A stretch of DNA of 64,000 nucleotides, taken from NCBI GenBank assembly GCA_019058445.1, contig JAHPZA010000006.1, positions 96,001 through 160,000 of the forward strand, given 5' to 3'. The stretch's first letter is position 1, and every line of letters starts with the position of its first letter. Shown here piece by piece: positions 1-64,000 of this stretch. Made by a program: the position numbers and the translations under genes. The DNA comes from Promethearchaeota archaeon (GTDB lineage Archaea > Asgardarchaeota > Lokiarchaeia > Sigyniarchaeales > SOKP01). The notes under the pieces were generated by a model. It was not told the DNA's origin and searched no databases. It was given only the letters and a program-made list of their open reading frames with translations.

Positions 1-2
1 TT

Positions 3-617
3 GGTACTTACTTTATCCTTATTACTATTTATACCGCCTATTTGGTGTTAAAGGTCTTTTTAGGATTTACTAATGGGACTGGAGAACCTTCAATTTTTAC
101 AATAATCGGATTGTTAGTTTTAGATCTATTTATTCTATTATATTCAATTAGCTCTATCATAGGTAAGCAAGGTGAGTTTCTAGCGGAACGTTTTAAACGC
201 TTTAAGCAAGAGACTTTAATACTCTGGTTAATTTTTTCTAAAGCGGCATGGGAATTCGCAGTTTATTTTCCATACGGAACCCTGGGTGTTCCTCAGGCTC
301 TTGGGATACCACCTCAAGCTTTTGGGGTTACATATTATACCCAATTAGGGACAATTGTAGTGACCGTGACCAATATAATGGTTTTAATAATTTTTATAAT
401 TCTTATTGTAGTTTTTGGTTATATTGGAATACAGGGTTATGATGAAGAGAAGCTACGACTAAAAGCAGGTAAAATTGACGTATGGCTCTCTAGAAAATCC
501 GGTGAAAGACCTGAACATGTTAGACATGTAAGTAAAGTACAGAAAATTGACAAAGAGATTGAAAATAAAATAGTTGAAACTGATACTTCTGAATCAAAAG
601 ATGAATCTGATCAATAA
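3..617 (+). CDS. Multi-pass membrane protein, 5'-truncated by the window edge
   Basis: The reading frame is open from position 3. It has several hydrophobic segments and a charged C-terminal tail, with no recognisable family motif. Confidence 0.7.
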   Translation, partial: GTYFILITIYTAYLVLKVFLGFTNGTGEPSIFTIIGLLVLDLFILLYSISSIIGKQGEFLAERFKRFKQETLILWLIFSKAAWEFAVYFPYGTLGVPQALGIPPQAFGVTYYTQLGTIVVTVTNIMVLIIFIILIVVFGYIGIQGYDEEKLRLKAGKIDVWLSRKSGERPEHVRHVSKVQKIDKEIENKIVETDTSESKDESDQ

Positions 618-678
618 AATAAGCTAAAAAAGGATTAAATTAATCACTCAATTTTTTTTCTTGCAAATTAGTGTATAA

Positions 679-1890
679 CTAATTGGATTTTAGACCTATT
701 AACTCATGTGATTTCTCCCAAGAGTATGAATTGATTGATTTTATTTTATATTTGAAATCTTCTATTGAATAACTATTTTCATTTAATAAAATCTTATTCA
801 CTTTAGTGATTATTTCGTTTTCGACAATTTCTAAATTTCTTAAATAGTTTTTCCTTTCAGATCCCATACCCCAACTTTTAAATGATGCGATAGCCAAAGA
901 ATGTTGACACCAAAACCAGTTAGGATTAATTTTTGCATAAGGCCCGGGCTCAATTACTCTTTGATCTTCGATTGGAAAGGTATATGGTTTATATATACTT
1001 AGACATGGAAGAGTACTGCCCGTAAACCAATGAATCGATTTCTTTCCTTGTCTTAAATGAGAAACTTGAGATCCTGTAGATTCAAATCCTCCATGCATAC
1101 AAATTCCAGCATCATGCTCTCTTAAAAACTCCATCATCAATTTAGGAGTAATATTATCTTTATTATCTCGGAGTAATATCGTTGATTTACCCCCTCTAGA
1201 ATAGGGAGAAGGTTCTTCAGAATAGTAAGATCCTGTGAAAGTTGAGACAAAGTCAAATTCATTATCATTTTTACAATACCCTTGTTCTACTGCATGTTGA
1301 ATAATACCTTCTCTTCTGAGATCTCCTTTCCCTCTTATGGAGAGTTCATTCGAAATCGATCTTACATTTTGTACTTTTTCAGCAATCCACCAATCATCTA
1401 CAGTTTCTAAAACATAAGCTTCCCTAGGGTCAGCGATAATATATGAATTATGGTATGTCCAACTAGGATCATTATAAGCACAACCTCCTCCTTGATGATG
1501 TTCTTCTAATAATTCTGTCATTATTGTAAGTGCGTTCAACGCAGTTTTTCCCCTTTCTAATCCTAACCTTAATAAATCCATTCCTAACAGACCAATAGTT
1601 CTTAAAGGCTCATGGGAATAGACAGCTTCGTTTCCAATGGCAACTCCATATTCATTGCATCCCATTTCTGCACCCCATATCCACCAAGGTTGACTTAAAA
1701 GAATTTTAAAGGTTTCAGATACTTGTGGAATTGAAATATATGTACAATGTAATTCCTCTCCCTTAGAATATCTTCTTCTAGGAACATAGGTTATTAATTG
1801 AACTTCATTCTGAGGCCTGTCACTGTTCTTTCCAAAAATAACACTGTTATCTTTTGTTGAATTGGCCAATGCTACAAAAGTATCACACAA
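679..1890 (-). CDS. Secernin / peptidase C69 family Ntn-hydrolase (copy 2, TTG start)
   Basis: N-terminal (M)CDTFVA nucleophile Cys, plus IFGKNSDRP, WGAEMGCNEYGVAIGNEA and LLGMDLLRLGLERG, as in secernins. Confidence 0.9.
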   Translation of the reverse strand: MCDTFVALANSTKDNSVIFGKNSDRPQNEVQLITYVPRRRYSKGEELHCTYISIPQVSETFKILLSQPWWIWGAEMGCNEYGVAIGNEAVYSHEPLRTIGLLGMDLLRLGLERGKTALNALTIMTELLEEHHQGGGCAYNDPSWTYHNSYIIADPREAYVLETVDDWWIAEKVQNVRSISNELSIRGKGDLRREGIIQHAVEQGYCKNDNEFDFVSTFTGSYYSEEPSPYSRGGKSTILLRDNKDNITPKLMMEFLREHDAGICMHGGFESTGSQVSHLRQGKKSIHWFTGSTLPCLSIYKPYTFPIEDQRVIEPGPYAKINPNWFWCQHSLAIASFKSWGMGSERKNYLRNLEIVENEIITKVNKILLNENSYSIEDFKYKIKSINSYSWEKSHELIGLKSN

Positions 1891-3093
1891 TTATTTAATC
1901 ATCTCTTCTGACTTTTTCCATGCGTCTGTATTTATCTCTTTAATTTTATTTATGAATTCCTCGTTAGATAAGGAATTTTCTTGTTGAATAACTTCATCAA
2001 CCCTCTTTAATATCTTATTTTCATAGTTTCTTAGCTTTTCATAATAGGAATTTCTCTCGGGTCTATCTATTTTAGGCTTTTTAGTGAGATCTTTTACAAA
2101 ATTATCATGCCGACTCCAAAACCAATCTGGATTTATATCTGTATAGGGGCCAGGTTTTAAGATCTTATCTTCATCTAATGGAAATACATATGGCTTAAAT
2201 ATACCAAGGCAAGGAATTGTGTTTCCTGTAAACCAATGAATTGATTTTTTCGCTTTTCTCAAATGGGATACTTGTGATCCTACAGAACGATCGCTTCGAC
2301 CATGCATACATATTCCAACTTTATGTTCTCTTAAAAAATTCATCATCATCCCAGGTCTAATATTACCTTTATTTTGAGCTAACTGATTTAATGAACATCC
2401 ATCTCTACTTTCTAAGGGAAATTCTTCAGGTAAAGGAGAAGGAGAGAATATTATTTTAAAGTTAAAATCATTATCATCCTTACAATAACCTTGTTCTATT
2501 GCATGTTGGATTATACCCTGCTTTCTCATATCACCTTTACCCCTAATAGAGATATTATTAGATATAGAGCGATAATCCCTAACATTTTCTACAATCCACC
2601 AATCTCCAGCAGTTTCTAAAACATAAGCTTCGACTGGATCCGTGATAATCATTGAATTGTGATAGTTTAATCCTTTTTTGTTATGAGCTCCCCCTTGTCC
2701 ATATTTTTCTAATAATCCAATGATAATTTCTAATGATTCTTTTGCTGTTTTACCTCTTTCTAATCCTAGCCTTAATAAATCCATTCCTAAAAGCCCAATT
2801 GGCTTGAGCGGTTCCTTAGTCGCTACTGCTTCATTACCAATGGCAACTCCATATTCATTGCATCCCATTTCACATCCATACATCCAATAGGGCTGACTCA
2901 TTATTATTGCGGCAGTTTCGTTAACTTGGGGGATCGAAATATGAGTACATTGAACTTCTTCTCCCTTTGGATACTTTATACGAGGAAGATAAGTAATTAA
3001 TTGAGCTTCATTGCTAAGTCTATCACTATTCTTTCCAAAAATTACACTTTTATCCTTAGAAGCAGAGGTTAAGCTAACAAATGTATCACACAT
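1891..3093 (-). CDS. Secernin / peptidase C69 family Ntn-hydrolase (copy 1)
   Basis: MCDTFV, FGKNSDR, EMGCNEYGVAIGNEA and GMDLLRLGLERG; colinear paralog of the adjacent gene. Confidence 0.9.
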   Translation of the reverse strand: MCDTFVSLTSASKDKSVIFGKNSDRLSNEAQLITYLPRIKYPKGEEVQCTHISIPQVNETAAIIMSQPYWMYGCEMGCNEYGVAIGNEAVATKEPLKPIGLLGMDLLRLGLERGKTAKESLEIIIGLLEKYGQGGAHNKKGLNYHNSMIITDPVEAYVLETAGDWWIVENVRDYRSISNNISIRGKGDMRKQGIIQHAIEQGYCKDDNDFNFKIIFSPSPLPEEFPLESRDGCSLNQLAQNKGNIRPGMMMNFLREHKVGICMHGRSDRSVGSQVSHLRKAKKSIHWFTGNTIPCLGIFKPYVFPLDEDKILKPGPYTDINPDWFWSRHDNFVKDLTKKPKIDRPERNSYYEKLRNYENKILKRVDEVIQQENSLSNEEFINKIKEINTDAWKKSEEMIK

Positions 3094-3229
3094 AATTTTT
3101 ATCCTTAAATATCATTTTATTTTTTTATGTAATTCTTTAATTTCTTTTAGGTTAAATTGAAAAAAAATATTATTATTATTTAACTAACTTAACTATTGTT
3201 ATTTATTTTTCAAGATATACTGAAGGATA

Positions 3230-5026
3230 TTGACCAGAGAAAAAGTAAAGGTTTGGATATTTTCATTTGAATACGCTGGTATTGCCAAAGTGGGAGGTCT
3301 TGGCGAGGTTCCAGCTAACCAAGCAAAGTATTTAAAAAATGATTTTGAAGTAACTGTTTTTTTGCCCTCTCACGGTCAAATTGAACAATTAAAAGGTGTC
3401 ACTGAATTAGAAAAATTGCCTTTTACTAGTAAGCACCAAGTAGATTTTAACCAGGATGGAATAACAGAATTAAAATTTTCTTGTGAGATCTCCTATTTTA
3501 AATGTAAATTAAATGGAATAAATATCATATTGTTATCAGGGGAGAACTCTACTACAAGTAAATATATTGATGATCCTATTGTTTATAATCCCGAAACTTT
3601 ATCTTGTAAAATACTTATTTACAGCATTGGATTGCGATTATATGTAAGAAATATAGTTGAAAATGGAGGGAATACTTTACCAAGTATTGTTCATATGCAT
3701 GATTATCATGTAGTAATCCCTTTTATAAGTATAAAACAAGAATTAATGAAAAATGGTATGGATGTTGCTTCACTTATAACAATTCATCTTTTAACTTGGC
3801 CAAGATATGGTATTGACTTTTACTATGCATGTGGCATTAATAGAGCTCCCATAAAAACTCTTCTAAATGAAGGATTCAAATCATTAACTATACAAGAAAT
3901 TTTCGATCTATGTAAAGATTCTCAAAAAGCGGGGGAAGAATACAATCCGCCTTCAGTAGAAAAGATTGGTGCAATTTGCAGCGATTTGGTCACAACGGTA
4001 AGCAAATCATATTTATATTCAGATATTATACCTAATCTTGGAAAAAGCTTAATTGATTTTAAATCGGATTTTGTATGGGATGGATGTGATTGGGATTACG
4101 AGGAGACTTATAAAAATGTAATTGATAAACTAGGTAACGAGATTTGTGAAGTGCTACAAATTCCAAATAAGTCTTTAATAACTAAAACACACATGAAAGA
4201 TTATTTATTAACCTATAAAATCAATCATTTAAAGCAGAGTCCTCTAATCAAGTCAGAAAAGGTATTATCCGCAATTAATGAGATTTCTAATGGAGACCCT
4301 TTTATTAAAAATGGGGTGATTAAAGCTTTTGATAAATCCGGTCCATTGGTAATTGCTACTGGAAGGATCTCACATCAAAAAGGTTTTGAGACCATACTAG
4401 AAGCAATTCCAGAGGTTATACAAATTATTCCTAAAGCAAAATTCTTACTTCTCTTACTTCCAACTGAATATAGTTTGAATGAAATTAAAAAGTATGCTCA
4501 GTTTGTTAAAAAGTATCCTAAAAACCTTCGCATAGTTTTTGGAATCGCAGCAGAAATTTTTCAAATTGCCCATATTGGAGCAGATGCATATTGTGCATTA
4601 TCTCGATGGGAACCTTTTGGTATCATTGCATTAGAGGCAATGGCATCAAAGTTACCAGTAATCGCAACCAAAGTAGGAGGTTTACAAGAATCTGTTATCG
4701 ATATCCGAAAAGACCCTGAAAATGGTACAGGCATTCTAATTAATAAAGATAATCCATCTGAATTTGCAAAAATGCTAATTAATCTTTTATTATTAGCAGA
4801 ACTTTCTGAACGATTTAAGGATTCAAATGGTAATGAAGAGAGAGAAAAATTAAAAATAATTAATCTAATTCCAGATGAGTTATTAAAATCTTATGCAATA
4901 CGAGACATTGATTTTTATACTAAGATCAGAGAAAATTGCATTAAACGTGTAAATACTAATTTTAGATGGAATATTGTTACCAAAAAGCTTATTTCATTAT
5001 ATAAAAAGCTGCTAGAATTATTTTAA
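3230..5026 (+). CDS. glgA: Glycogen/starch synthase (GT5, GT-B fold)
   Basis: AKVGGLGEV (KxGGL) motif, HMHDYH, GRISHQKG and SRWEPFGIIALEAM. Confidence 0.85.
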   Translation: MTREKVKVWIFSFEYAGIAKVGGLGEVPANQAKYLKNDFEVTVFLPSHGQIEQLKGVTELEKLPFTSKHQVDFNQDGITELKFSCEISYFKCKLNGINIILLSGENSTTSKYIDDPIVYNPETLSCKILIYSIGLRLYVRNIVENGGNTLPSIVHMHDYHVVIPFISIKQELMKNGMDVASLITIHLLTWPRYGIDFYYACGINRAPIKTLLNEGFKSLTIQEIFDLCKDSQKAGEEYNPPSVEKIGAICSDLVTTVSKSYLYSDIIPNLGKSLIDFKSDFVWDGCDWDYEETYKNVIDKLGNEICEVLQIPNKSLITKTHMKDYLLTYKINHLKQSPLIKSEKVLSAINEISNGDPFIKNGVIKAFDKSGPLVIATGRISHQKGFETILEAIPEVIQIIPKAKFLLLLLPTEYSLNEIKKYAQFVKKYPKNLRIVFGIAAEIFQIAHIGADAYCALSRWEPFGIIALEAMASKLPVIATKVGGLQESVIDIRKDPENGTGILINKDNPSEFAKMLINLLLLAELSERFKDSNGNEEREKLKIINLIPDELLKSYAIRDIDFYTKIRENCIKRVNTNFRWNIVTKKLISLYKKLLELF

Positions 5027-5132
5027 TTAATTTTTATAAGATATTGAATTTATTACAAAAAATTTAAATAATTTAATTAAGACTTATTATTTACATTTTT
5101 AACCAGATTCATCAACAAAAAAAGGAGTTATT

Positions 5133-5858
5133 ATGGCATTATCAGATTTAACCGAATTCGAATTCTTAACAGGATTTTTTGCCTTAATTTTTGTATTAAT
5201 TTCTTTGATAATTGGACTTATGATTTTTTCAAAGTATTTCTCTACTAAACAAAAAACATTTATTACTGTTGGCCTCACTTGGATTTTCCTATCTACAGCG
5301 TATTTATCAAGATCTATTGATTTTATACTTGTCATTTTTTTCAATACCTATCTTGATGAGTTCATTTTCCTACTTTTAATGAACATATTTATTCCATTAG
5401 TGATAATATGCTGGAGTTATTCATTTTCCAGTCTAGTTTTCCCTCATTTACGAAAAAAAATTGTATTTATCTTCACTATAGTTGGTGCAGTTTATGAAAT
5501 TCTTCTAATTATATTTTTGTTAACAAACCCAAGACTTGTGGGTTTTGTGGAAGGTTTTTATGCTGAATTTGCACCATTTACAATTTCACTTCAATTGTTA
5601 GCAATTATTGTTTTCTTGATTGGAGGTATATTTATCATACGAAATTCTTTTAGATCAGATGATCAAAAAATTAGATGGAAGGGTAAGTTTTTGATGATAG
5701 CTTTTATCTCATTTACTTGTGCAACAGTATATGACTCTGCAGCACCCTTAACTCCTGTATTATTTACAATAATGAGGTTAGTATTGATATCAAGCAGCAT
5801 AGAATTTTATCTTGGATTTTTTCTCCCAGATTCTATTGCAAAAAGATTAGTTGAATAA
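5133..5858 (+). CDS. Stand-alone ~7-TM membrane protein
   Basis: Seven hydrophobic segments in 241 aa, no soluble domain, and an AAGGAG SD upstream. Confidence 0.7.
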   Translation: MALSDLTEFEFLTGFFALIFVLISLIIGLMIFSKYFSTKQKTFITVGLTWIFLSTAYLSRSIDFILVIFFNTYLDEFIFLLLMNIFIPLVIICWSYSFSSLVFPHLRKKIVFIFTIVGAVYEILLIIFLLTNPRLVGFVEGFYAEFAPFTISLQLLAIIVFLIGGIFIIRNSFRSDDQKIRWKGKFLMIAFISFTCATVYDSAAPLTPVLFTIMRLVLISSSIEFYLGFFLPDSIAKRLVE

Positions 5859-6002
5859 TCAACTTTAGTTTAAAACAAAAATCTCTTTTTTTTTATTAAA
5901 ATATTTCTAATTGAAGTTTTTTTGCATTCTATTATCTAAGTTAAATCAAATATGAAATAATTGTTCTTATATATATTTATTAAAATAGATAGTCTTTAAA
6001 AT

Positions 6003-7385
6003 TCAATTATTAAGAATAAATTTCATTTTTTCTACCGGATTCCATAATTCCTCAGCTTTTTGCACCCATTCATTGAAATATTCAGGATTTTCTGGAAATT
6101 TTTCGTAATGCTTTCGAATTTTATCTGAAATTTTCATGTATTTTAGCATGGAATTTAATGTTGATCGAGAAAATTGCTGCGTAATCAAACCCCAAATAAA
6201 TACGGCTATGATTTTAATCATTCTTCCAAAATTGATGTGCAATTCGTGATACTGGTTCATATGCTCGAAATCTTTTCCACTAAAAATAATATTTTTTTTG
6301 AACAAGTATTCCATTTCCTTTTTAGTAGTGTTTGCTGCAACTGGAATTTGAGCAAGTAAAGCTGCTAATTTAGCTCCAATATCCCTATAATATCGGATAT
6401 TTATGTCCCATAATTCATTCTTAGATACATAATTGGGTGATTTTAATGCTTTAATAAATACATCAGTAGCAATTTTAGCAACAATCCAAGATAATGATAT
6501 ACCCTCACCATTAAATGGTTTAGTCATACATGCACTATCACCTATGCAAAAAAATCCATCTCCTACTAAAGAATAAGGTGAGCGTCGATACACTGTTGTA
6601 GCTTTATGTTCCTCTAAAATTTCATAGGGGGGAAAATGTATGTTCTCTAAGAAAATTTTATTTGCCTTTTCGACATTTTCATATCCTCCTGGTTGACCAT
6701 TCCCAAAGATATTGGCTTTAGATGCAAAGTGAGGGGCAATCCAATTTTTATAATACATCCAAGTGTTGGATTTCGCTTCCGTACCAGGGTGGGGTTCATC
6801 AGGTTTAAGCCATCGTATAACTCGTTGAATTACATACATTTTCTCATCATCATTTATATTAAATGTCTCTATTCCATAATTTTCTGGAAGAGAACTACGC
6901 ACAACCGCATTTGTACCAGAGGCATCTACAATAATCCTTCCAAAATATTCATATTCTTCATTAATTTTCTTAATAACAATACCAATTAATTTATTTTTAT
7001 CGAAGATTCCACATTTAAATCGACTTGAAAATTCAAACTGAAGCCCATCTGCTTCAGAAATTTTTATTAATCTTTGAATAAAAAAAGGAAATCTCATAGC
7101 AATCACGGGCCAATTCATTTTTTTGACTATCTTTCCAGAGGGAGAATAATGATTTGTAATATTGAATGACGTTATATATTCATCAGTCTCAGGACTAGGT
7201 GGGGGTACTCCAAATTCGTCAAAGGTATAGGCATCCATATGAAATTGGTCCATCTTTGATCCCACTTCAGTTCTTGAATCCCTTTCAAAAATTATTGTCC
7301 TTATACCCTTTTTTTCTAATTCCCATCCTAAATATATTCCAGCAGGTCCTGCACCTATAATTAGAACATCATATTTTTTATTCAT
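6003..7385 (-). CDS. FAD-dependent oxidoreductase, geranylgeranyl reductase-like
   Basis: YDVLIIGAGPAG dinucleotide-binding motif, IVDASG and IGDSACMTKPFNGEGI. Start reassigned to ATG at 7385 (MNKKYD) to avoid overlapping xpd. Confidence 0.8.
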   Translation of the reverse strand: MNKKYDVLIIGAGPAGIYLGWELEKKGIRTIIFERDSRTEVGSKMDQFHMDAYTFDEFGVPPPSPETDEYITSFNITNHYSPSGKIVKKMNWPVIAMRFPFFIQRLIKISEADGLQFEFSSRFKCGIFDKNKLIGIVIKKINEEYEYFGRIIVDASGTNAVVRSSLPENYGIETFNINDDEKMYVIQRVIRWLKPDEPHPGTEAKSNTWMYYKNWIAPHFASKANIFGNGQPGGYENVEKANKIFLENIHFPPYEILEEHKATTVYRRSPYSLVGDGFFCIGDSACMTKPFNGEGISLSWIVAKIATDVFIKALKSPNYVSKNELWDINIRYYRDIGAKLAALLAQIPVAANTTKKEMEYLFKKNIIFSGKDFEHMNQYHELHINFGRMIKIIAVFIWGLITQQFSRSTLNSMLKYMKISDKIRKHYEKFPENPEYFNEWVQKAEELWNPVEKMKFILNN

Positions 7386-7462
7386 AGTTGACGAAAAACT
7401 GAAATGAATAAAAAGATTGGTAAAATAATCAATAAAAATGAAAATGGTATACGTTTTAAAAT

Positions 7463-9649
7463 TTAATTCGAGTTCCAAAATGGATATAAATGTTGAATAA
7501 TGGCATTTTTTTTATCGGGAACAATTTCTAATTCATTCCTAATCCAATCAGATATCCATTTATACTTGTTTTTAAATCTAGAATCCATGAAAATGATTGC
7601 CCCTTTATCCACTATTTTTCTTATTGGTCGACCAGACGCTTGATTTGCCCGTTGAACAGCAGGATACAAATAAGCAAAATTCCAACCCTGCTTGTTAAAT
7701 ACTTTATCATAGTATTCTATTTTTGCAGTAACTCGAGGAGTTGGTAAGTGATATGGGAATCCAGCAATAATTACCGCATTCATAAAATCTCCGGGATAAT
7801 CTTCGCCTTCTGAATTTCTTCCCCCGCATACTCCTAATAAAACGGCTCCTTTTCCAGGATTGCTTGCCATAGATTTAAAATCATTTACTAAAAAAGCATT
7901 TTCTGAGGCAGATAGTCCCGGTTCTTCCACAAACAATTTTTTTCTGTTTTTTTCTGCGATAGCTTCAAGTCCATTATCACGTAAACCTTTTAGTATCTTA
8001 TAGGAAGCACAAAAAATACCTACATTCGCAGGAGTACAATATAAAACTTCATTTATTTTATTCAATATTTTTTTATACATTGAAGGTGTCCTATTTTCTC
8101 TTTTGGTATCCACACCTTCTGTTATAATTGCTTTAATATTTTGTTTTTTAAATGGAGAATCTGCAATAATTCCTTTATAACTTTTTCCACTTTCATGTAA
8201 ACCCATTAAATGATTAAAGACATATGGATTTACGGTTCCAGAAAGATTTAGAGATGTGTAACAATTTTTTAAAATAGGTACGGCAATTTCCCTAGGATCT
8301 AATGCCACAATTTCAAGAGCTATCGTTTTTCTTTCTTTTACTTTCTGAATATTATAACAAAAGAAATAATTTTCTAATGAATAAGTTTTAATCCACTTTA
8401 ACCAAAAATCTGCTAAAGCACCCACGAAATCTCTTGAAATTTCACCATTAGCTAGCTTTTCTTCATGGATTGCTGCACTAAATTCGTAAAGATCCTTAAT
8501 AAAATTTTCATATTCGTTTAAATCGGCAAATCCAAGCTTTTTATGAATTTTTTCCAAAAATATATCGGGAGCTATTGCCTTTTCTTCAGTTTTCAGTATC
8601 TGCTTTTTACGATCAAGATGATCATACAAAATATTAACAAAGCTTTGCATTAATATAGGTGATTGATACATTTCCAAGTCTTTCAAACAAATTCTTAATG
8701 AATATGGGGTTATTCTCTCCGAATTTACATCTGTTGCTACATCAATAATATTATGACATTCATCAATTACTAAGATACATTTATTAACTTCAGTGCCTAT
8801 AAATTTTAGAAATGACTCTCTTATGGAAGGATTAAAGATCCAATTATAATTACAAATTATAATTCGCATTTCTTCCAATAAGAATTTAGATAAAAAATAA
8901 GGGCATAACTTATTTTTAGTACAGAATTTTATAAGATCCTCAGCATCAATTGGTTTTTCGAATAGATTTGGAGCTATTAATATAGGTTTATCGAATTCAT
9001 CTCGTTTTTTTAATAAATTTAAGAAATGAGTACAATTTCTATTTTTTCTTAAGTCTCTACATACGGCCATTGATTCTCGAGGATTTAATTTCAAGGATAA
9101 TAATGTTTTATTAAGACACATTTCATTACGTCCCCGTATCGATATACCATTTATTTTAGCTCCTCCTTTAATGGAATTTATCTTTACAAATTCTGAAATT
9201 TTAATTAATTCCTTAATAACTCTCGTATTTTGAGAGTGGGTCCTGCAGAGATAAATCAATTTTAAGTTTTTTTCAATTACAATTGGAAGAAGGCTGCTTA
9301 AAGCCATAATTGTCTTACCAGTGCCATTTGGGGCGACTAATAAAACAATCTTTTTAGCCCTTGCGCTCTCTTCGATTTGTTTAATAATATCTTCTTGCGA
9401 CTCTCTAAATTGCTCATAAGGAAAAAAATGGAAATAATTAATTTTATTTGATAATTGCGACTTATTCAATATTTTAATTTTTTTTTTATGATTTAGCTCA
9501 TTAGAAATGTGTTTATCTTTTTTAATAATAAGATCAGCTTCAATTTTTAATTTTTCACCCCTCTTGCTCCAATAATTACCACAAACTTTACAATAAAAAC
9601 TCTCTTTCTTGGGATATAAGAGATTTCCACAATCGGGGCAAAATTTCAT
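7463..9649 (-). CDS. xpd: XPD/Rad3 Fe-S SF2 DNA helicase with an N-terminal zinc ribbon
   Basis: Q motif (FRESQ), Walker A APNGTGKT, RTHSQ, Fe-S Cys (NEMC, AVCRD, RNCTH, LCPYF), DECH, LSGT, SEGEDY and QASGRPIR. Confidence 0.9.
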   Translation of the reverse strand: MKFCPDCGNLLYPKKESFYCKVCGNYWSKRGEKLKIEADLIIKKDKHISNELNHKKKIKILNKSQLSNKINYFHFFPYEQFRESQEDIIKQIEESARAKKIVLLVAPNGTGKTIMALSSLLPIVIEKNLKLIYLCRTHSQNTRVIKELIKISEFVKINSIKGGAKINGISIRGRNEMCLNKTLLSLKLNPRESMAVCRDLRKNRNCTHFLNLLKKRDEFDKPILIAPNLFEKPIDAEDLIKFCTKNKLCPYFLSKFLLEEMRIIICNYNWIFNPSIRESFLKFIGTEVNKCILVIDECHNIIDVATDVNSERITPYSLRICLKDLEMYQSPILMQSFVNILYDHLDRKKQILKTEEKAIAPDIFLEKIHKKLGFADLNEYENFIKDLYEFSAAIHEEKLANGEISRDFVGALADFWLKWIKTYSLENYFFCYNIQKVKERKTIALEIVALDPREIAVPILKNCYTSLNLSGTVNPYVFNHLMGLHESGKSYKGIIADSPFKKQNIKAIITEGVDTKRENRTPSMYKKILNKINEVLYCTPANVGIFCASYKILKGLRDNGLEAIAEKNRKKLFVEEPGLSASENAFLVNDFKSMASNPGKGAVLLGVCGGRNSEGEDYPGDFMNAVIIAGFPYHLPTPRVTAKIEYYDKVFNKQGWNFAYLYPAVQRANQASGRPIRKIVDKGAIIFMDSRFKNKYKWISDWIRNELEIVPDKKNAIIQHLYPFWNSN

Positions 9650-9768
9650 AAATAATTTCCCTTAAATTTAAGTTTAATAGTTGAACTGATTGAACATTTA
9701 TATTTGTAAAGACTATAAAAGTTTAATTATTAAGATTATTTTTAAATAAAAACAAGTTATCTGTTAGT

Positions 9769-10968
9769 ATGAATGATAATTTCGATTTCGATGAATTTAT
9801 AAAAAAACTTTCTTTTCCTCGATTATCAGGTTCTGAGGGAGAGATAAAAGCCCAAGAACTTATCGAAACTGAACTTAAAAATCTAAAAATTGATCAATAT
9901 AATAAAGAATCATTTAGTTACACTACTTTTTTTATGAACTTCTTATTAAGAACCTATAGTTCCTTAATAGGACTGCAAATGATTCTTTTAATTATGATGT
10001 TATATTTAAATCTCGTTTATTATGTAATTCTATTTGCTTCTGTTTTATTAATAACAGCTCTCTTTAGTCGAGAGATCAGAGAAAAAATTCAGTTTAAATT
10101 TACAAAGATCGGAAAAAAGAGAACATCTGCAAATTATATTATAGAATTACCAGCCAAACATGAAGATAAAGATAAAAATCAAAATATCATAATTCTCGCC
10201 CATTATGATTCGATTAGTATGACTTTTCATCCAATTTTCGATGGAGTAATTTTCTTCTTTTCTTTAGTTGGTGGAGTAATATTTTCACTTCATATCTTTT
10301 TTATATCTACCTTATATCTTCTGAATATAATTCAATCTATTGAAATCATTCAATTTTTTTATGGATTTTTCTTAGCTGGTTTTTATTGTTTACAATTTTT
10401 TAATAAACGGCATAATAAATCTTTTGGAACAGCAGATAATGCTACAGCAGTAGCTAATAGTTTTTATTGCATTGATTACTTCAGTAAAAATCCACTAAAA
10501 AATACGAATTTATTTTTTGTCTTAACAGGTGCAGAAGAAATGGGGGATTATGGAGCAGATTCTTATATAAAAAAACACAATTCTGAGTTTAATAAGAGTA
10601 ATACGTTTTTTTTTATTCCAGATACAGTCGGAGCTAATGAAGAGACAAATCTTTATGCTTATGCTCAAGGATTCCCGAAAAAAATGTTTTCTCCTAAAAT
10701 TAAAGTTAATATTGAAGAGCTTGTAAAAACTAGCCAAGGATCTTATAAAATTAAACCATTTTATATTCCACCTTTAATTCACTTTAGTACAGATCATGCC
10801 CCTCTAAAACCATTTGGTTATGAATTTATGATCTTTCTATCGAATGCTCCAATTCATTCTGAAAAAGATAATATAAACAATTATCATCCTAATATGTTAG
10901 AAGACTTTAATTTATTTATGAGAGATTTAATAATTCTGATGGATAAAAACTTTAACTATAAAACTTAA
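9769..10968 (+). CDS. M28 family metallopeptidase with inserted TM segments
   Basis: PRLSGSEGE, LAHYDS, GTADNA, TGAEEMG, STDH and IHSEKD metal-ligand motifs, with hydrophobic insertions. Confidence 0.8.
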   Translation: MNDNFDFDEFIKKLSFPRLSGSEGEIKAQELIETELKNLKIDQYNKESFSYTTFFMNFLLRTYSSLIGLQMILLIMMLYLNLVYYVILFASVLLITALFSREIREKIQFKFTKIGKKRTSANYIIELPAKHEDKDKNQNIIILAHYDSISMTFHPIFDGVIFFFSLVGGVIFSLHIFFISTLYLLNIIQSIEIIQFFYGFFLAGFYCLQFFNKRHNKSFGTADNATAVANSFYCIDYFSKNPLKNTNLFFVLTGAEEMGDYGADSYIKKHNSEFNKSNTFFFIPDTVGANEETNLYAYAQGFPKKMFSPKIKVNIEELVKTSQGSYKIKPFYIPPLIHFSTDHAPLKPFGYEFMIFLSNAPIHSEKDNINNYHPNMLEDFNLFMRDLIILMDKNFNYKT

Positions 10969-10995
10969 TTTAGTTGAATACTTTTATTAAAAAAA

Positions 10996-11874
10996 ATGAA
11001 TAATAAAAATAAGCCCCAGTTTAAACAATTGGTTTCTGAGAGTTTGATACGAGATTTGATTCTATTTTCATTTTTATATATTTTAGTCATTGCACAGGAT
11101 TGGGACAATATACTGCTCCTTTTATTTCCTTTGATAACATTCGTATATGCTCTATTTTTTAAAATAATCAATAATATAAGACAAAAAAGTAATACTTCCG
11201 ATTCTCTTATTATATATAATCCTTTAGGATCAGAAAAAATTTCCGCTCATAGATTGAATTTCAGCGCTTATATTCAATTAATTTTATTATTCTGGTTTGG
11301 AGCAGAGTCACTTTACCATCCCCAATTAATTGATAATTATTATATTTATTTCATTTCAATCTTTATATTTATGTATACGTTTGGTTTTTATATCCTATTC
11401 ATTGATTTATGGAAATATAGTAAAATTGAGATAAATTTAGAAGATAGTAATGCGAAATATTCTCAGAAAGAGCAGAATGATCTAGATACTGTGATCTCTT
11501 TTCTCAAAATGAAAAGTTTTAAAATAATTTCTATTATTAATTTGTTAGTCTTTATAATTTTAAATGCATTGAATATTATATTTGCTTTTTTAACCCTCAA
11601 CGAAATCATGCTGGGATTTGAATATTACTTACCTGGGACAGGATTTGAAAATTCAGAGCCAATTAAATTATCATTTATTATCTACGCGATTATTACTACA
11701 CCACCATTGATTTCTATAGCTTTTTTAGCTATTAATTATAAGGATATCAATAATTATAGCGAAGAAAAATTAAACAAAGTTCTCAGTGCATTGCCGAAAA
11801 GTACTCAAAGTAAAATTATGCAAAACCTTATATTACTAAATAAGAGTTTTAAAAATAGACTAAGATTGGAATAA
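10996..11874 (+). CDS. Hypothetical multi-pass membrane protein
   Basis: Long ORF with about 6 hydrophobic segments, in a + strand run of genes. Confidence 0.65.
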   Translation: MNNKNKPQFKQLVSESLIRDLILFSFLYILVIAQDWDNILLLLFPLITFVYALFFKIINNIRQKSNTSDSLIIYNPLGSEKISAHRLNFSAYIQLILLFWFGAESLYHPQLIDNYYIYFISIFIFMYTFGFYILFIDLWKYSKIEINLEDSNAKYSQKEQNDLDTVISFLKMKSFKIISIINLLVFIILNALNIIFAFLTLNEIMLGFEYYLPGTGFENSEPIKLSFIIYAIITTPPLISIAFLAINYKDINNYSEEKLNKVLSALPKSTQSKIMQNLILLNKSFKNRLRLE

Positions 11875-11920
11875 GAATTTTTTAATATAAAAAATAAATA
11901 AAATTATTGTTAAAAATAAG

Positions 11921-12451
11921 ATGAAAACAATGTCTCGACAATTGCTCTTTAAAGTAATTGTAGTCGGTGATGGTGGAGTTGGAAAATCGACAATGGTCAA
12001 ACGTTTAACAACAGGACTTTTTATCCCTCAAAAAATCACAATAGGAACAGATTTAGCTTCAATTCAAATTGATATGGGAGCTAAGGGCTCTGCTAAACTA
12101 CAGATATGGGATTTTGCTGGAGAGAAGCGTTTTCGATTTTTCTTACCAAATTATGCTCGAGGAGCACTGGGCTGTGTGTTATGCTACGATATTACAAGAT
12201 ATCAAAGTATCGAGAGTTTAATCGAATGGTACAAAATTGTTAAAGAAAATGCGGCCAATCCTGTGTTTGTCCTAGTTGGATGTAAGTCAGATTTAGTTGA
12301 AAAAAGAGTACTTGATTTTAACATTGGCAAACAATTTCAAGAAAAGTATAAAATTGATTATTTTTTTGAAAGTTCATCTAAATCCGGAGAAAATAATCAA
12401 CTTATTTTTCAAACTCTAACAGAGGGGATAATTGAAAAAAAACTTGCTTAA
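11921..12451 (+). CDS. Rab-like small GTPase (Ras superfamily)
   Basis: G1 GDGGVGKS, G2 TIG, G3 WDFAGE, G4 GCKSD and G5 ESSSK; no C-terminal prenylation motif. Confidence 0.9.
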   Translation: MKTMSRQLLFKVIVVGDGGVGKSTMVKRLTTGLFIPQKITIGTDLASIQIDMGAKGSAKLQIWDFAGEKRFRFFLPNYARGALGCVLCYDITRYQSIESLIEWYKIVKENAANPVFVLVGCKSDLVEKRVLDFNIGKQFQEKYKIDYFFESSSKSGENNQLIFQTLTEGIIEKKLA

Positions 12452-12615
12452 CATTTAATTATTAATCCTCAGTTCTCATCGTAACTATTTAATAACATAA
12501 AATATAGCCAAAATTCATTGGATTAAAAGATCAACTAATGGATTGATAATCAAACTTGAGTTTTGTATTCATTTCAGTTTAAAATAATAGAAAAAAGAAA
12601 AAAATTGTATGGTTT

Positions 12616-13554
12616 TTAGTCCTCAAGAAGTTCTCTAATTTCTTCAATATTGAGGCTTAAATATTTTGCAGTTACTAAATCTTTACCCATGAGATTCTTG
12701 AAGTTCTTCTTGCGCTTTTTATTAATAAATTTCTTCATTTCACTAAGATCTGGATTAGCATTTGTCACTTCAATTAATTTCATATCTTTAGCAGCGTCTA
12801 CAACCTTTTGACCAACATCAGTTCTAATAATCAGCAATGCCTCTCCCTTAGGAGCACCCCAAGGTGAATAAGAAATATCTGAAAATTCTCCTGAAAAATC
12901 AGTGCAATATTTACATCCTGCCATACCACCTGAAGAACATGCAAATGCTAATTTTAATGAAGTCCTTTCTGCACCTGTATTGAAATCACTAACTAGAATT
13001 TTCGCTAGACCTTGTAAATGACATGGATTTGCAATAATTCCAATATCTCTCTTTTTATCTAAATATGCTTTACCAATTCCCGTGATTAATGGCCCTGCAT
13101 TGTCCATGGTTGCCTTAGGTATCAGTGCTTTTGCCTTCTTTGCACTATCAACTACTTCTGGGAATGCTACAGGAGGTTTTTTACTTTTGTTTTTTCCCAC
13201 AACCAAATGCTTAATAATACCCTTTTCAAATGCTGCCAATGCCAAATTGTATAGGATTTCATCTTTATTACTTGATTTGACTTGTATAATATCTTTATAC
13301 ACTCCCACTGCTAAATCAGTCCGAGTTTGACCAAATAAGGCTTGTTCAATCTCACTAACAGGAAGAAAACTTCTTGGACATGCATTATAGCATAGACCTA
13401 CAGTTTCTGTACATTCATCAACCACATAAGCTTCGCCAGTTTCATGATTAAAGTCCATATGGGGACAAAAAGCGTTGCACGATCCACAATGAATACAAAG
13501 TCCCGAGTATATTACTTCATTTTCTAAATCTTGTGAACATTTTTCAACTTTCAA
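12616..13554 (-). CDS. Coenzyme F420 hydrogenase/dehydrogenase beta subunit (FrhB/FdhB) family with N-terminal ferredoxin
   Basis: CIHCGSCNAFCP and CxxxxGLCYNACPR ferredoxin motifs, IANPCH, GCKYCTDFSGEFSDIS and IIRTDVG. Confidence 0.8.
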   Translation of the reverse strand: MKVEKCSQDLENEVIYSGLCIHCGSCNAFCPHMDFNHETGEAYVVDECTETVGLCYNACPRSFLPVSEIEQALFGQTRTDLAVGVYKDIIQVKSSNKDEILYNLALAAFEKGIIKHLVVGKNKSKKPPVAFPEVVDSAKKAKALIPKATMDNAGPLITGIGKAYLDKKRDIGIIANPCHLQGLAKILVSDFNTGAERTSLKLAFACSSGGMAGCKYCTDFSGEFSDISYSPWGAPKGEALLIIRTDVGQKVVDAAKDMKLIEVTNANPDLSEMKKFINKKRKKNFKNLMGKDLVTAKYLSLNIEEIRELLED

Positions 13555-13822
13555 CTTATTTCATGCTCCGATATTATGAATCAATCAAAAATTATTAGGA
13601 TAACTTTTTTGATTATTTTTGATAAGGAAAATTAAACATTGCTTTTAAAGGTAGTATGAAGATTCGCACTCTTCACGATAGGAGTGAATAGGCAGAAGAC
13701 TTAAAAAATTAAGATGATACGTGAATTTACTTTTGTTTACCAAGATAATAATTTCATTTATAATGTAATATTTTAGAAAAAATAGAAAAACTAGCTTTTA
13801 ATTGATACTTGAACTAAATTTT

Positions 13823-15100
13823 TTATTTAATCTCGCTAAGTTCTATCCCTTTCGTCTCTCTCAAGCTTATATAGGATAAAGGAACAATTATATACATTGC
13901 TAATATGAAGATAATAAAAGTAATCCCTAAACCTAAGAATAGAATGAATATGCTGCTTAATAGTAGTCCAAGTGTAGTGCCAATAGCAAAAAATAACCAT
14001 CTAAGTCCTACGCCTGATGCCCTTCTGTCAGTTGGGAGATTTTCTATAGTTATAAGGCTAAGAATTGTCAATAATCCCCAAAAACATACATGCATTAAGG
14101 CGAAACCTAATTGTACGATAAGAAACGCATTTTGAGGGTCATGAGCTCCTATTACCCAAGTCAATACTCCTACTGGTAAGAGACCAGACCAGAGATACAC
14201 TAAAGGTTTCCGACCGATTCTATCTGCAAGTAAACCATTAACTAAGTAAGCAATCAAGACCGCAAAAACTGTCCAAATAAAAATAATACTTATTTGAGCT
14301 TGAGTCAACGTGCCTACATCTGTTATATATTTTTCAAATAAATTTCTCCAGATTGTTGCCGCTCCAAATACTAAACTTATAATTAAAAGAGAAATATAGG
14401 CTTTTCGTTGATCGGTTTTAAAAATCGCTTTTACATCCTCCTTGAACGTCCTTTTCTCAGCTAGTGAGGGTTCTTCCCTCATTATTTGAAATTTTGAGGT
14501 TTCTTTAAGTGTTAAAAGGATTATTATTGATAACGGAATACCTAAAATTATTGGGAATAATAGTAATGCCCTCCAGTCTGATCTTGTTTCGGTGATAAAG
14601 ATAGCGCGTAATACTATAGCTAATATTGGTCCGATTAGTCCTCCCATCAGTACTATATACTGATAAAAAGCGCGCTTTTCTTTCTTGGATTCTTCATTTA
14701 TGTAAATTGCCCACAGATCTGAACTGAAAAATAGATATAAAATTGCCCAGAAAAAAACGTATTGCCAAAAATTAGTAGACAAAATCATCATTATACATGC
14801 AAATGCTATACCGATGATAGTATAAGCTAAGACTTTTTTCCTTCCAATCCTATCGGCAAGATATAGATTTATAAAAATAAAATAGTAGCCCATACTTGCT
14901 ATACTTGCCCCAATAGCCATGAGAGCGTTTTGTTCGTTTGTTGTATAATCGCTTAAAAATTCTTCGGCGATCTTTGAAGGGAACATGCCGTTCACAATTG
15001 TAACATAGCTATCGATAATACTCGCCAGAATTAATATAAAAATCAAGTATCTGAAATACCCTTTGGATCTTGAAATTTCAGCATCCGTAGTTTCTGTCAT
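13823..15100 (-). CDS. MFS transporter
   Basis: Two MFS motif-A copies (LADRIGRK) and about 12 TMs; likely start MTETTD at 15100. Confidence 0.85.
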   Translation of the reverse strand: MTETTDAEISRSKGYFRYLIFILILASIIDSYVTIVNGMFPSKIAEEFLSDYTTNEQNALMAIGASIASMGYYFIFINLYLADRIGRKKVLAYTIIGIAFACIMMILSTNFWQYVFFWAILYLFFSSDLWAIYINEESKKEKRAFYQYIVLMGGLIGPILAIVLRAIFITETRSDWRALLLFPIILGIPLSIIILLTLKETSKFQIMREEPSLAEKRTFKEDVKAIFKTDQRKAYISLLIISLVFGAATIWRNLFEKYITDVGTLTQAQISIIFIWTVFAVLIAYLVNGLLADRIGRKPLVYLWSGLLPVGVLTWVIGAHDPQNAFLIVQLGFALMHVCFWGLLTILSLITIENLPTDRRASGVGLRWLFFAIGTTLGLLLSSIFILFLGLGITFIIFILAMYIIVPLSYISLRETKGIELSEIK

Positions 15101-15170
15101 AAATTTACTATATGATAGTGTGGTATATAAACATTGAGGATATTTTTTAAAAATAATCAACTATACAGCA

Positions 15171-15464
15171 CTATTGTAAAAAACGAGAGCAAGTATCATC
15201 CATTTTTGGTAAAATTTTATCTCTATCTTTCCAAACAATCCATGTGTTCCCTGATTTTTCAAAATGAAAACCACAATATTCTGCCTCCTTCAACTTTTTT
15301 AGAGTTTTTTTAACGAAACTCCACGAAAATCCCGTTTTATCTACAACCTCTGCAATAGCGATTGGATGATTAGTTTCAAGATCATTATTGAAGAAATTTA
15401 TAATTTTCTCAAATCCGGTTTGTGGTGAAGTGTCTTGAGTTTTCGAAGGAATATTCCTTTCCAC
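15171..15464 (-). CDS. Small winged-helix DNA-binding protein
   Basis: HTH-like IAEVVDKTGFSWSFVKKTLKKL followed by a beta-wing (FEKSGNTWIVW). Confidence 0.6.
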   Translation of the reverse strand: MERNIPSKTQDTSPQTGFEKIINFFNNDLETNHPIAIAEVVDKTGFSWSFVKKTLKKLKEAEYCGFHFEKSGNTWIVWKDRDKILPKMDDTCSRFLQ

Positions 15465-15773
15465 CTATTCTAATTAAAATAGAATTTCTTTATTAATAAA
15501 ATAATTATTTCGATAATTTAATTATTTTATTTTCGCATTATAGGTAATTTAATCTCAAAATTAAATTTTTAAAAATTCAAGTTCGATGCATTTTAACCAT
15601 GATATCAAGTATTATTAGCTTAATAATGTTCATTTTCACATTAAACGGTAGAAAATAAAAATTGGGCTCCTTAAGCATTAAGTATTATACTCCTCGATTA
15701 ATTAAGTGTACAATTTCAAATTATTGAAATTATAACTAAAAAGCAATTAATAATCAAGAATGGAGGTTAAAAA

Positions 15774-16172
15774 ATGGAAAAAATTTCTAATAATGCAATA
15801 GGTGCTATATTAGCATTGGAAGCTATCGTTTTGGGTATTTTTATTGGTCTAAAAATGGGTTTCTCATTTGAGCCCCCAAGTACTTTAAGTTATATCGCAA
15901 CATTTGGAGGTACTCGGCATGTTATAGGGACTATAGCTGCTTTAATTTTCATACCTTGTTTTGTAAAACAAATAAAATATGGTGTATTGGCAGCAATTAT
16001 ATTTATTTCAGTTACAATAGTACTTACTTCAATCAGTGTCATAGATTTGTTATTTATTACTCCCGGATTTACACACAAGGCGCCAGTTGCTATTATTATG
16101 CTAGTTTTTCAAATCACTGCAATAATATTTAGTTACAAGACAATAAAAGAAATATATAGCTCCACAAGCTGA
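15774..16172 (+). CDS. Small 4-TM membrane protein
   Basis: GGAGGT SD upstream of the ATG and four hydrophobic segments. Confidence 0.65.
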   Translation: MEKISNNAIGAILALEAIVLGIFIGLKMGFSFEPPSTLSYIATFGGTRHVIGTIAALIFIPCFVKQIKYGVLAAIIFISVTIVLTSISVIDLLFITPGFTHKAPVAIIMLVFQITAIIFSYKTIKEIYSSTS

Positions 16173-16188
16173 GAAATAATAGATTAGT

Positions 16189-17385
16189 TCATTTTCGCAT
16201 TGTTCGAAATTCTCCAGTTTTCATTAATTCACAAGGTTTAAGATAATTCTTTCCGGTTTGTTCTACAATATCTTCTAACATTTTAGTCCATTTTTCAAAA
16301 TTATTTTTACCTGAACTAAACGGCCCCGGCATGGAAGTACCTTTTAACATGACGTCATCAATTATTTTATAGCCAGGAACCACCCCTTCTTCCAAAAGTC
16401 TACAACCCTCGTTAAGTTGGATAGCCATAAGCACTTCGGGATTAAGTAAACCAGCCTTTTTATTAAAATTTAGTTTTGGTCTTCCTTTTGTCCAATCATA
16501 AAATCCTTTTCCCGTTTTTTTTCCTAAATTCCCTTCCGTTATTAATTTGTTTAGGATTTTACCTGGTGAAAAATCAGGTGAGATATATTTTTCATAACTT
16601 TTCAGAACATTGAAAGAAGCATCTACGCCGAGATAATCGGTTAATTGACATGGTCCCATAGGGATTAATTCTCCCGCTCCGGCATCGGCATCGATTTGCT
16701 CCCATGGAATATTTTTTTCATATGCTTGATCTAATATATAATTAATATATATATTGGGAGGGATTAGTAATCTATTAGCAATAAATCCCGGACTCTCCTT
16801 TTCAATTCTAACTGAAAGCCGTTTTCCTCTAAGGCAAGGTAATCTTTTACCAATAGCTACACCAATATTTAATGCTTCATCAGAAGTCTTCTCACCTTTC
16901 ATAACTTCCACACAACATTGAAGAACCACTGGTAAGAAAAAATGCATTCCAATTATATACTCAGGCCTTTTTGACTCACTTGCGATATCTGTTATATAAT
17001 ATGATGAAGTATTTGAGGCAAAGATACAGTGAGGTGGAGTGTTTTCCATAACAGCATTACACACATTTCTTTTAATATCTAAGTTTTCAACAACTGCTTC
17101 AAATACAAAATCTGCTTCTTTAACCGCAGAGGGTAAATCAATAGATGTTTTACAGTTTGACATAAGATCAGCAATAGAACACCCTTCAGGTAATTTTCCT
17201 TTAGTCTTTGCTTTTCTTAATCCTTTTTCAATATTAGCAATACCATTATCAACATATTTTTGATTTATGTCAATTAATGTGACATTATAGCCGGCCATTA
17301 ATGAAACTTGGGCAATTCCATGACCCATCATACCCGCTCCAACAACAGAGATATTTTTTATATTATTTAAATCAACCATCTTCAA
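16189..17385 (-). CDS. 3-hydroxyacyl-CoA dehydrogenase family (copy 2)
   Basis: VVGAGMMGHGIA, EAVVENLDIK, ASNTSS, GMHFF, PGFIANR and LGKKTGKGFY. Confidence 0.9.
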   Translation of the reverse strand: MKMVDLNNIKNISVVGAGMMGHGIAQVSLMAGYNVTLIDINQKYVDNGIANIEKGLRKAKTKGKLPEGCSIADLMSNCKTSIDLPSAVKEADFVFEAVVENLDIKRNVCNAVMENTPPHCIFASNTSSYYITDIASESKRPEYIIGMHFFLPVVLQCCVEVMKGEKTSDEALNIGVAIGKRLPCLRGKRLSVRIEKESPGFIANRLLIPPNIYINYILDQAYEKNIPWEQIDADAGAGELIPMGPCQLTDYLGVDASFNVLKSYEKYISPDFSPGKILNKLITEGNLGKKTGKGFYDWTKGRPKLNFNKKAGLLNPEVLMAIQLNEGCRLLEEGVVPGYKIIDDVMLKGTSMPGPFSSGKNNFEKWTKMLEDIVEQTGKNYLKPCELMKTGEFRTMRK

Positions 17386-17519
17386 TTATCCTCTTAAAGT
17401 AACAATGAATTTGAAGTCAGCAAGTACTTATAAATGGATTATCTATATTAATGATATTTTTATTAAAAATGTGTAGTAATATAGGTAACAATTTTAATGA
17501 AATATTAAGGAATATCCTA

Positions 17520-18710
17520 TTATTTTCTCATTTTAAGAAAACCACCTGAGGTCATCAATTTACATGGTTTGAAGTATTGTTTCCCTGTCTTTTCAACAAA
17601 TTCTTCTAATAGTTCAGACCATTTTTCATAATTTTTTTTCCCCGGTCCAAAAGGTCCGGGCATGTCCATTCCAGCGAACATAGTATCATCTATTACTTTG
17701 TAACCTGAAACAATACCTTCTTCTAATAATTTACATCCCTCATTTAATTGAAGTGCAAAAAATATGTCCATTTTAAGAATATTTGCCTTTTCTGTTGCGA
17801 CTGTTTTAAGCTTTCCATCTTTATTCCATTCAAATATTCCTTTTCCAGTTTTTTTTCCTAAATTTCCTTTATTAAAAAGAGTTGTAAGCACTTTTCCTGG
17901 AGCAAAATCAGGTGAGAGAACATCTTCAAAATACTTTAAAACATTATATACAACATCTAAACCTAAATAATCCCATTTCGCAAAAGGGCCTAATTCTTGT
18001 AAAGATCCCAGGTCAGCATCGATATTTTCAATTGGAATTCCTTTTTCCATAGCATAATCAAGAAGCCAATTAAAATACATTCCCCCCGAAATAGTCAATC
18101 TATTTACTATAAAGCCAGGACTTTCTTTTTCAATTCGAGCAATATATCTTTTTCCTTTAAGAGCTGGAAGTTTTTTACCAACAGTAATAGCGATATTCAT
18201 TGTCTCTTCAGATGTTTCCTCACCCTTTATTACCTCAATTAATCTAAGAACAACAACCGGAGTAAAAAAATGCATTCCAACTACTTTTTCGGATCTTCCC
18301 GATTTCGCTGCTATTTTAGTAATACTCATTGTAGATGTATTGCTTGCTAAAATTGCATGTGTTGGAGAATATTCTCCCAATTTTCTAAAAAGTTCCTGTT
18401 TAAGCTCCATTTTTTCTGGTATAGCTTCTACTATAAAATCTGCATCCCTAACAGCATCTTTTAAATTTATTTTTCTAATCAATTTTTTCATAAGAGCCTC
18501 TGATGTAGCATTTTCTCCCAGTAAACCTTTCATTTCAAGTTTTTTAAGATTCCCCTTAATTTTGTCTACTGCCTCATTAATGACTTCTTCTGAAAGATCA
18601 TTCAATACAACTTTTTCAAAACCAGCCATTAAGGCTACTTGGGCGATTTCATGTCCCATAGTTCCCGCTCCAATAACGGCAAATGTATTAATATTACTAA
18701 TATCCACCAT
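17520..18710 (-). CDS. 3-hydroxyacyl-CoA dehydrogenase family (copy 1)
   Basis: VIGAGTMGHEIA, EAIPEKMELK, ASNTST, GMHFF, PGFIVNR and LGKKTGKG. Confidence 0.9.
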   Translation of the reverse strand: MVDISNINTFAVIGAGTMGHEIAQVALMAGFEKVVLNDLSEEVINEAVDKIKGNLKKLEMKGLLGENATSEALMKKLIRKINLKDAVRDADFIVEAIPEKMELKQELFRKLGEYSPTHAILASNTSTMSITKIAAKSGRSEKVVGMHFFTPVVVLRLIEVIKGEETSEETMNIAITVGKKLPALKGKRYIARIEKESPGFIVNRLTISGGMYFNWLLDYAMEKGIPIENIDADLGSLQELGPFAKWDYLGLDVVYNVLKYFEDVLSPDFAPGKVLTTLFNKGNLGKKTGKGIFEWNKDGKLKTVATEKANILKMDIFFALQLNEGCKLLEEGIVSGYKVIDDTMFAGMDMPGPFGPGKKNYEKWSELLEEFVEKTGKQYFKPCKLMTSGGFLKMRK

Positions 18711-18798
18711 AATTATGTATTAAATTACATACATTAAAAATTTAATTTGCGAAGATCCATTTAGGGATTTATAAGAGCTTTACTGGTTTAGTTTCTAT

Positions 18799-19890
18799 TT
18801 AATAAAAAATAGACTCAAAAAAATAGACCATGAAATTAACATTGTATAAAATATACCACGAAAGAAGCATTGTCCCAATTCCCAAAAAAATTGAAATCGG
18901 GAGCCCTGGTAATATTTTATTCTTTTTTAACCCTTGAATCGTTATACCTGTACCAATAATTATAGCAATCGATGTTAAAATCATTATTATTATGCTTCCA
19001 GTCAATATAAGTGCACTAGAAGTGAGCATACTATAAAAAGCTAAATCACCTATGCCAATTTCTAATTTGGATGTATCATAAGCAATTTCTCCGCTTTCTA
19101 ATTTTTCTTTTAATTCTTCCTCTGATAATTTATCATCCAAGCTATCTTTAGAAGCAATATCAATCATATTTCTAATTGGACCCCTTTTAGCCTTTACTGC
19201 ATAGATATCCCAACAGGAAATTCCAATTAATACAGCTAATGTGGTCCAGAGAGGCATCATTACTCCAAGTAGAGCTCCAATTAATAAACCAATATAGAGA
19301 ACAATTAAGTTTTTTGTGAATAGGGAAAAAGTGGTAAAATATTTATAAATCATCAATGTCGTGAGGATCCCTGTTCCAATTAAAAGAATATAATAACTAA
19401 TATAATAGCTAGTGATAACAGCTTCCGTTTCTGGCTTATTATAGAAATATAGGTATAATAAGATCTGCCCAAAAAAGAGAGTTAAAAAGAATGATATAAA
19501 GCCAAAAACCCCGCCAAAAATATACTTTAATACGTCAATTCCTTTTCTTTTAACCACAAAAATAATAATGAAAGAAGAGATTGCAGCCATTGCTGTAAAA
19601 ATTAAGCCATTAATTAGTCCCGCAGTAGCGCCATATTCTGCTTCTGAGACATAACCTCCTTCAATTTGAATCCCAGCTATCACGTAAGTAGCATAAGCCA
19701 ATAAACCTGCGCATATAACAACTATTAGAATTGGAAGCGGATATAGTTTTCGGGAAATCCTATACGTTGGAAAAAAGTGTGGGATAAATTCTTTATCTAA
19801 AATTTCTTCTGATTTTGATTCATCCATCGTTTTCCTAAGGTTCTTACGTTCTACATTTATTTCATTAGGAGTATTTGGGATATCTGACAT
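18799..19890 (-). CDS. Presenilin-like GxGD intramembrane aspartyl protease (A22)
   Basis: ISCWDIYAV..RGPIR (YD equivalent), IGIGDLAFYSML (GxGD) and LPGLPISI (PAL equivalent); about 9 TMs. Confidence 0.9.
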   Translation of the reverse strand: MSDIPNTPNEINVERKNLRKTMDESKSEEILDKEFIPHFFPTYRISRKLYPLPILIVVICAGLLAYATYVIAGIQIEGGYVSEAEYGATAGLINGLIFTAMAAISSFIIIFVVKRKGIDVLKYIFGGVFGFISFFLTLFFGQILLYLYFYNKPETEAVITSYYISYYILLIGTGILTTLMIYKYFTTFSLFTKNLIVLYIGLLIGALLGVMMPLWTTLAVLIGISCWDIYAVKAKRGPIRNMIDIASKDSLDDKLSEEELKEKLESGEIAYDTSKLEIGIGDLAFYSMLTSSALILTGSIIIMILTSIAIIIGTGITIQGLKKNKILPGLPISIFLGIGTMLLSWYILYNVNFMVYFFESIFY

Positions 19891-20004
19891 GTTAATAGAA
19901 AAATTTGTCTTTAAAATATTTCATTTAAATTATAAAGTAAAACATAGCATAAAAACTATGAAATAATGAATTAAAAATTATGATAAGCTTTCAATTAAGG
20001 GAAG

Positions 20005-21243
20005 TTAAAAACTTACATTTGGTAATTGATGAATGAATTCTTTAACTAACTCAACTCGTCTCTTCCTTTTAACATCATGATATCGAAGAGGATATAAGTC
20101 ATTTATGACAAATTTATAGAGTTTTATCCAAGTTTCAGCAACCTTACTGATTCGATATTTTTCAGCTGCTAATTTTGCATTCTTACCGAAGTCTGCTCTA
20201 AGATCGTCGTCTTTTAACAATTTAACGACATGACTTTTAAATTCATCAAAGTTATTTGCCAGATATCCAGTTTCTCCGTGTTTTATTATATCTCGAATAC
20301 CATAGCCATTAGCACCGATATTTGGGGTTCCTTGAGCCATTGCTTCAATTAATACTAAACCTTCTGCTTCTATCCATGACCAAAGACAGGACAGATCAGC
20401 AGTGTTGAATAGTTTTAATAGATCATTAAAAGGAACCCTTCCGGCACAGCTAACATAATCAAATTTATTTGATAAGTTTTTTACAAATTCCGATGATGGT
20501 CCATCGCTTCCTACAATTAACAAATGGGAATCTGGCACTTGTTTATGAATTTGTTTAAAGTGTTTAATAATGCTAACCATGTGCTTCTCAGGGGACATTC
20601 TAGAGGCATAAAGCATTACTTTTTTATCTCCTAATCCATACTTCTCTCGTATTCCATTCTCCTTTAAGTCTTGATAGTAAAGCTCATGAACTCCATTTGA
20701 AAGTGTAATAATTGGTTCTTTAAACCAATGTTCCAGCAATAACTCTTTTTTGGATTTCGTTGCAACTGCAGATAAGTCATATTTCTCAAGCATATGACGC
20801 TCGTATTTCCATGCTAAAGGAAATTTTGTGAGAAATTTCCCTATTACTGGAACATATTGAGCCATGTAAAATTGTAAAGGAGAATTGTGAGTTCCTATCA
20901 ATGGGATTCCTAAGTATTTTGCCCAATTTAGTGCCAAACCCCCTATTGTTGCATGTGTCATTGTGTGGCAGAGATCGAGCTGGTTTTCTCGGCAGAAGAA
21001 ATACTTATGTATAGGAAAGGAAACTGGAAAACCAGTTTTGGAAGAGACTGTTCCTCCCCCTAAGTCATGAAAGTATAAGTTTTTGGGTTTAACATATCCA
21101 TTTTGAATTTTTGGAGCATATACGTGGACATTATGACCGAGCTTTGCTATTTCTTCGGAAAGGAATCGTACAGCATGAGCAGTACCGTTGGTTTGAGAGT
21201 ATAAATAGCTAAAAAATCCAATATCGAGTACTTGTTTGGCCAT
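20005..21243 (-). CDS. Glycosyltransferase family 4
   Basis: NGTAHAV, GHNVHVYAP, SRMSPEK, EAEGLVLIEAMAQGTP (Ex7E) and HGETGYL. Confidence 0.85.
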   Translation of the reverse strand: MAKQVLDIGFFSYLYSQTNGTAHAVRFLSEEIAKLGHNVHVYAPKIQNGYVKPKNLYFHDLGGGTVSSKTGFPVSFPIHKYFFCRENQLDLCHTMTHATIGGLALNWAKYLGIPLIGTHNSPLQFYMAQYVPVIGKFLTKFPLAWKYERHMLEKYDLSAVATKSKKELLLEHWFKEPIITLSNGVHELYYQDLKENGIREKYGLGDKKVMLYASRMSPEKHMVSIIKHFKQIHKQVPDSHLLIVGSDGPSSEFVKNLSNKFDYVSCAGRVPFNDLLKLFNTADLSCLWSWIEAEGLVLIEAMAQGTPNIGANGYGIRDIIKHGETGYLANNFDEFKSHVVKLLKDDDLRADFGKNAKLAAEKYRISKVAETWIKLYKFVINDLYPLRYHDVKRKRRVELVKEFIHQLPNVSF

Positions 21244-21413
21244 AAAAATATCCCATTTTTAAAAATTTAGTGTTAATTTTACTTAAAGATTCGTTTAATT
21301 TAATAGTTATTCGTTTATTAAAAAATTCGGTGAATTTTAATAAGGAGAATTTATCTAAACATTAAAAAGAATTGGAGACCAAAAATTATAAAAAAAATTA
21401 TAATATCTCTATA

Positions 21414-22457
21414 CTATTTTTTAAGGGCCTTTACAAGGAATACTATAAAAAGCGCTGGTCCTATGACAAACAAGCTTAAAAAGATTAATATCGCAAAAAT
21501 TATGCCAATTATTGGTATTAAGCAAAATATTATAGTCAAGATCAATAGAAGCCCGAAAAGTTTAAAGAAGAAATTCGAATCATATGTTTCAATATCATCT
21601 ATTACTTCAATATTTGTCTCATCTATCGGCTTGCTAATTCGAAGCATGATCCCTACAAATATGTAAAATCCGATAATTATCAGAAATGGTAGTACTATTG
21701 TGGGAATTCTTTCGGGAAGTAAAATAAAAAAAGTTATTAGATAGAGCAATAATAAATAGATAATAACAATACCGAATCCTTTATTCCCTAGTTTTAGTGA
21801 ATAGATTGAGAAATTATTAGAATTTTTCTTACTTGAAATTTTAAAAAATAGAAATATTAAACCTATACTTCCCAATATCGCAATAGCAGCTACAAGGATG
21901 TTATATCCCGTATTCATTGATAAAAAAGCTGAACCAGCTAAAACCAGAAATAAGGCAAATATGAAAGTTTTCTTTTTCTTTTTATTCAAGTAAGGTAAAT
22001 GGCTAATAAATATCCTGCTTTCTAGTTTAAGGTTAGAATCTTGAGATTTGGCAAAGGACTCAAATACAAGAATAGGCATTACAAAGGCGAGAATCGGATG
22101 CCAAAAAAAAACTAAAGTGAAAAATTCTAAAATTGCAATCCCTCCAACCAATGCTATAGCGGGCCCCTCAGCTCCGGGATACCCGAACCAAAGTACTTTT
22201 GTAATCCAAGATTCATAAAGGCCAAATAATACACCCCATAAGTATAATTGTGGTATAGAAGTCCTCTTCGTTCGCATAGCAAGATTAAGAAACAATAGAA
22301 GATGTCCTAAATAAAGCCAATAAGTAACAATCAAGGACCAAGGATCGATGAACCACAATTGAGATGAACCAGCAAACACTTCTGCCATAAACATAGATAA
22401 ACATCCAATAAGAATGATAAGTGTCCATTTTTTCTCATTTGGTAATTCTTCGACCAC
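21414..22457 (-). CDS. Hypothetical multi-pass membrane protein
   Basis: About 9-10 hydrophobic segments with conserved-looking AEVFAGS, FGLYESWITKVLW and FFWHP stretches. Confidence 0.7.
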   Translation of the reverse strand: MVEELPNEKKWTLIILIGCLSMFMAEVFAGSSQLWFIDPWSLIVTYWLYLGHLLLFLNLAMRTKRTSIPQLYLWGVLFGLYESWITKVLWFGYPGAEGPAIALVGGIAILEFFTLVFFWHPILAFVMPILVFESFAKSQDSNLKLESRIFISHLPYLNKKKKKTFIFALFLVLAGSAFLSMNTGYNILVAAIAILGSIGLIFLFFKISSKKNSNNFSIYSLKLGNKGFGIVIIYLLLLYLITFFILLPERIPTIVLPFLIIIGFYIFVGIMLRISKPIDETNIEVIDDIETYDSNFFFKLFGLLLILTIIFCLIPIIGIIFAILIFLSLFVIGPALFIVFLVKALKK

Positions 22458-22597
22458 TGCTAATCACTAATTTAAGGGATTTATTAATGATATATGATTA
22501 ATGCTTACCTTATTTTAAATTTTTTTTTAAAATCATAAAACTTTTTTGGATAATTATATTATTCATCATTATAATTATTAATCGGAAAATATTAGAA

Positions 22598-22765
22598 ATG
22601 ACACCAGAAGAAGAGAAACAAATTGTAGAAGAAATAATAAAAAGAAGAAGATTACCATATTCAATTGAGCTTGTAGATGTTCAGGGAGATAGATTTACTG
22701 TTCGTAATAATTTTGGATCTACTACGGTTTATATTAAGAAAGGAGAAGATTTTATCCTAGAATAG
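22598..22765 (+). CDS. Small protein (55 aa) missing from the ORF track
   Basis: ATG at 22598 to TAG at 22765 reads MTPEEEKQIVEEIIKRRRLPYSIELVDVQGDRFTVRNNFGSTTVYIKKGEDFILE. It is purine-rich and coding-like within an AT-rich gap, followed by a T-tract. Confidence 0.65.
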   Translation: MTPEEEKQIVEEIIKRRRLPYSIELVDVQGDRFTVRNNFGSTTVYIKKGEDFILE

Positions 22766-22986
22766 TGAATAACAAATTGCAAGCAATCTCTTTTTTTAAA
22801 TAAAATTTGCTCTCTATTATAATAAAGGATTATTACAATTTTCTTTAATAATTTCTATTAAAAACTAAAATAATTCGATTTCTTTTAATATAGAAATTTA
22901 TAATATATTTTAGATAAAATTTTAAGACAAAATTTTTTTATTTTAAATAGCTATTAATGATTTTTATTTTATTTCTTAGTTGATAC

Positions 22987-24312
22987 ATGATGAGACGAAG
23001 AAGAACGAGATCTGATAGTTCTGAAAACAAGGAAAGCGATGGATTTAGAGCAGTAGTAAGTGAAAATACTTCTCTTTCAATGTATAAAAGGGGTGAAAGA
23101 GCTCTTTGTATCATTCGAAAAAATCTCGCTAAAGATTATGATATTGAGGTTGAGGCATCTGAAGCTCCGATATTAAATAAAGAATTAAAAGATCCTGAGC
23201 CCTATGAATCATCTATGGCCGATATTAAGATAATTGAAGAAGAGGTAGTTCCTATAAATGATGCCCTTAGAAATGTCTTTGGTAATGAAAAAGATCTAAA
23301 TTTATATAGTGTTAAAATAGGGATTGGGGGCAGTAAAAATGATTATGTTACAATTAATGAAAAGGATTTAGTCAAATTCGATGTAAAACCAACACTTAGT
23401 GGCTTAATAGAGTTTATTAAAGAAAATGATGAAAGTATACTTGGGTTCTTAGATCGCGAATATATTAATGAAGAAGGAAATGTAATTTATTTAAATTGTG
23501 GAAGGAAGAATGTTTCGGATAATATATTTTCAATAAAACTTAAAATTCTCGCATCTATGCAACAGAGAGGATTTTTTCTCCAACAAGAGCATAAATATTA
23601 TGGACTTCAATTATATATTACTATAGAATCAAAAACTGCTGATGATGATAAAATATTTGAGCTTTTAAAGGAGCTTGAAATTGACTGGGAAATGATTTTC
23701 TTTAGGAGAAGATTAGCAATTCATGATTGGACTCAAATTGAATGTGAAAGAAACACTGATAATCTCAAAAATTATTTAAGGTCTAAATATAAGAATCTAA
23801 ATTATTTTGATGTAAACAATATAACTAGAGTAGTAATGAAAAACCAATTAACTTTTATTGTCGCAGATAAAATGGCCTCACTATTATTCAAAATGAAAAC
23901 GGAGAGAATTTTACAGCTTCAAGAAGAGTATGAGCGTCAATATCAATTAGAGCAAGAACGTAAATCTCAAATTGAAGAAGAAAGAATAACCTTAATGGAA
24001 AAAATTAATGAGTTGAAACGAAAACAACAGCTAAAACCAACCAGAAAAATTTATATTGATATTGACTCATTAAATGATGAAAAATTACATTTAGAACAAG
24101 AAAAGAGGAAAATTTTAGAAAAACTTTCAACCTTGCGAGAAAAAATTAATGATCCAGGAGATGAATATTCAACATCCCTAAAAAAAGCAGAGATCGCAGC
24201 AGCAGCTAATCTTGCCTGTGCATATTTGGGAATCTCTCAAAAAATAGAATTTGATCGAGATGTTAGTATAGCTGAAATTTTAAAATATCAAGAAGAATTG
24301 ACAAATATTTAA
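22987..24312 (+). CDS. Hypothetical protein with a C-terminal coiled coil
   Basis: 441-aa ORF with an Arg-rich N-terminus and an E/Q/K-rich heptad region near aa 300-390. Confidence 0.7.
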   Translation: MMRRRRTRSDSSENKESDGFRAVVSENTSLSMYKRGERALCIIRKNLAKDYDIEVEASEAPILNKELKDPEPYESSMADIKIIEEEVVPINDALRNVFGNEKDLNLYSVKIGIGGSKNDYVTINEKDLVKFDVKPTLSGLIEFIKENDESILGFLDREYINEEGNVIYLNCGRKNVSDNIFSIKLKILASMQQRGFFLQQEHKYYGLQLYITIESKTADDDKIFELLKELEIDWEMIFFRRRLAIHDWTQIECERNTDNLKNYLRSKYKNLNYFDVNNITRVVMKNQLTFIVADKMASLLFKMKTERILQLQEEYERQYQLEQERKSQIEEERITLMEKINELKRKQQLKPTRKIYIDIDSLNDEKLHLEQEKRKILEKLSTLREKINDPGDEYSTSLKKAEIAAAANLACAYLGISQKIEFDRDVSIAEILKYQEELTNI

Positions 24313-24386
24313 TAGTCTTCACTAATATTAAATTATTTTTTAAAAAAATCTAAAAAAAATTAATTGATTTATTTAATTTTTGTGAG

Positions 24387-25388
24387 TTATAACTTAAAGG
24401 ACTCCTTTATTAGATTTTGATCGATTTTTCCTACAGAAATTGTTTTTCCAGTTTTTATATTATTTACCGTATAAATCGCAGGAGCAAATAAACCAGGATC
24501 AATTTTATAAAAATCATATTCGGCTTCTTTGAAAATAACATTAAAAGGTTGTCCATAGCTAGATGAGGTACTCGCAGGGGCTTTTTTTAACAGTTCAAAC
24601 AATTCCGCTTCTTGCTCCTTTTCTGCATTAATAGTATAGAAGGTTTTACCTGCAGCAAACATAGCATCATTCGGAGGACCCATTGCTGCAAAATCGTCTT
24701 TCGCCACAGGAGCCACTGGCACGGTTCCAAATCCTTCTTGAAGAACATCTAATGGAAAATGGATTTCATGCAATTTATGAATTCCAGTTTCAACAATTCG
24801 TGCGGCAACTTGAATTGAACCAACTAAACACGCAGTAGGGGCACATACTGCATAAGTATTCTCTGCTGCGACTTTGCATTTTTCAGTAACGATTGCCATC
24901 ACTTCTTCATTCGGCATATTACGTGTCTCAAATACTATGACTGCACAATCTGAGTCATCATTATAATCGATTTCTTTAAATAATTCCTCACCTTTATTTT
25001 TAGCTCTTGCTGGTCCAGAACCTAAAGATTGAAACACTACCTTTTTTTTAATTTTTCCCTCTTTTTCAACTTCTTTTTTTAATTTAACGCTCCAACCAGC
25101 TAATTGAGATGCCATACATGAAATTATTGGATGAGATGTATGTACAGTAACAGCAGGCAAATAATGATTATCTAAACTATAATTTGCAAAATCTACAGTG
25201 CCTAATCCTCCCATACAGATTTCACCGATAAGTTTTCCTCCTATCCATCCTGCCTTCGTCATATCTACAACTGTAGAACCATTACCTAAGGTAATTACTT
25301 CGGCCCCATAAATCTCTTTATTGCTAATAATTTGTTTTACAATTTCAAGAGCAAGTTCGTTAATTTTTAGATTTGAAATTTTTTTCAC
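24387..25388 (-). CDS. mch: Methenyl-H4MPT cyclohydrolase
   Basis: EICMGGLG, CMASQLAGW, GSGPARA, APTACLVGSIQVAARIVETGIHK and DFYKIDPGLFAPA. Confidence 0.92.
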   Translation of the reverse strand: MKKISNLKINELALEIVKQIISNKEIYGAEVITLGNGSTVVDMTKAGWIGGKLIGEICMGGLGTVDFANYSLDNHYLPAVTVHTSHPIISCMASQLAGWSVKLKKEVEKEGKIKKKVVFQSLGSGPARAKNKGEELFKEIDYNDDSDCAVIVFETRNMPNEEVMAIVTEKCKVAAENTYAVCAPTACLVGSIQVAARIVETGIHKLHEIHFPLDVLQEGFGTVPVAPVAKDDFAAMGPPNDAMFAAGKTFYTINAEKEQEAELFELLKKAPASTSSSYGQPFNVIFKEAEYDFYKIDPGLFAPAIYTVNNIKTGKTISVGKIDQNLIKESFKL

Positions 25389-25676
25389 CTAATAATACGT
25401 TTTATAATTTTTTAGATACAATAATTATTAAATATTTACTTTGAATTGCCACTAGAACTTTTAAATTTTAACTAATAATAAAAATATTAAGAATAAATAT
25501 TTAGAATTTGTATATATCTCCAACCAAAATTTTTACGGAAATAACATACAATTTTATTATTTTATGGTTTCAAATATTTTTAGATTATTCATAACTTTTA
25601 ATTGAGTATTTATAATTATTTTCATATTTAAGAATAATACTTATTCACTAGTAGAATAATCTATAAATTAAGAGAA

Positions 25677-27182
25677 ATGAATGATACGAATACCAATTTC
25701 AAAGAATTTATCCAAGATATTGGGAATGCAAAAGATTATTTTTTTAAACATTTAAGAGCAAATAATTCTTCCCTTCGCATTTACACGCATTTAGATTCTG
25801 ACGGGTTGGCTGCGGGTGCAATTCTTGGCAAAGCATTATATAGAGAAAACATTTCCTTTCAGATGACCATTCTACGACAACTTGAAAAAGAAGAAATCTT
25901 AAAAATTGCAGAAAGTGAATTTAACAATTTTTTAATATTTTCTGATTTTGGGAGCGGCCAATATTTAGAACTTCAGAAAGAACTACTTTTGCATGGGTAT
26001 AAAAGCCATTTTATTATTTTAGATCATCATTTACCTCAGAAAATATCAGATAAAGACGAAATTCAAGCAATTGAGGAGATTCATATAGAAACTAGTCCTT
26101 GGCATATCAATCCATATTTTTATGGAATTGATGGAAGCACTGAAATATCAGGAGCAGGACTAAGCTACTATTTTGCTAAAAGTATAAATAGCAATAATAT
26201 TGACCTTTCATCAGTTGCAATTGTAGGAGCAGTGGGTGACATTCAAAATCAAGGTCCTCATAAATCATTTATTGGAATAAATTCCCTTATTTTAGATGAT
26301 GCAAAAAGCTTAGGATTAGTTGAAATCATTGATGATTTGAATTTTTCTCCAATAAAGCCCTTAAATGAAGCGATTGCTTATTCTCCGGATATAAAATTAC
26401 CGGGTTTAACTAACGATCCTAATAAAACTTTGAAATTTTTAAAAACATTAGGAATTTTAATGGAAGACTCGGAAGGAAAAGTACGAACCTTAAATGATAT
26501 AGATAAAGACGAAAAACAAAAAATTTCTAGTGCCATTATTGAATATGCGACTCTTAAATTAGATATAGAACCAAATAAAATAATCCAAAAATTAATCGTT
26601 AAGAGATATTTGTTAACGAACGAAAATAACTCTGAACTTCATGATGCGGAGGAATTTTCAAATCTGTTAAATGCTTGTGGAAGGACTAATAATGCATCAT
26701 TAGGTATAGCAATTGCAATGGGAGACAGGCAAAATTCATTCCAGCAAGCAAAAGAGAGTTTAGTTAATTATAAAAAATCCCTCAGTACAGCTCTTTCATG
26801 GATAAAAAAGGGAGATAAAATCCAACAAAAAAAAAATTTTCAATATTTCTTTGGAGAAGACGTAATAACAGAAAATATCGTTGGTACGGTTTCAACAATG
26901 CTAATTCTTGGTGAAAGTGTAATAATAGATAAGAATAAACCCATATTTGGATGTGCATTAAGGGAGAATGAAGATGTTTATAAAATATCGGGGAGAGCTC
27001 ACGAAAAAATTGTTAACAAAGGAATAAATCTTTCAGATGCGATTAGAGAAGCGCTTGAAATGTCTAATTTAGAAGCTTTAGGCGGAGGGCACCCTCCTGC
27101 TGCGGGTACAAAAGTACCAATCAATAAAATAGACCTTTTTTTAGAAAATTTAGATGAAGTTATTCAAGAACAAATTAAATAA
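25677..27182 (+). CDS. Archaeal RecJ/GAN (Cdc45-related) DHH phosphoesterase
   Basis: HLDSDG, DFGSGQ, LDHH, EISGAG, VGAVGDIQ, LNACGR and DHHA1 GGGHPPAAG. Confidence 0.88.
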   Translation: MNDTNTNFKEFIQDIGNAKDYFFKHLRANNSSLRIYTHLDSDGLAAGAILGKALYRENISFQMTILRQLEKEEILKIAESEFNNFLIFSDFGSGQYLELQKELLLHGYKSHFIILDHHLPQKISDKDEIQAIEEIHIETSPWHINPYFYGIDGSTEISGAGLSYYFAKSINSNNIDLSSVAIVGAVGDIQNQGPHKSFIGINSLILDDAKSLGLVEIIDDLNFSPIKPLNEAIAYSPDIKLPGLTNDPNKTLKFLKTLGILMEDSEGKVRTLNDIDKDEKQKISSAIIEYATLKLDIEPNKIIQKLIVKRYLLTNENNSELHDAEEFSNLLNACGRTNNASLGIAIAMGDRQNSFQQAKESLVNYKKSLSTALSWIKKGDKIQQKKNFQYFFGEDVITENIVGTVSTMLILGESVIIDKNKPIFGCALRENEDVYKISGRAHEKIVNKGINLSDAIREALEMSNLEALGGGHPPAAGTKVPINKIDLFLENLDEVIQEQIK

Positions 27183-27219
27183 TAACATTTTTCTTCCTTA
27201 GAAGAATCATGATTAGTGT

Positions 27220-28530
27220 TTATATGTTATAAACTTCTCCGGTCTCTGGAGCAACTGCGTTGTAAGAATGCTTTGCTAATTCACTAGACAATTTTGTTGT
27301 CGCCTTAGGATCTCCATGAACACAAAATACATTATTAGATTGATTTTTAAATGTAAGAGTTGTTACAAATTTTCGTAATTGTGTACCATCTGCATGGCTC
27401 GAAAAGTCAAAATAATCGTAATCACATTTAGCTTTAATTTTAAAATTATATATTGAGTCCAACTTCTTTTTATTGTTAAACTCAAGATAACCACTATCTA
27501 AAAGAACTCTTCCAGGGCTTCCTTCAACTTGATATCCAACTAAATAAATCGCAGAAGCAGGATCAATTAAAAAGGATTTCACAAAATCAATAGCAGCGCC
27601 TCCTTTTAACATACCAGAAGGGGCAATTATTACACCATTGGAGTTTTTTGCTTGATTTCTACCCTTTTTTCCAGAAATGAATTTTGTTTTCTTAAGAGCC
27701 TTTTTATAGAAATTACCATTTTTTAATGATTCGGGATAATCCAAAAAAATATTTGAGATTTTTCTTGCTAAACCATCTACATAAATTTTCCCAAGATATT
27801 GGTATTTATGAAGAATTAATAGAGCTTCTTGCGAGCGGGCTACACCAAAAGCAGGGATAAGAACTTTGCCATTATTTTCAGTAATATTTATTATTCGATC
27901 TGTGAAGTCTTTTTCAAGTTGTTTTCTGGGAGGATGATCTCTTAAAGCATAAGTTGATTCGATAATTAACGCATCAATTTCTTGAATTTCTTTTAAAATA
28001 TTAAAATTCGAGGCCTCAACTAAGTTAGTTGCATTGGTGTTTATATCTCCAGTATATAAAATCTTCTTATTATCCACTTCAATTAAAATTGAAACACTTC
28101 CAGGAATATGTCCAGCGTTAAACATTGTTAAGAAAAAGTTGTCACTAATTCGTTTACGCTGTCTATTTTCAAGAAAATAGGAGTGTTTTATTAATTTATC
28201 TAGTTCTCGATATCCAAAGGGATAATTGAAATCTGAGATTCGAATCATATCTTTAACAAGGACTTTAGTTACTGCTAGTGTAACTGGATTTGTTAAAAGT
28301 GGTACGGATGAATTCTTATACAGATAAGGTAAAGCTCCGGAATGGTCGATATGACTATGAGTGAGAGCTATTGCTCTTAAGTTTTCCATATTAAATTCTT
28401 GTGGAAGTCTAGTTTTCTCTTTAAATCGCACTCCATAATCTAAAATGCATTTATCCCCGGTTTTAGATTCTATCAAGATAGCCGATCGTCCAACCTCTCT
28501 GCATCCACCTAAAAAAGTTATTTTTACCAT
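27220..28530 (-). CDS. Metallo-beta-lactamase beta-CASP ribonuclease (aCPSF-like)
   Basis: LGGCREVGRS, THSHIDHSG, AGHIPGS, YTGD, ESTY, PAFGVARSQE, FSSHAD and VHGD. Confidence 0.9.
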   Translation of the reverse strand: MVKITFLGGCREVGRSAILIESKTGDKCILDYGVRFKEKTRLPQEFNMENLRAIALTHSHIDHSGALPYLYKNSSVPLLTNPVTLAVTKVLVKDMIRISDFNYPFGYRELDKLIKHSYFLENRQRKRISDNFFLTMFNAGHIPGSVSILIEVDNKKILYTGDINTNATNLVEASNFNILKEIQEIDALIIESTYALRDHPPRKQLEKDFTDRIINITENNGKVLIPAFGVARSQEALLILHKYQYLGKIYVDGLARKISNIFLDYPESLKNGNFYKKALKKTKFISGKKGRNQAKNSNGVIIAPSGMLKGGAAIDFVKSFLIDPASAIYLVGYQVEGSPGRVLLDSGYLEFNNKKKLDSIYNFKIKAKCDYDYFDFSSHADGTQLRKFVTTLTFKNQSNNVFCVHGDPKATTKLSSELAKHSYNAVAPETGEVYNI

Positions 28531-28715
28531 TTGTTAATAACTCAACAAAAATAAAGAACCGTATATATGAGATAAATAAGGAAGAAATTTCAATATTTTC
28601 AATTTTTATCACCTAAAAAACAATATTAAGGTCTGATTTATTTATTCATACAAATAATTATCTTACAATTTGAAAAAAAAAGAAAAATTAAAGGAGATTC
28701 AAACAATAAGAGAGA

Positions 28716-29477
28716 TTATTTTATTTTTTTTATTACATTTGTCAATAAAGCAATAACATTATTAACATTTTTACCAAATATTTCTAATATCTCTTCCCAA
28801 GTAACGGGAGCTTCATCTTCCTTCCAACAGTCATAATCAGTGGACATAGCTACTGCTGCGTATGGAATTCCAGCTTCGTTTGCTAAAATTGTCTCGGGCG
28901 CAATGCTCATGTTTATCACATCAGCCCCCCATATCCTAAACATTTCAGACTCTGCTCTTGTGGAAAACCGTGGCCCTTCGATAGTAAGCACTGTCCCTTT
29001 TTCATGATATTTAAGATTAAGTTCTTTTGCAGTTTCAATAAGAATGTTTCTTAATTGTTCAGAATAGGGATAGGCCATAGCAGTATGTTTCGCATCTCCA
29101 GGGGGAAATTCATCAAAAAAGCTTACTTTCCTGAGTCTTGTGAAATCAATAAATTGGTCAAGTATAACGAAATCACCTCTTCCAATTTCTTCTCTTAAAC
29201 TACCACAAGCTGTCGTAGCTAAAATATGAGTACAGCCTTGATCTTTCAACGCTTGTATGTTAGCCCGAAAATTAACTTGTGTTGGAGGGATTGTATGCTC
29301 TCTTCCGTGTCTTGCTATAAGAACTACATCTTTCCCGTGAATTTTTCCCAATTTTAGAGGAGAAGTTGGTTTTCCAAATGAAGTCTCAACTTCAATATCT
29401 TTAACTTCTTGTAAAATGTCCGGATTGTCCAACCCTGAACCACCAATTATACCAATTTTAACCATAACATTCACCAT
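28716..29477 (-). CDS. mtnP: S-methyl-5'-thioadenosine phosphorylase (animal MTAP-like)
   Basis: KIGIIGGSG, ARHGREH, TACGSLREEI, EGPRFSTRAES and AMSTDYDCWKE. Confidence 0.92.
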   Translation of the reverse strand: MVNVMVKIGIIGGSGLDNPDILQEVKDIEVETSFGKPTSPLKLGKIHGKDVVLIARHGREHTIPPTQVNFRANIQALKDQGCTHILATTACGSLREEIGRGDFVILDQFIDFTRLRKVSFFDEFPPGDAKHTAMAYPYSEQLRNILIETAKELNLKYHEKGTVLTIEGPRFSTRAESEMFRIWGADVINMSIAPETILANEAGIPYAAVAMSTDYDCWKEDEAPVTWEEILEIFGKNVNNVIALLTNVIKKIK

Positions 29478-29597
29478 TTAGAATTTTTGAATTATAATAT
29501 TAAAAATATTATAAATTATTTTTTTTAAAAAAGGATTCATATTTGTTTTATAGTAATTTTTTTTAAATTTTATAACCAATAAAAAATATTTAGTGAA

Positions 29598-30467
29598 TTG
29601 AACATGAAATTAGAAGGAAATGCTGAGATTGGCATAATTGGAGGAACTGGATCAGATCTCGAATTAAAAAATACCGAAAATTTAAAAATTTATACCCCTT
29701 ATGGAGCTACTTCTGATTTTATAAAAGTGGGTGAATTTAACGGTAAAAAAGTTGCATTTCTTTCCAGACATGGTACTGGACACACAATACCACCCCATAA
29801 TTTGAATTTTCGAGCAAATATTTGGGCTATGAAAGAACTAGGAGTAAAATACATTATATCTCCATCTGCAGTAGGTTCACTTAAAAAAGAGCATAATAAA
29901 AGAAAATTTATTTTAGTAGATCAATATATTGATAGAACCAAAAAAAGATCGGAAACATTTTACGAAAAAGGACAAGTTTGTCATATTAACCAAGCGGATC
30001 CATACTGTGGATATTTGAGAAATCTATTGTACGAAAATGGAAAAAAAATGGGCAATTTAGAGATTCAAAATGGAGGCACATATGTATGTATTGAAGGGCC
30101 AAGGTTCTCCACAAGAGCAGAATCGAAAATGTTCAGATTATGGGGCGGTGATATTATAGGGATGACTACATTTCCAGAAGTTGTTCTTGCAGCCGAAAAA
30201 GAGATCTGTTATTGCTGTGTAGCAATGGTCACAGATCTTGATGTATGGGCTGCTGAATGCTCTAATTGTGGAATTGTAGAATATGGAGTGAATTGTCCCC
30301 AATGTGGAGGTAATCTACAAAAATTAGTTGTGACTATAGAAGAAGTATTAAAGACAATGGAAAGCAATGCATTAAATCTTAAAAAGCTCCTTGAAATGAG
30401 TATTCCACAGATTAATACTGAGAGAGATTGCTCCTGCCAACATTCATTAACTGGTGCAATTTTATAA
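29598..30467 (+). CDS. mtnP: MTAP-family purine nucleoside phosphorylase with a zinc-ribbon insertion
   Basis: IGIIGGTG, SRHGTGH, SAVGSL, EGPRFSTRAES and VTDLDVW, followed by a CSNC..CPQC insert and a C-terminal CSC. Confidence 0.88.
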   Translation: MNMKLEGNAEIGIIGGTGSDLELKNTENLKIYTPYGATSDFIKVGEFNGKKVAFLSRHGTGHTIPPHNLNFRANIWAMKELGVKYIISPSAVGSLKKEHNKRKFILVDQYIDRTKKRSETFYEKGQVCHINQADPYCGYLRNLLYENGKKMGNLEIQNGGTYVCIEGPRFSTRAESKMFRLWGGDIIGMTTFPEVVLAAEKEICYCCVAMVTDLDVWAAECSNCGIVEYGVNCPQCGGNLQKLVVTIEEVLKTMESNALNLKKLLEMSIPQINTERDCSCQHSLTGAIL

Positions 30468-30525
30468 CTTAAAAAAAAAGATTTTGATAATTTTTACTTA
30501 CCTTTTTTTGAGTTTTTATCTTGAT

Positions 30526-31053
30526 TTATTCTTCTACAGGAATTTCTACTAAAGAGAGGATTTCATAACCTTTTAACTGATCTCTTCCATGTAAACTTCC
30601 CGTAAGCTCAATGACAAAAGCAACTCCTTCAACCTTTCCGCCTGATTTTTCTACTAAATTACAAGCAGCTTTTGCAGTACCTCCAGTTGCCAATAAATCA
30701 TCAAAAACCAGTACTTTATCCCCTTCTTCAATCGCATCAATATGCATATGTATAGAGTCAGTACCGTATTCGAGTTGATAACTTTCACTTATAGTCTTAT
30801 ATGGTAATTTTCCTGGTTTTCTAATTAAAACAAAACCAGCACCTAACTCATATGCGATTACTCCTCCAAATACATATCCTCTGGCTTCTATTGCCACAAC
30901 TTTATTAATCCCCCGATTTTTAAAATGATCTATAATTCTATCACATGCTTCTTTAAATGGAGCATGAGCTTTACAAAGAGTAGTTATATCTTTAAATTGA
31001 ATCCCTTCTTTCGGCCAATCTGGTACATTTCTTATATGTTGTAACAAATCCAT
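30526..31053 (-). CDS. apt: Adenine phosphoribosyltransferase
   Basis: PDWPKEGIQFKDIT, EARGY, RKPGKLP, LEYG and VFDDLLATGGT. Confidence 0.95.
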   Translation of the reverse strand: MDLLQHIRNVPDWPKEGIQFKDITTLCKAHAPFKEACDRIIDHFKNRGINKVVAIEARGYVFGGVIAYELGAGFVLIRKPGKLPYKTISESYQLEYGTDSIHMHIDAIEEGDKVLVFDDLLATGGTAKAACNLVEKSGGKVEGVAFVIELTGSLHGRDQLKGYEILSLVEIPVEE

Positions 31054-31371
31054 TCTGAAATCAACATTAAATTTAATTAGTTTTAATTTAAGTAAATTAA
31101 AAATTCTATTTAAAATCCAATTATCTCATATCTTAAAAAGACGAAAACTTAGAAATATTAAGCTTTATTATTATTCTTTTTTAATTTAAGAGTAATTCTG
31201 AGTTTTTAATTAATTATGAGGTTTACTACAGATTAATTAACTAAAATTGAAAAAAAAAAGAATAATTGATATCTTCATCTTAATTAATTACAAAAAATTA
31301 AATAAAAATTAAGTCATAAGAAATATATTAGAATTATTATTATTATAAATACTATTTAGAGTTATACTCCT

Positions 31372-32331
31372 ATGAAAATTCTACTATTTGGTCCTCAGAA
31401 TGCTGGTAAGACTAGTTTAATGCGAACTACTTGCTTAGGATATAATTTCATGAAAGTTGCGAATTTAAAACCAACTAAGGGTATATCCAGAGAAAATTTT
31501 ATTTTCCGCGGGATAATGGAATTGAATGTATGGGATGCTGGTGGTCAAGAACGATATTTAGAGAGATACTTTTCCGAATCGCAAAGAGAATTAATCTTTT
31601 CGGAAGTTACAACCGCAATTTTTATGGTTGATTCTTCAGTAGTAGATTCAAGAGGGAGAGAAATCTTTAATAAATTTCTGGAATATATATACGAGTTTAG
31701 TCCTCATCTGGAAAAAGTGTATGTATTACTAAATAAAATTGATTTACTAGAATCAAAAGAAGATGATGTTTTTAAATTATTATCCACTGATTTAGCTGAT
31801 AATATTAGATATAAAATCGCATTTACTCCGGTCTCTGTTAAGGAAGGTAGTGCCCAACATAGATTAATTGAAATCTTAGATTACGAAATTCAGAAATCAA
31901 CTCTTTCTATGCAGAGATTAGGGAGAATTAGATTTTTACTCGATCAATTAAAAATGAGCACGTTATCAGAATATCTTTTATTTAATCAACCAGATGGGCT
32001 ATTAATTTCGTCTACTTTTGGTAAATTTGAAAGCTTAAAACCATTAGAATTTATGAAATTCGAGATGGGAACCTTAGACTCAAATTTATATGTGATATAT
32101 CAGAAAATTATGGAATTATTAAATATGCAAAACCTATCTCCATTGGCACTATCCACTATAGTATTTGAATCCGATGTTTGCTTTGTTCTTGTTAAGGAGG
32201 TTAGTGAGAGTGCTGTTATTATGGCAGTTACTAAAAATAAGAAAATGGATGTCTTCTCCAGTGTAATTAATGCGTTGACTGGAGATAGTTTTAACGATTT
32301 AAAAGAATTTATGACTAAACCGCAATTCTAA
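31372..32331 (+). CDS. RagA/Gtr1-like GTPase with a C-terminal roadblock-like domain
   Basis: KILLFGPQNAGKTS, LNVWDAGGQERYLERYF..QRELIF and NKID; C-terminal LFNQPDGLLISST...VLVKEV..AVIMAVT. Confidence 0.85.
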   Translation: MKILLFGPQNAGKTSLMRTTCLGYNFMKVANLKPTKGISRENFIFRGIMELNVWDAGGQERYLERYFSESQRELIFSEVTTAIFMVDSSVVDSRGREIFNKFLEYIYEFSPHLEKVYVLLNKIDLLESKEDDVFKLLSTDLADNIRYKIAFTPVSVKEGSAQHRLIEILDYEIQKSTLSMQRLGRIRFLLDQLKMSTLSEYLLFNQPDGLLISSTFGKFESLKPLEFMKFEMGTLDSNLYVIYQKIMELLNMQNLSPLALSTIVFESDVCFVLVKEVSESAVIMAVTKNKKMDVFSSVINALTGDSFNDLKEFMTKPQF

Positions 32332-32423
32332 ATAGCATTAAATGGAATATTGAACTTAGTTCTAAAAAATTTAAAAATAAAAAATAGAATTTAAGAAAAT
32401 TTATTTTGCTTATACTTTTTCAA

Positions 32424-33263
32424 TTAGGCTTCTTTTTCATGTAATTTTCTTTTCGTTAGCAGGTGTTGTTTTGCGTGATGTGGTCTTCTTAAGACAGTAT
32501 CATTAGATTTTTCGATCTCCCTTGCTTGATCACACATTTTGGCTGCAGTAGACATCATCTCGTGAGCAGCAGCTAGTAAAGGCATGTATTCTTCTCTTTC
32601 TTTAAGTTGAAAACATGCTTTCCCTGTTACTTTAGACACTGAAGAAGCAAGCTCAAAAGCAGCTAACGCTTTCGCTTCCGCATATGGATTAGAAAATCCG
32701 GCAGCTTTAACTGCTTTTGTAGCATCTACAATAATTTTTGGCAAGGAAGGAGCTTTCCCCTCCAACATATCCATTATAACTTTGTTTAATTCTTCAGCTA
32801 TAACGCTAAGGGCTCCTGTTATGGCAAGTACTTTTAACAAATCAGAGTTAAACACACTCATTTCAATAGGATCTAAAAAAGGCCTTCTCGCACCAATCAT
32901 AGAATCACAATTTACTAAAATGTATCCCATCCCTTTTTCAGTAATTTCCTCCACTGCTTTCTTGGCTGGTGCATCAGAGATAATAATAGTAGGAATACTT
33001 CCAGCCATATCTCTTGCAGCTTTTGGTCCTTTAAGAGCTGCATTAGGAGATGACATTAAAATCAATTCAGGTTCCCATTTTAATAAATCTTTCATCGTTT
33101 CCGTACACATCTCTGGAGGATGCATCTTTGCTCCAGAAGTCACCTCGTATACATTAATTCTCGTAGCTTCAGCTCTTTCATCCATTAAAAACGCAAGTAA
33201 TAGAGAAGACCCAATTGTTCCATTTTTCAAAATTCCGATTTTTAATACTTTTCCTTCGCTCAT
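32424..33263 (-). CDS. mtd: F420-dependent methylene-H4MPT dehydrogenase
   Basis: KIGILKNGTIG, DERA, SGAKM, SPNAALKGP, DSMIGARRPFLDPIEMSVFN, AAAHEMM and VLRRPH. Confidence 0.93.
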   Translation of the reverse strand: MSEGKVLKIGILKNGTIGSSLLLAFLMDERAEATRINVYEVTSGAKMHPPEMCTETMKDLLKWEPELILMSSPNAALKGPKAARDMAGSIPTIIISDAPAKKAVEEITEKGMGYILVNCDSMIGARRPFLDPIEMSVFNSDLLKVLAITGALSVIAEELNKVIMDMLEGKAPSLPKIIVDATKAVKAAGFSNPYAEAKALAAFELASSVSKVTGKACFQLKEREEYMPLLAAAHEMMSTAAKMCDQAREIEKSNDTVLRRPHHAKQHLLTKRKLHEKEA

Positions 33264-33420
33264 TTTTCATTACACTATTTTTAATTGATATTGAAGTTTT
33301 AAAATATAAATTTCTATTTCTTCTATTTAATTTTGCACTATTTTTATTTTTTTTTTAAAATTTTATATAAAATGAAATCTATTAAAAATAGTAATAATTG
33401 AAAATCTAAAAAAAAGTTGA

Positions 33421-34326
33421 ATGATGATGGAATTAAATGGAGTAGAAATTGAAGATACATATTGTGAAGCATTTGGAGGATTCTTTGCTCGAGTTTTAGT
33501 GACCGCTATCAATGAAAATTGGGCCAAAATTGCGGGTTTAATAGCCACGGGTTACGGAACTTCAACAATTCACTGTGATGCTGAAGCAGCAATCGATGTT
33601 ATGGTACCCGCTAACCAAACCCCTGATAATAGGCCAGGCGCTGCTTTAATGTTCTTCATTTCGGATAAAAAGAAAGTTGGCAACGTAGTAATGAACCGTT
33701 TAGGACAATGTGTTTTGACATGCCCCACGACCGCGTGTTTTGATGCTATGAAAGGATCACTGGATCCAGAAAAAATATTTGACATAAAGATCGGAGAAAA
33801 TTTAAGGTATTTCGGTGATGGTTTCGAAGAGAAGGATGGCAACATATGGAATATTCCAGTTATGGATGGGATTTTTAAATGCCAAGACATGATGAAAGTT
33901 GGTAAAGGTATTGCAGGAGGAAATTTCCTTATAATTGGAAAAGATCAAGCATCCACTTTAAAAGCTGCTGAAGCTTCAATAGATGCAATTAAGGATCTTG
34001 AAGATGCAATAGCCGCATTCCCAGGTGGTATTGCAAGATCTGGTTCAAAAGTAGGTTCTAAATATAGTTTCCTAGGTGCTTCAACAAACGACGCATACTG
34101 TCCAGCTTTGAGAGAAAAATCTGAGAATACAGCACTCAAAGAGGGGGATAACTGTGTATACGAAGTTATCTTAGATGGAGCCACTGAAGATGCATTAAAA
34201 ATGGCAATGAAATTAGGAGTTGAAGCTGCTGTTAAAGTTTCCGGCGTAAACCGGATTTCTGCAGGAAATTACGGAGGTAAGCTAGGAAAATTTCAATATC
34301 ACCTAAAAGATGTCTTAGGATTATAA
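33421..34326 (+). CDS. ftr: Formylmethanofuran:H4MPT formyltransferase
   Basis: NGVEIEDTYCEAF, TPDNRPG, GQCVLTCPTT, FGDG, GIAGGNF, SGSKVGSKY and SAGNYGGKLG. Confidence 0.95.
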   Translation: MMMELNGVEIEDTYCEAFGGFFARVLVTAINENWAKIAGLIATGYGTSTIHCDAEAAIDVMVPANQTPDNRPGAALMFFISDKKKVGNVVMNRLGQCVLTCPTTACFDAMKGSLDPEKIFDIKIGENLRYFGDGFEEKDGNIWNIPVMDGIFKCQDMMKVGKGIAGGNFLIIGKDQASTLKAAEASIDAIKDLEDAIAAFPGGIARSGSKVGSKYSFLGASTNDAYCPALREKSENTALKEGDNCVYEVILDGATEDALKMAMKLGVEAAVKVSGVNRISAGNYGGKLGKFQYHLKDVLGL

Positions 34327-34367
34327 ATTCGAAATTCAAAAAAAAAATAAAACAATTTTTTTCTTTA

Positions 34368-36095
34368 TTATAATTTTCTTTTTATTTTTCGCTTAGGAGC
34401 AGGTTTTTTAGGTTCTTCTTTCTCAGATACCTTTTCAATTTCTTTTTCAACGCGTTTTGGCTTAGCTGGAGTTGGTTTTTCTTCAGTGGGTTTTTTTGCG
34501 GGTTTTTTCTCCTTCTTAATAGGTATTTTCTCTTCTAAGGGTTTATATTTTGCATATTTTGATTTACCTGTATGATAACCCACTCCAATACCGACAATTA
34601 TTCCTATGATCGAACCGACTACTAACGTAATCCATGGTAAGATGTCTGAAATTAAATCAGGAACAACTGTTATTTGTTGGGGACCAGTATCAAAATCATC
34701 ATCGAGATCGGTGGTTTCACCATCCGTATCAGTAACAGAGACGTAAACAGTCCAAGTTCCAGAGCTTAAATCTTCTGTTCTAATGGTTAATTCAGAACCA
34801 CCATCTTCATATGCTACAGAAGCTTCATATTCATCCTTTTCGTCAGCCATTGGATCTTCCAAAATAAGTTCCACAGTAATATAGGAAATTCCCTCAACAT
34901 CACTCACATCAAAATCGAATTCCAAATCATCACCATAAGGAACCGAAATTCTTTCATCAGTATCAATATCATTAATCTCGTATCCATCTATATCTGGAGC
35001 ATTATTTTTTATTAATACTCCAGTATTTTGAACAGTCACCCCTCCATTGCCATCATCAGCAGTAAACTCAACATTATAATTTCCTTTAGGTCGGCTTCCA
35101 TCTATCGTAAAGTTCCCTTCAAAGACATTACCTTGGCTATTAAATAATTCGGGATTATCAATCGTAACTGTTTGACCATTTGTATCAGTTATTTTCATAT
35201 TAACTCCCTGCATATCACTTTCCTTATCACTAGCATTTAATGTCACAACACAAAATTCTTCTCTAAAAACTGAGCTTGGGCTAAATTTAATATTACTAAT
35301 TACCGGATCCGAATTCTTGATAAAAAATCCAAAATAATCTGCATGCCAAGTAGTCCAAAAATCTTCTGTCAAATTTACTGCAACATAATAATAGCTATTA
35401 ACACGGTCAAAACTCTCATCTATAGTGAAGTTAATTTGAAAGGGATTTTTCGTAAATTCTTGAATTATATGTTGTTGAGATGCAGTAGTGGCATTTACAA
35501 CTAGGATCTCCCAATCATAGTTATCAGATTCGTCAATTGCAATATCAGCAACTACTTCCTCATCTCTATAATATTCACTACTATTAAATCCAACCATGCT
35601 AGTAGATCTTATTGTAAAATTTGTATAGGTTGTTTGAGTATTTAAAAGGTAATTTGTAGAATTACGGATTTCAAAGCTTACTCTTTGTAATCCTAATGGA
35701 GCATTTCCCCTTGGAGTGTATGTATATGTAAAATTTTTATTAGTTCCTGGGATATATGACATGTTAAAAAGCGAATCCGAGTTGTTAGTAAAGTATATCC
35801 TCATATAGGTCTTATTTGCAGCTAAAAATCCAGATACATTAACGGTTATATTAATTGATTGAAATCCCCGACGAATTATTGTAGTATTTCTAAATATTGA
35901 GGAATAATTTAGAGTATTTACTCCATTTGCGGATTTTAACTTATCTTTTCGATCTAAAAATTCACTATCTTGACCAACATATCTAAAATTGTCACTATCC
36001 TTATTATTCTCTGCTGAGAGCAGAGCAATACCCAGAAAAGTATTGAATACCAGTAAAAAAAAGAGCACAATGCAAAATGTTTTTTTTTTATTCAT
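34368..36095 (-). CDS. Type-I membrane surface protein with Ig/cadherin-like repeats
   Basis: N-terminal signal/TM, beta-rich repeats with NxxP..DxD..TADDGNG / SVTDTDG, many NxS/T sequons, a C-terminal TM and a Lys/Pro/Glu-rich tail. Confidence 0.75.
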   Translation of the reverse strand: MNKKKTFCIVLFFLLVFNTFLGIALLSAENNKDSDNFRYVGQDSEFLDRKDKLKSANGVNTLNYSSIFRNTTIIRRGFQSINITVNVSGFLAANKTYMRIYFTNNSDSLFNMSYIPGTNKNFTYTYTPRGNAPLGLQRVSFEIRNSTNYLLNTQTTYTNFTIRSTSMVGFNSSEYYRDEEVVADIAIDESDNYDWEILVVNATTASQQHIIQEFTKNPFQINFTIDESFDRVNSYYYVAVNLTEDFWTTWHADYFGFFIKNSDPVISNIKFSPSSVFREEFCVVTLNASDKESDMQGVNMKITDTNGQTVTIDNPELFNSQGNVFEGNFTIDGSRPKGNYNVEFTADDGNGGVTVQNTGVLIKNNAPDIDGYEINDIDTDERISVPYGDDLEFDFDVSDVEGISYITVELILEDPMADEKDEYEASVAYEDGGSELTIRTEDLSSGTWTVYVSVTDTDGETTDLDDDFDTGPQQITVVPDLISDILPWITLVVGSIIGIIVGIGVGYHTGKSKYAKYKPLEEKIPIKKEKKPAKKPTEEKPTPAKPKRVEKEIEKVSEKEEPKKPAPKRKIKRKL

Positions 36096-36114
36096 TAATT
36101 AATCTCCAAAATGC

Positions 36115-38949
36115 TTATCTTCGTAATAATTTAAATTTTATCTCCTTATTTTTATAATACAAAATAACACTCACGGGAATAATAATAGGAAGTATATAAA
36201 ATAATAGCAAATTAATAGCTGATAATTGAATTTCTGACTCGAAGTACTCCTCAACAATAACGTCGTCGTCGTTATCTTCTAGTTCAATATGAAATCTTTT
36301 GTAACCAAATTCATAAGGATTAATTGTTGGTAACACATCAACTTCTATTCTATTCTCTCCTGGAGGGAGTTCCTCTATATCAGTATCAATTTTATCATCA
36401 TTAATTAATAACGTAAACTCTTGAGAACTTTCTTGGTTGTTTTTAATTATTAAAATTAACTTTGCCGACTCTCCTTGTACTACTTTTTCAGGATATTTTA
36501 TACTAACAATTTCAAATTTTGATAAGATATTAACCGTTAAAATTTCACTTTTAATTACAGTGCTTCCTTTTAAAATTTTCATAGTAATTCCAAATGAATC
36601 AACATCAGTCCCACTAGATATAGAAATCCTTAGTAACACAGTTCTAATTTCACTCTCATCTAGCGTATATGAAAATAACCTGGTGCCTACAACGAATTCT
36701 CCCGTAAAAGTTACGTTTAACGATTGGTTATCAGCTATTAAATAATTAATTAGTTCAAAGGAAACTTGGATACTATTACCTGGTACAACATATTTATTAT
36801 AAAGCAGATTTGAATAAGTAAGAGCATCAGATATGAAAAAAGAATCCATATATTCTAAATAAAGAATCGTTCCATCCATGAATATAATACTCAATGCTCT
36901 TGATCCATTTACAGCGGAGGTTATTGCTGAGATATTTAATTGAATTAAAGTTTCAGAGTTATTTGCGAACACTAAATCAGTTAGGGTATAATTAATGGCA
37001 CCAAAGGCTTCCACAGATACGTTTAGCGTTAGATTGTAGTTATATAGGCTTTTGATCGTAATATTAAAATCTCGAGTTTGACCTTGATAAAACTCATCAA
37101 CTTCATCAATCTCATCTAAACCTATTACCTCTTTAACCTCTAAACCAGATATGACATTGAATGTTTTATTCGCGAAAGCTACACCAAAATATGTCGAATT
37201 AGCTTTAATATTAATTGTATAACCATTACCAACGGGTAGCGAATCTGTTATCGGATAAATCAATGTTGTTGTATTATCTTGGATATCATTTCTAATCACT
37301 TCTATGATTGTTCCATTAGGATAACGAAAAATATAAGTGATAACTCCCCCAGTAATATCATTATATCTAGTGAGATTTGTTCCCGGAGTTGTTGGGTGGT
37401 ATGAATAGCGGATTTCCTTTTCAAATGCATAATCGCAAGTTATATTAATAGCATCTTGATTAAAAATGTAATCTTGCGGGTCAGTGATATTAAATGTAGC
37501 GTCTAAGACAGTACTATTGTAGATGCCAAGGGCATTCAAATAAGCCTCTGTTAATCTTAAGTTAGAGGTAAGGTTTATATTTGTATTGTCACTTGATACT
37601 GGATGAAAGGATGTGATATATGCATTATGCGAGGCGTCATACATTCGATTTTCAAAGGTTCTATATATTTCAATTGCTCTATCATAATAGGTTATATTCC
37701 CGGTAACTTCAAATAGTTTTAAGCAAGCTTGCATCCATAGAGCATTTGCTTCTAAATCATATCGATTATATGGATCAGTATTGGGTAATAAGTCAGACCA
37801 ATCAAAATTTGAAGCATATCGAGAAACATTATCAGCCCCTTCCCATAAGTTGTCATATATAAGATTATAAATTCGGGTTGCATTTTTAAAATATAATGAA
37901 TGTACATTCATCTCTTCATTTTCAATCCAATAATTCAGTAAAGCAAGTATTCCTAGTGCATTTACATCTAGATATTTAAAATCATTCCCAGGTAAGACAT
38001 TCCAATTATTACGGGCAGCTTTATAAAAACCTCCTTTTTGGTTGTCCCACATTTTCTCTATAAGAGTTTCCATCACAGAATTCGCAATGTCAAATGCATC
38101 ATCACCACTAAAAATGCTACTTTGAAAACCGTTTCGATAAAGATGATAATATGCCAGTATTGTATAAAAGTTGCTTTTCATTTGGTAAATACTTCCAGTC
38201 GATGTGGAATTATAATCCAAGAAACCATTATCTGTTGTATTATAGAATAAGGATGAGTTAACTAGAAGTAATGTTTCTTCTAATGAATCTTTGGCATTTG
38301 CTCCGTTATAAGTGATATCCTCTAAATTTTCTTTACCATCTCCTACTAATAAATAAATCGGCATTACATTATCAATTAAATACCTATTACTATCTGTAAT
38401 ATCACCTGTGATCCCATCTACTGTACCTACAAAGCCATATTCAAATTGGCCTGTATCGTTTTTATACCAAAGTGGAGTAGTTTTTAATTTAGAATATGCT
38501 TCAAAGGTCTCATTTTGACCATAATTAAAATCTAATAATGAATTGTATATTAGAAGGTTATCCAAGGAATACACTCCATTATCAATAGGGTTATCTCCAG
38601 CATCTTTTGCTCTTATATAAGTTGAGATGTCATAGTCTGTTAAATCAGAACGAAAGCTAGTATTGAAATAATGCCATATAGAGCTAAAATTAATTGTAAA
38701 AGGATCTTGAAGTTCATTAGGATCATCTGCCGTTTTTGGAAATAATGGATTAAATTCTGTAATAAAATCAGTATTATCATTTATTCTAGATTTATTAGAT
38801 AAATCAAGTTGATTGTTTTGATTCTGTATAAATATAAAATTTGAAATAATCATGAATCCTAAAAAAAAGATGATTATAATTTTTTTTGCGATTCTCTTTT
38901 CAATATATCTCTTTCTATTTCCTAAAGAAGGATTTTTAAAAAAATTCAT
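36115..38949 (-). CDS. Large membrane-anchored surface protein: six-hairpin (alpha/alpha)6 glycosidase-like domain plus Ig-like domains
   Basis: Helical repeats such as MWDNQKGGFY, KYLDVNALGILAL, LFEVTGNITYYDRA and MYDASHNAY; beta-sandwich C-terminal half; N- and C-terminal TMs. Confidence 0.7.
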   Translation of the reverse strand: MNFFKNPSLGNRKRYIEKRIAKKIIIIFFLGFMIISNFIFIQNQNNQLDLSNKSRINDNTDFITEFNPLFPKTADDPNELQDPFTINFSSIWHYFNTSFRSDLTDYDISTYIRAKDAGDNPIDNGVYSLDNLLIYNSLLDFNYGQNETFEAYSKLKTTPLWYKNDTGQFEYGFVGTVDGITGDITDSNRYLIDNVMPIYLLVGDGKENLEDITYNGANAKDSLEETLLLVNSSLFYNTTDNGFLDYNSTSTGSIYQMKSNFYTILAYYHLYRNGFQSSIFSGDDAFDIANSVMETLIEKMWDNQKGGFYKAARNNWNVLPGNDFKYLDVNALGILALLNYWIENEEMNVHSLYFKNATRIYNLIYDNLWEGADNVSRYASNFDWSDLLPNTDPYNRYDLEANALWMQACLKLFEVTGNITYYDRAIEIYRTFENRMYDASHNAYITSFHPVSSDNTNINLTSNLRLTEAYLNALGIYNSTVLDATFNITDPQDYIFNQDAINITCDYAFEKEIRYSYHPTTPGTNLTRYNDITGGVITYIFRYPNGTIIEVIRNDIQDNTTTLIYPITDSLPVGNGYTINIKANSTYFGVAFANKTFNVISGLEVKEVIGLDEIDEVDEFYQGQTRDFNITIKSLYNYNLTLNVSVEAFGAINYTLTDLVFANNSETLIQLNISAITSAVNGSRALSIIFMDGTILYLEYMDSFFISDALTYSNLLYNKYVVPGNSIQVSFELINYLIADNQSLNVTFTGEFVVGTRLFSYTLDESEIRTVLLRISISSGTDVDSFGITMKILKGSTVIKSEILTVNILSKFEIVSIKYPEKVVQGESAKLILIIKNNQESSQEFTLLINDDKIDTDIEELPPGENRIEVDVLPTINPYEFGYKRFHIELEDNDDDVIVEEYFESEIQLSAINLLLFYILPIIIPVSVILYYKNKEIKFKLLRR

Positions 38950-39174
38950 TTAACCTTTTTCAATCTAATATCGTAACTTTTCACAGAAGTTATATTTTTT
39001 AAATTTTTAAGATTTTAAAAATTTATTAAAACTTTTATCTCTTTTTTAAAAAAACTGTCTATTTGAGAAAAGTTATATACACAAACTAATGTTAGATTAC
39101 ATAAAATTTGCTATATAATCTTATCTCTAGACTCTTTAGTAAATTTGTTTCTGAAGCGTATAGAAATAGAGAGT

Positions 39175-40677
39175 TTAAGGTGTAATATTTAAAAGCTTAT
39201 CATTTATTACTTCTGGAACTTTTGAAATTTCTATTCTTCGTTGTTTCATAGTATCTCTCTCTCTAATTGTGACTGTGTTATCCTTAAGTGATTCATAGTC
39301 AATAGTAATGCAGAAAGGAGTCCCTAACTCGTCTTGTCTACGATATCTTTTTCCTATTGAGCCTGCAGCATCAAAAAAAGAGCTAATTCGATGTTTTAAC
39401 AAATTTTTATGTACATCTATTGCGATTTTTCTAATACTTTCTTTATTCTTTACAAGGGGAAACACCGCAACTGTGTTTGGGGCTAAAGTTGGATTCAATT
39501 TTAAGTTAATCCTCCCGTCTTCTACATTAAATGCGGTTTCAAGTAAAGTATATATAATTCTATCTGGTCCAAAAGCAATCTCAAGAATTTGAGGGATCTC
39601 CTTATTTTTAGGATCTTGTCCCATAGGAACCTCAAAATTTTGGTTAGAAAATTCTCCATGACGTCTGAGGTCATATTCAGTCCGATCATGTATTCCACAA
39701 ATTTCTACCCAACCAAATTGATTGGTTTTAATTTCCAAATCCCATGCATCATCTGCATAATGAGCTCTCTCATTTGGAGAATGTTGCCTAAGCCTAATTA
39801 CTTCCTCAGGATATCCTAATATTTTAGTTAAATAGTATCCAAGATAAATACAGTACGCATAGGCAGGTTTCTTAAGAATATTATCGTTAAGTGCTTTCTC
39901 TAAAGAAATAGTATTAGGAATATCAATGTTTTCTTCTTGTAATCTCCAATTAAGTAAAGGTAATTCATATGTTTTTACCTCGTTAAAGTCCTCATAGTCC
40001 ATTTCCTGCTCTTTTCCAATGAATAATTGAAGTTCAAATTGATCAAAAGCTCTCATTCGAAGAACTTGTTGTCTTGGAGATATTTCATTCCTGTATGCCT
40101 TCCCATATTGAAAGATTTTAACAGGGTATTGCCTTCTGGCATCTTGATCAAGTCGATTAAAAAGTAAATACGTAGTTGTTGCTGTCTCTGGACGGAGATA
40201 AGCAATATTTCCAGCCCCTACTTCAGTTTTTAGCATAAGATTATATTCTTCGATCTTTTCAAATGGTGTATCACATTTCGGACATGAAATATTATTTTTA
40301 TCTATTAATTCCTCCATTTTGTCATATGACATCCCATCAATCATTAGATCTGGGAAGAGATCTTGAAGAAATTTGTCAGCACGCTGCATTGTATCACATT
40401 TCTTGCATTTTAACACAGGATCTATAAATCTTTCCAGGTGGCCTGATGCTTTCCATACAATTTCTGGCATAATAGTTGGACATTCGACTTCTCCAAAACC
40501 AAATGCGCGAAGTTCCTGCCTAAAAAGTGATAAAACTTTGTTTTTAAGAGCCATACCTGCAGGACCATATGAATAAAATCCTGCAAGCCCCCCATAAATT
40601 TCTGGTGAGGGCCCCCATATAAATCCCCTCCTTTTTAACAAAGAATTAAACGTCTCTATAGTGTTGTCAATTTTCAT
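39175..40677 (-). CDS. glyS: Glycyl-tRNA synthetase (alpha2, archaeal/eukaryotic type)
   Basis: EIYGGLAGFYSYGP, YLRPETA, GKAYRNEISPRQ, ERAHYA, IEIAFG-like motif 3 and GSIGKRYRRQDELGTPFCITID. Confidence 0.95.
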   Translation of the reverse strand: MKIDNTIETFNSLLKRRGFIWGPSPEIYGGLAGFYSYGPAGMALKNKVLSLFRQELRAFGFGEVECPTIMPEIVWKASGHLERFIDPVLKCKKCDTMQRADKFLQDLFPDLMIDGMSYDKMEELIDKNNISCPKCDTPFEKIEEYNLMLKTEVGAGNIAYLRPETATTTYLLFNRLDQDARRQYPVKIFQYGKAYRNEISPRQQVLRMRAFDQFELQLFIGKEQEMDYEDFNEVKTYELPLLNWRLQEENIDIPNTISLEKALNDNILKKPAYAYCIYLGYYLTKILGYPEEVIRLRQHSPNERAHYADDAWDLEIKTNQFGWVEICGIHDRTEYDLRRHGEFSNQNFEVPMGQDPKNKEIPQILEIAFGPDRIIYTLLETAFNVEDGRINLKLNPTLAPNTVAVFPLVKNKESIRKIAIDVHKNLLKHRISSFFDAAGSIGKRYRRQDELGTPFCITIDYESLKDNTVTIRERDTMKQRRIEISKVPEVINDKLLNITP

Positions 40678-40865
40678 TTTGTATTATAACTCAATTCTAT
40701 TAGTAAGAAAGAATAAACCATAATTTTTTTAGTTTCATATTTTAAGTATTCTCGAAAAAATTAATATTTAAAAAAGATAAATAGATTATTATAATCAAAA
40801 CTCTAAATTTAATTTATTAAATTAGAAACATTAAAAATATTGTAAATTTTAACGAGTGATTTATT

Positions 40866-41708
40866 TTGATTTTTGAAAACAATTTCAGATATTTCGGCTT
40901 CTTTGATGCCATTGAGATGGGCTTATATTTTGTAATAGTAGGCTACTACTTCCTAATTTTCGCATTCTTCTTACTTATGAGATTTAGAACTTCTAAACGA
41001 TTATATTGGTTATTTTTTAGCTTTTTATTTCTATTTTTAGCTGCGGGAAGAGTGTTTTTTATCGCGTATTATTTTTTCATTCCTGAACTTCAGGGTTCGA
41101 TGGGAAATGTCGAGCTCGCTTCAACACTCATGCTTTTTTATCGATTAGCTCAGTTCTCTTCATGGTTGGCTGTGGCATGTCTAATGGGTGTGTTAGGTGT
41201 GCTTCTCTTCCCTCCAGAGGCAGAATCAGATCCTACACCTAAAACTGATAATACTAGCACAATTATCACTTTAACACCTAATTTGAAAATTGTATTTAGA
41301 ATTATTCTCATTGCAATTCCAGTGTTCATTGGTATTCTTACATTGGTATTACCAGATAAACTTTTTATGGATCCTGAAATTGTTGAAAAGTACGATTTAG
41401 ATATAGAGTTAGATACTATTTGGGGATTTCCAATTGGGATTTTCATAATAAACTTAGTACTTTTACCGATATTTATTATAGCAATTCCATTTTTGTTTAT
41501 TTACTTAGCTATAAAGACATATGGTGTGTTAAGAAAATCTTATGCTTTAAACGCAGTAGGATTTCTTCTCTATTACACAGGAAGACTTTTGCAAGGTTTA
41601 TTTGAAATAGCAAGATGGCCCCATCTTGAATCGACAATTCCGCCTTTAATTATTCTCCTTTCCTTGTTGATCATAGTAATTGCTAACAACTATGAACAAC
41701 TCAGGTAA
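40866..41708 (+). CDS. Stand-alone ~7-TM membrane protein
   Basis: Seven hydrophobic segments and no soluble output domain. Confidence 0.7.
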   Translation: MIFENNFRYFGFFDAIEMGLYFVIVGYYFLIFAFFLLMRFRTSKRLYWLFFSFLFLFLAAGRVFFIAYYFFIPELQGSMGNVELASTLMLFYRLAQFSSWLAVACLMGVLGVLLFPPEAESDPTPKTDNTSTIITLTPNLKIVFRIILIAIPVFIGILTLVLPDKLFMDPEIVEKYDLDIELDTIWGFPIGIFIINLVLLPIFIIAIPFLFIYLAIKTYGVLRKSYALNAVGFLLYYTGRLLQGLFEIARWPHLESTIPPLIILLSLLIIVIANNYEQLR

Positions 41709-41874
41709 AAGAAGTATAATTTATAAATCCGTATTTTATTATTAAATGTAGAGTTTTGAAGAAAATTTCATCCTTTTATCATGTAATTAAAAATAAAATT
41801 TTCTATGAAAAAATAAAAATATATTTCAATAATCCATTATAGAATTAATAAAAAAAACTTGAGGGAAAGAAGTT

Positions 41875-43500
41875 ATGTCTATTCATGGAAACCAGTATCT
41901 ATTACCATTATTATTACGTAAAGATCCAAGCTTACCTTACATTTATGAGAATGACGAATTAGCTATTGTATTCTATTTATTGACAAAGGATTTAAAACAA
42001 GAGAAGATCCTCTCTTTTTCAAAATTATTATGGCCTTTATTAAGTATTCAGGGTGTTATCTCAACACATATCATACTGGATGGGCTAAATGTTTTTTCTA
42101 AAACTGGAAAGTTTAGTAATCCTCCTAGACAACCTTTAATAGGCCATATCTTAAGAAATATAGAAGGAAAGTCCGAAATCGAGATTTTAAATAAAATAAT
42201 TGAAATCCTAACATATAAAGATGTTGAAGCTGAAGAAATTGGATCAGGAGAGGAATCGGAATATCAAGCACTAAATATTAAGGGTCTGATTAATCCAGAA
42301 TACCTTCAATCTATTTTAAAAATTATTCCTTATTTAGATTATTTACCAATTGCAAATTACTCTCCATTAGATACTAGTATAACTACTGAAGATGCTTTGG
42401 ATATCTCTGAAAAATATAGAAATACAATTGATACTATGAAAGGAAATGCGTTTCGATGGGAAACTCAAATCTCATTAATAGATAAAGAAATAAATAAGTG
42501 GGTAACTGATCTGACAGTTAAATTGAAGGATGTGGAATTATTGTATTCTTCCCAAATTAATAAAACAAGTTCGACGATAAATAATACTCAAGCGAAAGAG
42601 CAATTAGAGTTAGAACAAGATAAAGTTGATCAATGGAAAGCAAATGAGAAAAGGACCTTAATAGAAAATATAACAGTTCTTTTTAAAACTGCTGAAAGAA
42701 ATCTTCAAGAAATTATTAAAAAAAATAGATTTTTTAGTCAAGAAGATTCATTAAAGTCTAAAGTTTTCGAAGATCTTATTCATCCATTCGAAAACCATTT
42801 TAAATATTTGAAAGAAGAGGGTAAAACATTTGTAAATAATGTGGAAAATTTGCAAAACAAGTTTAATGAAATAAAAGAACAAGCTTCTCGGATTGATAGG
42901 GAAGCTGAAAATAAACTTATAAAATTTAAAGAAGAATTAGACGAAAAACTCAAAGACCGTGATGCTCAACTTGGAGTTTTTAAGGAGGAAAAAGAAGAAA
43001 AGATTACTCAATTAAGAAATTTACAAAAAGAAATTGAAACACTAAACAATAAAATTAAACAAATCATTCAATCTAAAATAAATGAATGTTTTCAAGATGC
43101 AAATGATTTAATAGATTGGTCGATTGTGGATACCCAAGATGAGTTATTTTCTAAGCCAATTCAATGGATATATATGCCCTTGTATGCTATGTTTGTAGAG
43201 AATGAGGAATCAATGGAGGAACAAATGTACGTGATTTTGCCGGGGTATATAGGTGATATTAATACATTATATGAAGATTTATCAGAGTCTTTTTTAGAAT
43301 TTAAAATCCTTCTAAATAAGAAGATTGAAGAAGATATGAGAATTAGATCAAATTTTGAATTTTCAGTTGAAAAAAATAATTTGATTAAAGACCCAAATTT
43401 TAAGAAGAGAATTGAAATGGGAATCTCCATCTTAAAAAATAAAGGATTAATGAACGATCACATTGAAGCAACAATTAAAGAAAAACTGAATTTAATATAA
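41875..43500 (+). CDS. Hypothetical protein: globular termini flanking a long central coiled coil
   Basis: aa ~170-410 are heptad-rich; LWPLL near the N-terminus and IYMPLY/YVILPGY near the C-terminus. Confidence 0.7.
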   Translation: MSIHGNQYLLPLLLRKDPSLPYIYENDELAIVFYLLTKDLKQEKILSFSKLLWPLLSIQGVISTHIILDGLNVFSKTGKFSNPPRQPLIGHILRNIEGKSEIEILNKIIEILTYKDVEAEEIGSGEESEYQALNIKGLINPEYLQSILKIIPYLDYLPIANYSPLDTSITTEDALDISEKYRNTIDTMKGNAFRWETQISLIDKEINKWVTDLTVKLKDVELLYSSQINKTSSTINNTQAKEQLELEQDKVDQWKANEKRTLIENITVLFKTAERNLQEIIKKNRFFSQEDSLKSKVFEDLIHPFENHFKYLKEEGKTFVNNVENLQNKFNEIKEQASRIDREAENKLIKFKEELDEKLKDRDAQLGVFKEEKEEKITQLRNLQKEIETLNNKIKQIIQSKINECFQDANDLIDWSIVDTQDELFSKPIQWIYMPLYAMFVENEESMEEQMYVILPGYIGDINTLYEDLSESFLEFKILLNKKIEEDMRIRSNFEFSVEKNNLIKDPNFKKRIEMGISILKNKGLMNDHIEATIKEKLNLI

Positions 43501-43523
43501 TAATTTTATTTTTATTTATTATA

Positions 43524-44198
43524 ATGTCAGAGTCTAAATTAGACCTAAAAAAAAGAAGGATTAGGGAATTTTTTTCAACATTTAAACCGAAACTTAAACA
43601 CAAAGATCAAGATATTAGCGAAATTCAAAAAGAAGCTTTACAAAAGGGTATGATTTATATCCAAGTACGACTCCCTGTTGAAAAAATCACTAAAGAATTT
43701 GAAGATTCATTAAAAGAGAAAATTGAACAGAGTGTTTTTCAAGCGAATATTCGAATTGCTGATAAAAGTGACCTCAAAAGTGTTATGGAGCTCTATAATA
43801 AAGCATGGCTTACCGCCAATACACCATTCCGCCCGATTGAAATAGATTCTCTAAAGGCAATTTTCAATGATCCCGATACTAGGTTTTTAATTGCTAAAAT
43901 ATATGGGAAAGATTCTGGATTTGTGATCCTTGATTTTGAAGGGGAAAATAAAGAATTTGCGATAATAGCTGCATTAGGAGTTATACCACGATTCCAGCGA
44001 AGAGGACTTGGAACGGTATTAGGAATGGCTGCTTGGAATTATATAAAAGAGAATCATCCAAATGTTAAGGAAATTAGAGCTGAAGTGTATAAAGATAATT
44101 TTAGTTCATCAAATTTTATTAAGTGGATTGGATTTGAAGAATTTGGAAAAAAAGCCTATCGAAAAGAAGATTTCTTAATTGAGGAAGATATTGAATAA
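43524..44198 (+). CDS. GNAT family N-acetyltransferase (copy 1)
   Basis: Motif A LGVIPRFQRRGLG; motif B EVYKDN..FIKWIGF. Confidence 0.85.
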   Translation: MSESKLDLKKRRIREFFSTFKPKLKHKDQDISEIQKEALQKGMIYIQVRLPVEKITKEFEDSLKEKIEQSVFQANIRIADKSDLKSVMELYNKAWLTANTPFRPIEIDSLKAIFNDPDTRFLIAKIYGKDSGFVILDFEGENKEFAIIAALGVIPRFQRRGLGTVLGMAAWNYIKENHPNVKEIRAEVYKDNFSSSNFIKWIGFEEFGKKAYRKEDFLIEEDIE

Positions 44199-44257
44199 AT
44201 CTTTATCAGTTTTCAAATTATAATTCTATAACAAAATAAACTATTTTTGATACGAAA

Positions 44258-44902
44258 ATGTCAGAAGAAAATAGGCTTAATTTTAAGAGAAAAATGGTAA
44301 GAAGTCTTTTTTTAGCACTTGAAAGAAAACCTAAAGAAGAAACAGAATTCCAAGAGGAAACTAAAGTTATAGGGATGAAATACATCCAGATGAGGTTACC
44401 CGTAGAAAAAATCACCCCTGAATTTGAAGAACAAATAAGAAAAAGAGTAGAGAAAAGTATTCTTCGTGCTAAAATTAGAGTAGCAAAAAAAGAAGATTTA
44501 GAAAGTATATCTCATGTATATAATAGGAGTTGGATGACTTCAAGTACTCCATATAGCCCTATAACAGCAGATTCTTTAAAACAGATCTATGAGTATCCCG
44601 AAACTGAAATATTAATAGCTAATGTATATGGAACTGACGCGGGATTTGTCATACTCGATTTTGAAGGAGCTGATAATGAAATCGGCGTAATCGCGGGTCT
44701 CGGTGTAATTCCACGTTTTCAAGGAAAAGGTCTTGGAACAGTATTGGGAATGGCAAGTTGGGATTATTTTAAAAAGAAAGGAGTAAAAGAACTTATATGT
44801 GAAGTATACATTGAGAATAAAGTATCTTATAACTTCATTAAGTCTTTAGGATTTGAAGATTATGATACTAAAGTTTATGAAAGTGAAGATTTCGTATATT
44901 GA
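44258..44902 (+). CDS. GNAT family N-acetyltransferase (copy 2)
   Basis: LGVIPRFQGKGLG and EVYIENKVSYNFIKSLGF; paralog of the upstream gene. Confidence 0.85.
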   Translation: MSEENRLNFKRKMVRSLFLALERKPKEETEFQEETKVIGMKYIQMRLPVEKITPEFEEQIRKRVEKSILRAKIRVAKKEDLESISHVYNRSWMTSSTPYSPITADSLKQIYEYPETEILIANVYGTDAGFVILDFEGADNEIGVIAGLGVIPRFQGKGLGTVLGMASWDYFKKKGVKELICEVYIENKVSYNFIKSLGFEDYDTKVYESEDFVY

Positions 44903-44928
44903 AAAAATAAAAAATAAATTTCAATTCA

Positions 44929-46368
44929 TTAAAAGCTATTGTTACTAGAATCTGTTAAGGAATTAATTTTCTCTGTTAATAATTTTGTTTTATACTCATC
45001 ATTTAAATCCCTATAAAAATCCTTAGCTTTTTGGAAGTATGATAACGCGAGTTCTTTTATCTCTTTATTAGCATAAACATCTCCTAATTCATGAGTTATT
45101 TCTGCGATTTTTTTTACATAATTTAAATCCGTGAAAATATCTAAAGCCTCTTCAAAATATTTAATGGATTCAGAATCATCAATTTTTAGATATAGCTGAG
45201 CTAATTTATATTTTAATTCTGCATAGTTTAAATCATCTCCAAATTTATAATGGATTTCTCCTGCCAAATTATAGTAGTCAATGGATCTTTTATAATCCTC
45301 TTTAGCTTCAAATAACTTTCCGAGATTTTCCAACACGATACTTTCATTAATTTGACTAGTTTCAACCAATCTTATAGATCCAAGACTTTGGAAAAAATAG
45401 TTTTCTGCTTCATTATATTTATTTTCTGAAAGAGATAATTTACCAAGATAAAGAAGGATTTCCCATTCTAATTTTGCCTTATGTTCTGATGTAAAATATG
45501 TTCCGATTTCAATTTTATTAATTATTTCCAAGGCTTCTGATAAAACTTGAAATGAAGGGATATAATTATCTGGTCCTAAAAGGTAATGTAATTTTCCGAT
45601 TTTAGTAAGAGTAATTATGGACCCATAAGGATCTCCTATTTGTTTGAAATAATCTAAATTTCTTCTTAAAATTTTATCAGTTTTATCATAATCTTTTAAT
45701 AAGAATAGGATATCAACTAAATTGCTTGATGTCTTAATTTCTTCCTTAATACTATTTGTTTTTTCTGTTAAAGTTAGTGCTTTATTGTAATATTCAAAAG
45801 AATGCTCTATATCTTTTATCAAATAATATACATTTGCTAAATTATTATATACTTTAATGAGTTTATTAGAATCATTAATTGTATCAAGATATTCTATAGA
45901 TTTCTCAAAATTATAGATACTATTCTCATAAAATCCAAGCTCTTCCTGAATCAATCCGATTTCATTATGAGCAATTGAACAATTTAATAGATCATTATCT
46001 TCAGTGAAAATATTTAAAGCATTTTCCAACGTTTTTAAAGCCAAAGTATAGTCTTTTTTTGAAAATAACAAACCAGATTTTTCAAATAACAAATGGCCTA
46101 CTTGTTCTCCTAGCTTTATTTTATTATCTATTAAGTTATCAATTTTTTGGATATTAAAGTCAATTTCTTTCTCTTGGACCAAATTGAAATCATACAATCT
46201 CTCGTTTGCTTTTAAATCCAAATTTGAATAAGGCTCAACATGAAAATCAGGTATATCAGAATCCAAAAATCTTTGATCTTGTAAGTTAACAATGAGAGGT
46301 TTATTACAATGCTGACAATAAGACCAGTGTTCTTGCAGAGGTTTCTTACAATATGGGCAGTTTTTCAT
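44929..46368 (-). CDS. TPR protein with an N-terminal zinc ribbon
   Basis: CPYC-x10-CQHC, then multiple ~40-aa TPR-like repeats (NNLANVYY, ENLGKLF, HELGDVY). Confidence 0.85.
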   Translation of the reverse strand: MKNCPYCKKPLQEHWSYCQHCNKPLIVNLQDQRFLDSDIPDFHVEPYSNLDLKANERLYDFNLVQEKEIDFNIQKIDNLIDNKIKLGEQVGHLLFEKSGLLFSKKDYTLALKTLENALNIFTEDNDLLNCSIAHNEIGLIQEELGFYENSIYNFEKSIEYLDTINDSNKLIKVYNNLANVYYLIKDIEHSFEYYNKALTLTEKTNSIKEEIKTSSNLVDILFLLKDYDKTDKILRRNLDYFKQIGDPYGSIITLTKIGKLHYLLGPDNYIPSFQVLSEALEIINKIEIGTYFTSEHKAKLEWEILLYLGKLSLSENKYNEAENYFFQSLGSIRLVETSQINESIVLENLGKLFEAKEDYKRSIDYYNLAGEIHYKFGDDLNYAELKYKLAQLYLKIDDSESIKYFEEALDIFTDLNYVKKIAEITHELGDVYANKEIKELALSYFQKAKDFYRDLNDEYKTKLLTEKINSLTDSSNNSF

Positions 46369-46500
46369 AAATACTTTAGATAAAAAACGACTTCATTTAA
46401 TACTTAATATAATAAAACAAGATAATTGCGTTATATAAAATTATTCAAGAGAAAAAATCAAAAGAATACTTTTTAAATTTTGTATGGAGTATATTAAATC

Positions 46501-47433
46501 TTAATGAGATTTGTTATTTCTACTCTTCTCGTAGATTTTTAATTCACTCTCAATGTCTTTTTCAGATAAACCAAGCGAATTTAATAAAACTCGTAATTGT
46601 ATAATTGAATTTTTAGATTTTATCTTTTCAGCTAAACTTAACGCTTTTATATACTCATTTTTAGCTTCTTTAAGTTTTCCTAGGTAAAAAAGGGTCTCAC
46701 CTATATAACTTAAACCTTTTAAAATTAATTCAGTATAATTTGAGTCTATTGCCATATTTGTTCCATTTTTAAAATAATTTATAGCCTCTTCATAGCGAGA
46801 CGACTTTTTCCTCAAAATACCCATATTAAAATAGGAAACGATAATCCCTTTTGCATCCTTGAGTTTTTCAAATGACTCTAAAGATTTCACATATAACTCG
46901 AAAACAACATCCCATTTTTCTTGAATCTCATGTATGTGAATCAAATTACCAATACAGTCTAATAAATTGTATATATCATTATTATCAGAACAAATAGCAC
47001 TACACTCTAAGAATTTATCGCAAGCATCATCAAGGCGATTTAACTTGATTAAATTATTTCCAATCCCTAATAAGCAGGTAATTTGCTCTTGAATTTGGTT
47101 TAATTCCTTATATATCTCATAAGCTTGAGAATAATATAAAATTGACTCTTCATATTTCCCTATTTTAAAGTATAATACACCTAAAACGCCAAGAACAGAT
47201 GCCTGACCTAATCTATCAAGTTGTTTTTTAAAATGTTTTAAACATAGTTGGAAATTTTTTTCAGATTCCTCATATCGCTCAATTTCTAATTGTAAAAAAG
47301 CAATGTCACTTAATTCTTTGATGTATTCAGAACCTTTTGCGATTTTCCCTAAATCTTTTAAATTCTGTAATTTTTCTGTAATTAAATTCTCAATTTCCTC
47401 ACTTGATAATTCATCATTTTCATTAGCGCGAAT
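46501..47433 (-). CDS. TPR protein (~310 aa; true start upstream of the ORF-track start)
   Basis: The frame stays open with TPR repeats (LGVLGVLYFKIGKYEESILYYSQA, LLGIGNNLIKLNRLDDA) from 46944 up to an in-frame TGA at 47445-47443. Candidate ATT start at 47433. Confidence 0.75.
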   Translation of the reverse strand: MRANENDELSSEEIENLITEKLQNLKDLGKIAKGSEYIKELSDIAFLQLEIERYEESEKNFQLCLKHFKKQLDRLGQASVLGVLGVLYFKIGKYEESILYYSQAYEIYKELNQIQEQITCLLGIGNNLIKLNRLDDACDKFLECSAICSDNNDIYNLLDCIGNLIHIHEIQEKWDVVFELYVKSLESFEKLKDAKGIIVSYFNMGILRKKSSRYEEAINYFKNGTNMAIDSNYTELILKGLSYIGETLFYLGKLKEAKNEYIKALSLAEKIKSKNSIIQLRVLLNSLGLSEKDIESELKIYEKSRNNKSH

Positions 47434-47467
47434 AGAAGCATGTCACCTTTTTCAATTTTAAAAATAT

Positions 47468-47968
47468 TTAATGGGTTTTTGGTCTAAGAGGGCATCCATT
47501 TACGGTGCATTTCCTACATCCCAATGTATGAATCAAGAAAGTTGTAATACCTACAATGAAATAAATAATTGCCAATATCACATCTAGCAATACAATTCCT
47601 TCTGAAATGAAATAATATATATACACAGTAAGAGGAAAAAGAAGAGCAAATGCAATAAAAATAACATCAAGCCAAAATCTCCAGATTTTTATTTCGGTAA
47701 AATCTTTTTTATCCGACCGTTTATATAGTTTACTTCCAATAAGTCCCATACACCATGTTGGACATGGTTTTCCCAAAAAGTCACAATGTCTACAAACCAA
47801 TGCCCTACCAACAAAAATTACAATAGCCCACAAAACCCAATATCCAATAACTAAGAACCATGATTTCAATAATAATATAAATGTTGCAAATCCCATCGAG
47901 ATGATGATTGCGATTAAATTTCCACATATTTCTCCTGTCGTCCAAGGAGTTTTCTTTGTTTCTGTCAT
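47468..47968 (-). CDS. 4-TM membrane protein with two Cys clusters
   Basis: CRHC-x6-CPTWC after TM2 and CRKC-x4-CP at the C-terminus; start MTETKK after an AGGAG SD. Confidence 0.7.
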   Translation of the reverse strand: MTETKKTPWTTGEICGNLIAIIISMGFATFILLLKSWFLVIGYWVLWAIVIFVGRALVCRHCDFLGKPCPTWCMGLIGSKLYKRSDKKDFTEIKIWRFWLDVIFIAFALLFPLTVYIYYFISEGIVLLDVILAIIYFIVGITTFLIHTLGCRKCTVNGCPLRPKTH

Positions 47969-47992
47969 ATTTAATAATTCTCCTCTCATTAT

Positions 47993-48439
47993 TTATACAT
48001 TATTTTGTAATAGTTCTTCAAGAATCTCGGCTGAATCTTGAACTAAATTCGGACAGATCTCAATGAAGAGCTTTTCCTCAACAGCTTTATTTCTTCCTTC
48101 GGAGGTGCTTATATCGCAATTTAACAATTTCTTACATTTAATCGTACCATTTCGGGATTTAAATCTGCTGGTAAACTCTTTAACAACTTGGTAAGCTTTT
48201 TCTTTCTTTTTACTTTCACTCGCTTTTGAATTCCCATATTTTAATCCTAAGACCATAAAAGCACCTGTTACTGCTCCACATGTATTGCCTAAACTACCCA
48301 TACCAGCCCCAAAAGGAGAAGCCAACTTTAAAGCGAGTTCACGCTCTAAACCAAATTGTTGACCATACGTCGATAAGATTGCTTGCGAACATCTAAATCC
48401 CTTCAAAAATAAAGAAACAGCTTTTTCAACTTCACTCAT
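47993..48439 (-). CDS. C_GCAxxG_C_C family putative redox-active protein
   Basis: GFRCSQA, PFGAGMG, TCGAVTGA, GTIKCKKLL and ICPNLV. Confidence 0.85.
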   Translation of the reverse strand: MSEVEKAVSLFLKGFRCSQAILSTYGQQFGLERELALKLASPFGAGMGSLGNTCGAVTGAFMVLGLKYGNSKASESKKKEKAYQVVKEFTSRFKSRNGTIKCKKLLNCDISTSEGRNKAVEEKLFIEICPNLVQDSAEILEELLQNNV

Positions 48440-48539
48440 TTAAAAATTCCACTTTTATACTCTCTTTTATTATAGCCAATTATAAAAATTATAAAAATGC
48501 CTTTCTATTATATATTTAGGAATAAAAATAAAGATATGA

Positions 48540-49667
48540 GTGTGCGAAGAAACTTTGAAATTTAAAGCAAAACTATGGAATAAGCTTGATGGCAACAAAG
48601 TGAAATGTCATGTATGTGCAAATGAGTGTACAATTTTACCTGAAAAGATTGGGATTTGTAGAACACGTAAAAACTTCGATGGTGAACTGTTTACCTTAAT
48701 CTATGGATCAATGATTTCATCGGGAAGTTTAGATCCAATAGAAAAAAAACCGCTTTATAATTTTTGGCCGGGGGCAATTGCATATTCTATTGCGTCAATA
48801 GGTTGCTCTTTCCGATGCCAAAATTGCCAAAACTGGTCGATCAGTCAAGCAAATCCAAGTGATAATGGGAAAAATGGGTCATATGATCTTGAGGGTTATA
48901 AGGGGCGAGGTATGTCTTTAGTAGAAATGAGTCCGGAACAATTGGTGAAAAAAGTTGTAAAAAGCGGCGCTAAGACTTTAGCATATACATATAATGAACC
49001 ATTAATTTGGCACGAATGGATATTAGATACGACTGAGCTTCTCAAAAAGGAAGATATCAAAACAATCTTAGTTACTAATGGTTATTCTACTCCTGAAGCT
49101 TCAAAAGAACTAATAGAAGCGGGAATAGATGCTGCGAATATAGATATTAAAGCTATGAGTGATGATTTTTATAAAAAAATTTGCGGTGTAAAATCAGTCC
49201 AACCTGTTTTAGACTCAGCTAAGCGGTTTAAGACTAATGGAATTCATGTGGAGATAACAAATTTAGTTATTCCTGATTGGAACGACAGCCGAGAAGATAT
49301 TGAGAAGCTGTGTCAATGGATTGTTAAAAATTTAGGAGAAAATACTCCAACCCACTTTTCAGCATATCATCCAGACTTTAAAGCCCCTTCTAATAAGAGG
49401 ACACCTTATCAAACTTTAGATATGGCCTATGATATCGCAAAAAAAGCAGGTTTGTATTTTCCTTATGTGGGTAATATTAGACATGATGAGGGTAGCAATA
49501 CTTATTGTCCAAATTGTAAGCATTTAATTTTTGGGAGGCATGGATATAGTTTTACAAAAATTGATATAACGGATGAGAATAAGTGTCCGAATTGTGGGTA
49601 TGACTTAAGTACCGACATCATTGGAGTAGTAAATAAAAATCCTTCGCATAGATTTGCATATTTCTAA
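48540..49667 (+). CDS. AmmeMemoRadiSam-type radical SAM enzyme (PFL-activase-like)
   Basis: VKCHVCANEC, DPIEKKPLYNF, GCSFRCQNCQNW (CxxxCxxC), YTYNEP, YVGNI and TYCPNC. Confidence 0.9.
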   Translation: MCEETLKFKAKLWNKLDGNKVKCHVCANECTILPEKIGICRTRKNFDGELFTLIYGSMISSGSLDPIEKKPLYNFWPGAIAYSIASIGCSFRCQNCQNWSISQANPSDNGKNGSYDLEGYKGRGMSLVEMSPEQLVKKVVKSGAKTLAYTYNEPLIWHEWILDTTELLKKEDIKTILVTNGYSTPEASKELIEAGIDAANIDIKAMSDDFYKKICGVKSVQPVLDSAKRFKTNGIHVEITNLVIPDWNDSREDIEKLCQWIVKNLGENTPTHFSAYHPDFKAPSNKRTPYQTLDMAYDIAKKAGLYFPYVGNIRHDEGSNTYCPNCKHLIFGRHGYSFTKIDITDENKCPNCGYDLSTDIIGVVNKNPSHRFAYF

Positions 49668-49690
49668 AAAAAAGAAAAAAAAAAATATGT

Positions 49691-50338
49691 TTAAGCTAGG
49701 GAAGTACCTAAAACTAATAACATAAAAGCTTGGATAAAGCTAATTATTGCTACTATAAATGCTATAGGTGCCCAGGATATAAATTTTGATACTGCCATTA
49801 ATCCTGCCGTATAAAATTTAACAGTTCCAGCAACGACAATAAAGATAATAATGAAAACCGCTATTAGTACATACTTAGGATTCACCACTTGTTCTATTAA
49901 TTCAACAGCAGAATCCGGAATCAAAAATGCAATCGCTAGTGTAACAGCAGTCGCAACTAAAAGGCCTGCTATACTTGAAATAGGTAAATCATTTAAAGGT
50001 TTCATAAAAGCAAAAAATCCAAATATGATAAGAAATACTGAAGTAAACACATTTCTCTCATCACCCGTAGTTGCGCCGTAAGCAATACTGGGAGCTACAT
50101 TAAGAATTAATCCAACTGCTCCAGCTGCAATGCACAAAATACCAACGATAAATCCATAATACGTCATTAAGCGTAAAATTTTAGTTATGTCGAAATTCCA
50201 GTCTTCTACACCGGTGAGTTGGCGCCACGATTGTCTTCTATTAGCTTCATACGAAGCATTAATGAACCACATAATTCCTAATAATAACATAAAAAAACCG
50301 GCATAACCTGCAAATGAGGTTAATTCTTCTACAACCAA
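49691..50338 (-). CDS. Hypothetical multi-pass membrane protein
   Basis: About 6 hydrophobic segments. Confidence 0.65.
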   Translation of the reverse strand: MVVEELTSFAGYAGFFMLLLGIMWFINASYEANRRQSWRQLTGVEDWNFDITKILRLMTYYGFIVGILCIAAGAVGLILNVAPSIAYGATTGDERNVFTSVFLIIFGFFAFMKPLNDLPISSIAGLLVATAVTLAIAFLIPDSAVELIEQVVNPKYVLIAVFIIIFIVVAGTVKFYTAGLMAVSKFISWAPIAFIVAIISFIQAFMLLVLGTSLA

Positions 50339-50455
50339 TTGAATTCACTCTATATTTTAGAATTAAAGTATTTAATTTTATAATACGAATTTTATATTAA
50401 AAAATATAATTCTTTAGTAGTCCAATTAATATAAAAAATTAAGTAAAAAAAGTTA

Positions 50456-52144
50456 TTAAATAAAAGCTACTGTTTTTTTCACATAGTCCATATAATTTTC
50501 AATTTCACTTATCTTTTTCTCTTCTGACCATGAATACTCTTTTGCCATGATTTCAGCAACCTTCTCGGCAGCCTCGCGTGCTTTACCGTGTCTTATCCAT
50601 AGCGCCATTTCCGTGCGACGGCAAAATACATCAATTAAACAGGGAGTCATCTCATATCTTAAAATATAAAGAATTTCTGCCTTGGTGAAGTCATTTTCAT
50701 TCAGAATTCTTTCTTTAAGGTTTTCATCTTCTTTAATCATTTCAAGAATTTTAATTGCTCCCTTGCCGTATTGTTGGTAAATATGATCAACAATATCATC
50801 ATCGAGCTTAACTCTAGATTTATTATATTCCTTAAGCCAATCTTCTTTCTCCAAACCAATGATAAATTTTTGTTTCGAGAAATTCTTTTCTCTTTCTATA
50901 TCCGGAAAAATATTTTTTTCTTCAACATGTCTGAATAAGTCTTCTGCCATGGCCCGCCATGCTGTTAATTTTCCACCAGATATGGTAAGTAGACCATCAT
51001 CAGAGAAGAAAATTATATGTTTCCGGGAAACTTCGCTTTCTGATTTTCCTTTTTGCATGACTAGAGGTCTAATACCGGCATATGTTGAAAGAATCTTATC
51101 ATATTCTAATTCAGCAGCGGGTAAATGATACTTAACTGATTCTATTAAATAATCTGCATCCTCTTTAGTACAGAAAGGATTTTCTAAATCTCCTTTATAG
51201 TCTGTATCTGTGGTCCCTAGAATAGTATATTCACCACGGGGTATCACAAAAAAGAATCTATTATCGCTAATGGAACGTAAAGCTAAAGCATTATTGTGCT
51301 TCACATGTTCGCGTTTAAATTGAAGATGAACACCTTTAGTAGGTCGAATTAATGGATCTGGGATATCATCAGGATAGGTTTTAACCAGCTTGTCTGTCCA
51401 AATACCTGTTGCATTTACAATTAAAGTACCCTTTATTTCAAAATCAGTATCGTTTATCAAATCCTTACATTTTACCCCATTAATTTTTCCATTATCCATA
51501 CGATAGTCTTTAACTTCACAATAATTTACAGCATCAGCATTTCTAATTATTGCCTCTTTTAATGTCTCAATAGTTAATCTTGCATCATCAAGATTGGTGT
51601 CATAATAAAGTATGCCTCCTTCATTCCCCTCTCTTACAAATTCAGGTTCTAAATCGAAAACTTCCTCCGGCTTATACCATTTATGTTTCTTATATATTTT
51701 AAATTCAGTATCTTTATTTCCTAAAAAATCGTAAATTTTACCGGCGCTTACTATATCTCGTTTTTTGTACTTTCCTCCTTTAAAAACTACAAGCAAGAAA
51801 GGTAATGGTCTAATTAAATGTGGAATGTGTACAACCATCCAATTTCTTTCCGTAGTAGATTCGTGCACTAAATCCATATCTCCATGTCCCAGATATCGAA
51901 TTCCTCCATGACCTAATTTTGAACTCCTTGATGAAGTTCCAGCCGCAAAATCTTGCATATCAATAACAGCAACTTTTAAACCCCTCATCGCTGCTTCTCT
52001 GGCTACTCCGACACCTGTAATCCCCGCTCCGATTACTATAAGATCATAGCTATTTTCTTTTAATCTCTTAATTATTAGATCTCTATTTTTATAATTCCAA
52101 GATTGATCAAATAATTTGACTTCTAGTTCATTCATTTTTATCAC
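50456..52144 (-). CDS. glpD: FAD-dependent glycerol-3-phosphate dehydrogenase
   Basis: DLIVIGAGITG, DFAAGTSSRSSKLGHGGIRYL, DDARL, NATGIW, KGVH, GTTD, AGIRPL and GGKLT. Confidence 0.9.
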   Translation of the reverse strand: MIKMNELEVKLFDQSWNYKNRDLIIKRLKENSYDLIVIGAGITGVGVAREAAMRGLKVAVIDMQDFAAGTSSRSSKLGHGGIRYLGHGDMDLVHESTTERNWMVVHIPHLIRPLPFLLVVFKGGKYKKRDIVSAGKIYDFLGNKDTEFKIYKKHKWYKPEEVFDLEPEFVREGNEGGILYYDTNLDDARLTIETLKEAIIRNADAVNYCEVKDYRMDNGKINGVKCKDLINDTDFEIKGTLIVNATGIWTDKLVKTYPDDIPDPLIRPTKGVHLQFKREHVKHNNALALRSISDNRFFFVIPRGEYTILGTTDTDYKGDLENPFCTKEDADYLIESVKYHLPAAELEYDKILSTYAGIRPLVMQKGKSESEVSRKHIIFFSDDGLLTISGGKLTAWRAMAEDLFRHVEEKNIFPDIEREKNFSKQKFIIGLEKEDWLKEYNKSRVKLDDDIVDHIYQQYGKGAIKILEMIKEDENLKERILNENDFTKAEILYILRYEMTPCLIDVFCRRTEMALWIRHGKAREAAEKVAEIMAKEYSWSEEKKISEIENYMDYVKKTVAFI

Positions 52145-52246
52145 ACTTTTTAAAATAATTTAACATAATTAAGATTTCTAATTTTATACTATTAGAAAAT
52201 ATTTATTTTTCAATACTTTGACTAAAATTAATCAAAGTTATTTACC

Positions 52247-54043
52247 CTATTTTAAAAGTTTCTTGACTCCCTTTAGTGTTTCTTCTGCTTCAAATAAACT
52301 TATCTTATCGCCTGTATCTTTCAGGATTTCAATAGCTTCTCTTAGGCTTGTGATTGCTTTACCTACATCATTCATATCTGCATATGTTTTACCTAATTCA
52401 ATTAAGATTTTTCCCATCTTGATTCGATCACTGAGTTTTTGAACTATTTGATAAGCATTTCTATAATTTTCAAGTGCTTCGGGGAATTTTTTTTGACCTT
52501 TATAAGTATCTCCGATATTAGTTAATCTAATAACATGTCCAGCCAAATTTCCCGATTTTTTGTCGTATTTTAGTGCCTCCTTTAATTTTTCAACTGCTTT
52601 TTCATAATCTTCCTGTTTGAGATAAACCAATCCCATATTATTAAGGCGAGCGGCCATTCCGTAATAATCTCCTCTTCCTTGAGCAATCTTAAAAGCTTCT
52701 TCAAAAGATTTCATTGCTTCATCATAATTTCCCTTTTCAAGCTGGATTAATCCGATATTATTAATCCTGCTTCCTTGAAGCTGTTGATTGCCCATCTCTT
52801 TATTGATTTCTAGTGCTTTTTCAAAAAAAGTTAATGCATCATCAAATGCCTTTTCGTTAAAATGATAAACGCCTAAAAGATTTTGAAATTCTGCTTCCAT
52901 TTTCTTTGATTTTATCTCTTGGGCAATATTTAATCCTTTTTGAGAACATCGGTAAAAATCATCTTTAAATCCTAACTCCAAATAAATATCAGCGGTACAT
53001 TTCCATTTAAGAACTTCGGGAACATTAGGAAATTTTTCATTTATCCAATCCTGGAAGTGAGGGACTTTGGAGGTTTTAGATTTATCTATCTTCGGTATTT
53101 TTTCTTTATCAAAAAGTAATGTCCATAATTTTTCTTCAATATAGTTATCTGTATTGGCTTTTATCATAATAACTTGGGCTTCTGTATTAGAAGAAATTTC
53201 AGCAAGTAACCTTTCCGTTCGAGATAATCCCTTTGGAATAACAAAAGCAGCTTTAGGATCAAACTCATACATTTCAATGCTACCTTTTTTATGATGATCA
53301 ATCCATATTAAGCTCTTTATATCAAATAAGGTTCTTAGTACAGGAGCAATATCGAAGTCATCGCTCCCCGAATATCCCATTATGATTACTGTTTTATTTT
53401 TGGTTATTTCCTTAAACGATTTTTTCTTGTAGGATTCTAAGGATAGGACTACATCTCCTTTACCAAATGCGCTCATTGTTGTTACTAAGGAATCAGTGGT
53501 TTTAATCTTTGTAATAATGTTCTTCTTCGCACCATGAAGTTTATAGATTGGAAATTTGCCTGCAGAAAAAACTTCATCTGGATTTTGATTATTTGTAAAA
53601 TCAAATTTGGTTATGACAGGTAAAATCTGTGATTTTTTATCCTCAGGAAGTACTTTTTGTAATGCATATTCTATCAGATAATCGAAATTAGTTGTATAAA
53701 CAGCATGACCTTTTGCAATTGATTGCGCTAAAAAAAAATGAATGAGATTTGGTTCTGTTCCAAATTCAAAATAATCCATAAATTCTAAACCATAATCGAT
53801 ATAGCGTTGGATTAATTCAACAATCATTTCATATCGAAGAGTCTTTAATGTTAATAAATTTGGGATTTCTTCTTTAGGGGCGCAAAGTTCTAATAGATAT
53901 TGAATGAATTGCGGTGCGGGGAGTAGATTTGCGGGAGGGTCAATCGATATACCTGCTCCAACCATAAAAATATACCGATTCTTGGAAGAAATTAAGTTTT
54001 CAACCGATCCTTCATATGGTTTAATAAGTTTTTTTTCACTCAT
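52247..54043 (-). CDS. SIR2-like (SIR2_2) domain fused to TPR repeats
   Basis: FMVGAGISI, YTTNFD, IYKLHG and MGYSGSDDFDI; C-terminal TPRs (NNIGLI, LNNMGLVY, LTNIGDTY). Confidence 0.85.
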   Translation of the reverse strand: MSEKKLIKPYEGSVENLISSKNRYIFMVGAGISIDPPANLLPAPQFIQYLLELCAPKEEIPNLLTLKTLRYEMIVELIQRYIDYGLEFMDYFEFGTEPNLIHFFLAQSIAKGHAVYTTNFDYLIEYALQKVLPEDKKSQILPVITKFDFTNNQNPDEVFSAGKFPIYKLHGAKKNIITKIKTTDSLVTTMSAFGKGDVVLSLESYKKKSFKEITKNKTVIIMGYSGSDDFDIAPVLRTLFDIKSLIWIDHHKKGSIEMYEFDPKAAFVIPKGLSRTERLLAEISSNTEAQVIMIKANTDNYIEEKLWTLLFDKEKIPKIDKSKTSKVPHFQDWINEKFPNVPEVLKWKCTADIYLELGFKDDFYRCSQKGLNIAQEIKSKKMEAEFQNLLGVYHFNEKAFDDALTFFEKALEINKEMGNQQLQGSRINNIGLIQLEKGNYDEAMKSFEEAFKIAQGRGDYYGMAARLNNMGLVYLKQEDYEKAVEKLKEALKYDKKSGNLAGHVIRLTNIGDTYKGQKKFPEALENYRNAYQIVQKLSDRIKMGKILIELGKTYADMNDVGKAITSLREAIEILKDTGDKISLFEAEETLKGVKKLLK

Positions 54044-54374
54044 AACTAAATGGACTTTTATAATTTAATTAAATTAAAGATATTTCGCACTCTCTTATAA
54101 AGTTTTATTCTCAGAAGATAAAAATGAAATCCTATTTTAAATTCACTACTGATTTTCAATGATTTTTTGTTATCCTTTTCTGAATACACTTAATGTTCTG
54201 TTAGGTGTGCCTTTACGGAAGACAAAACAATACTTGTATTCTAAATTACAACTATTAGTAATATTAACTAATGCCGTTGGACGAAATTTTTTTTTCATTT
54301 ATTTCAACTCAAAATATTTCTTCTGTAAAATTGAGTTTTTATTGATATTATATAATCCTTGGAAACTTAGTGAA

Positions 54375-55016
54375 TTATCCTTTTTTGAATACGTATACTG
54401 TTGTATGCTCAAGTCCAAAAATTTTAGAACATTGAATTTCTCTACTAAACTTGAGAAGTATCATACCCATTGGAATAAATGTGTCGAGAACTTCTTCTTT
54501 TGTATAAGCTCTTGAATACATTTTTTCACCCATTATATCTACAATTGCTTCTCTATCAACATCGGCATTTTCTTCCCATGGCTCATTTAATGATAGGTAA
54601 AATAGACCTCTCTTTTTTAAGGATTGCACAATTCTCATACCTACATCTTTGAACAAGAGAGTATCAAGTAAGAGCATTGTAAAAGAGGAGAATACTCCAT
54701 TAAATTTATCTTTAAAGTCTAAATCCGTCATGGATTTTTCGATAAATTCTGCCTTTGGGACATTATTTTGAGCAATTTTTATCATCTGAGAAGAAATATC
54801 GATTCCTAATACTTTAAATCCCCTTTCTATAAACGCCTTCGCATATGGTAACCCAGTGCCAGAACCTAAATCTAAAATAAAACTCCCATTGGAGAGTTGA
54901 TTACAAAAATATTCAAAAAGAGGATTAATTTGTGCAATATTTTCCTGTTCATATATTTTAGCTACTTTATTCCAAGCATGTTTATTCAATGAAATAACAT
55001 CTGGATCTTTATTCAT
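54375..55016 (-). CDS. Class I SAM-dependent methyltransferase
   Basis: ILDLGSGTG, GIDISSQMI and LKKRGLFYLS. Confidence 0.85.
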   Translation of the reverse strand: MNKDPDVISLNKHAWNKVAKIYEQENIAQINPLFEYFCNQLSNGSFILDLGSGTGLPYAKAFIERGFKVLGIDISSQMIKIAQNNVPKAEFIEKSMTDLDFKDKFNGVFSSFTMLLLDTLLFKDVGMRIVQSLKKRGLFYLSLNEPWEENADVDREAIVDIMGEKMYSRAYTKEEVLDTFIPMGMILLKFSREIQCSKIFGLEHTTVYVFKKG

Positions 55017-55053
55017 AGAAATCTTTATAATAAAATTAAAAATTTAAATTCCT

Positions 55054-56034
55054 TTATTTATTATCTAATAATTTTTGAAGGATTAATGGCATTGAATATA
55101 GATCATAGTAATTATGCTCAATGATTTCTTTTATTAAGCCCACATATCTTTCAGGGTCTTTTTTATACTTTTTATAGCACACCCCTACTAAATTACTCGG
55201 TAATTCATTACTTCTTTTCCAAGATAATAGCTCTTCTTCCATTGACGTTAGCTTATAGCTATCAAACTGCCCCCTAAATTTCCGCCGACAATTCCAATAC
55301 AAGTCTACATGGTGAAAAATGGTATTACTCTGCTGAAAAGGCTCATCATTCTCTGAAATCATAGGATTTTCATCAAAAAAATATAAGAATCGATTTGCAA
55401 TATAGGGAATGTCAAAACTTCTTCCGTTATAAGTGATAAACGTTTTAAAATGGGGAAGGATCTCACTTTGCATATATTCGCAAATAGCGATTTCCTCTTC
55501 TAAATCCCTTGCAAAATATTGATGGATTTCAAATGCATCATCCTGAAAAAATCCTAATCCCATGATAATTATGGGGCTATCATACAATCCTAAGGTTTCA
55601 ATATCAATAAATAAAAGTTCCTCAAGATCAAAACAAAATAAAACGTCTAAATCATAAACATATTTATTACAGCGGAGTTTTTTATAATCCTTACACTTAA
55701 TTAACCTTAGAACTTCTCGTGCTGCTTTGTTATATTTGAGGTGAAATAAAAGATCATTAAGTGTTTTTATTCCTCTTCTGATTAATTGTTGTTCAATGTA
55801 TTCACCAATATAATATACTGTCTTGAGGTTCCGCATCAGGTTTTTTTTTGTTCTTACTAACTTCAGATTACAGGGAAAATCATTTTCTTTCCATATAATT
55901 TTCATGAAATCTCCGGATTCAACATGAATAATTTCGTGATTAGGGAAAAGTTCTTCAACTTTTTTACCTCTATACTGTTCTACTAACCGGGTAATATCCA
56001 AGCTTTCAAAGTTATAATAGTAGTCCATTGCCAC
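55054..56034 (-). CDS. YprB/RNase_H_2 family DEDD 3'-5' exonuclease
   Basis: FIDIETLGL, TYNGRSFDIPYI, HVDLY and HNYYDL; upstream HhH-like VYYIGEYIEQQL. Confidence 0.8.
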   Translation of the reverse strand: MAMDYYYNFESLDITRLVEQYRGKKVEELFPNHEIIHVESGDFMKIIWKENDFPCNLKLVRTKKNLMRNLKTVYYIGEYIEQQLIRRGIKTLNDLLFHLKYNKAAREVLRLIKCKDYKKLRCNKYVYDLDVLFCFDLEELLFIDIETLGLYDSPIIIMGLGFFQDDAFEIHQYFARDLEEEIAICEYMQSEILPHFKTFITYNGRSFDIPYIANRFLYFFDENPMISENDEPFQQSNTIFHHVDLYWNCRRKFRGQFDSYKLTSMEEELLSWKRSNELPSNLVGVCYKKYKKDPERYVGLIKEIIEHNYYDLYSMPLILQKLLDNK

Positions 56035-56139
56035 TAATAATTAAGAAGATCTATTTAATAATTTATTCTCTGACAATTTATAATAAAACTAAAAATAAGA
56101 AATAAAAAAAAAGTTTCAGGTTAAAAAAAATTAATAATT

Positions 56140-57474
56140 CTATAGGTCGATTTTAGGAATAACGTCCTCTAATTCCCTGCGTGTGGGTTTATATTTGAAG
56201 AGTCTACGAGATTCGCTATCTTCAAGCACATAATTAGATCCTCCACCATGCAGCATACAGTACGCATCAAGCAACCCTATTGGATTGGAATATTGTCTAA
56301 TAAATCCACGTCCACCCATGGTCCTGAAACAATGTGTAGCAGCTTCAAATGCTAATTCAGTGGTTTGAATTTTTAATCCCATCGCTTGAGCTGCCATTAA
56401 TTTTGAGCCTCCAAGTTCAGGGCGCTTATCTAATTCTCTCGTATAATTTATCAAAGCTGTTAATAAAAGATTCAACTGACGTATATTAGCTGAAATTGGA
56501 AATCTAATAACTTGATATTCATGTAATCTTTGTTCAAACTGTCTTCTATGTAACGCGTATGTATGGGAATATAATAGTTTCTTCATCGCATCTCCAAGAG
56601 CTTCCGCGCCTATTACCAATCTTTCTTCAGTTAACTGATGAAATGCGATATCCAATCCATTTCCCTGAAGAAGATTTTCTCTTGGGAGCTCTACTCTGTC
56701 AAAAATTAGACGACTTACAAAAGCGTCTCTCATTCCATAAGTTCTTATTCGAGCTGATCTAAAGTTTTTTAATTGTTGGTGTTCTGTATCTACAATTACA
56801 GCACCTAATGGACCGTTATTTATTCTACCATATAAAATTATATAATCGGCGATCATTCCATTAGTAATAAAGACTTTTTTTCCTTTTGCAATTACCTTAT
56901 CATCAGTAACTTGTAAATTTAGCTCCATTCGAAAGATGTCACTCCCTGCATTGAATTCAGTCATTGCCGATGCTGCTATTGCTCCATCTTTTGCAATAGG
57001 GTTTAAAAATTTTTCTCTTTGATAGTCGTTTGCCTTATAATTTACAGGATTGCAATAAAGGGTACCTCCCGCAAGGCGTCCCATCTCAATACTCCAATTT
57101 CCAGCTATATAGCGTTCACTGTAATCAGACCATCTCCCCCCACAAAGAGCATAAGCAATAAGAGCATTTCTCGTTATTTTCCCAACTTCATATTCATTTT
57201 CATTTAATGTTGTGGAATAATAACCATTTTCGGCTAGTTTTTTCATGATTTTTATAACAATATCTCGCTTTTTGTCTTGAGTAGGCTCCTCTACGTAGTA
57301 ATTTAGTTCTTCTAATGCTCTGAGATCTTTATCAAGATTTTTCTCTATGAATTCATAAAAATCAGCCAAAAACTCTTTCTCTTTCGCATTCAAAATCGGA
57401 TTTGCTAGTAAATCTAACTCTTGAACATATTTTTGAATACTAATAGGTTCAAATTCACTCAATCTGGTATCCAT
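56140..57474 (-). CDS. Acyl-CoA dehydrogenase
   Basis: AMTEFNAGSD, GKKVFITNG, TEERL, RRQFEQRL, MGGRGF and HGGGSN. Confidence 0.88.
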   Translation of the reverse strand: MDTRLSEFEPISIQKYVQELDLLANPILNAKEKEFLADFYEFIEKNLDKDLRALEELNYYVEEPTQDKKRDIVIKIMKKLAENGYYSTTLNENEYEVGKITRNALIAYALCGGRWSDYSERYIAGNWSIEMGRLAGGTLYCNPVNYKANDYQREKFLNPIAKDGAIAASAMTEFNAGSDIFRMELNLQVTDDKVIAKGKKVFITNGMIADYIILYGRINNGPLGAVIVDTEHQQLKNFRSARIRTYGMRDAFVSRLIFDRVELPRENLLQGNGLDIAFHQLTEERLVIGAEALGDAMKKLLYSHTYALHRRQFEQRLHEYQVIRFPISANIRQLNLLLTALINYTRELDKRPELGGSKLMAAQAMGLKIQTTELAFEAATHCFRTMGGRGFIRQYSNPIGLLDAYCMLHGGGSNYVLEDSESRRLFKYKPTRRELEDVIPKIDL

Positions 57475-57631
57475 ACTAACCTTTTCTCACTTAAATTAAT
57501 AAAATTTTGTTATTATACTCTATGGTAAATATAAGTTTAAAGGTAAAAAAATTTTATAATTTTATATCAATAATAATTAAACATATAGAATTTCAGCTTT
57601 AATTAGAAATGATAAATTAAAAATAGATAAT

Positions 57632-59062
57632 GTGAAAGATATGATTAGATTTAGTGATAAGCAATTAAAAATCCCTAAATTAATGAGGCCGGTATATCTT
57701 GTTACAGCAGGTATGTCAAAATTTGATCGAGCATTTCCAGAAACTCGAACTGAAGAGCTTTGCATAGACGCTTTAACCGCAGCTTCTGATTTTGTAGGTA
57801 TGACACCAGCTGAATTAAAAAAGTACATTCATACATGCTATTATGGTCATTTCGCAGATCATTTTGGTGATCAATTGCTCGGTGAAGCTGTAATCCATGA
57901 TCGACTGGGTTTAGATCCTTTAGGGAATATAGGTGTAAAAACTGGAGGTGCTACAGGAGGTTCAGCTATGTGGGAGGCTGTAAAAGCCGTAGCTTCTGGA
58001 TATAGTGACTGTGCGCTCGCTCTTGGTTGGGAAAGGATGGATGAAGTACCCACTGATGAAGGCAACCATCTTATTTCTTGTGCCGCAGATAAAGATTGGG
58101 AAACTCCCTTAGGACACATTTATACAGGATATTACGCAGTTATGGCACAACGATACTGGAAAGTTTTTGGTAAAGAACAAGATTCTTTTAGGAAAACAAT
58201 GGCGGAAATTGCCGTAAAAAATCGTGGCTACGCTCGAATGAACCCTCATGCCCATGGGCCAATGAAAATTACTGTAGAGGATGTCACTAACTCCCCTATA
58301 GTGGCTTATCCTCTTCGGGTTTTAGACTGTTGTTTAATGAGTGTGGGATCCGCATGTGGTGTGGTGTGTGATGAAAAAACGGCATATGAAATTACGGATA
58401 AACCTCTAAGAATATATATTGCTGCGGGAAGTCATACGTTAAGAGTAGCAGATCGACGGGATATGACAATACCCCTTTTACCAAACGAAACTCCGGGGCA
58501 GTATGACGACATAGGAAAGAAATTTCCAGGTGGTGATCGATATCCTGGTTTTTCTAGCTTTTTGGCCGCACGTGTAGCCGCATATTACGCATATCACATG
58601 TCAGGTGTAGTCGATCCTTCTGAAGATCTCGATGTTGTGGAGTTACATGATGCGTTTACGATTAGTGATATCCAAACCTACGAGGATATCGGAATTCGCC
58701 CTTATGGAGAGGGAAGAGACTATATTGAGTCAGGAGATGCATATGTAATAAATCCACTTACGAAGAAACCTGGAAAACTACCAAGTAATCCATGTGGAGG
58801 ATTAATTGGTTGCATGCACGCCGTAGGGGCAACAGGACTTATGCAGATTGCTGAAATAGGGTATCATATTTGGAATCGATGGGATGAGATTCATGAGCCA
58901 GAAGAAAAATGGAAAGCCTTCGGACGAGAAAAACCAAAAGATTGGACGAGCCTTCAAGTAAAGGGAGCTAAACGCGGTTTGGCAATAAGTCATGCGGGGG
59001 TAGGTTCCCATGTAACTTGTACAATTTTAATGGATCCAAATAAATTAATAAAGGAGGATTAA
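57632..59062 (+). CDS. SCP2-type thiolase-fold protein lacking the nucleophilic Cys (Ltp-type aldolase-like)
   Basis: KTGGATGGSA in place of NACASG; KNR, DCC, ELHDAFT and HAVGATG. The start could be ATG 57641. Confidence 0.85.
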   Translation: MKDMIRFSDKQLKIPKLMRPVYLVTAGMSKFDRAFPETRTEELCIDALTAASDFVGMTPAELKKYIHTCYYGHFADHFGDQLLGEAVIHDRLGLDPLGNIGVKTGGATGGSAMWEAVKAVASGYSDCALALGWERMDEVPTDEGNHLISCAADKDWETPLGHIYTGYYAVMAQRYWKVFGKEQDSFRKTMAEIAVKNRGYARMNPHAHGPMKITVEDVTNSPIVAYPLRVLDCCLMSVGSACGVVCDEKTAYEITDKPLRIYIAAGSHTLRVADRRDMTIPLLPNETPGQYDDIGKKFPGGDRYPGFSSFLAARVAAYYAYHMSGVVDPSEDLDVVELHDAFTISDIQTYEDIGIRPYGEGRDYIESGDAYVINPLTKKPGKLPSNPCGGLIGCMHAVGATGLMQIAEIGYHIWNRWDEIHEPEEKWKAFGREKPKDWTSLQVKGAKRGLAISHAGVGSHVTCTILMDPNKLIKED

Positions 59063-59065
59063 AAA

Positions 59066-59668
59066 ATGCCTAAAACAAATGAGGAAAAAGGTTTTGTTGA
59101 TATAATTAACGGGAGATATAAACCCAATGGAAAATTTCACATAATTGAAGCGAATCAACCAATATTTAATAAAGATACTGGAAAATTGGCTGGAGTGACG
59201 AACCCTAGAGACATGACCTACATCCATTCGTATGGAGGAGAGGCAATTTTCTTTGAATCGCTTGGAAAAGGAAAACTTATGGCAACTCGATGTGACAACG
59301 ATAAGTGTGAAGCAAAGGGTTCTATATTTGAACCTTTTAGAATTTTTTGTCCAGATTGCTTAAGAAAAGCTACTGTAGTCGATATCACAGAAAAGGCTCA
59401 ACAAATGGCAAAAATTCATTCCTTCATAATAACTCATCGTTCAGGCGCCTTTAATACTCTTCCAAAACCGATTAAATTTATCAACGTAGAATTCGATGAG
59501 GAAGTAGTTACTATTTTGATGAGCGTATTGTCAGTTGGTGAGCCAGAAATTGGGAAAAGAGTTGTCCCGATCTTTCGAACTAAAGATCCGACATATACTA
59601 TTATGGATCTTATGTTTGTGGTAGAAGGAACACCTGAATCGGATTTACCAGAAGGATTTACTTATTAA
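59066..59668 (+). CDS. DUF35 zinc-ribbon/OB-fold protein
   Basis: FFESLGKGKLMATRC....C...PFRIFCPDC, then an OB fold (IHSFII..., VVPIFR); translationally coupled to the thiolase-fold gene. Confidence 0.85.
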   Translation: MPKTNEEKGFVDIINGRYKPNGKFHIIEANQPIFNKDTGKLAGVTNPRDMTYIHSYGGEAIFFESLGKGKLMATRCDNDKCEAKGSIFEPFRIFCPDCLRKATVVDITEKAQQMAKIHSFIITHRSGAFNTLPKPIKFINVEFDEEVVTILMSVLSVGEPEIGKRVVPIFRTKDPTYTIMDLMFVVEGTPESDLPEGFTY

Positions 59669-59867
59669 TTTCCAATATTTTTACTATCCATATTTTATTT
59701 TTTTTTAATTTTTTTAAATTAGTTTGTTCAATATAACCATTTTAATTAAATTTTTCAATAAAAATGAATATCATTTAATAGGTTTCGGTGATCCACATCG
59801 ATCTATTAATCTTGTTAATTTCAAGATCTTTAATTCAATTTAAAAAAAAAAAGAAATAAAATAAATT

Positions 59868-60764
59868 TTATAATATAACAGAGCCTTCTTTTAAGTGAAA
59901 AATTTTACGTGCCTCATCAGGAGTAGCTGGCTCACGTCCAGCAATTCTAGCTACCTTTGCTGCCCATTCTACTTGTTCATAAGATCCCTTTGCTAACCCT
60001 CCATCAATGATTCGTGTATTATCCTCTAAACCTACCCTAATGTGTCCTCCCATAGGTGCGGCACACATAGCTGCGCGAAATTGATCTTTAGCTACCCCAC
60101 ACACACTCCATGTAGAGTTTGGAGGCATTAAATTAAGAAGGCTTGCGAGATTTTGGTAAGAAAATGGTACCCCTCCAAGAACCCCCCATACTAATTGAAA
60201 ATGAAGTGGCTGGGCAAAAAGGCCTTCTTGCCTGTTTAAAAATACCATATTATACATGCCGCCATAATCATACACTTCCATCTCAGGCTTCGTTCCAGCC
60301 TTTTTCATTTCTTTTGCAAACTTTTCAACCATTCGAAAATTATTAACGAAGACATTGGTATTACCCATGGTTACTTTTCCTTTTCTATGGTCGCCAACAC
60401 TGAAATTCATTGAATTGGTATTTAAGGATGCCAATGGGGGCTGAAATCTTTTAACAGGCGCGATTCTCTCTTTTTCTGTTGCTACCGCACTTATTGCGGA
60501 ACTTAGATTTATTATTATATCAGGAGCCTTTTCCTTAATAGCTACTAATACAGCTCTAATTTGTTCCAAATCGGCAGTAGGATTACCTTTTTCGGGATCT
60601 CTGGCATGGATATGCACAATTGCCGCACCTGCCTCATAGCATTTTTTCGCCTCTTCTCCAAATTCTTCAGGAGTATAAGGTACATTAGGATTTTGGGCTT
60701 TAACAGTAACAGCTCCTGCGAGTGCAGCGCTAATTACTAATTTATTCGATAAATCTTCAGACAT
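59868..60764 (-). CDS. Beta-keto acid cleavage enzyme (BKACE/Kce, DUF849), copy 2
   Basis: NPNVPYTPEE, AGAAIVHIHARD, SLNTNSMNF, KPEMEVYD, GGHIRVGLEDN and REPATPDEAR. Confidence 0.9.
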   Translation of the reverse strand: MSEDLSNKLVISAALAGAVTVKAQNPNVPYTPEEFGEEAKKCYEAGAAIVHIHARDPEKGNPTADLEQIRAVLVAIKEKAPDIIINLSSAISAVATEKERIAPVKRFQPPLASLNTNSMNFSVGDHRKGKVTMGNTNVFVNNFRMVEKFAKEMKKAGTKPEMEVYDYGGMYNMVFLNRQEGLFAQPLHFQLVWGVLGGVPFSYQNLASLLNLMPPNSTWSVCGVAKDQFRAAMCAAPMGGHIRVGLEDNTRIIDGGLAKGSYEQVEWAAKVARIAGREPATPDEARKIFHLKEGSVIL

Positions 60765-60929
60765 TTTTAATCTCTAACCTCAATAATAGTATTTTAATTT
60801 TATATTTAATGAGTAAAATAAAGTTTGGATAAATTAAAACACTACATATTTTAGGTTTTAAACCTATATTCAAAATAAAATGAATATAAAGAATAAAAAT
60901 AAGAAATTTAAGAAATAAATAAAAAAAAA

Positions 60930-61817
60930 TTAGATATTAATAGTACCTTCTTTTAGGCCTAACATTTTACGAGTTTCGTCTGGCGTCGCGGGTTCCCTGC
61001 CTGCTAATTCTGCCACTTTTACGGCCCATTCGACTTGCTCCCAAGAACCTTTTGCCAATTCACCTTTTATATTTCGAATATTATCCTCTAATCCAACTCG
61101 AATGTGTCCTCCTAAAGCTGCTGCACATAATCCCGCCTCAAATTGTTGATGAGCAACTCCACAGACTGACCACGTAGCATCTGGAGGTTTATGATTTAAA
61201 AAATATTGTAGAGTATTAATCGTAAATGGCAGACCACCCAAAACGCCAAAGACGAACTGGAAATGAAGAGGTTCCACTAGAATTTTCTTCATCTGTAGAA
61301 AGGCAATATTTTGCAGCCCTCCTGCGTCGTAAATTTCTATTTCTGGTTTGGTACCAGCTTTCTTCATCGCTTTGGCAAGACGGCCGATAAGTCGAAATGT
61401 ATTACTAAAAATCGTCTCGACTACAACATCACCCGTTTTCCAATTTCCAACTCCAAAATTCATTGAGGCTGAATTTAATGAAGCCAGCTCAGGTCCAAAC
61501 TCCTTAATAGGAGCGATTCGTTCCTTATCCGTAGCATTAATACTAATCGCAGAACTTAGGTTTATTAAAATTTCGGGACACTCTTCTTTTATAGCCTTTA
61601 AAATCGATCTATAAAATTTGAGCTCAGGAGTTGCCACCTGAGTTTCAGGATCTCTCATATGAAGGTGTACGATAGCTGCTCCTGCTTCATAGCATTTTTT
61701 GCATTCTGCAGCATACTCTTCAGGTGTGATGGGGATCGCGGGATTCTGTTCCTTCCTGGTCACCGCTCCGCACAATGCTGCTGATATTATACATTTATTG
61801 GATAAATCTTCAGACAT
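60930..61817 (-). CDS. Beta-keto acid cleavage enzyme (BKACE/Kce, DUF849), copy 1
   Basis: NPAIPITPEE, AGAAIVHLHMRD, SLNSASMNF, KPEIEIYD and GGHIRVGLEDN. Confidence 0.9.
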   Translation of the reverse strand: MSEDLSNKCIISAALCGAVTRKEQNPAIPITPEEYAAECKKCYEAGAAIVHLHMRDPETQVATPELKFYRSILKAIKEECPEILINLSSAISINATDKERIAPIKEFGPELASLNSASMNFGVGNWKTGDVVVETIFSNTFRLIGRLAKAMKKAGTKPEIEIYDAGGLQNIAFLQMKKILVEPLHFQFVFGVLGGLPFTINTLQYFLNHKPPDATWSVCGVAHQQFEAGLCAAALGGHIRVGLEDNIRNIKGELAKGSWEQVEWAVKVAELAGREPATPDETRKMLGLKEGTINI

Positions 61818-62113
61818 TTAATTTTCTCACTTTTTTAAAATTTTATAATTTTAAGGATTAATTAATTGATTAAAATATTGGTTTTTTCATATTTAAACTT
61901 TAAAAATAGACTGAGTTTTATTGGAAATTTATGTTAATTAGAATTTAACTGAGAACTTTATAACAAACAAATCAAATTCTTAAATTATAAGCGCAAATTG
62001 AATTTTCTAAGAAGTCTTTTGAATAAAAACTTTAATATGAAAAAAAATCATATCTAACATATCAATATTCTTTATAAAATAAATTTAAAATTAAAATATA
62101 AGAGATTAAAATT

Positions 62114-63253
62114 ATGAAAGTAGCAATTGTGGGAGTAGCCCAGACCAAATATGAGAGCAACAAAATCGATCAAACCTATATGGAGCTCACGTTTGAAGTT
62201 GTGAAGAAGCTTCACAATCAATTAGGAATAACAAACGATGACGTGGGTTCGGTAATCACTGGCTCTAACGATTTCACAGATGGTAGAACAATCGCTAATA
62301 TGGCAGTACAAGATGGTGTAGGATCCGTTCGCAAGTCGGAATCGAGAGTTTCGGGAGATGGAGCTTTTGCGTACGTTTACGCTGCTATGAGAGTTTTATC
62401 TCAGGAGTACGATACAGTTTTGGTAGTTTCGCATTCCAAGTGCTCCGAAGGGGATCAGTGCCTTATTAATAACTCAATTTTCGATCCCTTCTATCAGCGA
62501 CATTTGGGTTTGGACCAAATCTCTTCTGCTGGGTTGATGGCAAATATGTATATGAGTAAATATGGTATAACGGAAGAACAAGCGGCAAAGGTGGTAGTTA
62601 AAAACAGAAAAAATGCTTTTAACAATCCTTACGCTCATATACAGAAAGAGATAACTGTTGATGATGTTCTTAAATCGCCCATGTTAGCTTATCCATTAAA
62701 AGAATTAGATCTGCCTCCATATAGCGATGGTGCAGTAGCAATGCTCCTTGCTAATGAGGAAACCGCAAAAAAATTAACAGACACACCAGTATGGTTGAGG
62801 GGATACGCTAATTGTACTGACGCGTATTATCTAGGGAATAGAAACATGACGGATTTAATTGCATTAGAATTAGCAGCAAAGGAGGCCTACAAAATGGCGG
62901 GTATTAGCGATCCTATAAAAGATATAGATGTAGCTGAAGTGTCAGAAAATTTTAGTGCACACGAGCTTATGATTTACGAAGCCTTAGGTTTTTGCGGAAA
63001 GGGAGAAGGTGGAAAGTTTATTGATAGTGGAGAAACCCAAATGGGAGGAAAAATTCCCGTAAATCCTTCTGGAGGAGTATTATCAAGCAATGTGGCTATG
63101 GCAAATGGGTTAATTCGTGTAGCGGAGGTTGCTGAACAGTTAACGGGCAAAGCAGGAAAACGTCAAATACCTGATGCAAAAACAGGATTGGCATATGGGA
63201 TGAATGGAATATGTTCTCAAGGAAATTGCGTGTTAATTTTTGGAGGTGATTAA
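62114..63253 (+). CDS. Thiolase-fold protein, Ltp4-like, catalytically degenerate
   Basis: VAIVGVAQT, ESRVSGDGAFA (no Cys), DGAVA, AEVSENFS (no HD) and VNPSGGVLSSN (no His). Confidence 0.8.
   Translation: MKVAIVGVAQTKYESNKIDQTYMELTFEVVKKLHNQLGITNDDVGSVITGSNDFTDGRTIANMAVQDGVGSVRKSESRVSGDGAFAYVYAAMRVLSQEYDTVLVVSHSKCSEGDQCLINNSIFDPFYQRHLGLDQISSAGLMANMYMSKYGITEEQAAKVVVKNRKNAFNNPYAHIQKEITVDDVLKSPMLAYPLKELDLPPYSDGAVAMLLANEETAKKLTDTPVWLRGYANCTDAYYLGNRNMTDLIALELAAKEAYKMAGISDPIKDIDVAEVSENFSAHELMIYEALGFCGKGEGGKFIDSGETQMGGKIPVNPSGGVLSSNVAMANGLIRVAEVAEQLTGKAGKRQIPDAKTGLAYGMNGICSQGNCVLIFGGD
63242..63250 (+). promoter_or_regulatory. Shine-Dalgarno GGAGGTGAT
   Basis: Near-perfect anti-SD complement 7 nt upstream of the ATG at 63258, overlapping the end of the previous gene. 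Confidence 0.7.
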
Positions 63254-63257
63254 AAAA

Positions 63258-64000
63258 ATGCCTAAACATGATGTAGCAATAGTAGGAATTGGTCAAACTA
63301 AATTTAGAAGTAAGAGAAGGGATGTCAATATCCCCGAAATGATTTATGAAGCTGTAAAAGCAGCTCTTGATGATGCAAATCTAGAAATCAAAGATATAGA
63401 CGCTCTATTAATTGGGAATATGGATCATTTTGAGGGAATAAACTTTAGCGAGCTGTGGACAGGTATCGATGCGTGCGGATTTTATCTCAAACCTGTGGTT
63501 AAAATAGCTACGGGAGGCACTACGGGTTCCTCATTAGGTATAAGTGGATATTATAACATTGCTTCAGGGATATATGATAAAGTATTGGTTGTAGGATGGG
63601 AAAAGCTTAATGAGGGTGGAGCAACAACAGGAATAATTACTGCTTTCGACCCAGTTTGGGAGCGACCATCTTTAGCAGGAGCTTTAGGTCCACTTGCGCT
63701 TATGGCGAACATATATGCATCAAAATACGGGATAGAGCGTTCAATGGAAGCTTCAGCTGATGTGGTTGTGAAAAATCGATCAAACGCTGCAAATAACGAA
63801 TTTGCTCATTTACAGATGCCTAATATTACGACTGATTTTGTAATGAGTTCACAGATGATTAGCTATCCATTACGCTTACACGATTGTTGCCCTCAAAGTG
63901 AAGGAGCTTGCGCAGTAATTTACGCAAACGAGAACGAAGCTAAGAAAATCACAGATAATCCTGCTTGGTTTAAAGGCGTTTCAACGGCACACTATTATAC
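63258..64000 (+). CDS. Thiolase-fold protein, Ltp3-like (3'-truncated; missing from the ORF track)
   Basis: MPKHDVAIVGIGQTKF...KIATGGTTGSS (no Cys)...VGWEK...KNR...HDCCPQSEGACAV; the frame is open to the window end. Confidence 0.85.
   Translation, partial: MPKHDVAIVGIGQTKFRSKRRDVNIPEMIYEAVKAALDDANLEIKDIDALLIGNMDHFEGINFSELWTGIDACGFYLKPVVKIATGGTTGSSLGISGYYNIASGIYDKVLVVGWEKLNEGGATTGIITAFDPVWERPSLAGALGPLALMANIYASKYGIERSMEASADVVVKNRSNAANNEFAHLQMPNITTDFVMSSQMISYPLRLHDCCPQSEGACAVIYANENEAKKITDNPAWFKGVSTAHYY

Follow-up and report, generated by a model that had tools for sequence, protein, structure and literature searches.

Eukaryotic XPD works within TFIIH, which in transcription-coupled repair sits ahead of stalled Pol II on the downstream DNA. 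Its link to the polymerase is indirect, running through p44, MAT1 and the rest of TFIIH together with CSB, CSA, UVSSA and ELOF1. The XPDs of T. acidophilum, S. acidocaldarius and S. tokodaii are monomeric, begin at the helicase core and carry no targeting domain, and to our knowledge archaeal XPD has no established physical partner that explains its role. In bacteria, the DNA motors Mfd, UvrD and DinG work on stalled RNA polymerase or together with it; DinG, the XPD-family helicase among them, has been implicated in R-loop and polymerase clearance (PMC3820547). A different kind of polymerase partner is found in the TFS family: the N-terminal zinc ribbon of TFS4 docks in the space between jaw (Rpo1'') and lobe (Rpo2), and the linker that follows it adds strands to the polymerase jaw (PMC8448823). 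Crenarchaeal TFS2 (sso0605) keeps the N-ribbon and has the C-ribbon replaced (PMC5715097).

The window analysed here, a stretch of 64,000 nucleotides from a Promethearchaeota archaeon, holds a gene which seems to combine these two systems. At 7463..9649 on the minus strand, the open reading frame list, the translation and a TIGR00604 match define a whole gene, stop codon included, for an XPD/Rad3 helicase bearing a zinc ribbon at its N-terminus. The frame is open for 728 amino acids from the ATG at 9649, and the protein starts with MKFCPDCGNLLYPKKESFYCKVCG. Read by eye, this ATG is preceded at 9 nt by an AAGGGA and at 47-70 nt by TATA-like TTTTATA / AAATATAAAT boxes. The first internal methionine does not come before residue 115, so there is no obvious ribbon-less isoform. 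The initial annotation had described the gene as a fusion of XPD with an N-terminal ribbon, and this is confirmed: 45 non-identical metagenomic proteins and 20 species genomes carry ribbon, linker and core in one frame. It is a genuine, recurring fusion, not a product of chance, and its distribution is narrow. This gene is the only XPD homologue in its own genome, and in most carriers the sole XPD match is likewise the ribbon-bearing gene.

The helicase core is intact, as the initial annotation had also proposed. The whole protein scores 304.5 bits on TIGR00604 (rad3), against a cut-off of 246.95. Walker A (residues 106-113, nt 9311-9334, minus strand like all the features that follow) lies just upstream of the DEAD_2 region of helicase domain 1 (residues 133-316, 8702..9253, Pfam 110.9 bits), which includes the DECH box and the 4Fe-4S cluster domain (nt 8870-9139). 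The Arch domain, helical and beta-bridge (residues 335-517, 8099..8647), matches Pfam HBB PF06777 with 49 bits against a cut-off of 30, and helicase domain 2 with motif VI (Helicase_C_2, residues 534-705, 7535..8050) matches PF13307 with 122.5 bits. In a 90-sequence alignment the residues G109, G111 and K112 of Walker A, D296, E297 and H299 of the DECH box, all four Fe-S cysteines (C178, C197, C206 and C249) and Q670, G673, R674 and R677 of motif VI are invariant. By this domain and motif content the gene product is the genome's single XPD/Rad3 5'-3' Fe-S DNA helicase, with a complete core and predicted unwinding activity.

The AF2 model of the whole protein has a pLDDT of 90.5, with the helicase part above 90. 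Its best Foldseek matches in the PDB are T. acidophilum, human and yeast XPD (E 1e-40 to 1e-33), and its TM scores against solved XPDs are 0.70-0.86 when normalised by the length of the solved chain. The three archaeal XPDs named above share its HD1, 4Fe-4S, Arch and HD2 layout (Foldseek E 1e-40 to 1e-19, TM up to 0.86). The solved archaeal XPDs align with the model from the helicase core onward only, in line with the earlier statement that characterised archaeal XPDs lack such an N-terminal domain. The 'long form' of T. acidophilum XPD (9p55) was considered as a ribbon carrier and rejected; its roughly 25 extra N-terminal residues do not align to a ribbon.

Residues 1-37 (9539..9649, minus strand) are assigned to a TFS/Rpb9-type N-terminal zinc ribbon, with C4, C7, C20 and C23 and four predicted beta strands, from PF02150, profile, hhalign and AF2 results. 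Zn_ribbon_RPB9 (PF02150, Pfam gathering cut-off 25.2 bits) matches residues 1-24, at 26.3 bits when the whole protein is scanned and 29.5 bits when residues 1-70 are, and is the sole ribbon family above its Pfam cut-off; the next best, RecR_ZnF (19.5 bits) and Zn_ribbon_Nudix (15.9 bits), each fall under their own. PF02150 is matched at E <= 0.01 by 31 of the 45 orthologous ribbons. All 45 keep M1, F3, C4, C7, L11, C20 and C23, with P5 and K21 more than 90% conserved. When the profile of these ribbons was compared with solved structures, the best match was the TFS4 N-ribbon 7oqy_Y, from the RNA polymerase-TFS4 complex 7OQY (E 3.6e-7), to which positions 1-25 align gap-free on positions 1-25, and the next were plant and yeast Rpb9. 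As in TFS4/TFS1, Rpb9, A12.2 and C11, a C4 ribbon begins at Met1 with MxFCPxC, and 12 residues separate the cysteine pairs, as in the N-ribbon of S. acidocaldarius TFS4. On these matches the ribbon in this lineage is of the TFS/Rpb9 N-ribbon type, and the earlier reading of it as such, not as a generic or NudC-type ribbon, holds.

Structure comparison of so short a domain says less. The AF2 strands span residues 10-14, 17-20, 26-30 and 33-36 at a pLDDT of about 80. Foldseek with the ribbon-only model places 7oqy_Y at the top (E 0.059), followed mostly by chain I of Pol I and Pol II, at non-significant E values, with no match at E <= 0.001. An exhaustive VIA-align 2 search of the library pdb_via_wide with the ribbon alone puts Rieske-type knuckles first (Z 5), with the Rpb9 family not set apart from other folds: the ASFV homologue reaches Z 3.4 and the S. 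pombe protein Z 2.9, in a domain too small to discriminate.

The ribbon-bearing XPD does not resemble a full-length TFS. TIGR01384, the model of transcription factor S proper, gives 25.2 bits against a cut-off of 64.75; taken together, the TIGR01384 and TFS4 models give 25-30 bits and do not reach their cut-offs of 64.75 and 120; and a second, C-terminal TFIIS-type ribbon is absent from the protein. Unlike TFS4/TFS1, it has no C-terminal ribbon, acidic/lysine hairpin or TFS-type linker, and its effector is a 650-aa helicase.

The closest relative of the XPD ribbon, by profile comparison, is a TFS2-like protein of about 83 residues from the same archaeal family. The ribbon profile matches this conserved protein in 38 of 41 sampled family genomes (E 1e-9 to 1e-15), and the same search did not reach canonical TFS. 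The small family was seen with a six-frame profile search; a word-index search with the 78-aa protein gave one relative only. Aligned with hhalign, the XPD ribbon and the small family reach 99.3% (E 1e-20) over 33 columns, and beyond the cysteines they have M1, F3, P5, N9, L11, P13, L18, Y19 and K21 in common. The small protein consists of an N-ribbon and an acidic tail, has no C-ribbon, covers model positions 1-58 to 1-73 of the 101 in TFS_arch and aligns to Rpb9 through its linker. The partial TFS_arch match and the Rpb9 alignment therefore mark it as a TFS paralogue without a C-ribbon, like crenarchaeal TFS2 (PMC5715097). Given this closest relative, the fusion looks like a TFS-family anchor placed on XPD, the ribbon most likely having been copied from the small paralogue of the same family.

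Between the ribbon and the core lies a variable Lys/Asn/Ser-rich linker (residues 38-71, 9437..9538, minus strand), delimited by pLDDT, identity and length variation. Lysine makes up 16.7% of linker residues in 48 ribbon-bearing proteins, which bears out its earlier description as Lys-rich. AF2 gives residues 39-55 a pLDDT below 50, and among orthologues 31 to 67 residues separate the last ribbon cysteine from the FFPY motif. The linker is probably disordered and fast-evolving, with a length of 30-70 residues. Past column 33 of the hhalign alignment, no similarity was found between it and the linker/tail of the 83-aa protein, and homology there is unsupported. Mean pairwise identity among 45 ribbon-bearing proteins is 57% in the ribbon, 17% in the linker and 71% in the core: where present, the ribbon is kept under conservation, and the adjoining linker has drifted.

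A TFS-type ribbon on XPD suggests a direct link between helicase and polymerase. The best explanation for the fusion, though a tentative one that falls a little short of probable, is that the ribbon leashes XPD to the front of the polymerase, for repair or for polymerase/R-loop clearance. An N-terminal ribbon of the TFS/Rpb9 family, derived from a TFS2-like paralogue, would have been gained at the XPD N-terminus by way of a disordered linker. By analogy with TFS4, Rpb9, A12.2 and C11, its most likely docking place would be between the upper jaw of Rpo1'' and the lobe of Rpo2, on the side of RNA polymerase that faces the downstream DNA. An XPD anchored there would be held ahead of the enzyme, in a position for a 5'-3' helicase to load onto the template strand in front of a stalled polymerase. 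The tethered XPD might then open the DNA for transcription-coupled repair or, alternatively, push back or clear the polymerase and R-loops. As in eukaryotes, XPD would be brought to the transcription machinery, though by a covalent polymerase-docking domain, where TFIIH makes the link indirectly; as with Mfd, UvrD and DinG, a DNA motor would act on or with stalled polymerase, those three using other polymerase-binding modules and other docking sites. The genome itself has UvrA and no Mfd above the cut-off. The homologous segment is only about 33 residues long and comes without the TFS/Rpb9 linker, so polymerase affinity may be low. A complex prediction that paired the ribbon (residues 1-42, 45-row alignment) with the 398-aa Rpo1'' and with residues 2-430 of Rpo2 scored 0.10, against a mark of 0.32, in a run without controls; it weighs neither way on binding.

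It is also conceivable, if rather unlikely, that the ribbon is a general-purpose one, which binds DNA or a non-polymerase partner (SSB/RPA, PCNA, MCM or a nuclease), and that its TFS likeness reflects descent and not retained function. XPDs of Methanomassiliicoccales and Thermoplasmatales, in another phylum, have an N-terminal ribbon at the same position in 32 of 120 cases, and these ribbons are mostly generic (DZR in 24 of 29 and PF13240 in 13, with PF02150 in only 8), so that a ribbon on XPD may have a non-polymerase role. The ribbons of a Heimdallarchaeial XPD (P0158) and a second Lokiarchaeial XPD (P0170) reach only 14-15 bits on PF02150. The shortness of the domain, the non-specific VIA-align 2 result and a P. 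abyssi pull-down that linked XPD to MCM and not to polymerase (PMC3820547) fit the same reading. However, the ribbon in this lineage is specifically TFS-type by PF02150, the TFS4 profile match and the TFS2-like hhalign result, the residues it has in common with the small family extend past the metal ligands, and no TFS-family member is known to act except via polymerase docking (PMC5715097, PMC8448823).

Less probable again is that the ribbon does tether XPD to polymerase, but for removing R-loops or dislodging stalled polymerase at transcription-replication collisions, as bacterial DinG does. Deletion of XPD in T. kodakarensis causes little DNA-damage sensitivity, and polymerase/R-loop clearance has been proposed for archaeal XPD (PMC3820547). 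Bulky lesions also have a bacterial UvrABC route in this genome: UvrA is present (1320 bits), and Bax1 (DUF790) was not found in the assembly, which is 92.6% complete. On our analysis the collision reading depends on the same proposed docking step as the leash to the polymerase front.

The fusion was found in 20 of the 135 species genomes of one Promethearchaeota family, about 15%, and, with the threshold unchanged, in 0 of 265 genomes of other Asgard archaea. On the helicase tree the ribbon state changes at least 8 to 13 times, changes that are read most simply as repeated losses. Close relatives within one genus have no ribbon, nor any ribbon ORF within 600 nt upstream. With at least that many changes and such ribbon-less relatives, the ribbon is therefore dispensable. 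A split form, with a separate ribbon ORF upstream of a ribbon-less XPD, was absent within 600 nt at 23 loci and within 500 nt at four scanned loci of families f3 and f1, and the ribbon was absent from six further f3 XPD N-termini. In genome G180 an alignment running into the linker through stop codons was rejected as AT-rich intergenic sequence, not a ribbon relic.

Conservation in orthologues, by which the earlier reading was to be judged, bears it out only in part: within one family the fusion recurs with a conserved ribbon, but it is patchy there, changes state repeatedly and does not appear at that threshold in the 265 other Asgard genomes. The patchy, repeatedly changing ribbon is therefore an accessory of this lineage, not a trait of Asgard archaea at large. 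As the fusion is restricted to one Lokiarchaeial family, it did not give rise to the eukaryotic TFIIH arrangement, and so narrow and patchy a distribution says little about how that arrangement arose. That the extension is a functionless, neutral gene-fusion leftover being lost would suit the repeated losses and the small share of carrier species, but is very improbable, as carriers keep all four cysteines and 57% ribbon identity against 17% in the adjoining linker, and in no carrier could a broken ribbon frame be confirmed; the short XPD-type ribbon ORFs in G230 and G243 are cut by contig ends and are not split genes.

The literature on XPD with zinc ribbon, Asgard, TFS or Rpb9 yielded no description of the fusion, and the supplement of PMC5715097 includes Lokiarchaeial TFS paralogues and no helicase. 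The fusion offers a concrete, cheaply testable hypothesis for archaeal repair-transcription coupling, and defines a peptide of about 35 residues as a candidate polymerase-docking domain. Together with the 83-aa TFS2-like family, it also presents the N-ribbon as a reusable module. The C-ribbon has given way to a short acidic tail in TFS2 and the 83-aa protein, and to a whole DNA helicase in the ribbon-bearing XPD; the N-ribbon, kept while the C-ribbon is replaced in TFS2 and the small family, is in that sense portable (PMC5715097). More speculatively, and on balance doubtful, the TFS N-ribbon might serve, in this one family of Lokiarchaeia-type Asgard archaea, as a portable polymerase address label, shared by the cleavage ribbon of TFS, the acidic tail of the 83-aa protein and the XPD helicase. 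On this view a single polypeptide would couple a repair helicase to the front of a stalled polymerase independently of TFIIH; the fusion would then be archaea's first direct link of XPD to the polymerase, as well as a natural experiment in transcription-coupled repair. Other weak PF02150 matches among the long ORFs of this genome were unrelated multi-cysteine proteins and were rejected. The genome also has two complete TFS genes elsewhere, both with QTR(S/R)ADE.

The XPD gene (window 9649..7463, minus strand) is a single open frame of 728 codons whose protein begins MKFCPDCGNLLYPKKESFYCKVCG, with AAGGGA 9 nt ahead of the ATG and TATA-like boxes 47-70 nt upstream. In this protein Pfam recognises the three XPD modules, DEAD_2 (110.9 bits), HBB/Arch (49 bits) and Helicase_C_2 (122.5 bits), and NCBIfam assigns the whole of it to TIGR00604 rad3 (304.5 bits; cut-off 246.95), with partial matches to the TFS and TFS4 models confined to the N-terminus. 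The Walker A residues, the DECH box, motif VI and all four Fe-S cysteines (C178, C197, C206, C249) are invariant in an alignment of 90 sequences. An AlphaFold2 model with that alignment as input has a pLDDT of 90.5, and Foldseek's best PDB matches to it are XPD from T. acidophilum and from the TFIIH complexes of human and yeast. Based on the open frame, the family scores, the invariant motifs and the structural matches, the initial annotation of a ribbon ahead of an intact XPD core was correct in every detail. The gene's two neighbours, a geranylgeranyl reductase-like FAD-binding protein with a GAGPAG motif (6003-7478, minus strand) and a multi-pass membrane protein (9769-10968, plus strand), are not obviously tied to repair or transcription. 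A 176-aa ORF at 11921-12451 (plus strand) looks Ras/Rab-like by eye, with the small-GTPase motifs GDGGVGKS and WDFAGE; such GTPases are common among Asgard archaea.

The ribbon had also been called TFS/Rpb9-like, and three independent lines of sequence evidence point to that type: Pfam matches, a profile search of the PDB, and matches to a small paralogue in genomes of the family. PF02150 (Zn_ribbon_RPB9) matches residues 1-24 with 26.3 bits when the whole protein is scored and 29.5 bits for residues 1-70 alone (gathering score 25.2), and Pfam's other ribbon families all stay under cut-off on the fusion (RecR 19.5, Nudix-type 15.9, TFIIB-type 14.6 bits). Among 45 orthologous ribbons, 31 match PF02150 at E <= 0.01, and the second-best family, PF17026, takes 27 with much weaker E-values. 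A profile of 38 ribbons was searched against all PDB sequences, and its top match (E 3.6e-7) was 7oqy_Y, the TFS4 chain in the cryo-EM structure of S. acidocaldarius RNA polymerase-TFS4. The alignment runs 1-25 on 1-25 ungapped, with the two Cys pairs equally far apart in both. Plant and yeast Rpb9 come next, and unrelated ribbons begin with YfgJ (E 0.003).

In the AlphaFold2 model the ribbon has four strands (residues 10-14, 17-20, 26-30 and 33-36) with a pLDDT of about 80, residues 39-55 fall below 50, and the helicase begins at about residue 72. Across the ribbon-bearing orthologues, a set of 45 non-identical proteins, pairs share on average 57% identity in residues 1-27, 28% in residues 28-37, 17% in the linker and 71% in the helicase, and M1, F3, C4, C7, L11, C20 and C23 never vary. 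Between the final ribbon cysteine and the FFPY motif lie 31 to 67 residues, rich in Lys, Asn and Ser. Such a conserved ribbon beside a variable, low-pLDDT linker is what marks a small conserved domain carried by a flexible tether.

The small paralogue is an ORF of roughly 80-110 codons, which, alongside the XPD ribbons, matches the ribbon profile (E 1e-9 to 1e-15) in 38 of 41 sampled genomes of f1, the window's own Promethearchaeota family; no canonical TFS gene in the 41 matches at E 0.001. The 24 proteins gathered are about 83 aa long and strongly conserved, each combining the ribbon with a linker motif built round an invariant His and a tail that is acidic and finishes in aromatic residues. 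In hhalign they align with the XPD ribbons over 33 columns (99.3% probability, E 1e-20), where homology ends; no linker similarity is detectable. Because the family matches the first part of the 101-position TFS_arch model (1-58 up to 1-73; 36-37 bits) and aligns with Rpb9 across its inter-ribbon linker (E 4e-4), the stretch matched by the motif with the His, it consists of TFS paralogues that no longer have the catalytic C-ribbon, as in crenarchaeal TFS2. TFS2 has a Glu-rich segment in place of the lost C-ribbon (PMC5715097). The 83-aa protein appears to be a polymerase-associated factor, not described before, of Lokiarchaeia-type archaea. Besides the XPD, the window's genome (G000) holds two complete TFS genes and one small paralogue, a 78-aa protein 57% identical to the XPD ribbon (G000:C6:1039724-1039957, or 1501..1734 of locus L005, plus strand; relatives at loci L122-L147). 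The simplest history would be that the small paralogue's ribbon was joined onto the 5' end of XPD.

The ribbon profile was also run at E <= 1e-13 on 400 Asgard species genomes, and all matches fall in f1. Of these, 17 lie within XPD frames of 717-753 codons and 3 more end at contig ends (genomes G152, G230 and G243). Counting these three, 20 of 135 f1 genomes carry the fusion, in five genera: g1 (4 of 10 genomes), g5 (3 of 6), g6 (1 of 4), g11 (3 of 54) and g12 (9 of 42). The XPDs of the sister family f3 are without a ribbon. Orthologues lacking it start a few residues ahead of the FFPY motif, with no ribbon ORF in the 600 nt upstream. A maximum-likelihood tree built from 101 helicase cores, ribbon and linker left out, needs at least 13 changes of ribbon state (8 forced by well-supported branches), and the clade's earliest branches are carriers. 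As to root and direction of change, the economical but provisional reading is a single gain followed by many losses. The fusion is the sole XPD match in most carrier genomes, so it must also perform ordinary XPD work.

Outside f1, the representative search gave three other cases of N-terminal ribbons on XPD: a Heimdallarchaeial protein (P0158), a second Lokiarchaeial protein (P0170) and a Methanomassiliicoccales/Thermoplasmatales group (P0270, P0278-P0396). In the last, 32 of 120 homologues have a C4 ribbon and variable linker ahead of XPD, mostly of generic type (DZR 24/29, PF13240 13/29, PF02150 8/29). This is a second lineage with the ribbon-tether-XPD layout, either independent of the f1 case or very old.

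The N-ribbon anchors the protein to the polymerase in all studied members; in the TFS4 complex it occupies the space between the upper jaw of Rpo1'' and the lobe of Rpo2, held by hydrophobic contacts, the linker contributes strands to the jaw, and the C-ribbon goes into the funnel (PMC8448823). TFS2 and the 83-aa family show that other C-terminal parts can follow this anchor. Because of this anchoring role and these precedents, the fusion may be read as a TFS paralogue with a helicase as effector and the ribbon as its putative polymerase-docking domain. By homology, docking would be expected at the jaw-lobe cleft, on the polymerase's downstream face, with a 35-50-residue tether that would allow XPD to reach the DNA ahead. 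There, a 5'-3' helicase on the template strand would travel toward a stalled enzyme, since transcription proceeds 3' to 5' along the template. The same geometry has been proposed for TFIIH in eukaryotic transcription-coupled repair. The result might be that the lesion is verified and the bubble opened, or that the polymerase and R-loops are removed. Such removal has been put forward for archaeal XPD on the ground that deleting it in T. kodakarensis causes little damage sensitivity (PMC3820547). UvrA is present in the window's genome; Mfd and DUF790/Bax1 were not found there.

The ribbon may instead act independently of the polymerase, on DNA or another partner. We keep this as a tentative, rather doubtful alternative because the conserved portion is the ribbon alone and the jaw-binding linker is not conserved, the ribbon is frequently lost, and XPDs of another phylum carry generic ribbons at the same place. 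A functionless remnant is unlikely, given a conserved ribbon beside an unconserved linker. As for the fusion with its proposed docking, full-text literature searches returned no description of an XPD-TFS ribbon fusion, and the survey of TFS paralogues has no helicase in its list (PMC5715097). Both parts are familiar ones; what is new is their pairing and the link that this would imply.

Some minor observations concern the polymerase genes. In the window's genome, rpoA1, assigned by position and sequence, is the gene upstream of rpoA2 (2684..4030 of locus L040, minus strand); the last part of its ORF is a repetitive tail of ~40 residues rich in Ala, Lys and Pro, followed by an acidic stretch, directly ahead of rpoA2. 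Rpo2 is one unsplit 1123-aa gene (G000:C1:133338-136710, or 1336..4707 of locus L042), on a separate contig (C1) from rpoA1/rpoA2 (C6). At the rpoA2 loci of relatives (G154:C470, G125:C75, G126:C111), Rpo1'' matches lie in far longer frames of 928, 1844 and 2317 codons, or come as two matches, and these long or split frames suggest inteins or fusions in some of them.

Follow-up and report, generated by a model that had tools for sequence, protein, structure and literature searches.

Ltp2 and Sal are proven retro-aldolases of steroid side-chain degradation, with the thiolase fold, Gly at the nucleophile site and DUF35 proteins as partners (PMC12329534). In their complexes (Ltp2-ChsH2, PDB 6OK1; Sal-Shy, PDB 9MYR) an obligatory DUF35 partner flanks a central homodimer; both enzymes act after a hydratase, and their catalytic Tyr stands first in the motif equivalent to HDCF (PMC12329534). 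Actinobacterial Ltp3 and Ltp4 are indispensable only for sterol side chains branched at C24, and have been termed aldol-lyases (PMC6273163, citing Wilbrink 2012). Their known function rests on knock-outs, and no assay of an enzyme from the Ltp3/Ltp4 clade was found in the literature searched. A further system, represented by PDB 6ESQ, also pairs an SCP2-type fold with DUF35, and its enzymes use Cys85-type acyl-enzyme catalysis together with the HDCF Cys. Ltp3, Ltp4 and the tandem-DUF35 protein of the same locus correspond to Rv3523, Rv3522 and Rv3521 of M. tuberculosis; the actinobacterial copy used here as reference is that of Tsukamurella (L057:6984-10161).

The locus described here, from a Loki-type Asgard archaeon, is an acyl-CoA gene island of ~37 kb (G000:C6:152140-189275). 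Its left end lies within the window, that is, the whole stretch of 64,000 nucleotides analysed, whose end interrupts the cluster, so the island continues beyond; all seven ORFs listed by the initial annotation were confirmed at their coordinates. Six thiolase-fold genes are found in the island, none with the nucleophilic Cys (0/6) and all with a DUF35 partner (6/6), and the two Cys residues used by the 6ESQ-type enzymes are absent from all six proteins. These genes should therefore not be tallied as thiolases. The island also encodes an acyl-CoA dehydrogenase (ACAD) of the isovaleryl-CoA dehydrogenase (IVD) type, two crotonase-type hydratases (ECH), an AMP-forming acyl-CoA synthetase, two beta-keto acid cleavage enzymes (BKACE), an aldehyde:ferredoxin oxidoreductase (AOR) with an Fe-alcohol dehydrogenase, and a FadH/OYE-type reductase. 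An SCP2 lipid-carrier gene adjoins one module. On the other hand, no 3-hydroxyacyl-CoA dehydrogenase is present in the island (all nine 3HCDH_N genes of the genome lie outside), nor is any Cys-bearing thiolase found within its ~37 kb. Five Cys-bearing SCP2-type thiolases are encoded elsewhere, and the term thiolase-free thus applies to the island and not to the genome, in which only one DUF35 gene (C3:567278) adjoins a Cys-bearing thiolase. The acyl-CoA carboxyltransferase domain (PF01039) was not found in the 92.6%-complete genome, and therefore neither was the carboxylase route by which 3-methyl-branched enoyl-CoAs are usually processed. The isoprenoid, sterol or hopanoid substrate suggested earlier is not identified by any feature of the island, which has no P450, FadA5 or other sterol gene.

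The Ltp4- and Ltp3-clade genes of the tandem are T-beta (T379; 62114..63253, forward strand) and T-alpha (T398; 63240..64000, forward strand, the N-terminal two-thirds of the gene being in the window), both with Pfam Thiolase_N and Thiolase_C_1 domains. T-alpha ends at G000:C6:160436, 436 nt beyond the window; its full length (L002:1241-2437) is 398 aa, or probably 390-392 aa if it starts at the ATG at 63258, and it is followed by two DUF35 genes encoding 170 and 156 aa (L002:2445-2957 and 2944-3414). Gly stands at the site of the nucleophilic Cys in T379 and T398 when they are aligned to 4YZO, as it does in T476, the third thiolase-fold protein of the window, so that alignment to solved thiolases bears out the absence of this Cys from all three, and the motifs first quoted for them (KTGGATGG, RVSGDGAF and ATGGTTGS) are exact. 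T-beta reads RVSGDG, SENF and SNVAM at the Cys, HDCF and GH-motif sites, positions that vary among beta proteins; since T-beta retains none of the thiolase catalytic residues and its site shows no conservation, it is probably a non-catalytic partner. T-alpha has IYEPT and ST-NPIGAT where the SCP2-thiolase 6HSJ has LHDCF and SKGHPLGAT, with Y293 aligned to the HDCF His and N342 to the thiolase His. Y293, N342, E291 and D288 are invariant in 16/16 alpha proteins (<75% identity, bacterial and actinobacterial ones included), and H190 and C217 are found in 15/16. Y293 takes the position of the catalytic Tyr of Ltp2 and Sal, which has a counterpart in T-alpha only, and T-alpha is the probable catalytic subunit.

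It is improbable that these proteins are pseudoenzymes, acting as scaffolds or as lipid or acyl-CoA binding subunits for hydratases or for Cys-bearing thiolases encoded elsewhere. The lack of conserved active-site residues in beta, the SCP2 gene beside one module, the scaffold role of DUF35 proteins and the inactive partner subunits common in sterol catabolic heteromers would all agree with it, but the polar active-site residues of alpha are invariant across archaea and bacteria, the island contains no catalytic thiolase, and T476 is 75-94% identical over phyla and domains, as expected of a catalytic site under constraint more than of a scaffold. That they are ordinary thiolases with a different Cys as nucleophile is far less credible still. 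Candidates would be alpha Cys217 and three extra Cys of T476 (in NPCGG, GCMH and TCTIL); however, Cys-bearing thiolases encoded in this genome have Cys217 as well and do not use it as nucleophile, the acid/base Cys and the His are missing from alpha too, and none of the T476 residues is conserved in Cytophagales, Thermoplasmatota or more distant clade members. In the T476 clade no conserved Cys that could act as a substitute was found, which supports the earlier reading.

The Ltp4/Ltp3-like nature of the tandem is supported by homology in a maximum-likelihood tree, in which the Cys-less proteins cluster in a single clade (support 97/93), and by the two DUF35 genes that follow it, as in the actinobacterial tandem-DUF35 protein. 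T379 groups with the Tsukamurella NF005924 protein (Ltp4 type, 94/100), and T398 with a protein of the Tsukamurella sterol cluster that scores above the NF006180 cut-off (Ltp3 type), the support of this alpha clade being moderate (80/70). T-alpha shares 40% identity with the Tsukamurella Ltp3-type protein, together with TGGxxG, a Y-x-P motif and S-x-NPIGA. Both loci contain adjacent Cys-less genes, beta then alpha, with two DUF35 domains, and both have an ECH and an acyl-CoA synthetase in the vicinity; they differ in that the island encodes its DUF35 domains separately, in two genes, and the actinobacterial locus as one fused protein, and in the BKACE, AOR, OYE and T476 neighbours of the island.

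Conservation of the genes in other Asgards was also upheld, the gene order being kept across 13 to 26 species-level loci: T-beta is present in 26/27, both DUF35 genes in 26/26, and ACAD, T476 and D200 in 13 of 20-22. As this order is shared by many Asgard species-representative genomes, the island is not a chance arrangement. Related to this, a hydratase and an ACAD adjoin the module in three unrelated lineages: ECH279 and ACAD444 in Asgard loci, an ECH overlapping the beta gene plus an ACAD in the bacterial locus L018, and MaoC halves plus ACADs on a Rhodococcus plasmid. The pair of AOR and Fe-alcohol dehydrogenase recurs near Asgard modules as divergent paralogues (31-37% identical to the island pair). 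As had been anticipated, no description of an Asgard version of such a pathway was found in the literature searched.

Since the thiolase-fold proteins all lack the Cys that thiolysis needs, the island probably splits acyl chains by aldol-type cleavage, and the best reading, to which a probability of roughly 0.55 is given, is that acyl chains which cannot undergo thiolysis are first hydrated and then split by a retro-aldol reaction. The ACAD and a hydratase would convert an acyl-CoA into a 3-hydroxyacyl-CoA resistant to oxidation and thiolysis, which is proposed to result from a branch or bulky group at or near C3. The operon of T-beta, T-alpha and two DUF35 genes would produce a heterotetramer DUF35-beta-alpha-DUF35, modelled on the Ltp2 and Sal complexes with their central dimer between two DUF35 domains, although those are homodimers and the tandem would be an alpha/beta heteromer. 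Tyr293 of alpha would act as base on the 3-hydroxyl, splitting the C2-C3 bond into acetyl- or propionyl-CoA and an aldehyde or ketone; an aldehyde could be oxidised to the acid by the AOR, with reduction of ferredoxin, and re-activated by the synthetase. Several points count against this reading. The retro-aldol chemistry is borrowed by analogy from Ltp2 and Sal, which are more distant than Ltp3/Ltp4 and match weakly in sequence (79-90 bits for T398 and T379, 49 bits for T476). The designation of Ltp3/Ltp4 as retro-aldolases agrees with the name aldol-lyases and comes from genetic evidence only, so the chemistry is inferred twice over. T-alpha also lacks an equivalent of their other catalytic residue (Tyr344 in Ltp2, Cys304 in Sal), with Pro295 at the position of Sal Cys304 and Ltp2 His296 and Asn342 at that of the thiolase His. 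T-alpha and T-beta are under the curated cut-offs (366 bits against 514 for NF006180, the best hit of T-alpha, and 206 against 419 for NF005924), and T476 carries His instead of Tyr where the aldolases have their base. Besides, re-activation would consume ATP, yielding AMP, in every aldolytic round, and the AOR and alcohol dehydrogenase beside the module in other Asgards are distant from those of the island.

The same genes might instead work in the synthetic direction, by an aldol or Claisen-like condensation that builds branched or long-chain acyl compounds, in the way proposed for fatty-acid synthesis by archaeal ketothiolase/DUF35 pairs, which is doubtful. Aldol reactions are reversible, DUF35 scaffolds hold the biosynthetic thiolase/HMG-CoA synthase and S. 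acidocaldarius FAS complexes (bioRxiv 10.1101/2024.07.05.601840; PMC12329534), and the 3.8 KT/DUF35 pairs per Asgard genome have been taken as a hint of fatty-acid synthesis (bioRxiv 10.1101/2024.07.05.601840). Nevertheless, the Claisen condensation of thiolases requires an acyl-Cys intermediate that is impossible here, neighbours such as the ACAD, the acyl-CoA synthetase and the AOR are of catabolic type, and no FAS-type ketoacyl reductase or enoyl reductase is found within the island.

T476 (57632..59062, forward strand, probable start at the ATG at 57644; Pfam Thiolase_N and Thiolase_C_1) belongs to a Cys-less, PRK06365-like class with GGATGG, HDAF and His, and scores 675.9 bits against NF004982 (cut-off 695). 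Its best solved match is 6ESQ (123 bits), to which it aligns with VKTGGATGG against VEAACASGS and HDAF against HDCF: Gly at the nucleophilic Cys site and Ala at the HDCF Cys site, with both His retained. The description of T476 as Ltp-type had to be abandoned, as it lies in its own sister clade apart from Ltp3/4, this clade keeps the His-Asp and the GH-motif His (HDAF, GHxVGAT) with no aldolase Tyr, and bacterial and Thermoplasmatota copies of ~78% identity occur in unrelated neighbourhoods. Its identity is 75-80% to proteins named from Planctomycetes, Cytophagales, Marinimicrobia, Thermoplasmatota and others; the bacterial neighbours (B12-mutase, CoA-ligase, ACAD or ECH genes) vary and point to no one pathway. 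The best solved match of T379 (166 bits) and T398 (152 bits), the 'putative acyl-CoA acyltransferase' 4YZO (373 aa), is also Cys-less (NTSGSGG); unlike the tandem proteins it retains HD(MA) and GHPIG, and its site therefore resembles the T476 class. No functional paper on 4YZO was found in the literature searched.

D200 (59066..59668, forward strand) begins 3 nt past the T476 stop codon. It has an N-terminal extension of ~65 aa and its Pfam match (OB_ChsH2_C, E=0.011) does not reach the cut-off, but the coupling of one thiolase-fold protein to DUF35 is sustained by its AlphaFold model (pLDDT 72; >80 over most of residues 60-200), which has a zinc ribbon and an OB fold and whose top 19 Foldseek matches in the PDB are DUF35 chains (3IRB, 6OK1 B/D, 9MYR_B and 6ESQ_F among them). 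In its Cys4 ribbon C76, C95 and C98 are invariant and C81 nearly so. D200 is always paired with T476 homologues, with 64% identity in Cytophagales and Thermoplasmatota. T476/D200 is, in the favoured reading, a second, evolutionarily separate Cys-less enzyme retaining two His, and it probably acts, by either lyase or decarboxylase chemistry, on a small acyl-CoA produced by the ACAD and hydratase. It is above all for this pair that another chemistry comes into question as an unlikely, yet not negligible, account of the Cys-less proteins: they might decarboxylate malonyl-, methylmalonyl- or beta-ketoacyl-CoA, carry out a hydrolytic retro-Claisen cleavage, or transfer C-acyl groups independently of CoA in the manner of PhlABC. 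The T476 clade drops only the cysteines and keeps both thiolase-site His, its bacterial neighbours are varied, the trypanosomal SLP, which is also Cys-less, decarboxylates malonyl-CoA weakly (PMC12329534), and the same fold occurs with DUF35 in PhlC and MucABC complexes. In the opposite sense, the alpha/beta pair has lost both His and possesses the aldolase Tyr, PhlC retains its catalytic Cys according to the PhlC literature, Sal has no malonyl-CoA decarboxylase activity (PMC12329534), and a source of malonyl-CoA is absent because no carboxyltransferase was found in the genome.

With regard to the hydration and retro-aldol reading, its first step would fall to ACAD444 (56140..57474, reverse strand; Pfam Acyl-CoA_dh_M and Acyl-CoA_dh_1), which is transcribed divergently from T476 and adjoins it in 13/20 Asgard loci. 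This divergent ACAD reaches no NCBIfam equivalog. Isovaleryl-CoA dehydrogenases are its best PDB matches, and its assignment to the IVD/LCAD type proved correct, as the helix-G Glu is kept (LTEERL aligned with IVD LDYERV) and LHGGGS is read at the MCAD Glu site (YEG in MCAD-type enzymes).

The two DUF849 genes are intact BKACEs by Pfam, as had been stated: BKACE_a (59868..60764, reverse strand; PF05853, 309.5 bits) and its paralogue BKACE_b (60930..61817, reverse strand; PF05853, 306.2 bits). They would bring free beta-keto acid back into the CoA pool. Their proposed place in the pathway finds support in the linkage to the tandem in Asgards (a BKACE is upstream in 16/22 loci) and not in the three bacterial tandem loci read, where BKACE is absent, or in the island itself, which has no beta-keto-acid-forming enzyme and no carboxylase or dehydrogenase feeding the BKACEs. 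The genome has five BKACE genes, BKACE_b included, and a second copy occurs in just a few related loci; the sole Hydantoinase_B gene sits on another contig. The island proteins share the TIM-barrel family of Kce (PDB 2Y7D) and other assigned BKACEs, and the HxH and RVGLED (R-x-G-x-E-D) motifs of BKACE_a align with Kce. However, they score below the equivalog cut-offs (for BKACE_a, all three: Kce, dioxohexanoate and 3-oxoadipate), no lysine-fermentation genes adjoin them, and among solved structures the uncharacterised 3LOT matches best.

The region 56140-64000 is occupied by seven ORFs. ACAD444, coding for an acyl-CoA dehydrogenase of 444 aa, occupies the 56140 side of the cluster on the reverse strand, and it is followed by the divergent gene T476 (from 57632), which codes for a thiolase-fold protein of 476 aa, and by D200, an ORF of 200 aa whose start lies 3 nt past the T476 stop codon. 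Two BKACE genes (DUF849, assigned by Pfam) are located on the reverse strand, and then come T379 (T-beta), a thiolase fold of 379 aa, and, 4 nt on, T398 (T-alpha), a third thiolase fold that begins at a probable ATG at 63258 and extends past the window end. Pfam confirms the family of each of these ORFs except D200, and both Thiolase_N and Thiolase_C_1 are found in T476, T379 and T398. The genes immediately upstream of 56140 encode an RNase-H-like protein, a methyltransferase and a SIR2-TPR protein, all of them unrelated, and thus the cluster begins at this position. Directly upstream of it, at 55054-56034 on the reverse strand, a stand-alone protein of 326 aa with an RNase_H_2 domain shows a weak match to family-B DNA polymerase exonucleases.

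The cluster is the left end of an island of about 37 kb (contig positions 152140-189275). Past the window end, the full-length T-alpha gene is followed by two DUF35 genes (170 and 156 aa), an FMN reductase, a protein of 371 aa that ends in a ferredoxin domain, a FadH/OYE-type reductase, the crotonase-type hydratase ECH279, two further proteins that likewise end in ferredoxin domains, an Fe-ADH, an AOR, an FNR-like reductase, a CrtI-family flavoprotein, a second crotonase-type hydratase (ECH271), an AMP-forming acyl-CoA synthetase and a second module with the order DUF35, beta2, alpha2, DUF35. Further on there are an SCP2 protein, a DUF35 protein and a split thiolase-fold gene, which is also Cys-less (IASGGATGG, HDAF, GHAVGATG); the island holds six Cys-less thiolase folds. 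The FadH/OYE-type reductase is broken by an in-frame TGA shortly after QLYHGG (contig positions 165789-165882, L002:7790-7883, reverse strand), and the same frame resumes with no further stops. The three ferredoxin-domain proteins, encoded at L002:4873-5988(-), 9390-10490(+) and 10587-11696(+) in the continuation of the contig, are paralogues of 366-371 aa with two C-terminal [4Fe-4S] motifs and an N-terminal part of about 290 aa that has no Pfam match; one of them is also kept in a Hodarchaeota locus.

The first and second steps of beta-oxidation are encoded in the island, and neither the third step nor a thiolase is; none of the nine 3HCDH_N genes of the genome is located in it. The reading favoured here, with a probability of roughly 55%, is that hydration would be followed by retro-aldol cleavage, the AOR and the synthetase taking any aldehyde product. 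This is drawn by analogy with the distant relatives that have been assayed, the steroid enzymes Ltp2 and Sal, which are retro-aldolases working behind hydratases and fit such a scheme. An acyl-CoA dehydrogenase and hydratases without a 3-hydroxyacyl-CoA dehydrogenase or thiolase, and with an AOR nearby, suggest that anaerobic archaea have a variant of beta-oxidation that is aldolytic and ferredoxin-yielding.

The initial annotation described the three thiolase-fold proteins of the window as devoid of the nucleophilic Cys, and alignments to the archaeal thiolase 6ESQ, to 4YZO and to the genome's own paralogues bear this out: T476 and T398 have Gly in place of the Cys of the xxCA(S/T)G loop, and in T379 this position falls in an SGDG stretch. 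T476 shows VKTGGATGG against VEAACASGS and HDAF against HDCF of 6ESQ. The best structural-sequence match of T379 and T398 is 4YZO, an uncharacterised protein, itself Cys-less, for which no functional literature was found. Compared with the SCP2-thiolase 6HSJ, T398 shows IYEPT against LHDCF and ST-NPIGAT against SKGHPLGAT, and the same changes appear when the proteins are aligned with the Cys-bearing paralogues of this genome. The acid/base Cys of HDCF is absent from all three proteins (YEPT plus Asn in T398, SENF in T379), and the His of the GH motif is retained in T476 and lost in T379 and T398. Mini-introns are present in a neighbouring thiolase gene and in the OYE gene of the same contig, but they do not conceal a catalytic Cys, given that the alignments are colinear, the Cys site is substituted and not gapped, and the thiolase gene with the intron also belongs to the GGATGG type. 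Thiolytic activity by means of a different Cys is very improbable: T476 does contain other Cys residues (NPCGG, GCMH, TCTIL), but they are unconserved in Cytophagales, Thermoplasmatota and distant members of the clade. An ESM Atlas look-up with T476 returned generic thiolase clusters only.

Both Ltp2 and Sal carry Gly at the nucleophile site, and the position of the HDCF His is taken in them by the catalytic base, Tyr294 in Ltp2 (YDHF) and Tyr302 in Sal (YDCY) (PMC12329534). T398 alone has Tyr at this position, as its Y293 aligns with the HDCF His of 6HSJ, the equivalent residue being His in T476 and Ser in T379; the equivalence with Ltp2 is drawn from the alignment to the SCP2-thiolase HDCF and from the motif equivalence in PMC12329534, since 6OK1 (Ltp2) ranked too low for direct alignment. 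T398 has Pro295 at the position of Sal Cys304 and Ltp2 His296, and Asn342 at that of the thiolase His. As judged from these alignments, in which the Tyr344 equivalent is not placed directly, the second catalytic residue of the aldolases (Ltp2 Tyr344 or Sal Cys304) appears not to be reproduced in T398. Two points limit the retro-aldol reading: of the two catalytic residues of the aldolases a single one is found, and T476 does not fit the Ltp2/Sal pattern. Another chemistry of the Cys-less proteins, above all of T476, is unlikely.

The comparison of alpha proteins covered sixteen of Asgard, bacterial and actinobacterial origin that share less than 75% identity in pairs. D288, E291, Y293 and N342 are invariant in them, as is K84 (16/16 in each case), and 15 of them share H190, C217, P295, E65 and the TGG stretch. 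In the beta proteins the Tyr-equivalent position is occupied by S, Y, D, F or H. A role of the Cys-less proteins as pseudoenzymes or scaffolds is quite unlikely.

As for the partner proteins, D200 matches OB_ChsH2_C with E=0.011, below the Pfam cut-off. It has a Cys4 zinc ribbon, conserved among its homologues, and the top 19 PDB matches of its predicted model (pLDDT 72) are all DUF35 chains, including ChsH2 (6OK1) and Shy (9MYR). The ribbon and OB fold of DUF35 are thus found in D200, and the 170- and 156-aa proteins pass Pfam. Both BKACEs match PF05853 (309 and 306 bits), and their HxH and RxGxED motifs align with those of Kce (2Y7D); the roles of these residues are presumably the same as in Kce. 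No BKACE of known substrate was matched, both proteins scoring below all three NCBIfam equivalog cut-offs. The search for a ketone carboxylase that could feed them gave a sole Hydantoinase_B gene, unlinked and on another contig. Two other BKACE paralogues of the genome (C3:395515-397554 and C3:462502-472077) adjoin genes of the 3-hydroxyacyl-CoA dehydrogenase family, which is the usual pairing; the two island BKACEs are without such a neighbour. ACAD444 is closest to isovaleryl-CoA dehydrogenases (4O5M; 4L1F was also aligned) and keeps the helix-G Glu, with Gly at the MCAD Glu site. By the position of the catalytic Glu it is predicted to be of the IVD/LCAD type, and it reaches no NCBIfam equivalog model. 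EchA19 is the top or near-top NCBIfam match of ECH279 and ECH271, but it was rejected as a specific one, given that the scores are far below the cut-off and no better than those of many crotonases.

In a maximum-likelihood tree of 37 proteins, the Cys-less proteins form one clade (97/93), in which the T476 class (97/89) is sister to the alpha and beta clade (100/99). The alpha clade includes the Ltp3 type of Tsukamurella and a Rhodococcus plasmid protein with moderate support (80/70), and the Ltp4 type belongs to the beta clade (94/100); both Ltp3 and Ltp4 sit on long branches. The proposal that T379 and T398 form an Ltp4/Ltp3-like tandem is supported by clade placement and operon order, but the curated cut-offs of NF006180 and NF005924 are missed (366 against 514 bits for T398, 206 against 419 for T379, whose best match is NF006180 at 276 bits), and a sterol-catabolic context (P450, FadA5, KstR-type cluster) is lacking in the 37-kb island. 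The Tsukamurella references score 734 (NF006180) and 593 bits (NF005924), both above cut-off. Ltp3 and Ltp4 are the only studied members of the clade, and genetic evidence indicates that they are needed for branched side chains (PMC6273163); in the literature on their enzymology no in-vitro aldol-lyase data on branched 3-hydroxyacyl-CoA were found.

The Tsukamurella record encodes an OB-fold protein of 309 aa, a second protein of 359 aa and a thiolase-domain protein of 390 aa, next to an AMP-binding protein, a crotonase, an F420-dependent LLM oxidoreductase, a P450 and a 'steroid 3-ketoacyl-CoA thiolase'. We take this arrangement to be fadD19-echA19...Rv3521-ltp4-ltp3, as in M. tuberculosis Rv3515c-Rv3523. 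Its DUF35 domains are fused, whereas the Asgard locus has two separate genes. The Rhodococcus copy is immediately preceded by two MaoC hydratase halves and two ACADs, a layout shared with the igr operon (ChsE, ChsH, Ltp2) in M. tuberculosis. This operon of the Rhodococcus qingshengii plasmid pLP1 (L056:7089-10673) comprises two ACADs, the split MaoC halves and, in place of Ltp2, a 304-aa beta-like 'hypothetical protein', an Ltp3-clade alpha protein and one DUF35.

Gene order was compared among Asgard species-representative loci with T-alpha identity of at least 70% and sufficient flanking sequence. The beta gene is upstream of T-alpha in 26/27 loci and both DUF35 genes are downstream in 26/26. 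The arrangement of a beta-alpha tandem with two DUF35 domains is kept in all 26; here the four genes form one operon, in which neighbouring genes overlap or are separated by 4 to 14 nt. A BKACE gene lies within 6 kb upstream in 16 of 22 loci, and the other neighbours are T476 (13/20), D200 (13/22), ACAD444 (13/20), ECH279 (13/18), the FNR-like gene (18/22) and the CrtI-like gene (15/22). These counts show the genes of the cluster to be co-conserved. BKACE also adjoins the tandem in loci without T476. An AOR and Fe-ADH pair is usually near, in the form of divergent paralogues (31-37% identical; 42-56% in Hodarchaeota). Among homologues of T-alpha with 71-98% identity, those that are named belong to Promethearchaeota, Hodarchaeota, Lokiarchaeota or Freyarchaeota; further homologues, in bacteria, are about 54% identical. 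The four-gene set was found in the three bacterial contigs read, where beta and alpha are either followed by both DUF35 genes or flanked by one on each side (DUF35, beta, alpha, DUF35). It adjoins ECH and ACAD genes in one (L018) and AMP-forming CoA-ligase genes in the other two (L054, L055), and no BKACE was present at these three loci.

T476 is 88-94% identical across Asgard loci. Its identity is 75-80% with proteins that carry the labels Planctomycetes, Cytophagales, Marinimicrobia, Fidelibacterota, Gammaproteobacteria and Thermoplasmatota; for the pairs of Cytophagales and Thermoplasmatota it is about 78% for T476 and 64% for D200. A D200-like gene follows T476 in every context read, and the neighbours of the pair vary (Rnf, Trk, ECH, ACAD, CoA-transferase, B12-binding protein, ADP-forming CoA ligase). 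A constant partnership with ACAD444 outside the Asgards was not supported, as there is no homologue at the Cytophagales copy and only generic ACADs elsewhere. A PRK06365-like gene (E<=1e-100) occurs in 15 of the 121 Asgard genomes sampled, and this patchy spread, together with the high identity to bacterial copies, points to horizontal transfer. The pair looks like a strongly constrained two-gene unit that may have moved between domains. Being very strongly conserved in bacteria and archaea and uncharacterised, it is a good target for assay.

An acyl-CoA carboxyltransferase gene (PF01039) was sought in the genome, which is 92.6% complete, and none was found; it is present in 12 of 14 control genomes. 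Methylcrotonyl-, geranyl-, propionyl- and acetyl-CoA carboxylases are therefore not detected, and the known carboxylase route round a 3-methyl branch is likewise not found. A more specific and rather unlikely proposal is that 3-methyl-branched acyl-CoAs are degraded by the island along a strictly anaerobic route that needs no carboxylase; isoprenoid acids derived from lipids of archaea or algae, or leucine-derived isovaleryl-CoA, would be the candidate substrates. Dehydrogenation of the IVD type would be followed by hydration to a tertiary 3-hydroxy-3-methylacyl-CoA, which the Ltp3/4-like complex or T476/D200 would cleave by retro-aldol reaction to acetyl-CoA and a methyl ketone or aldehyde. 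After oxidation or carboxylation, the product would re-enter via AOR and synthetase, or via BKACE. The IVD-type ACAD, the failure to find a carboxyltransferase and the CrtI-family flavoprotein and reductase conserved nearby are compatible with it. If true, it would be a new Asgard way of recycling isoprenoid lipids.

Eight of the 14 SCP2-type thiolase-fold genes of the genome have no nucleophilic Cys, five, all outside the island, bear it and one further gene has Ser; a third alpha/beta pair is located on contig 9. Of the eight recognisable DUF35 genes, seven have Cys-less proteins as partners, and only that at C3:567278 adjoins a Cys-bearing thiolase. Five other Asgard genomes, each of a different family, have 26 SCP2-type thiolase-fold genes, and the Cys is absent from 10 of them. 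Public records label these Cys-less genes 'acetyl-CoA acetyltransferase' or 'thiolase', and a preprint takes 3.8 ketothiolase/DUF35 pairs per Asgard genome as a hint of fatty-acid synthesis (bioRxiv 10.1101/2024.07.05.601840), which bears on the lipid-divide question. Such pair counts need a check for the catalytic Cys. That the modules described here run in the synthetic direction has a small probability. No functional study joining Asgards with DUF35 or BKACE was found in the literature. T-alpha-like genes (E<=1e-90) occur in 16 of the 121 Asgard genomes sampled, and one family (f19: G028, G047, G064, G070, G088) has four to six copies per genome, a marked expansion of the Cys-less module. 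Further classes of thiolase fold, observed in other Asgards, have the nucleophile position occupied by Pro, Asn or Gly (ESGPSSG, ENGPASG, EAGNASG and ENGGNTG, in L072, L079, L085 and L086); HDAF is retained in all four classes and the GH-motif His in three of them.
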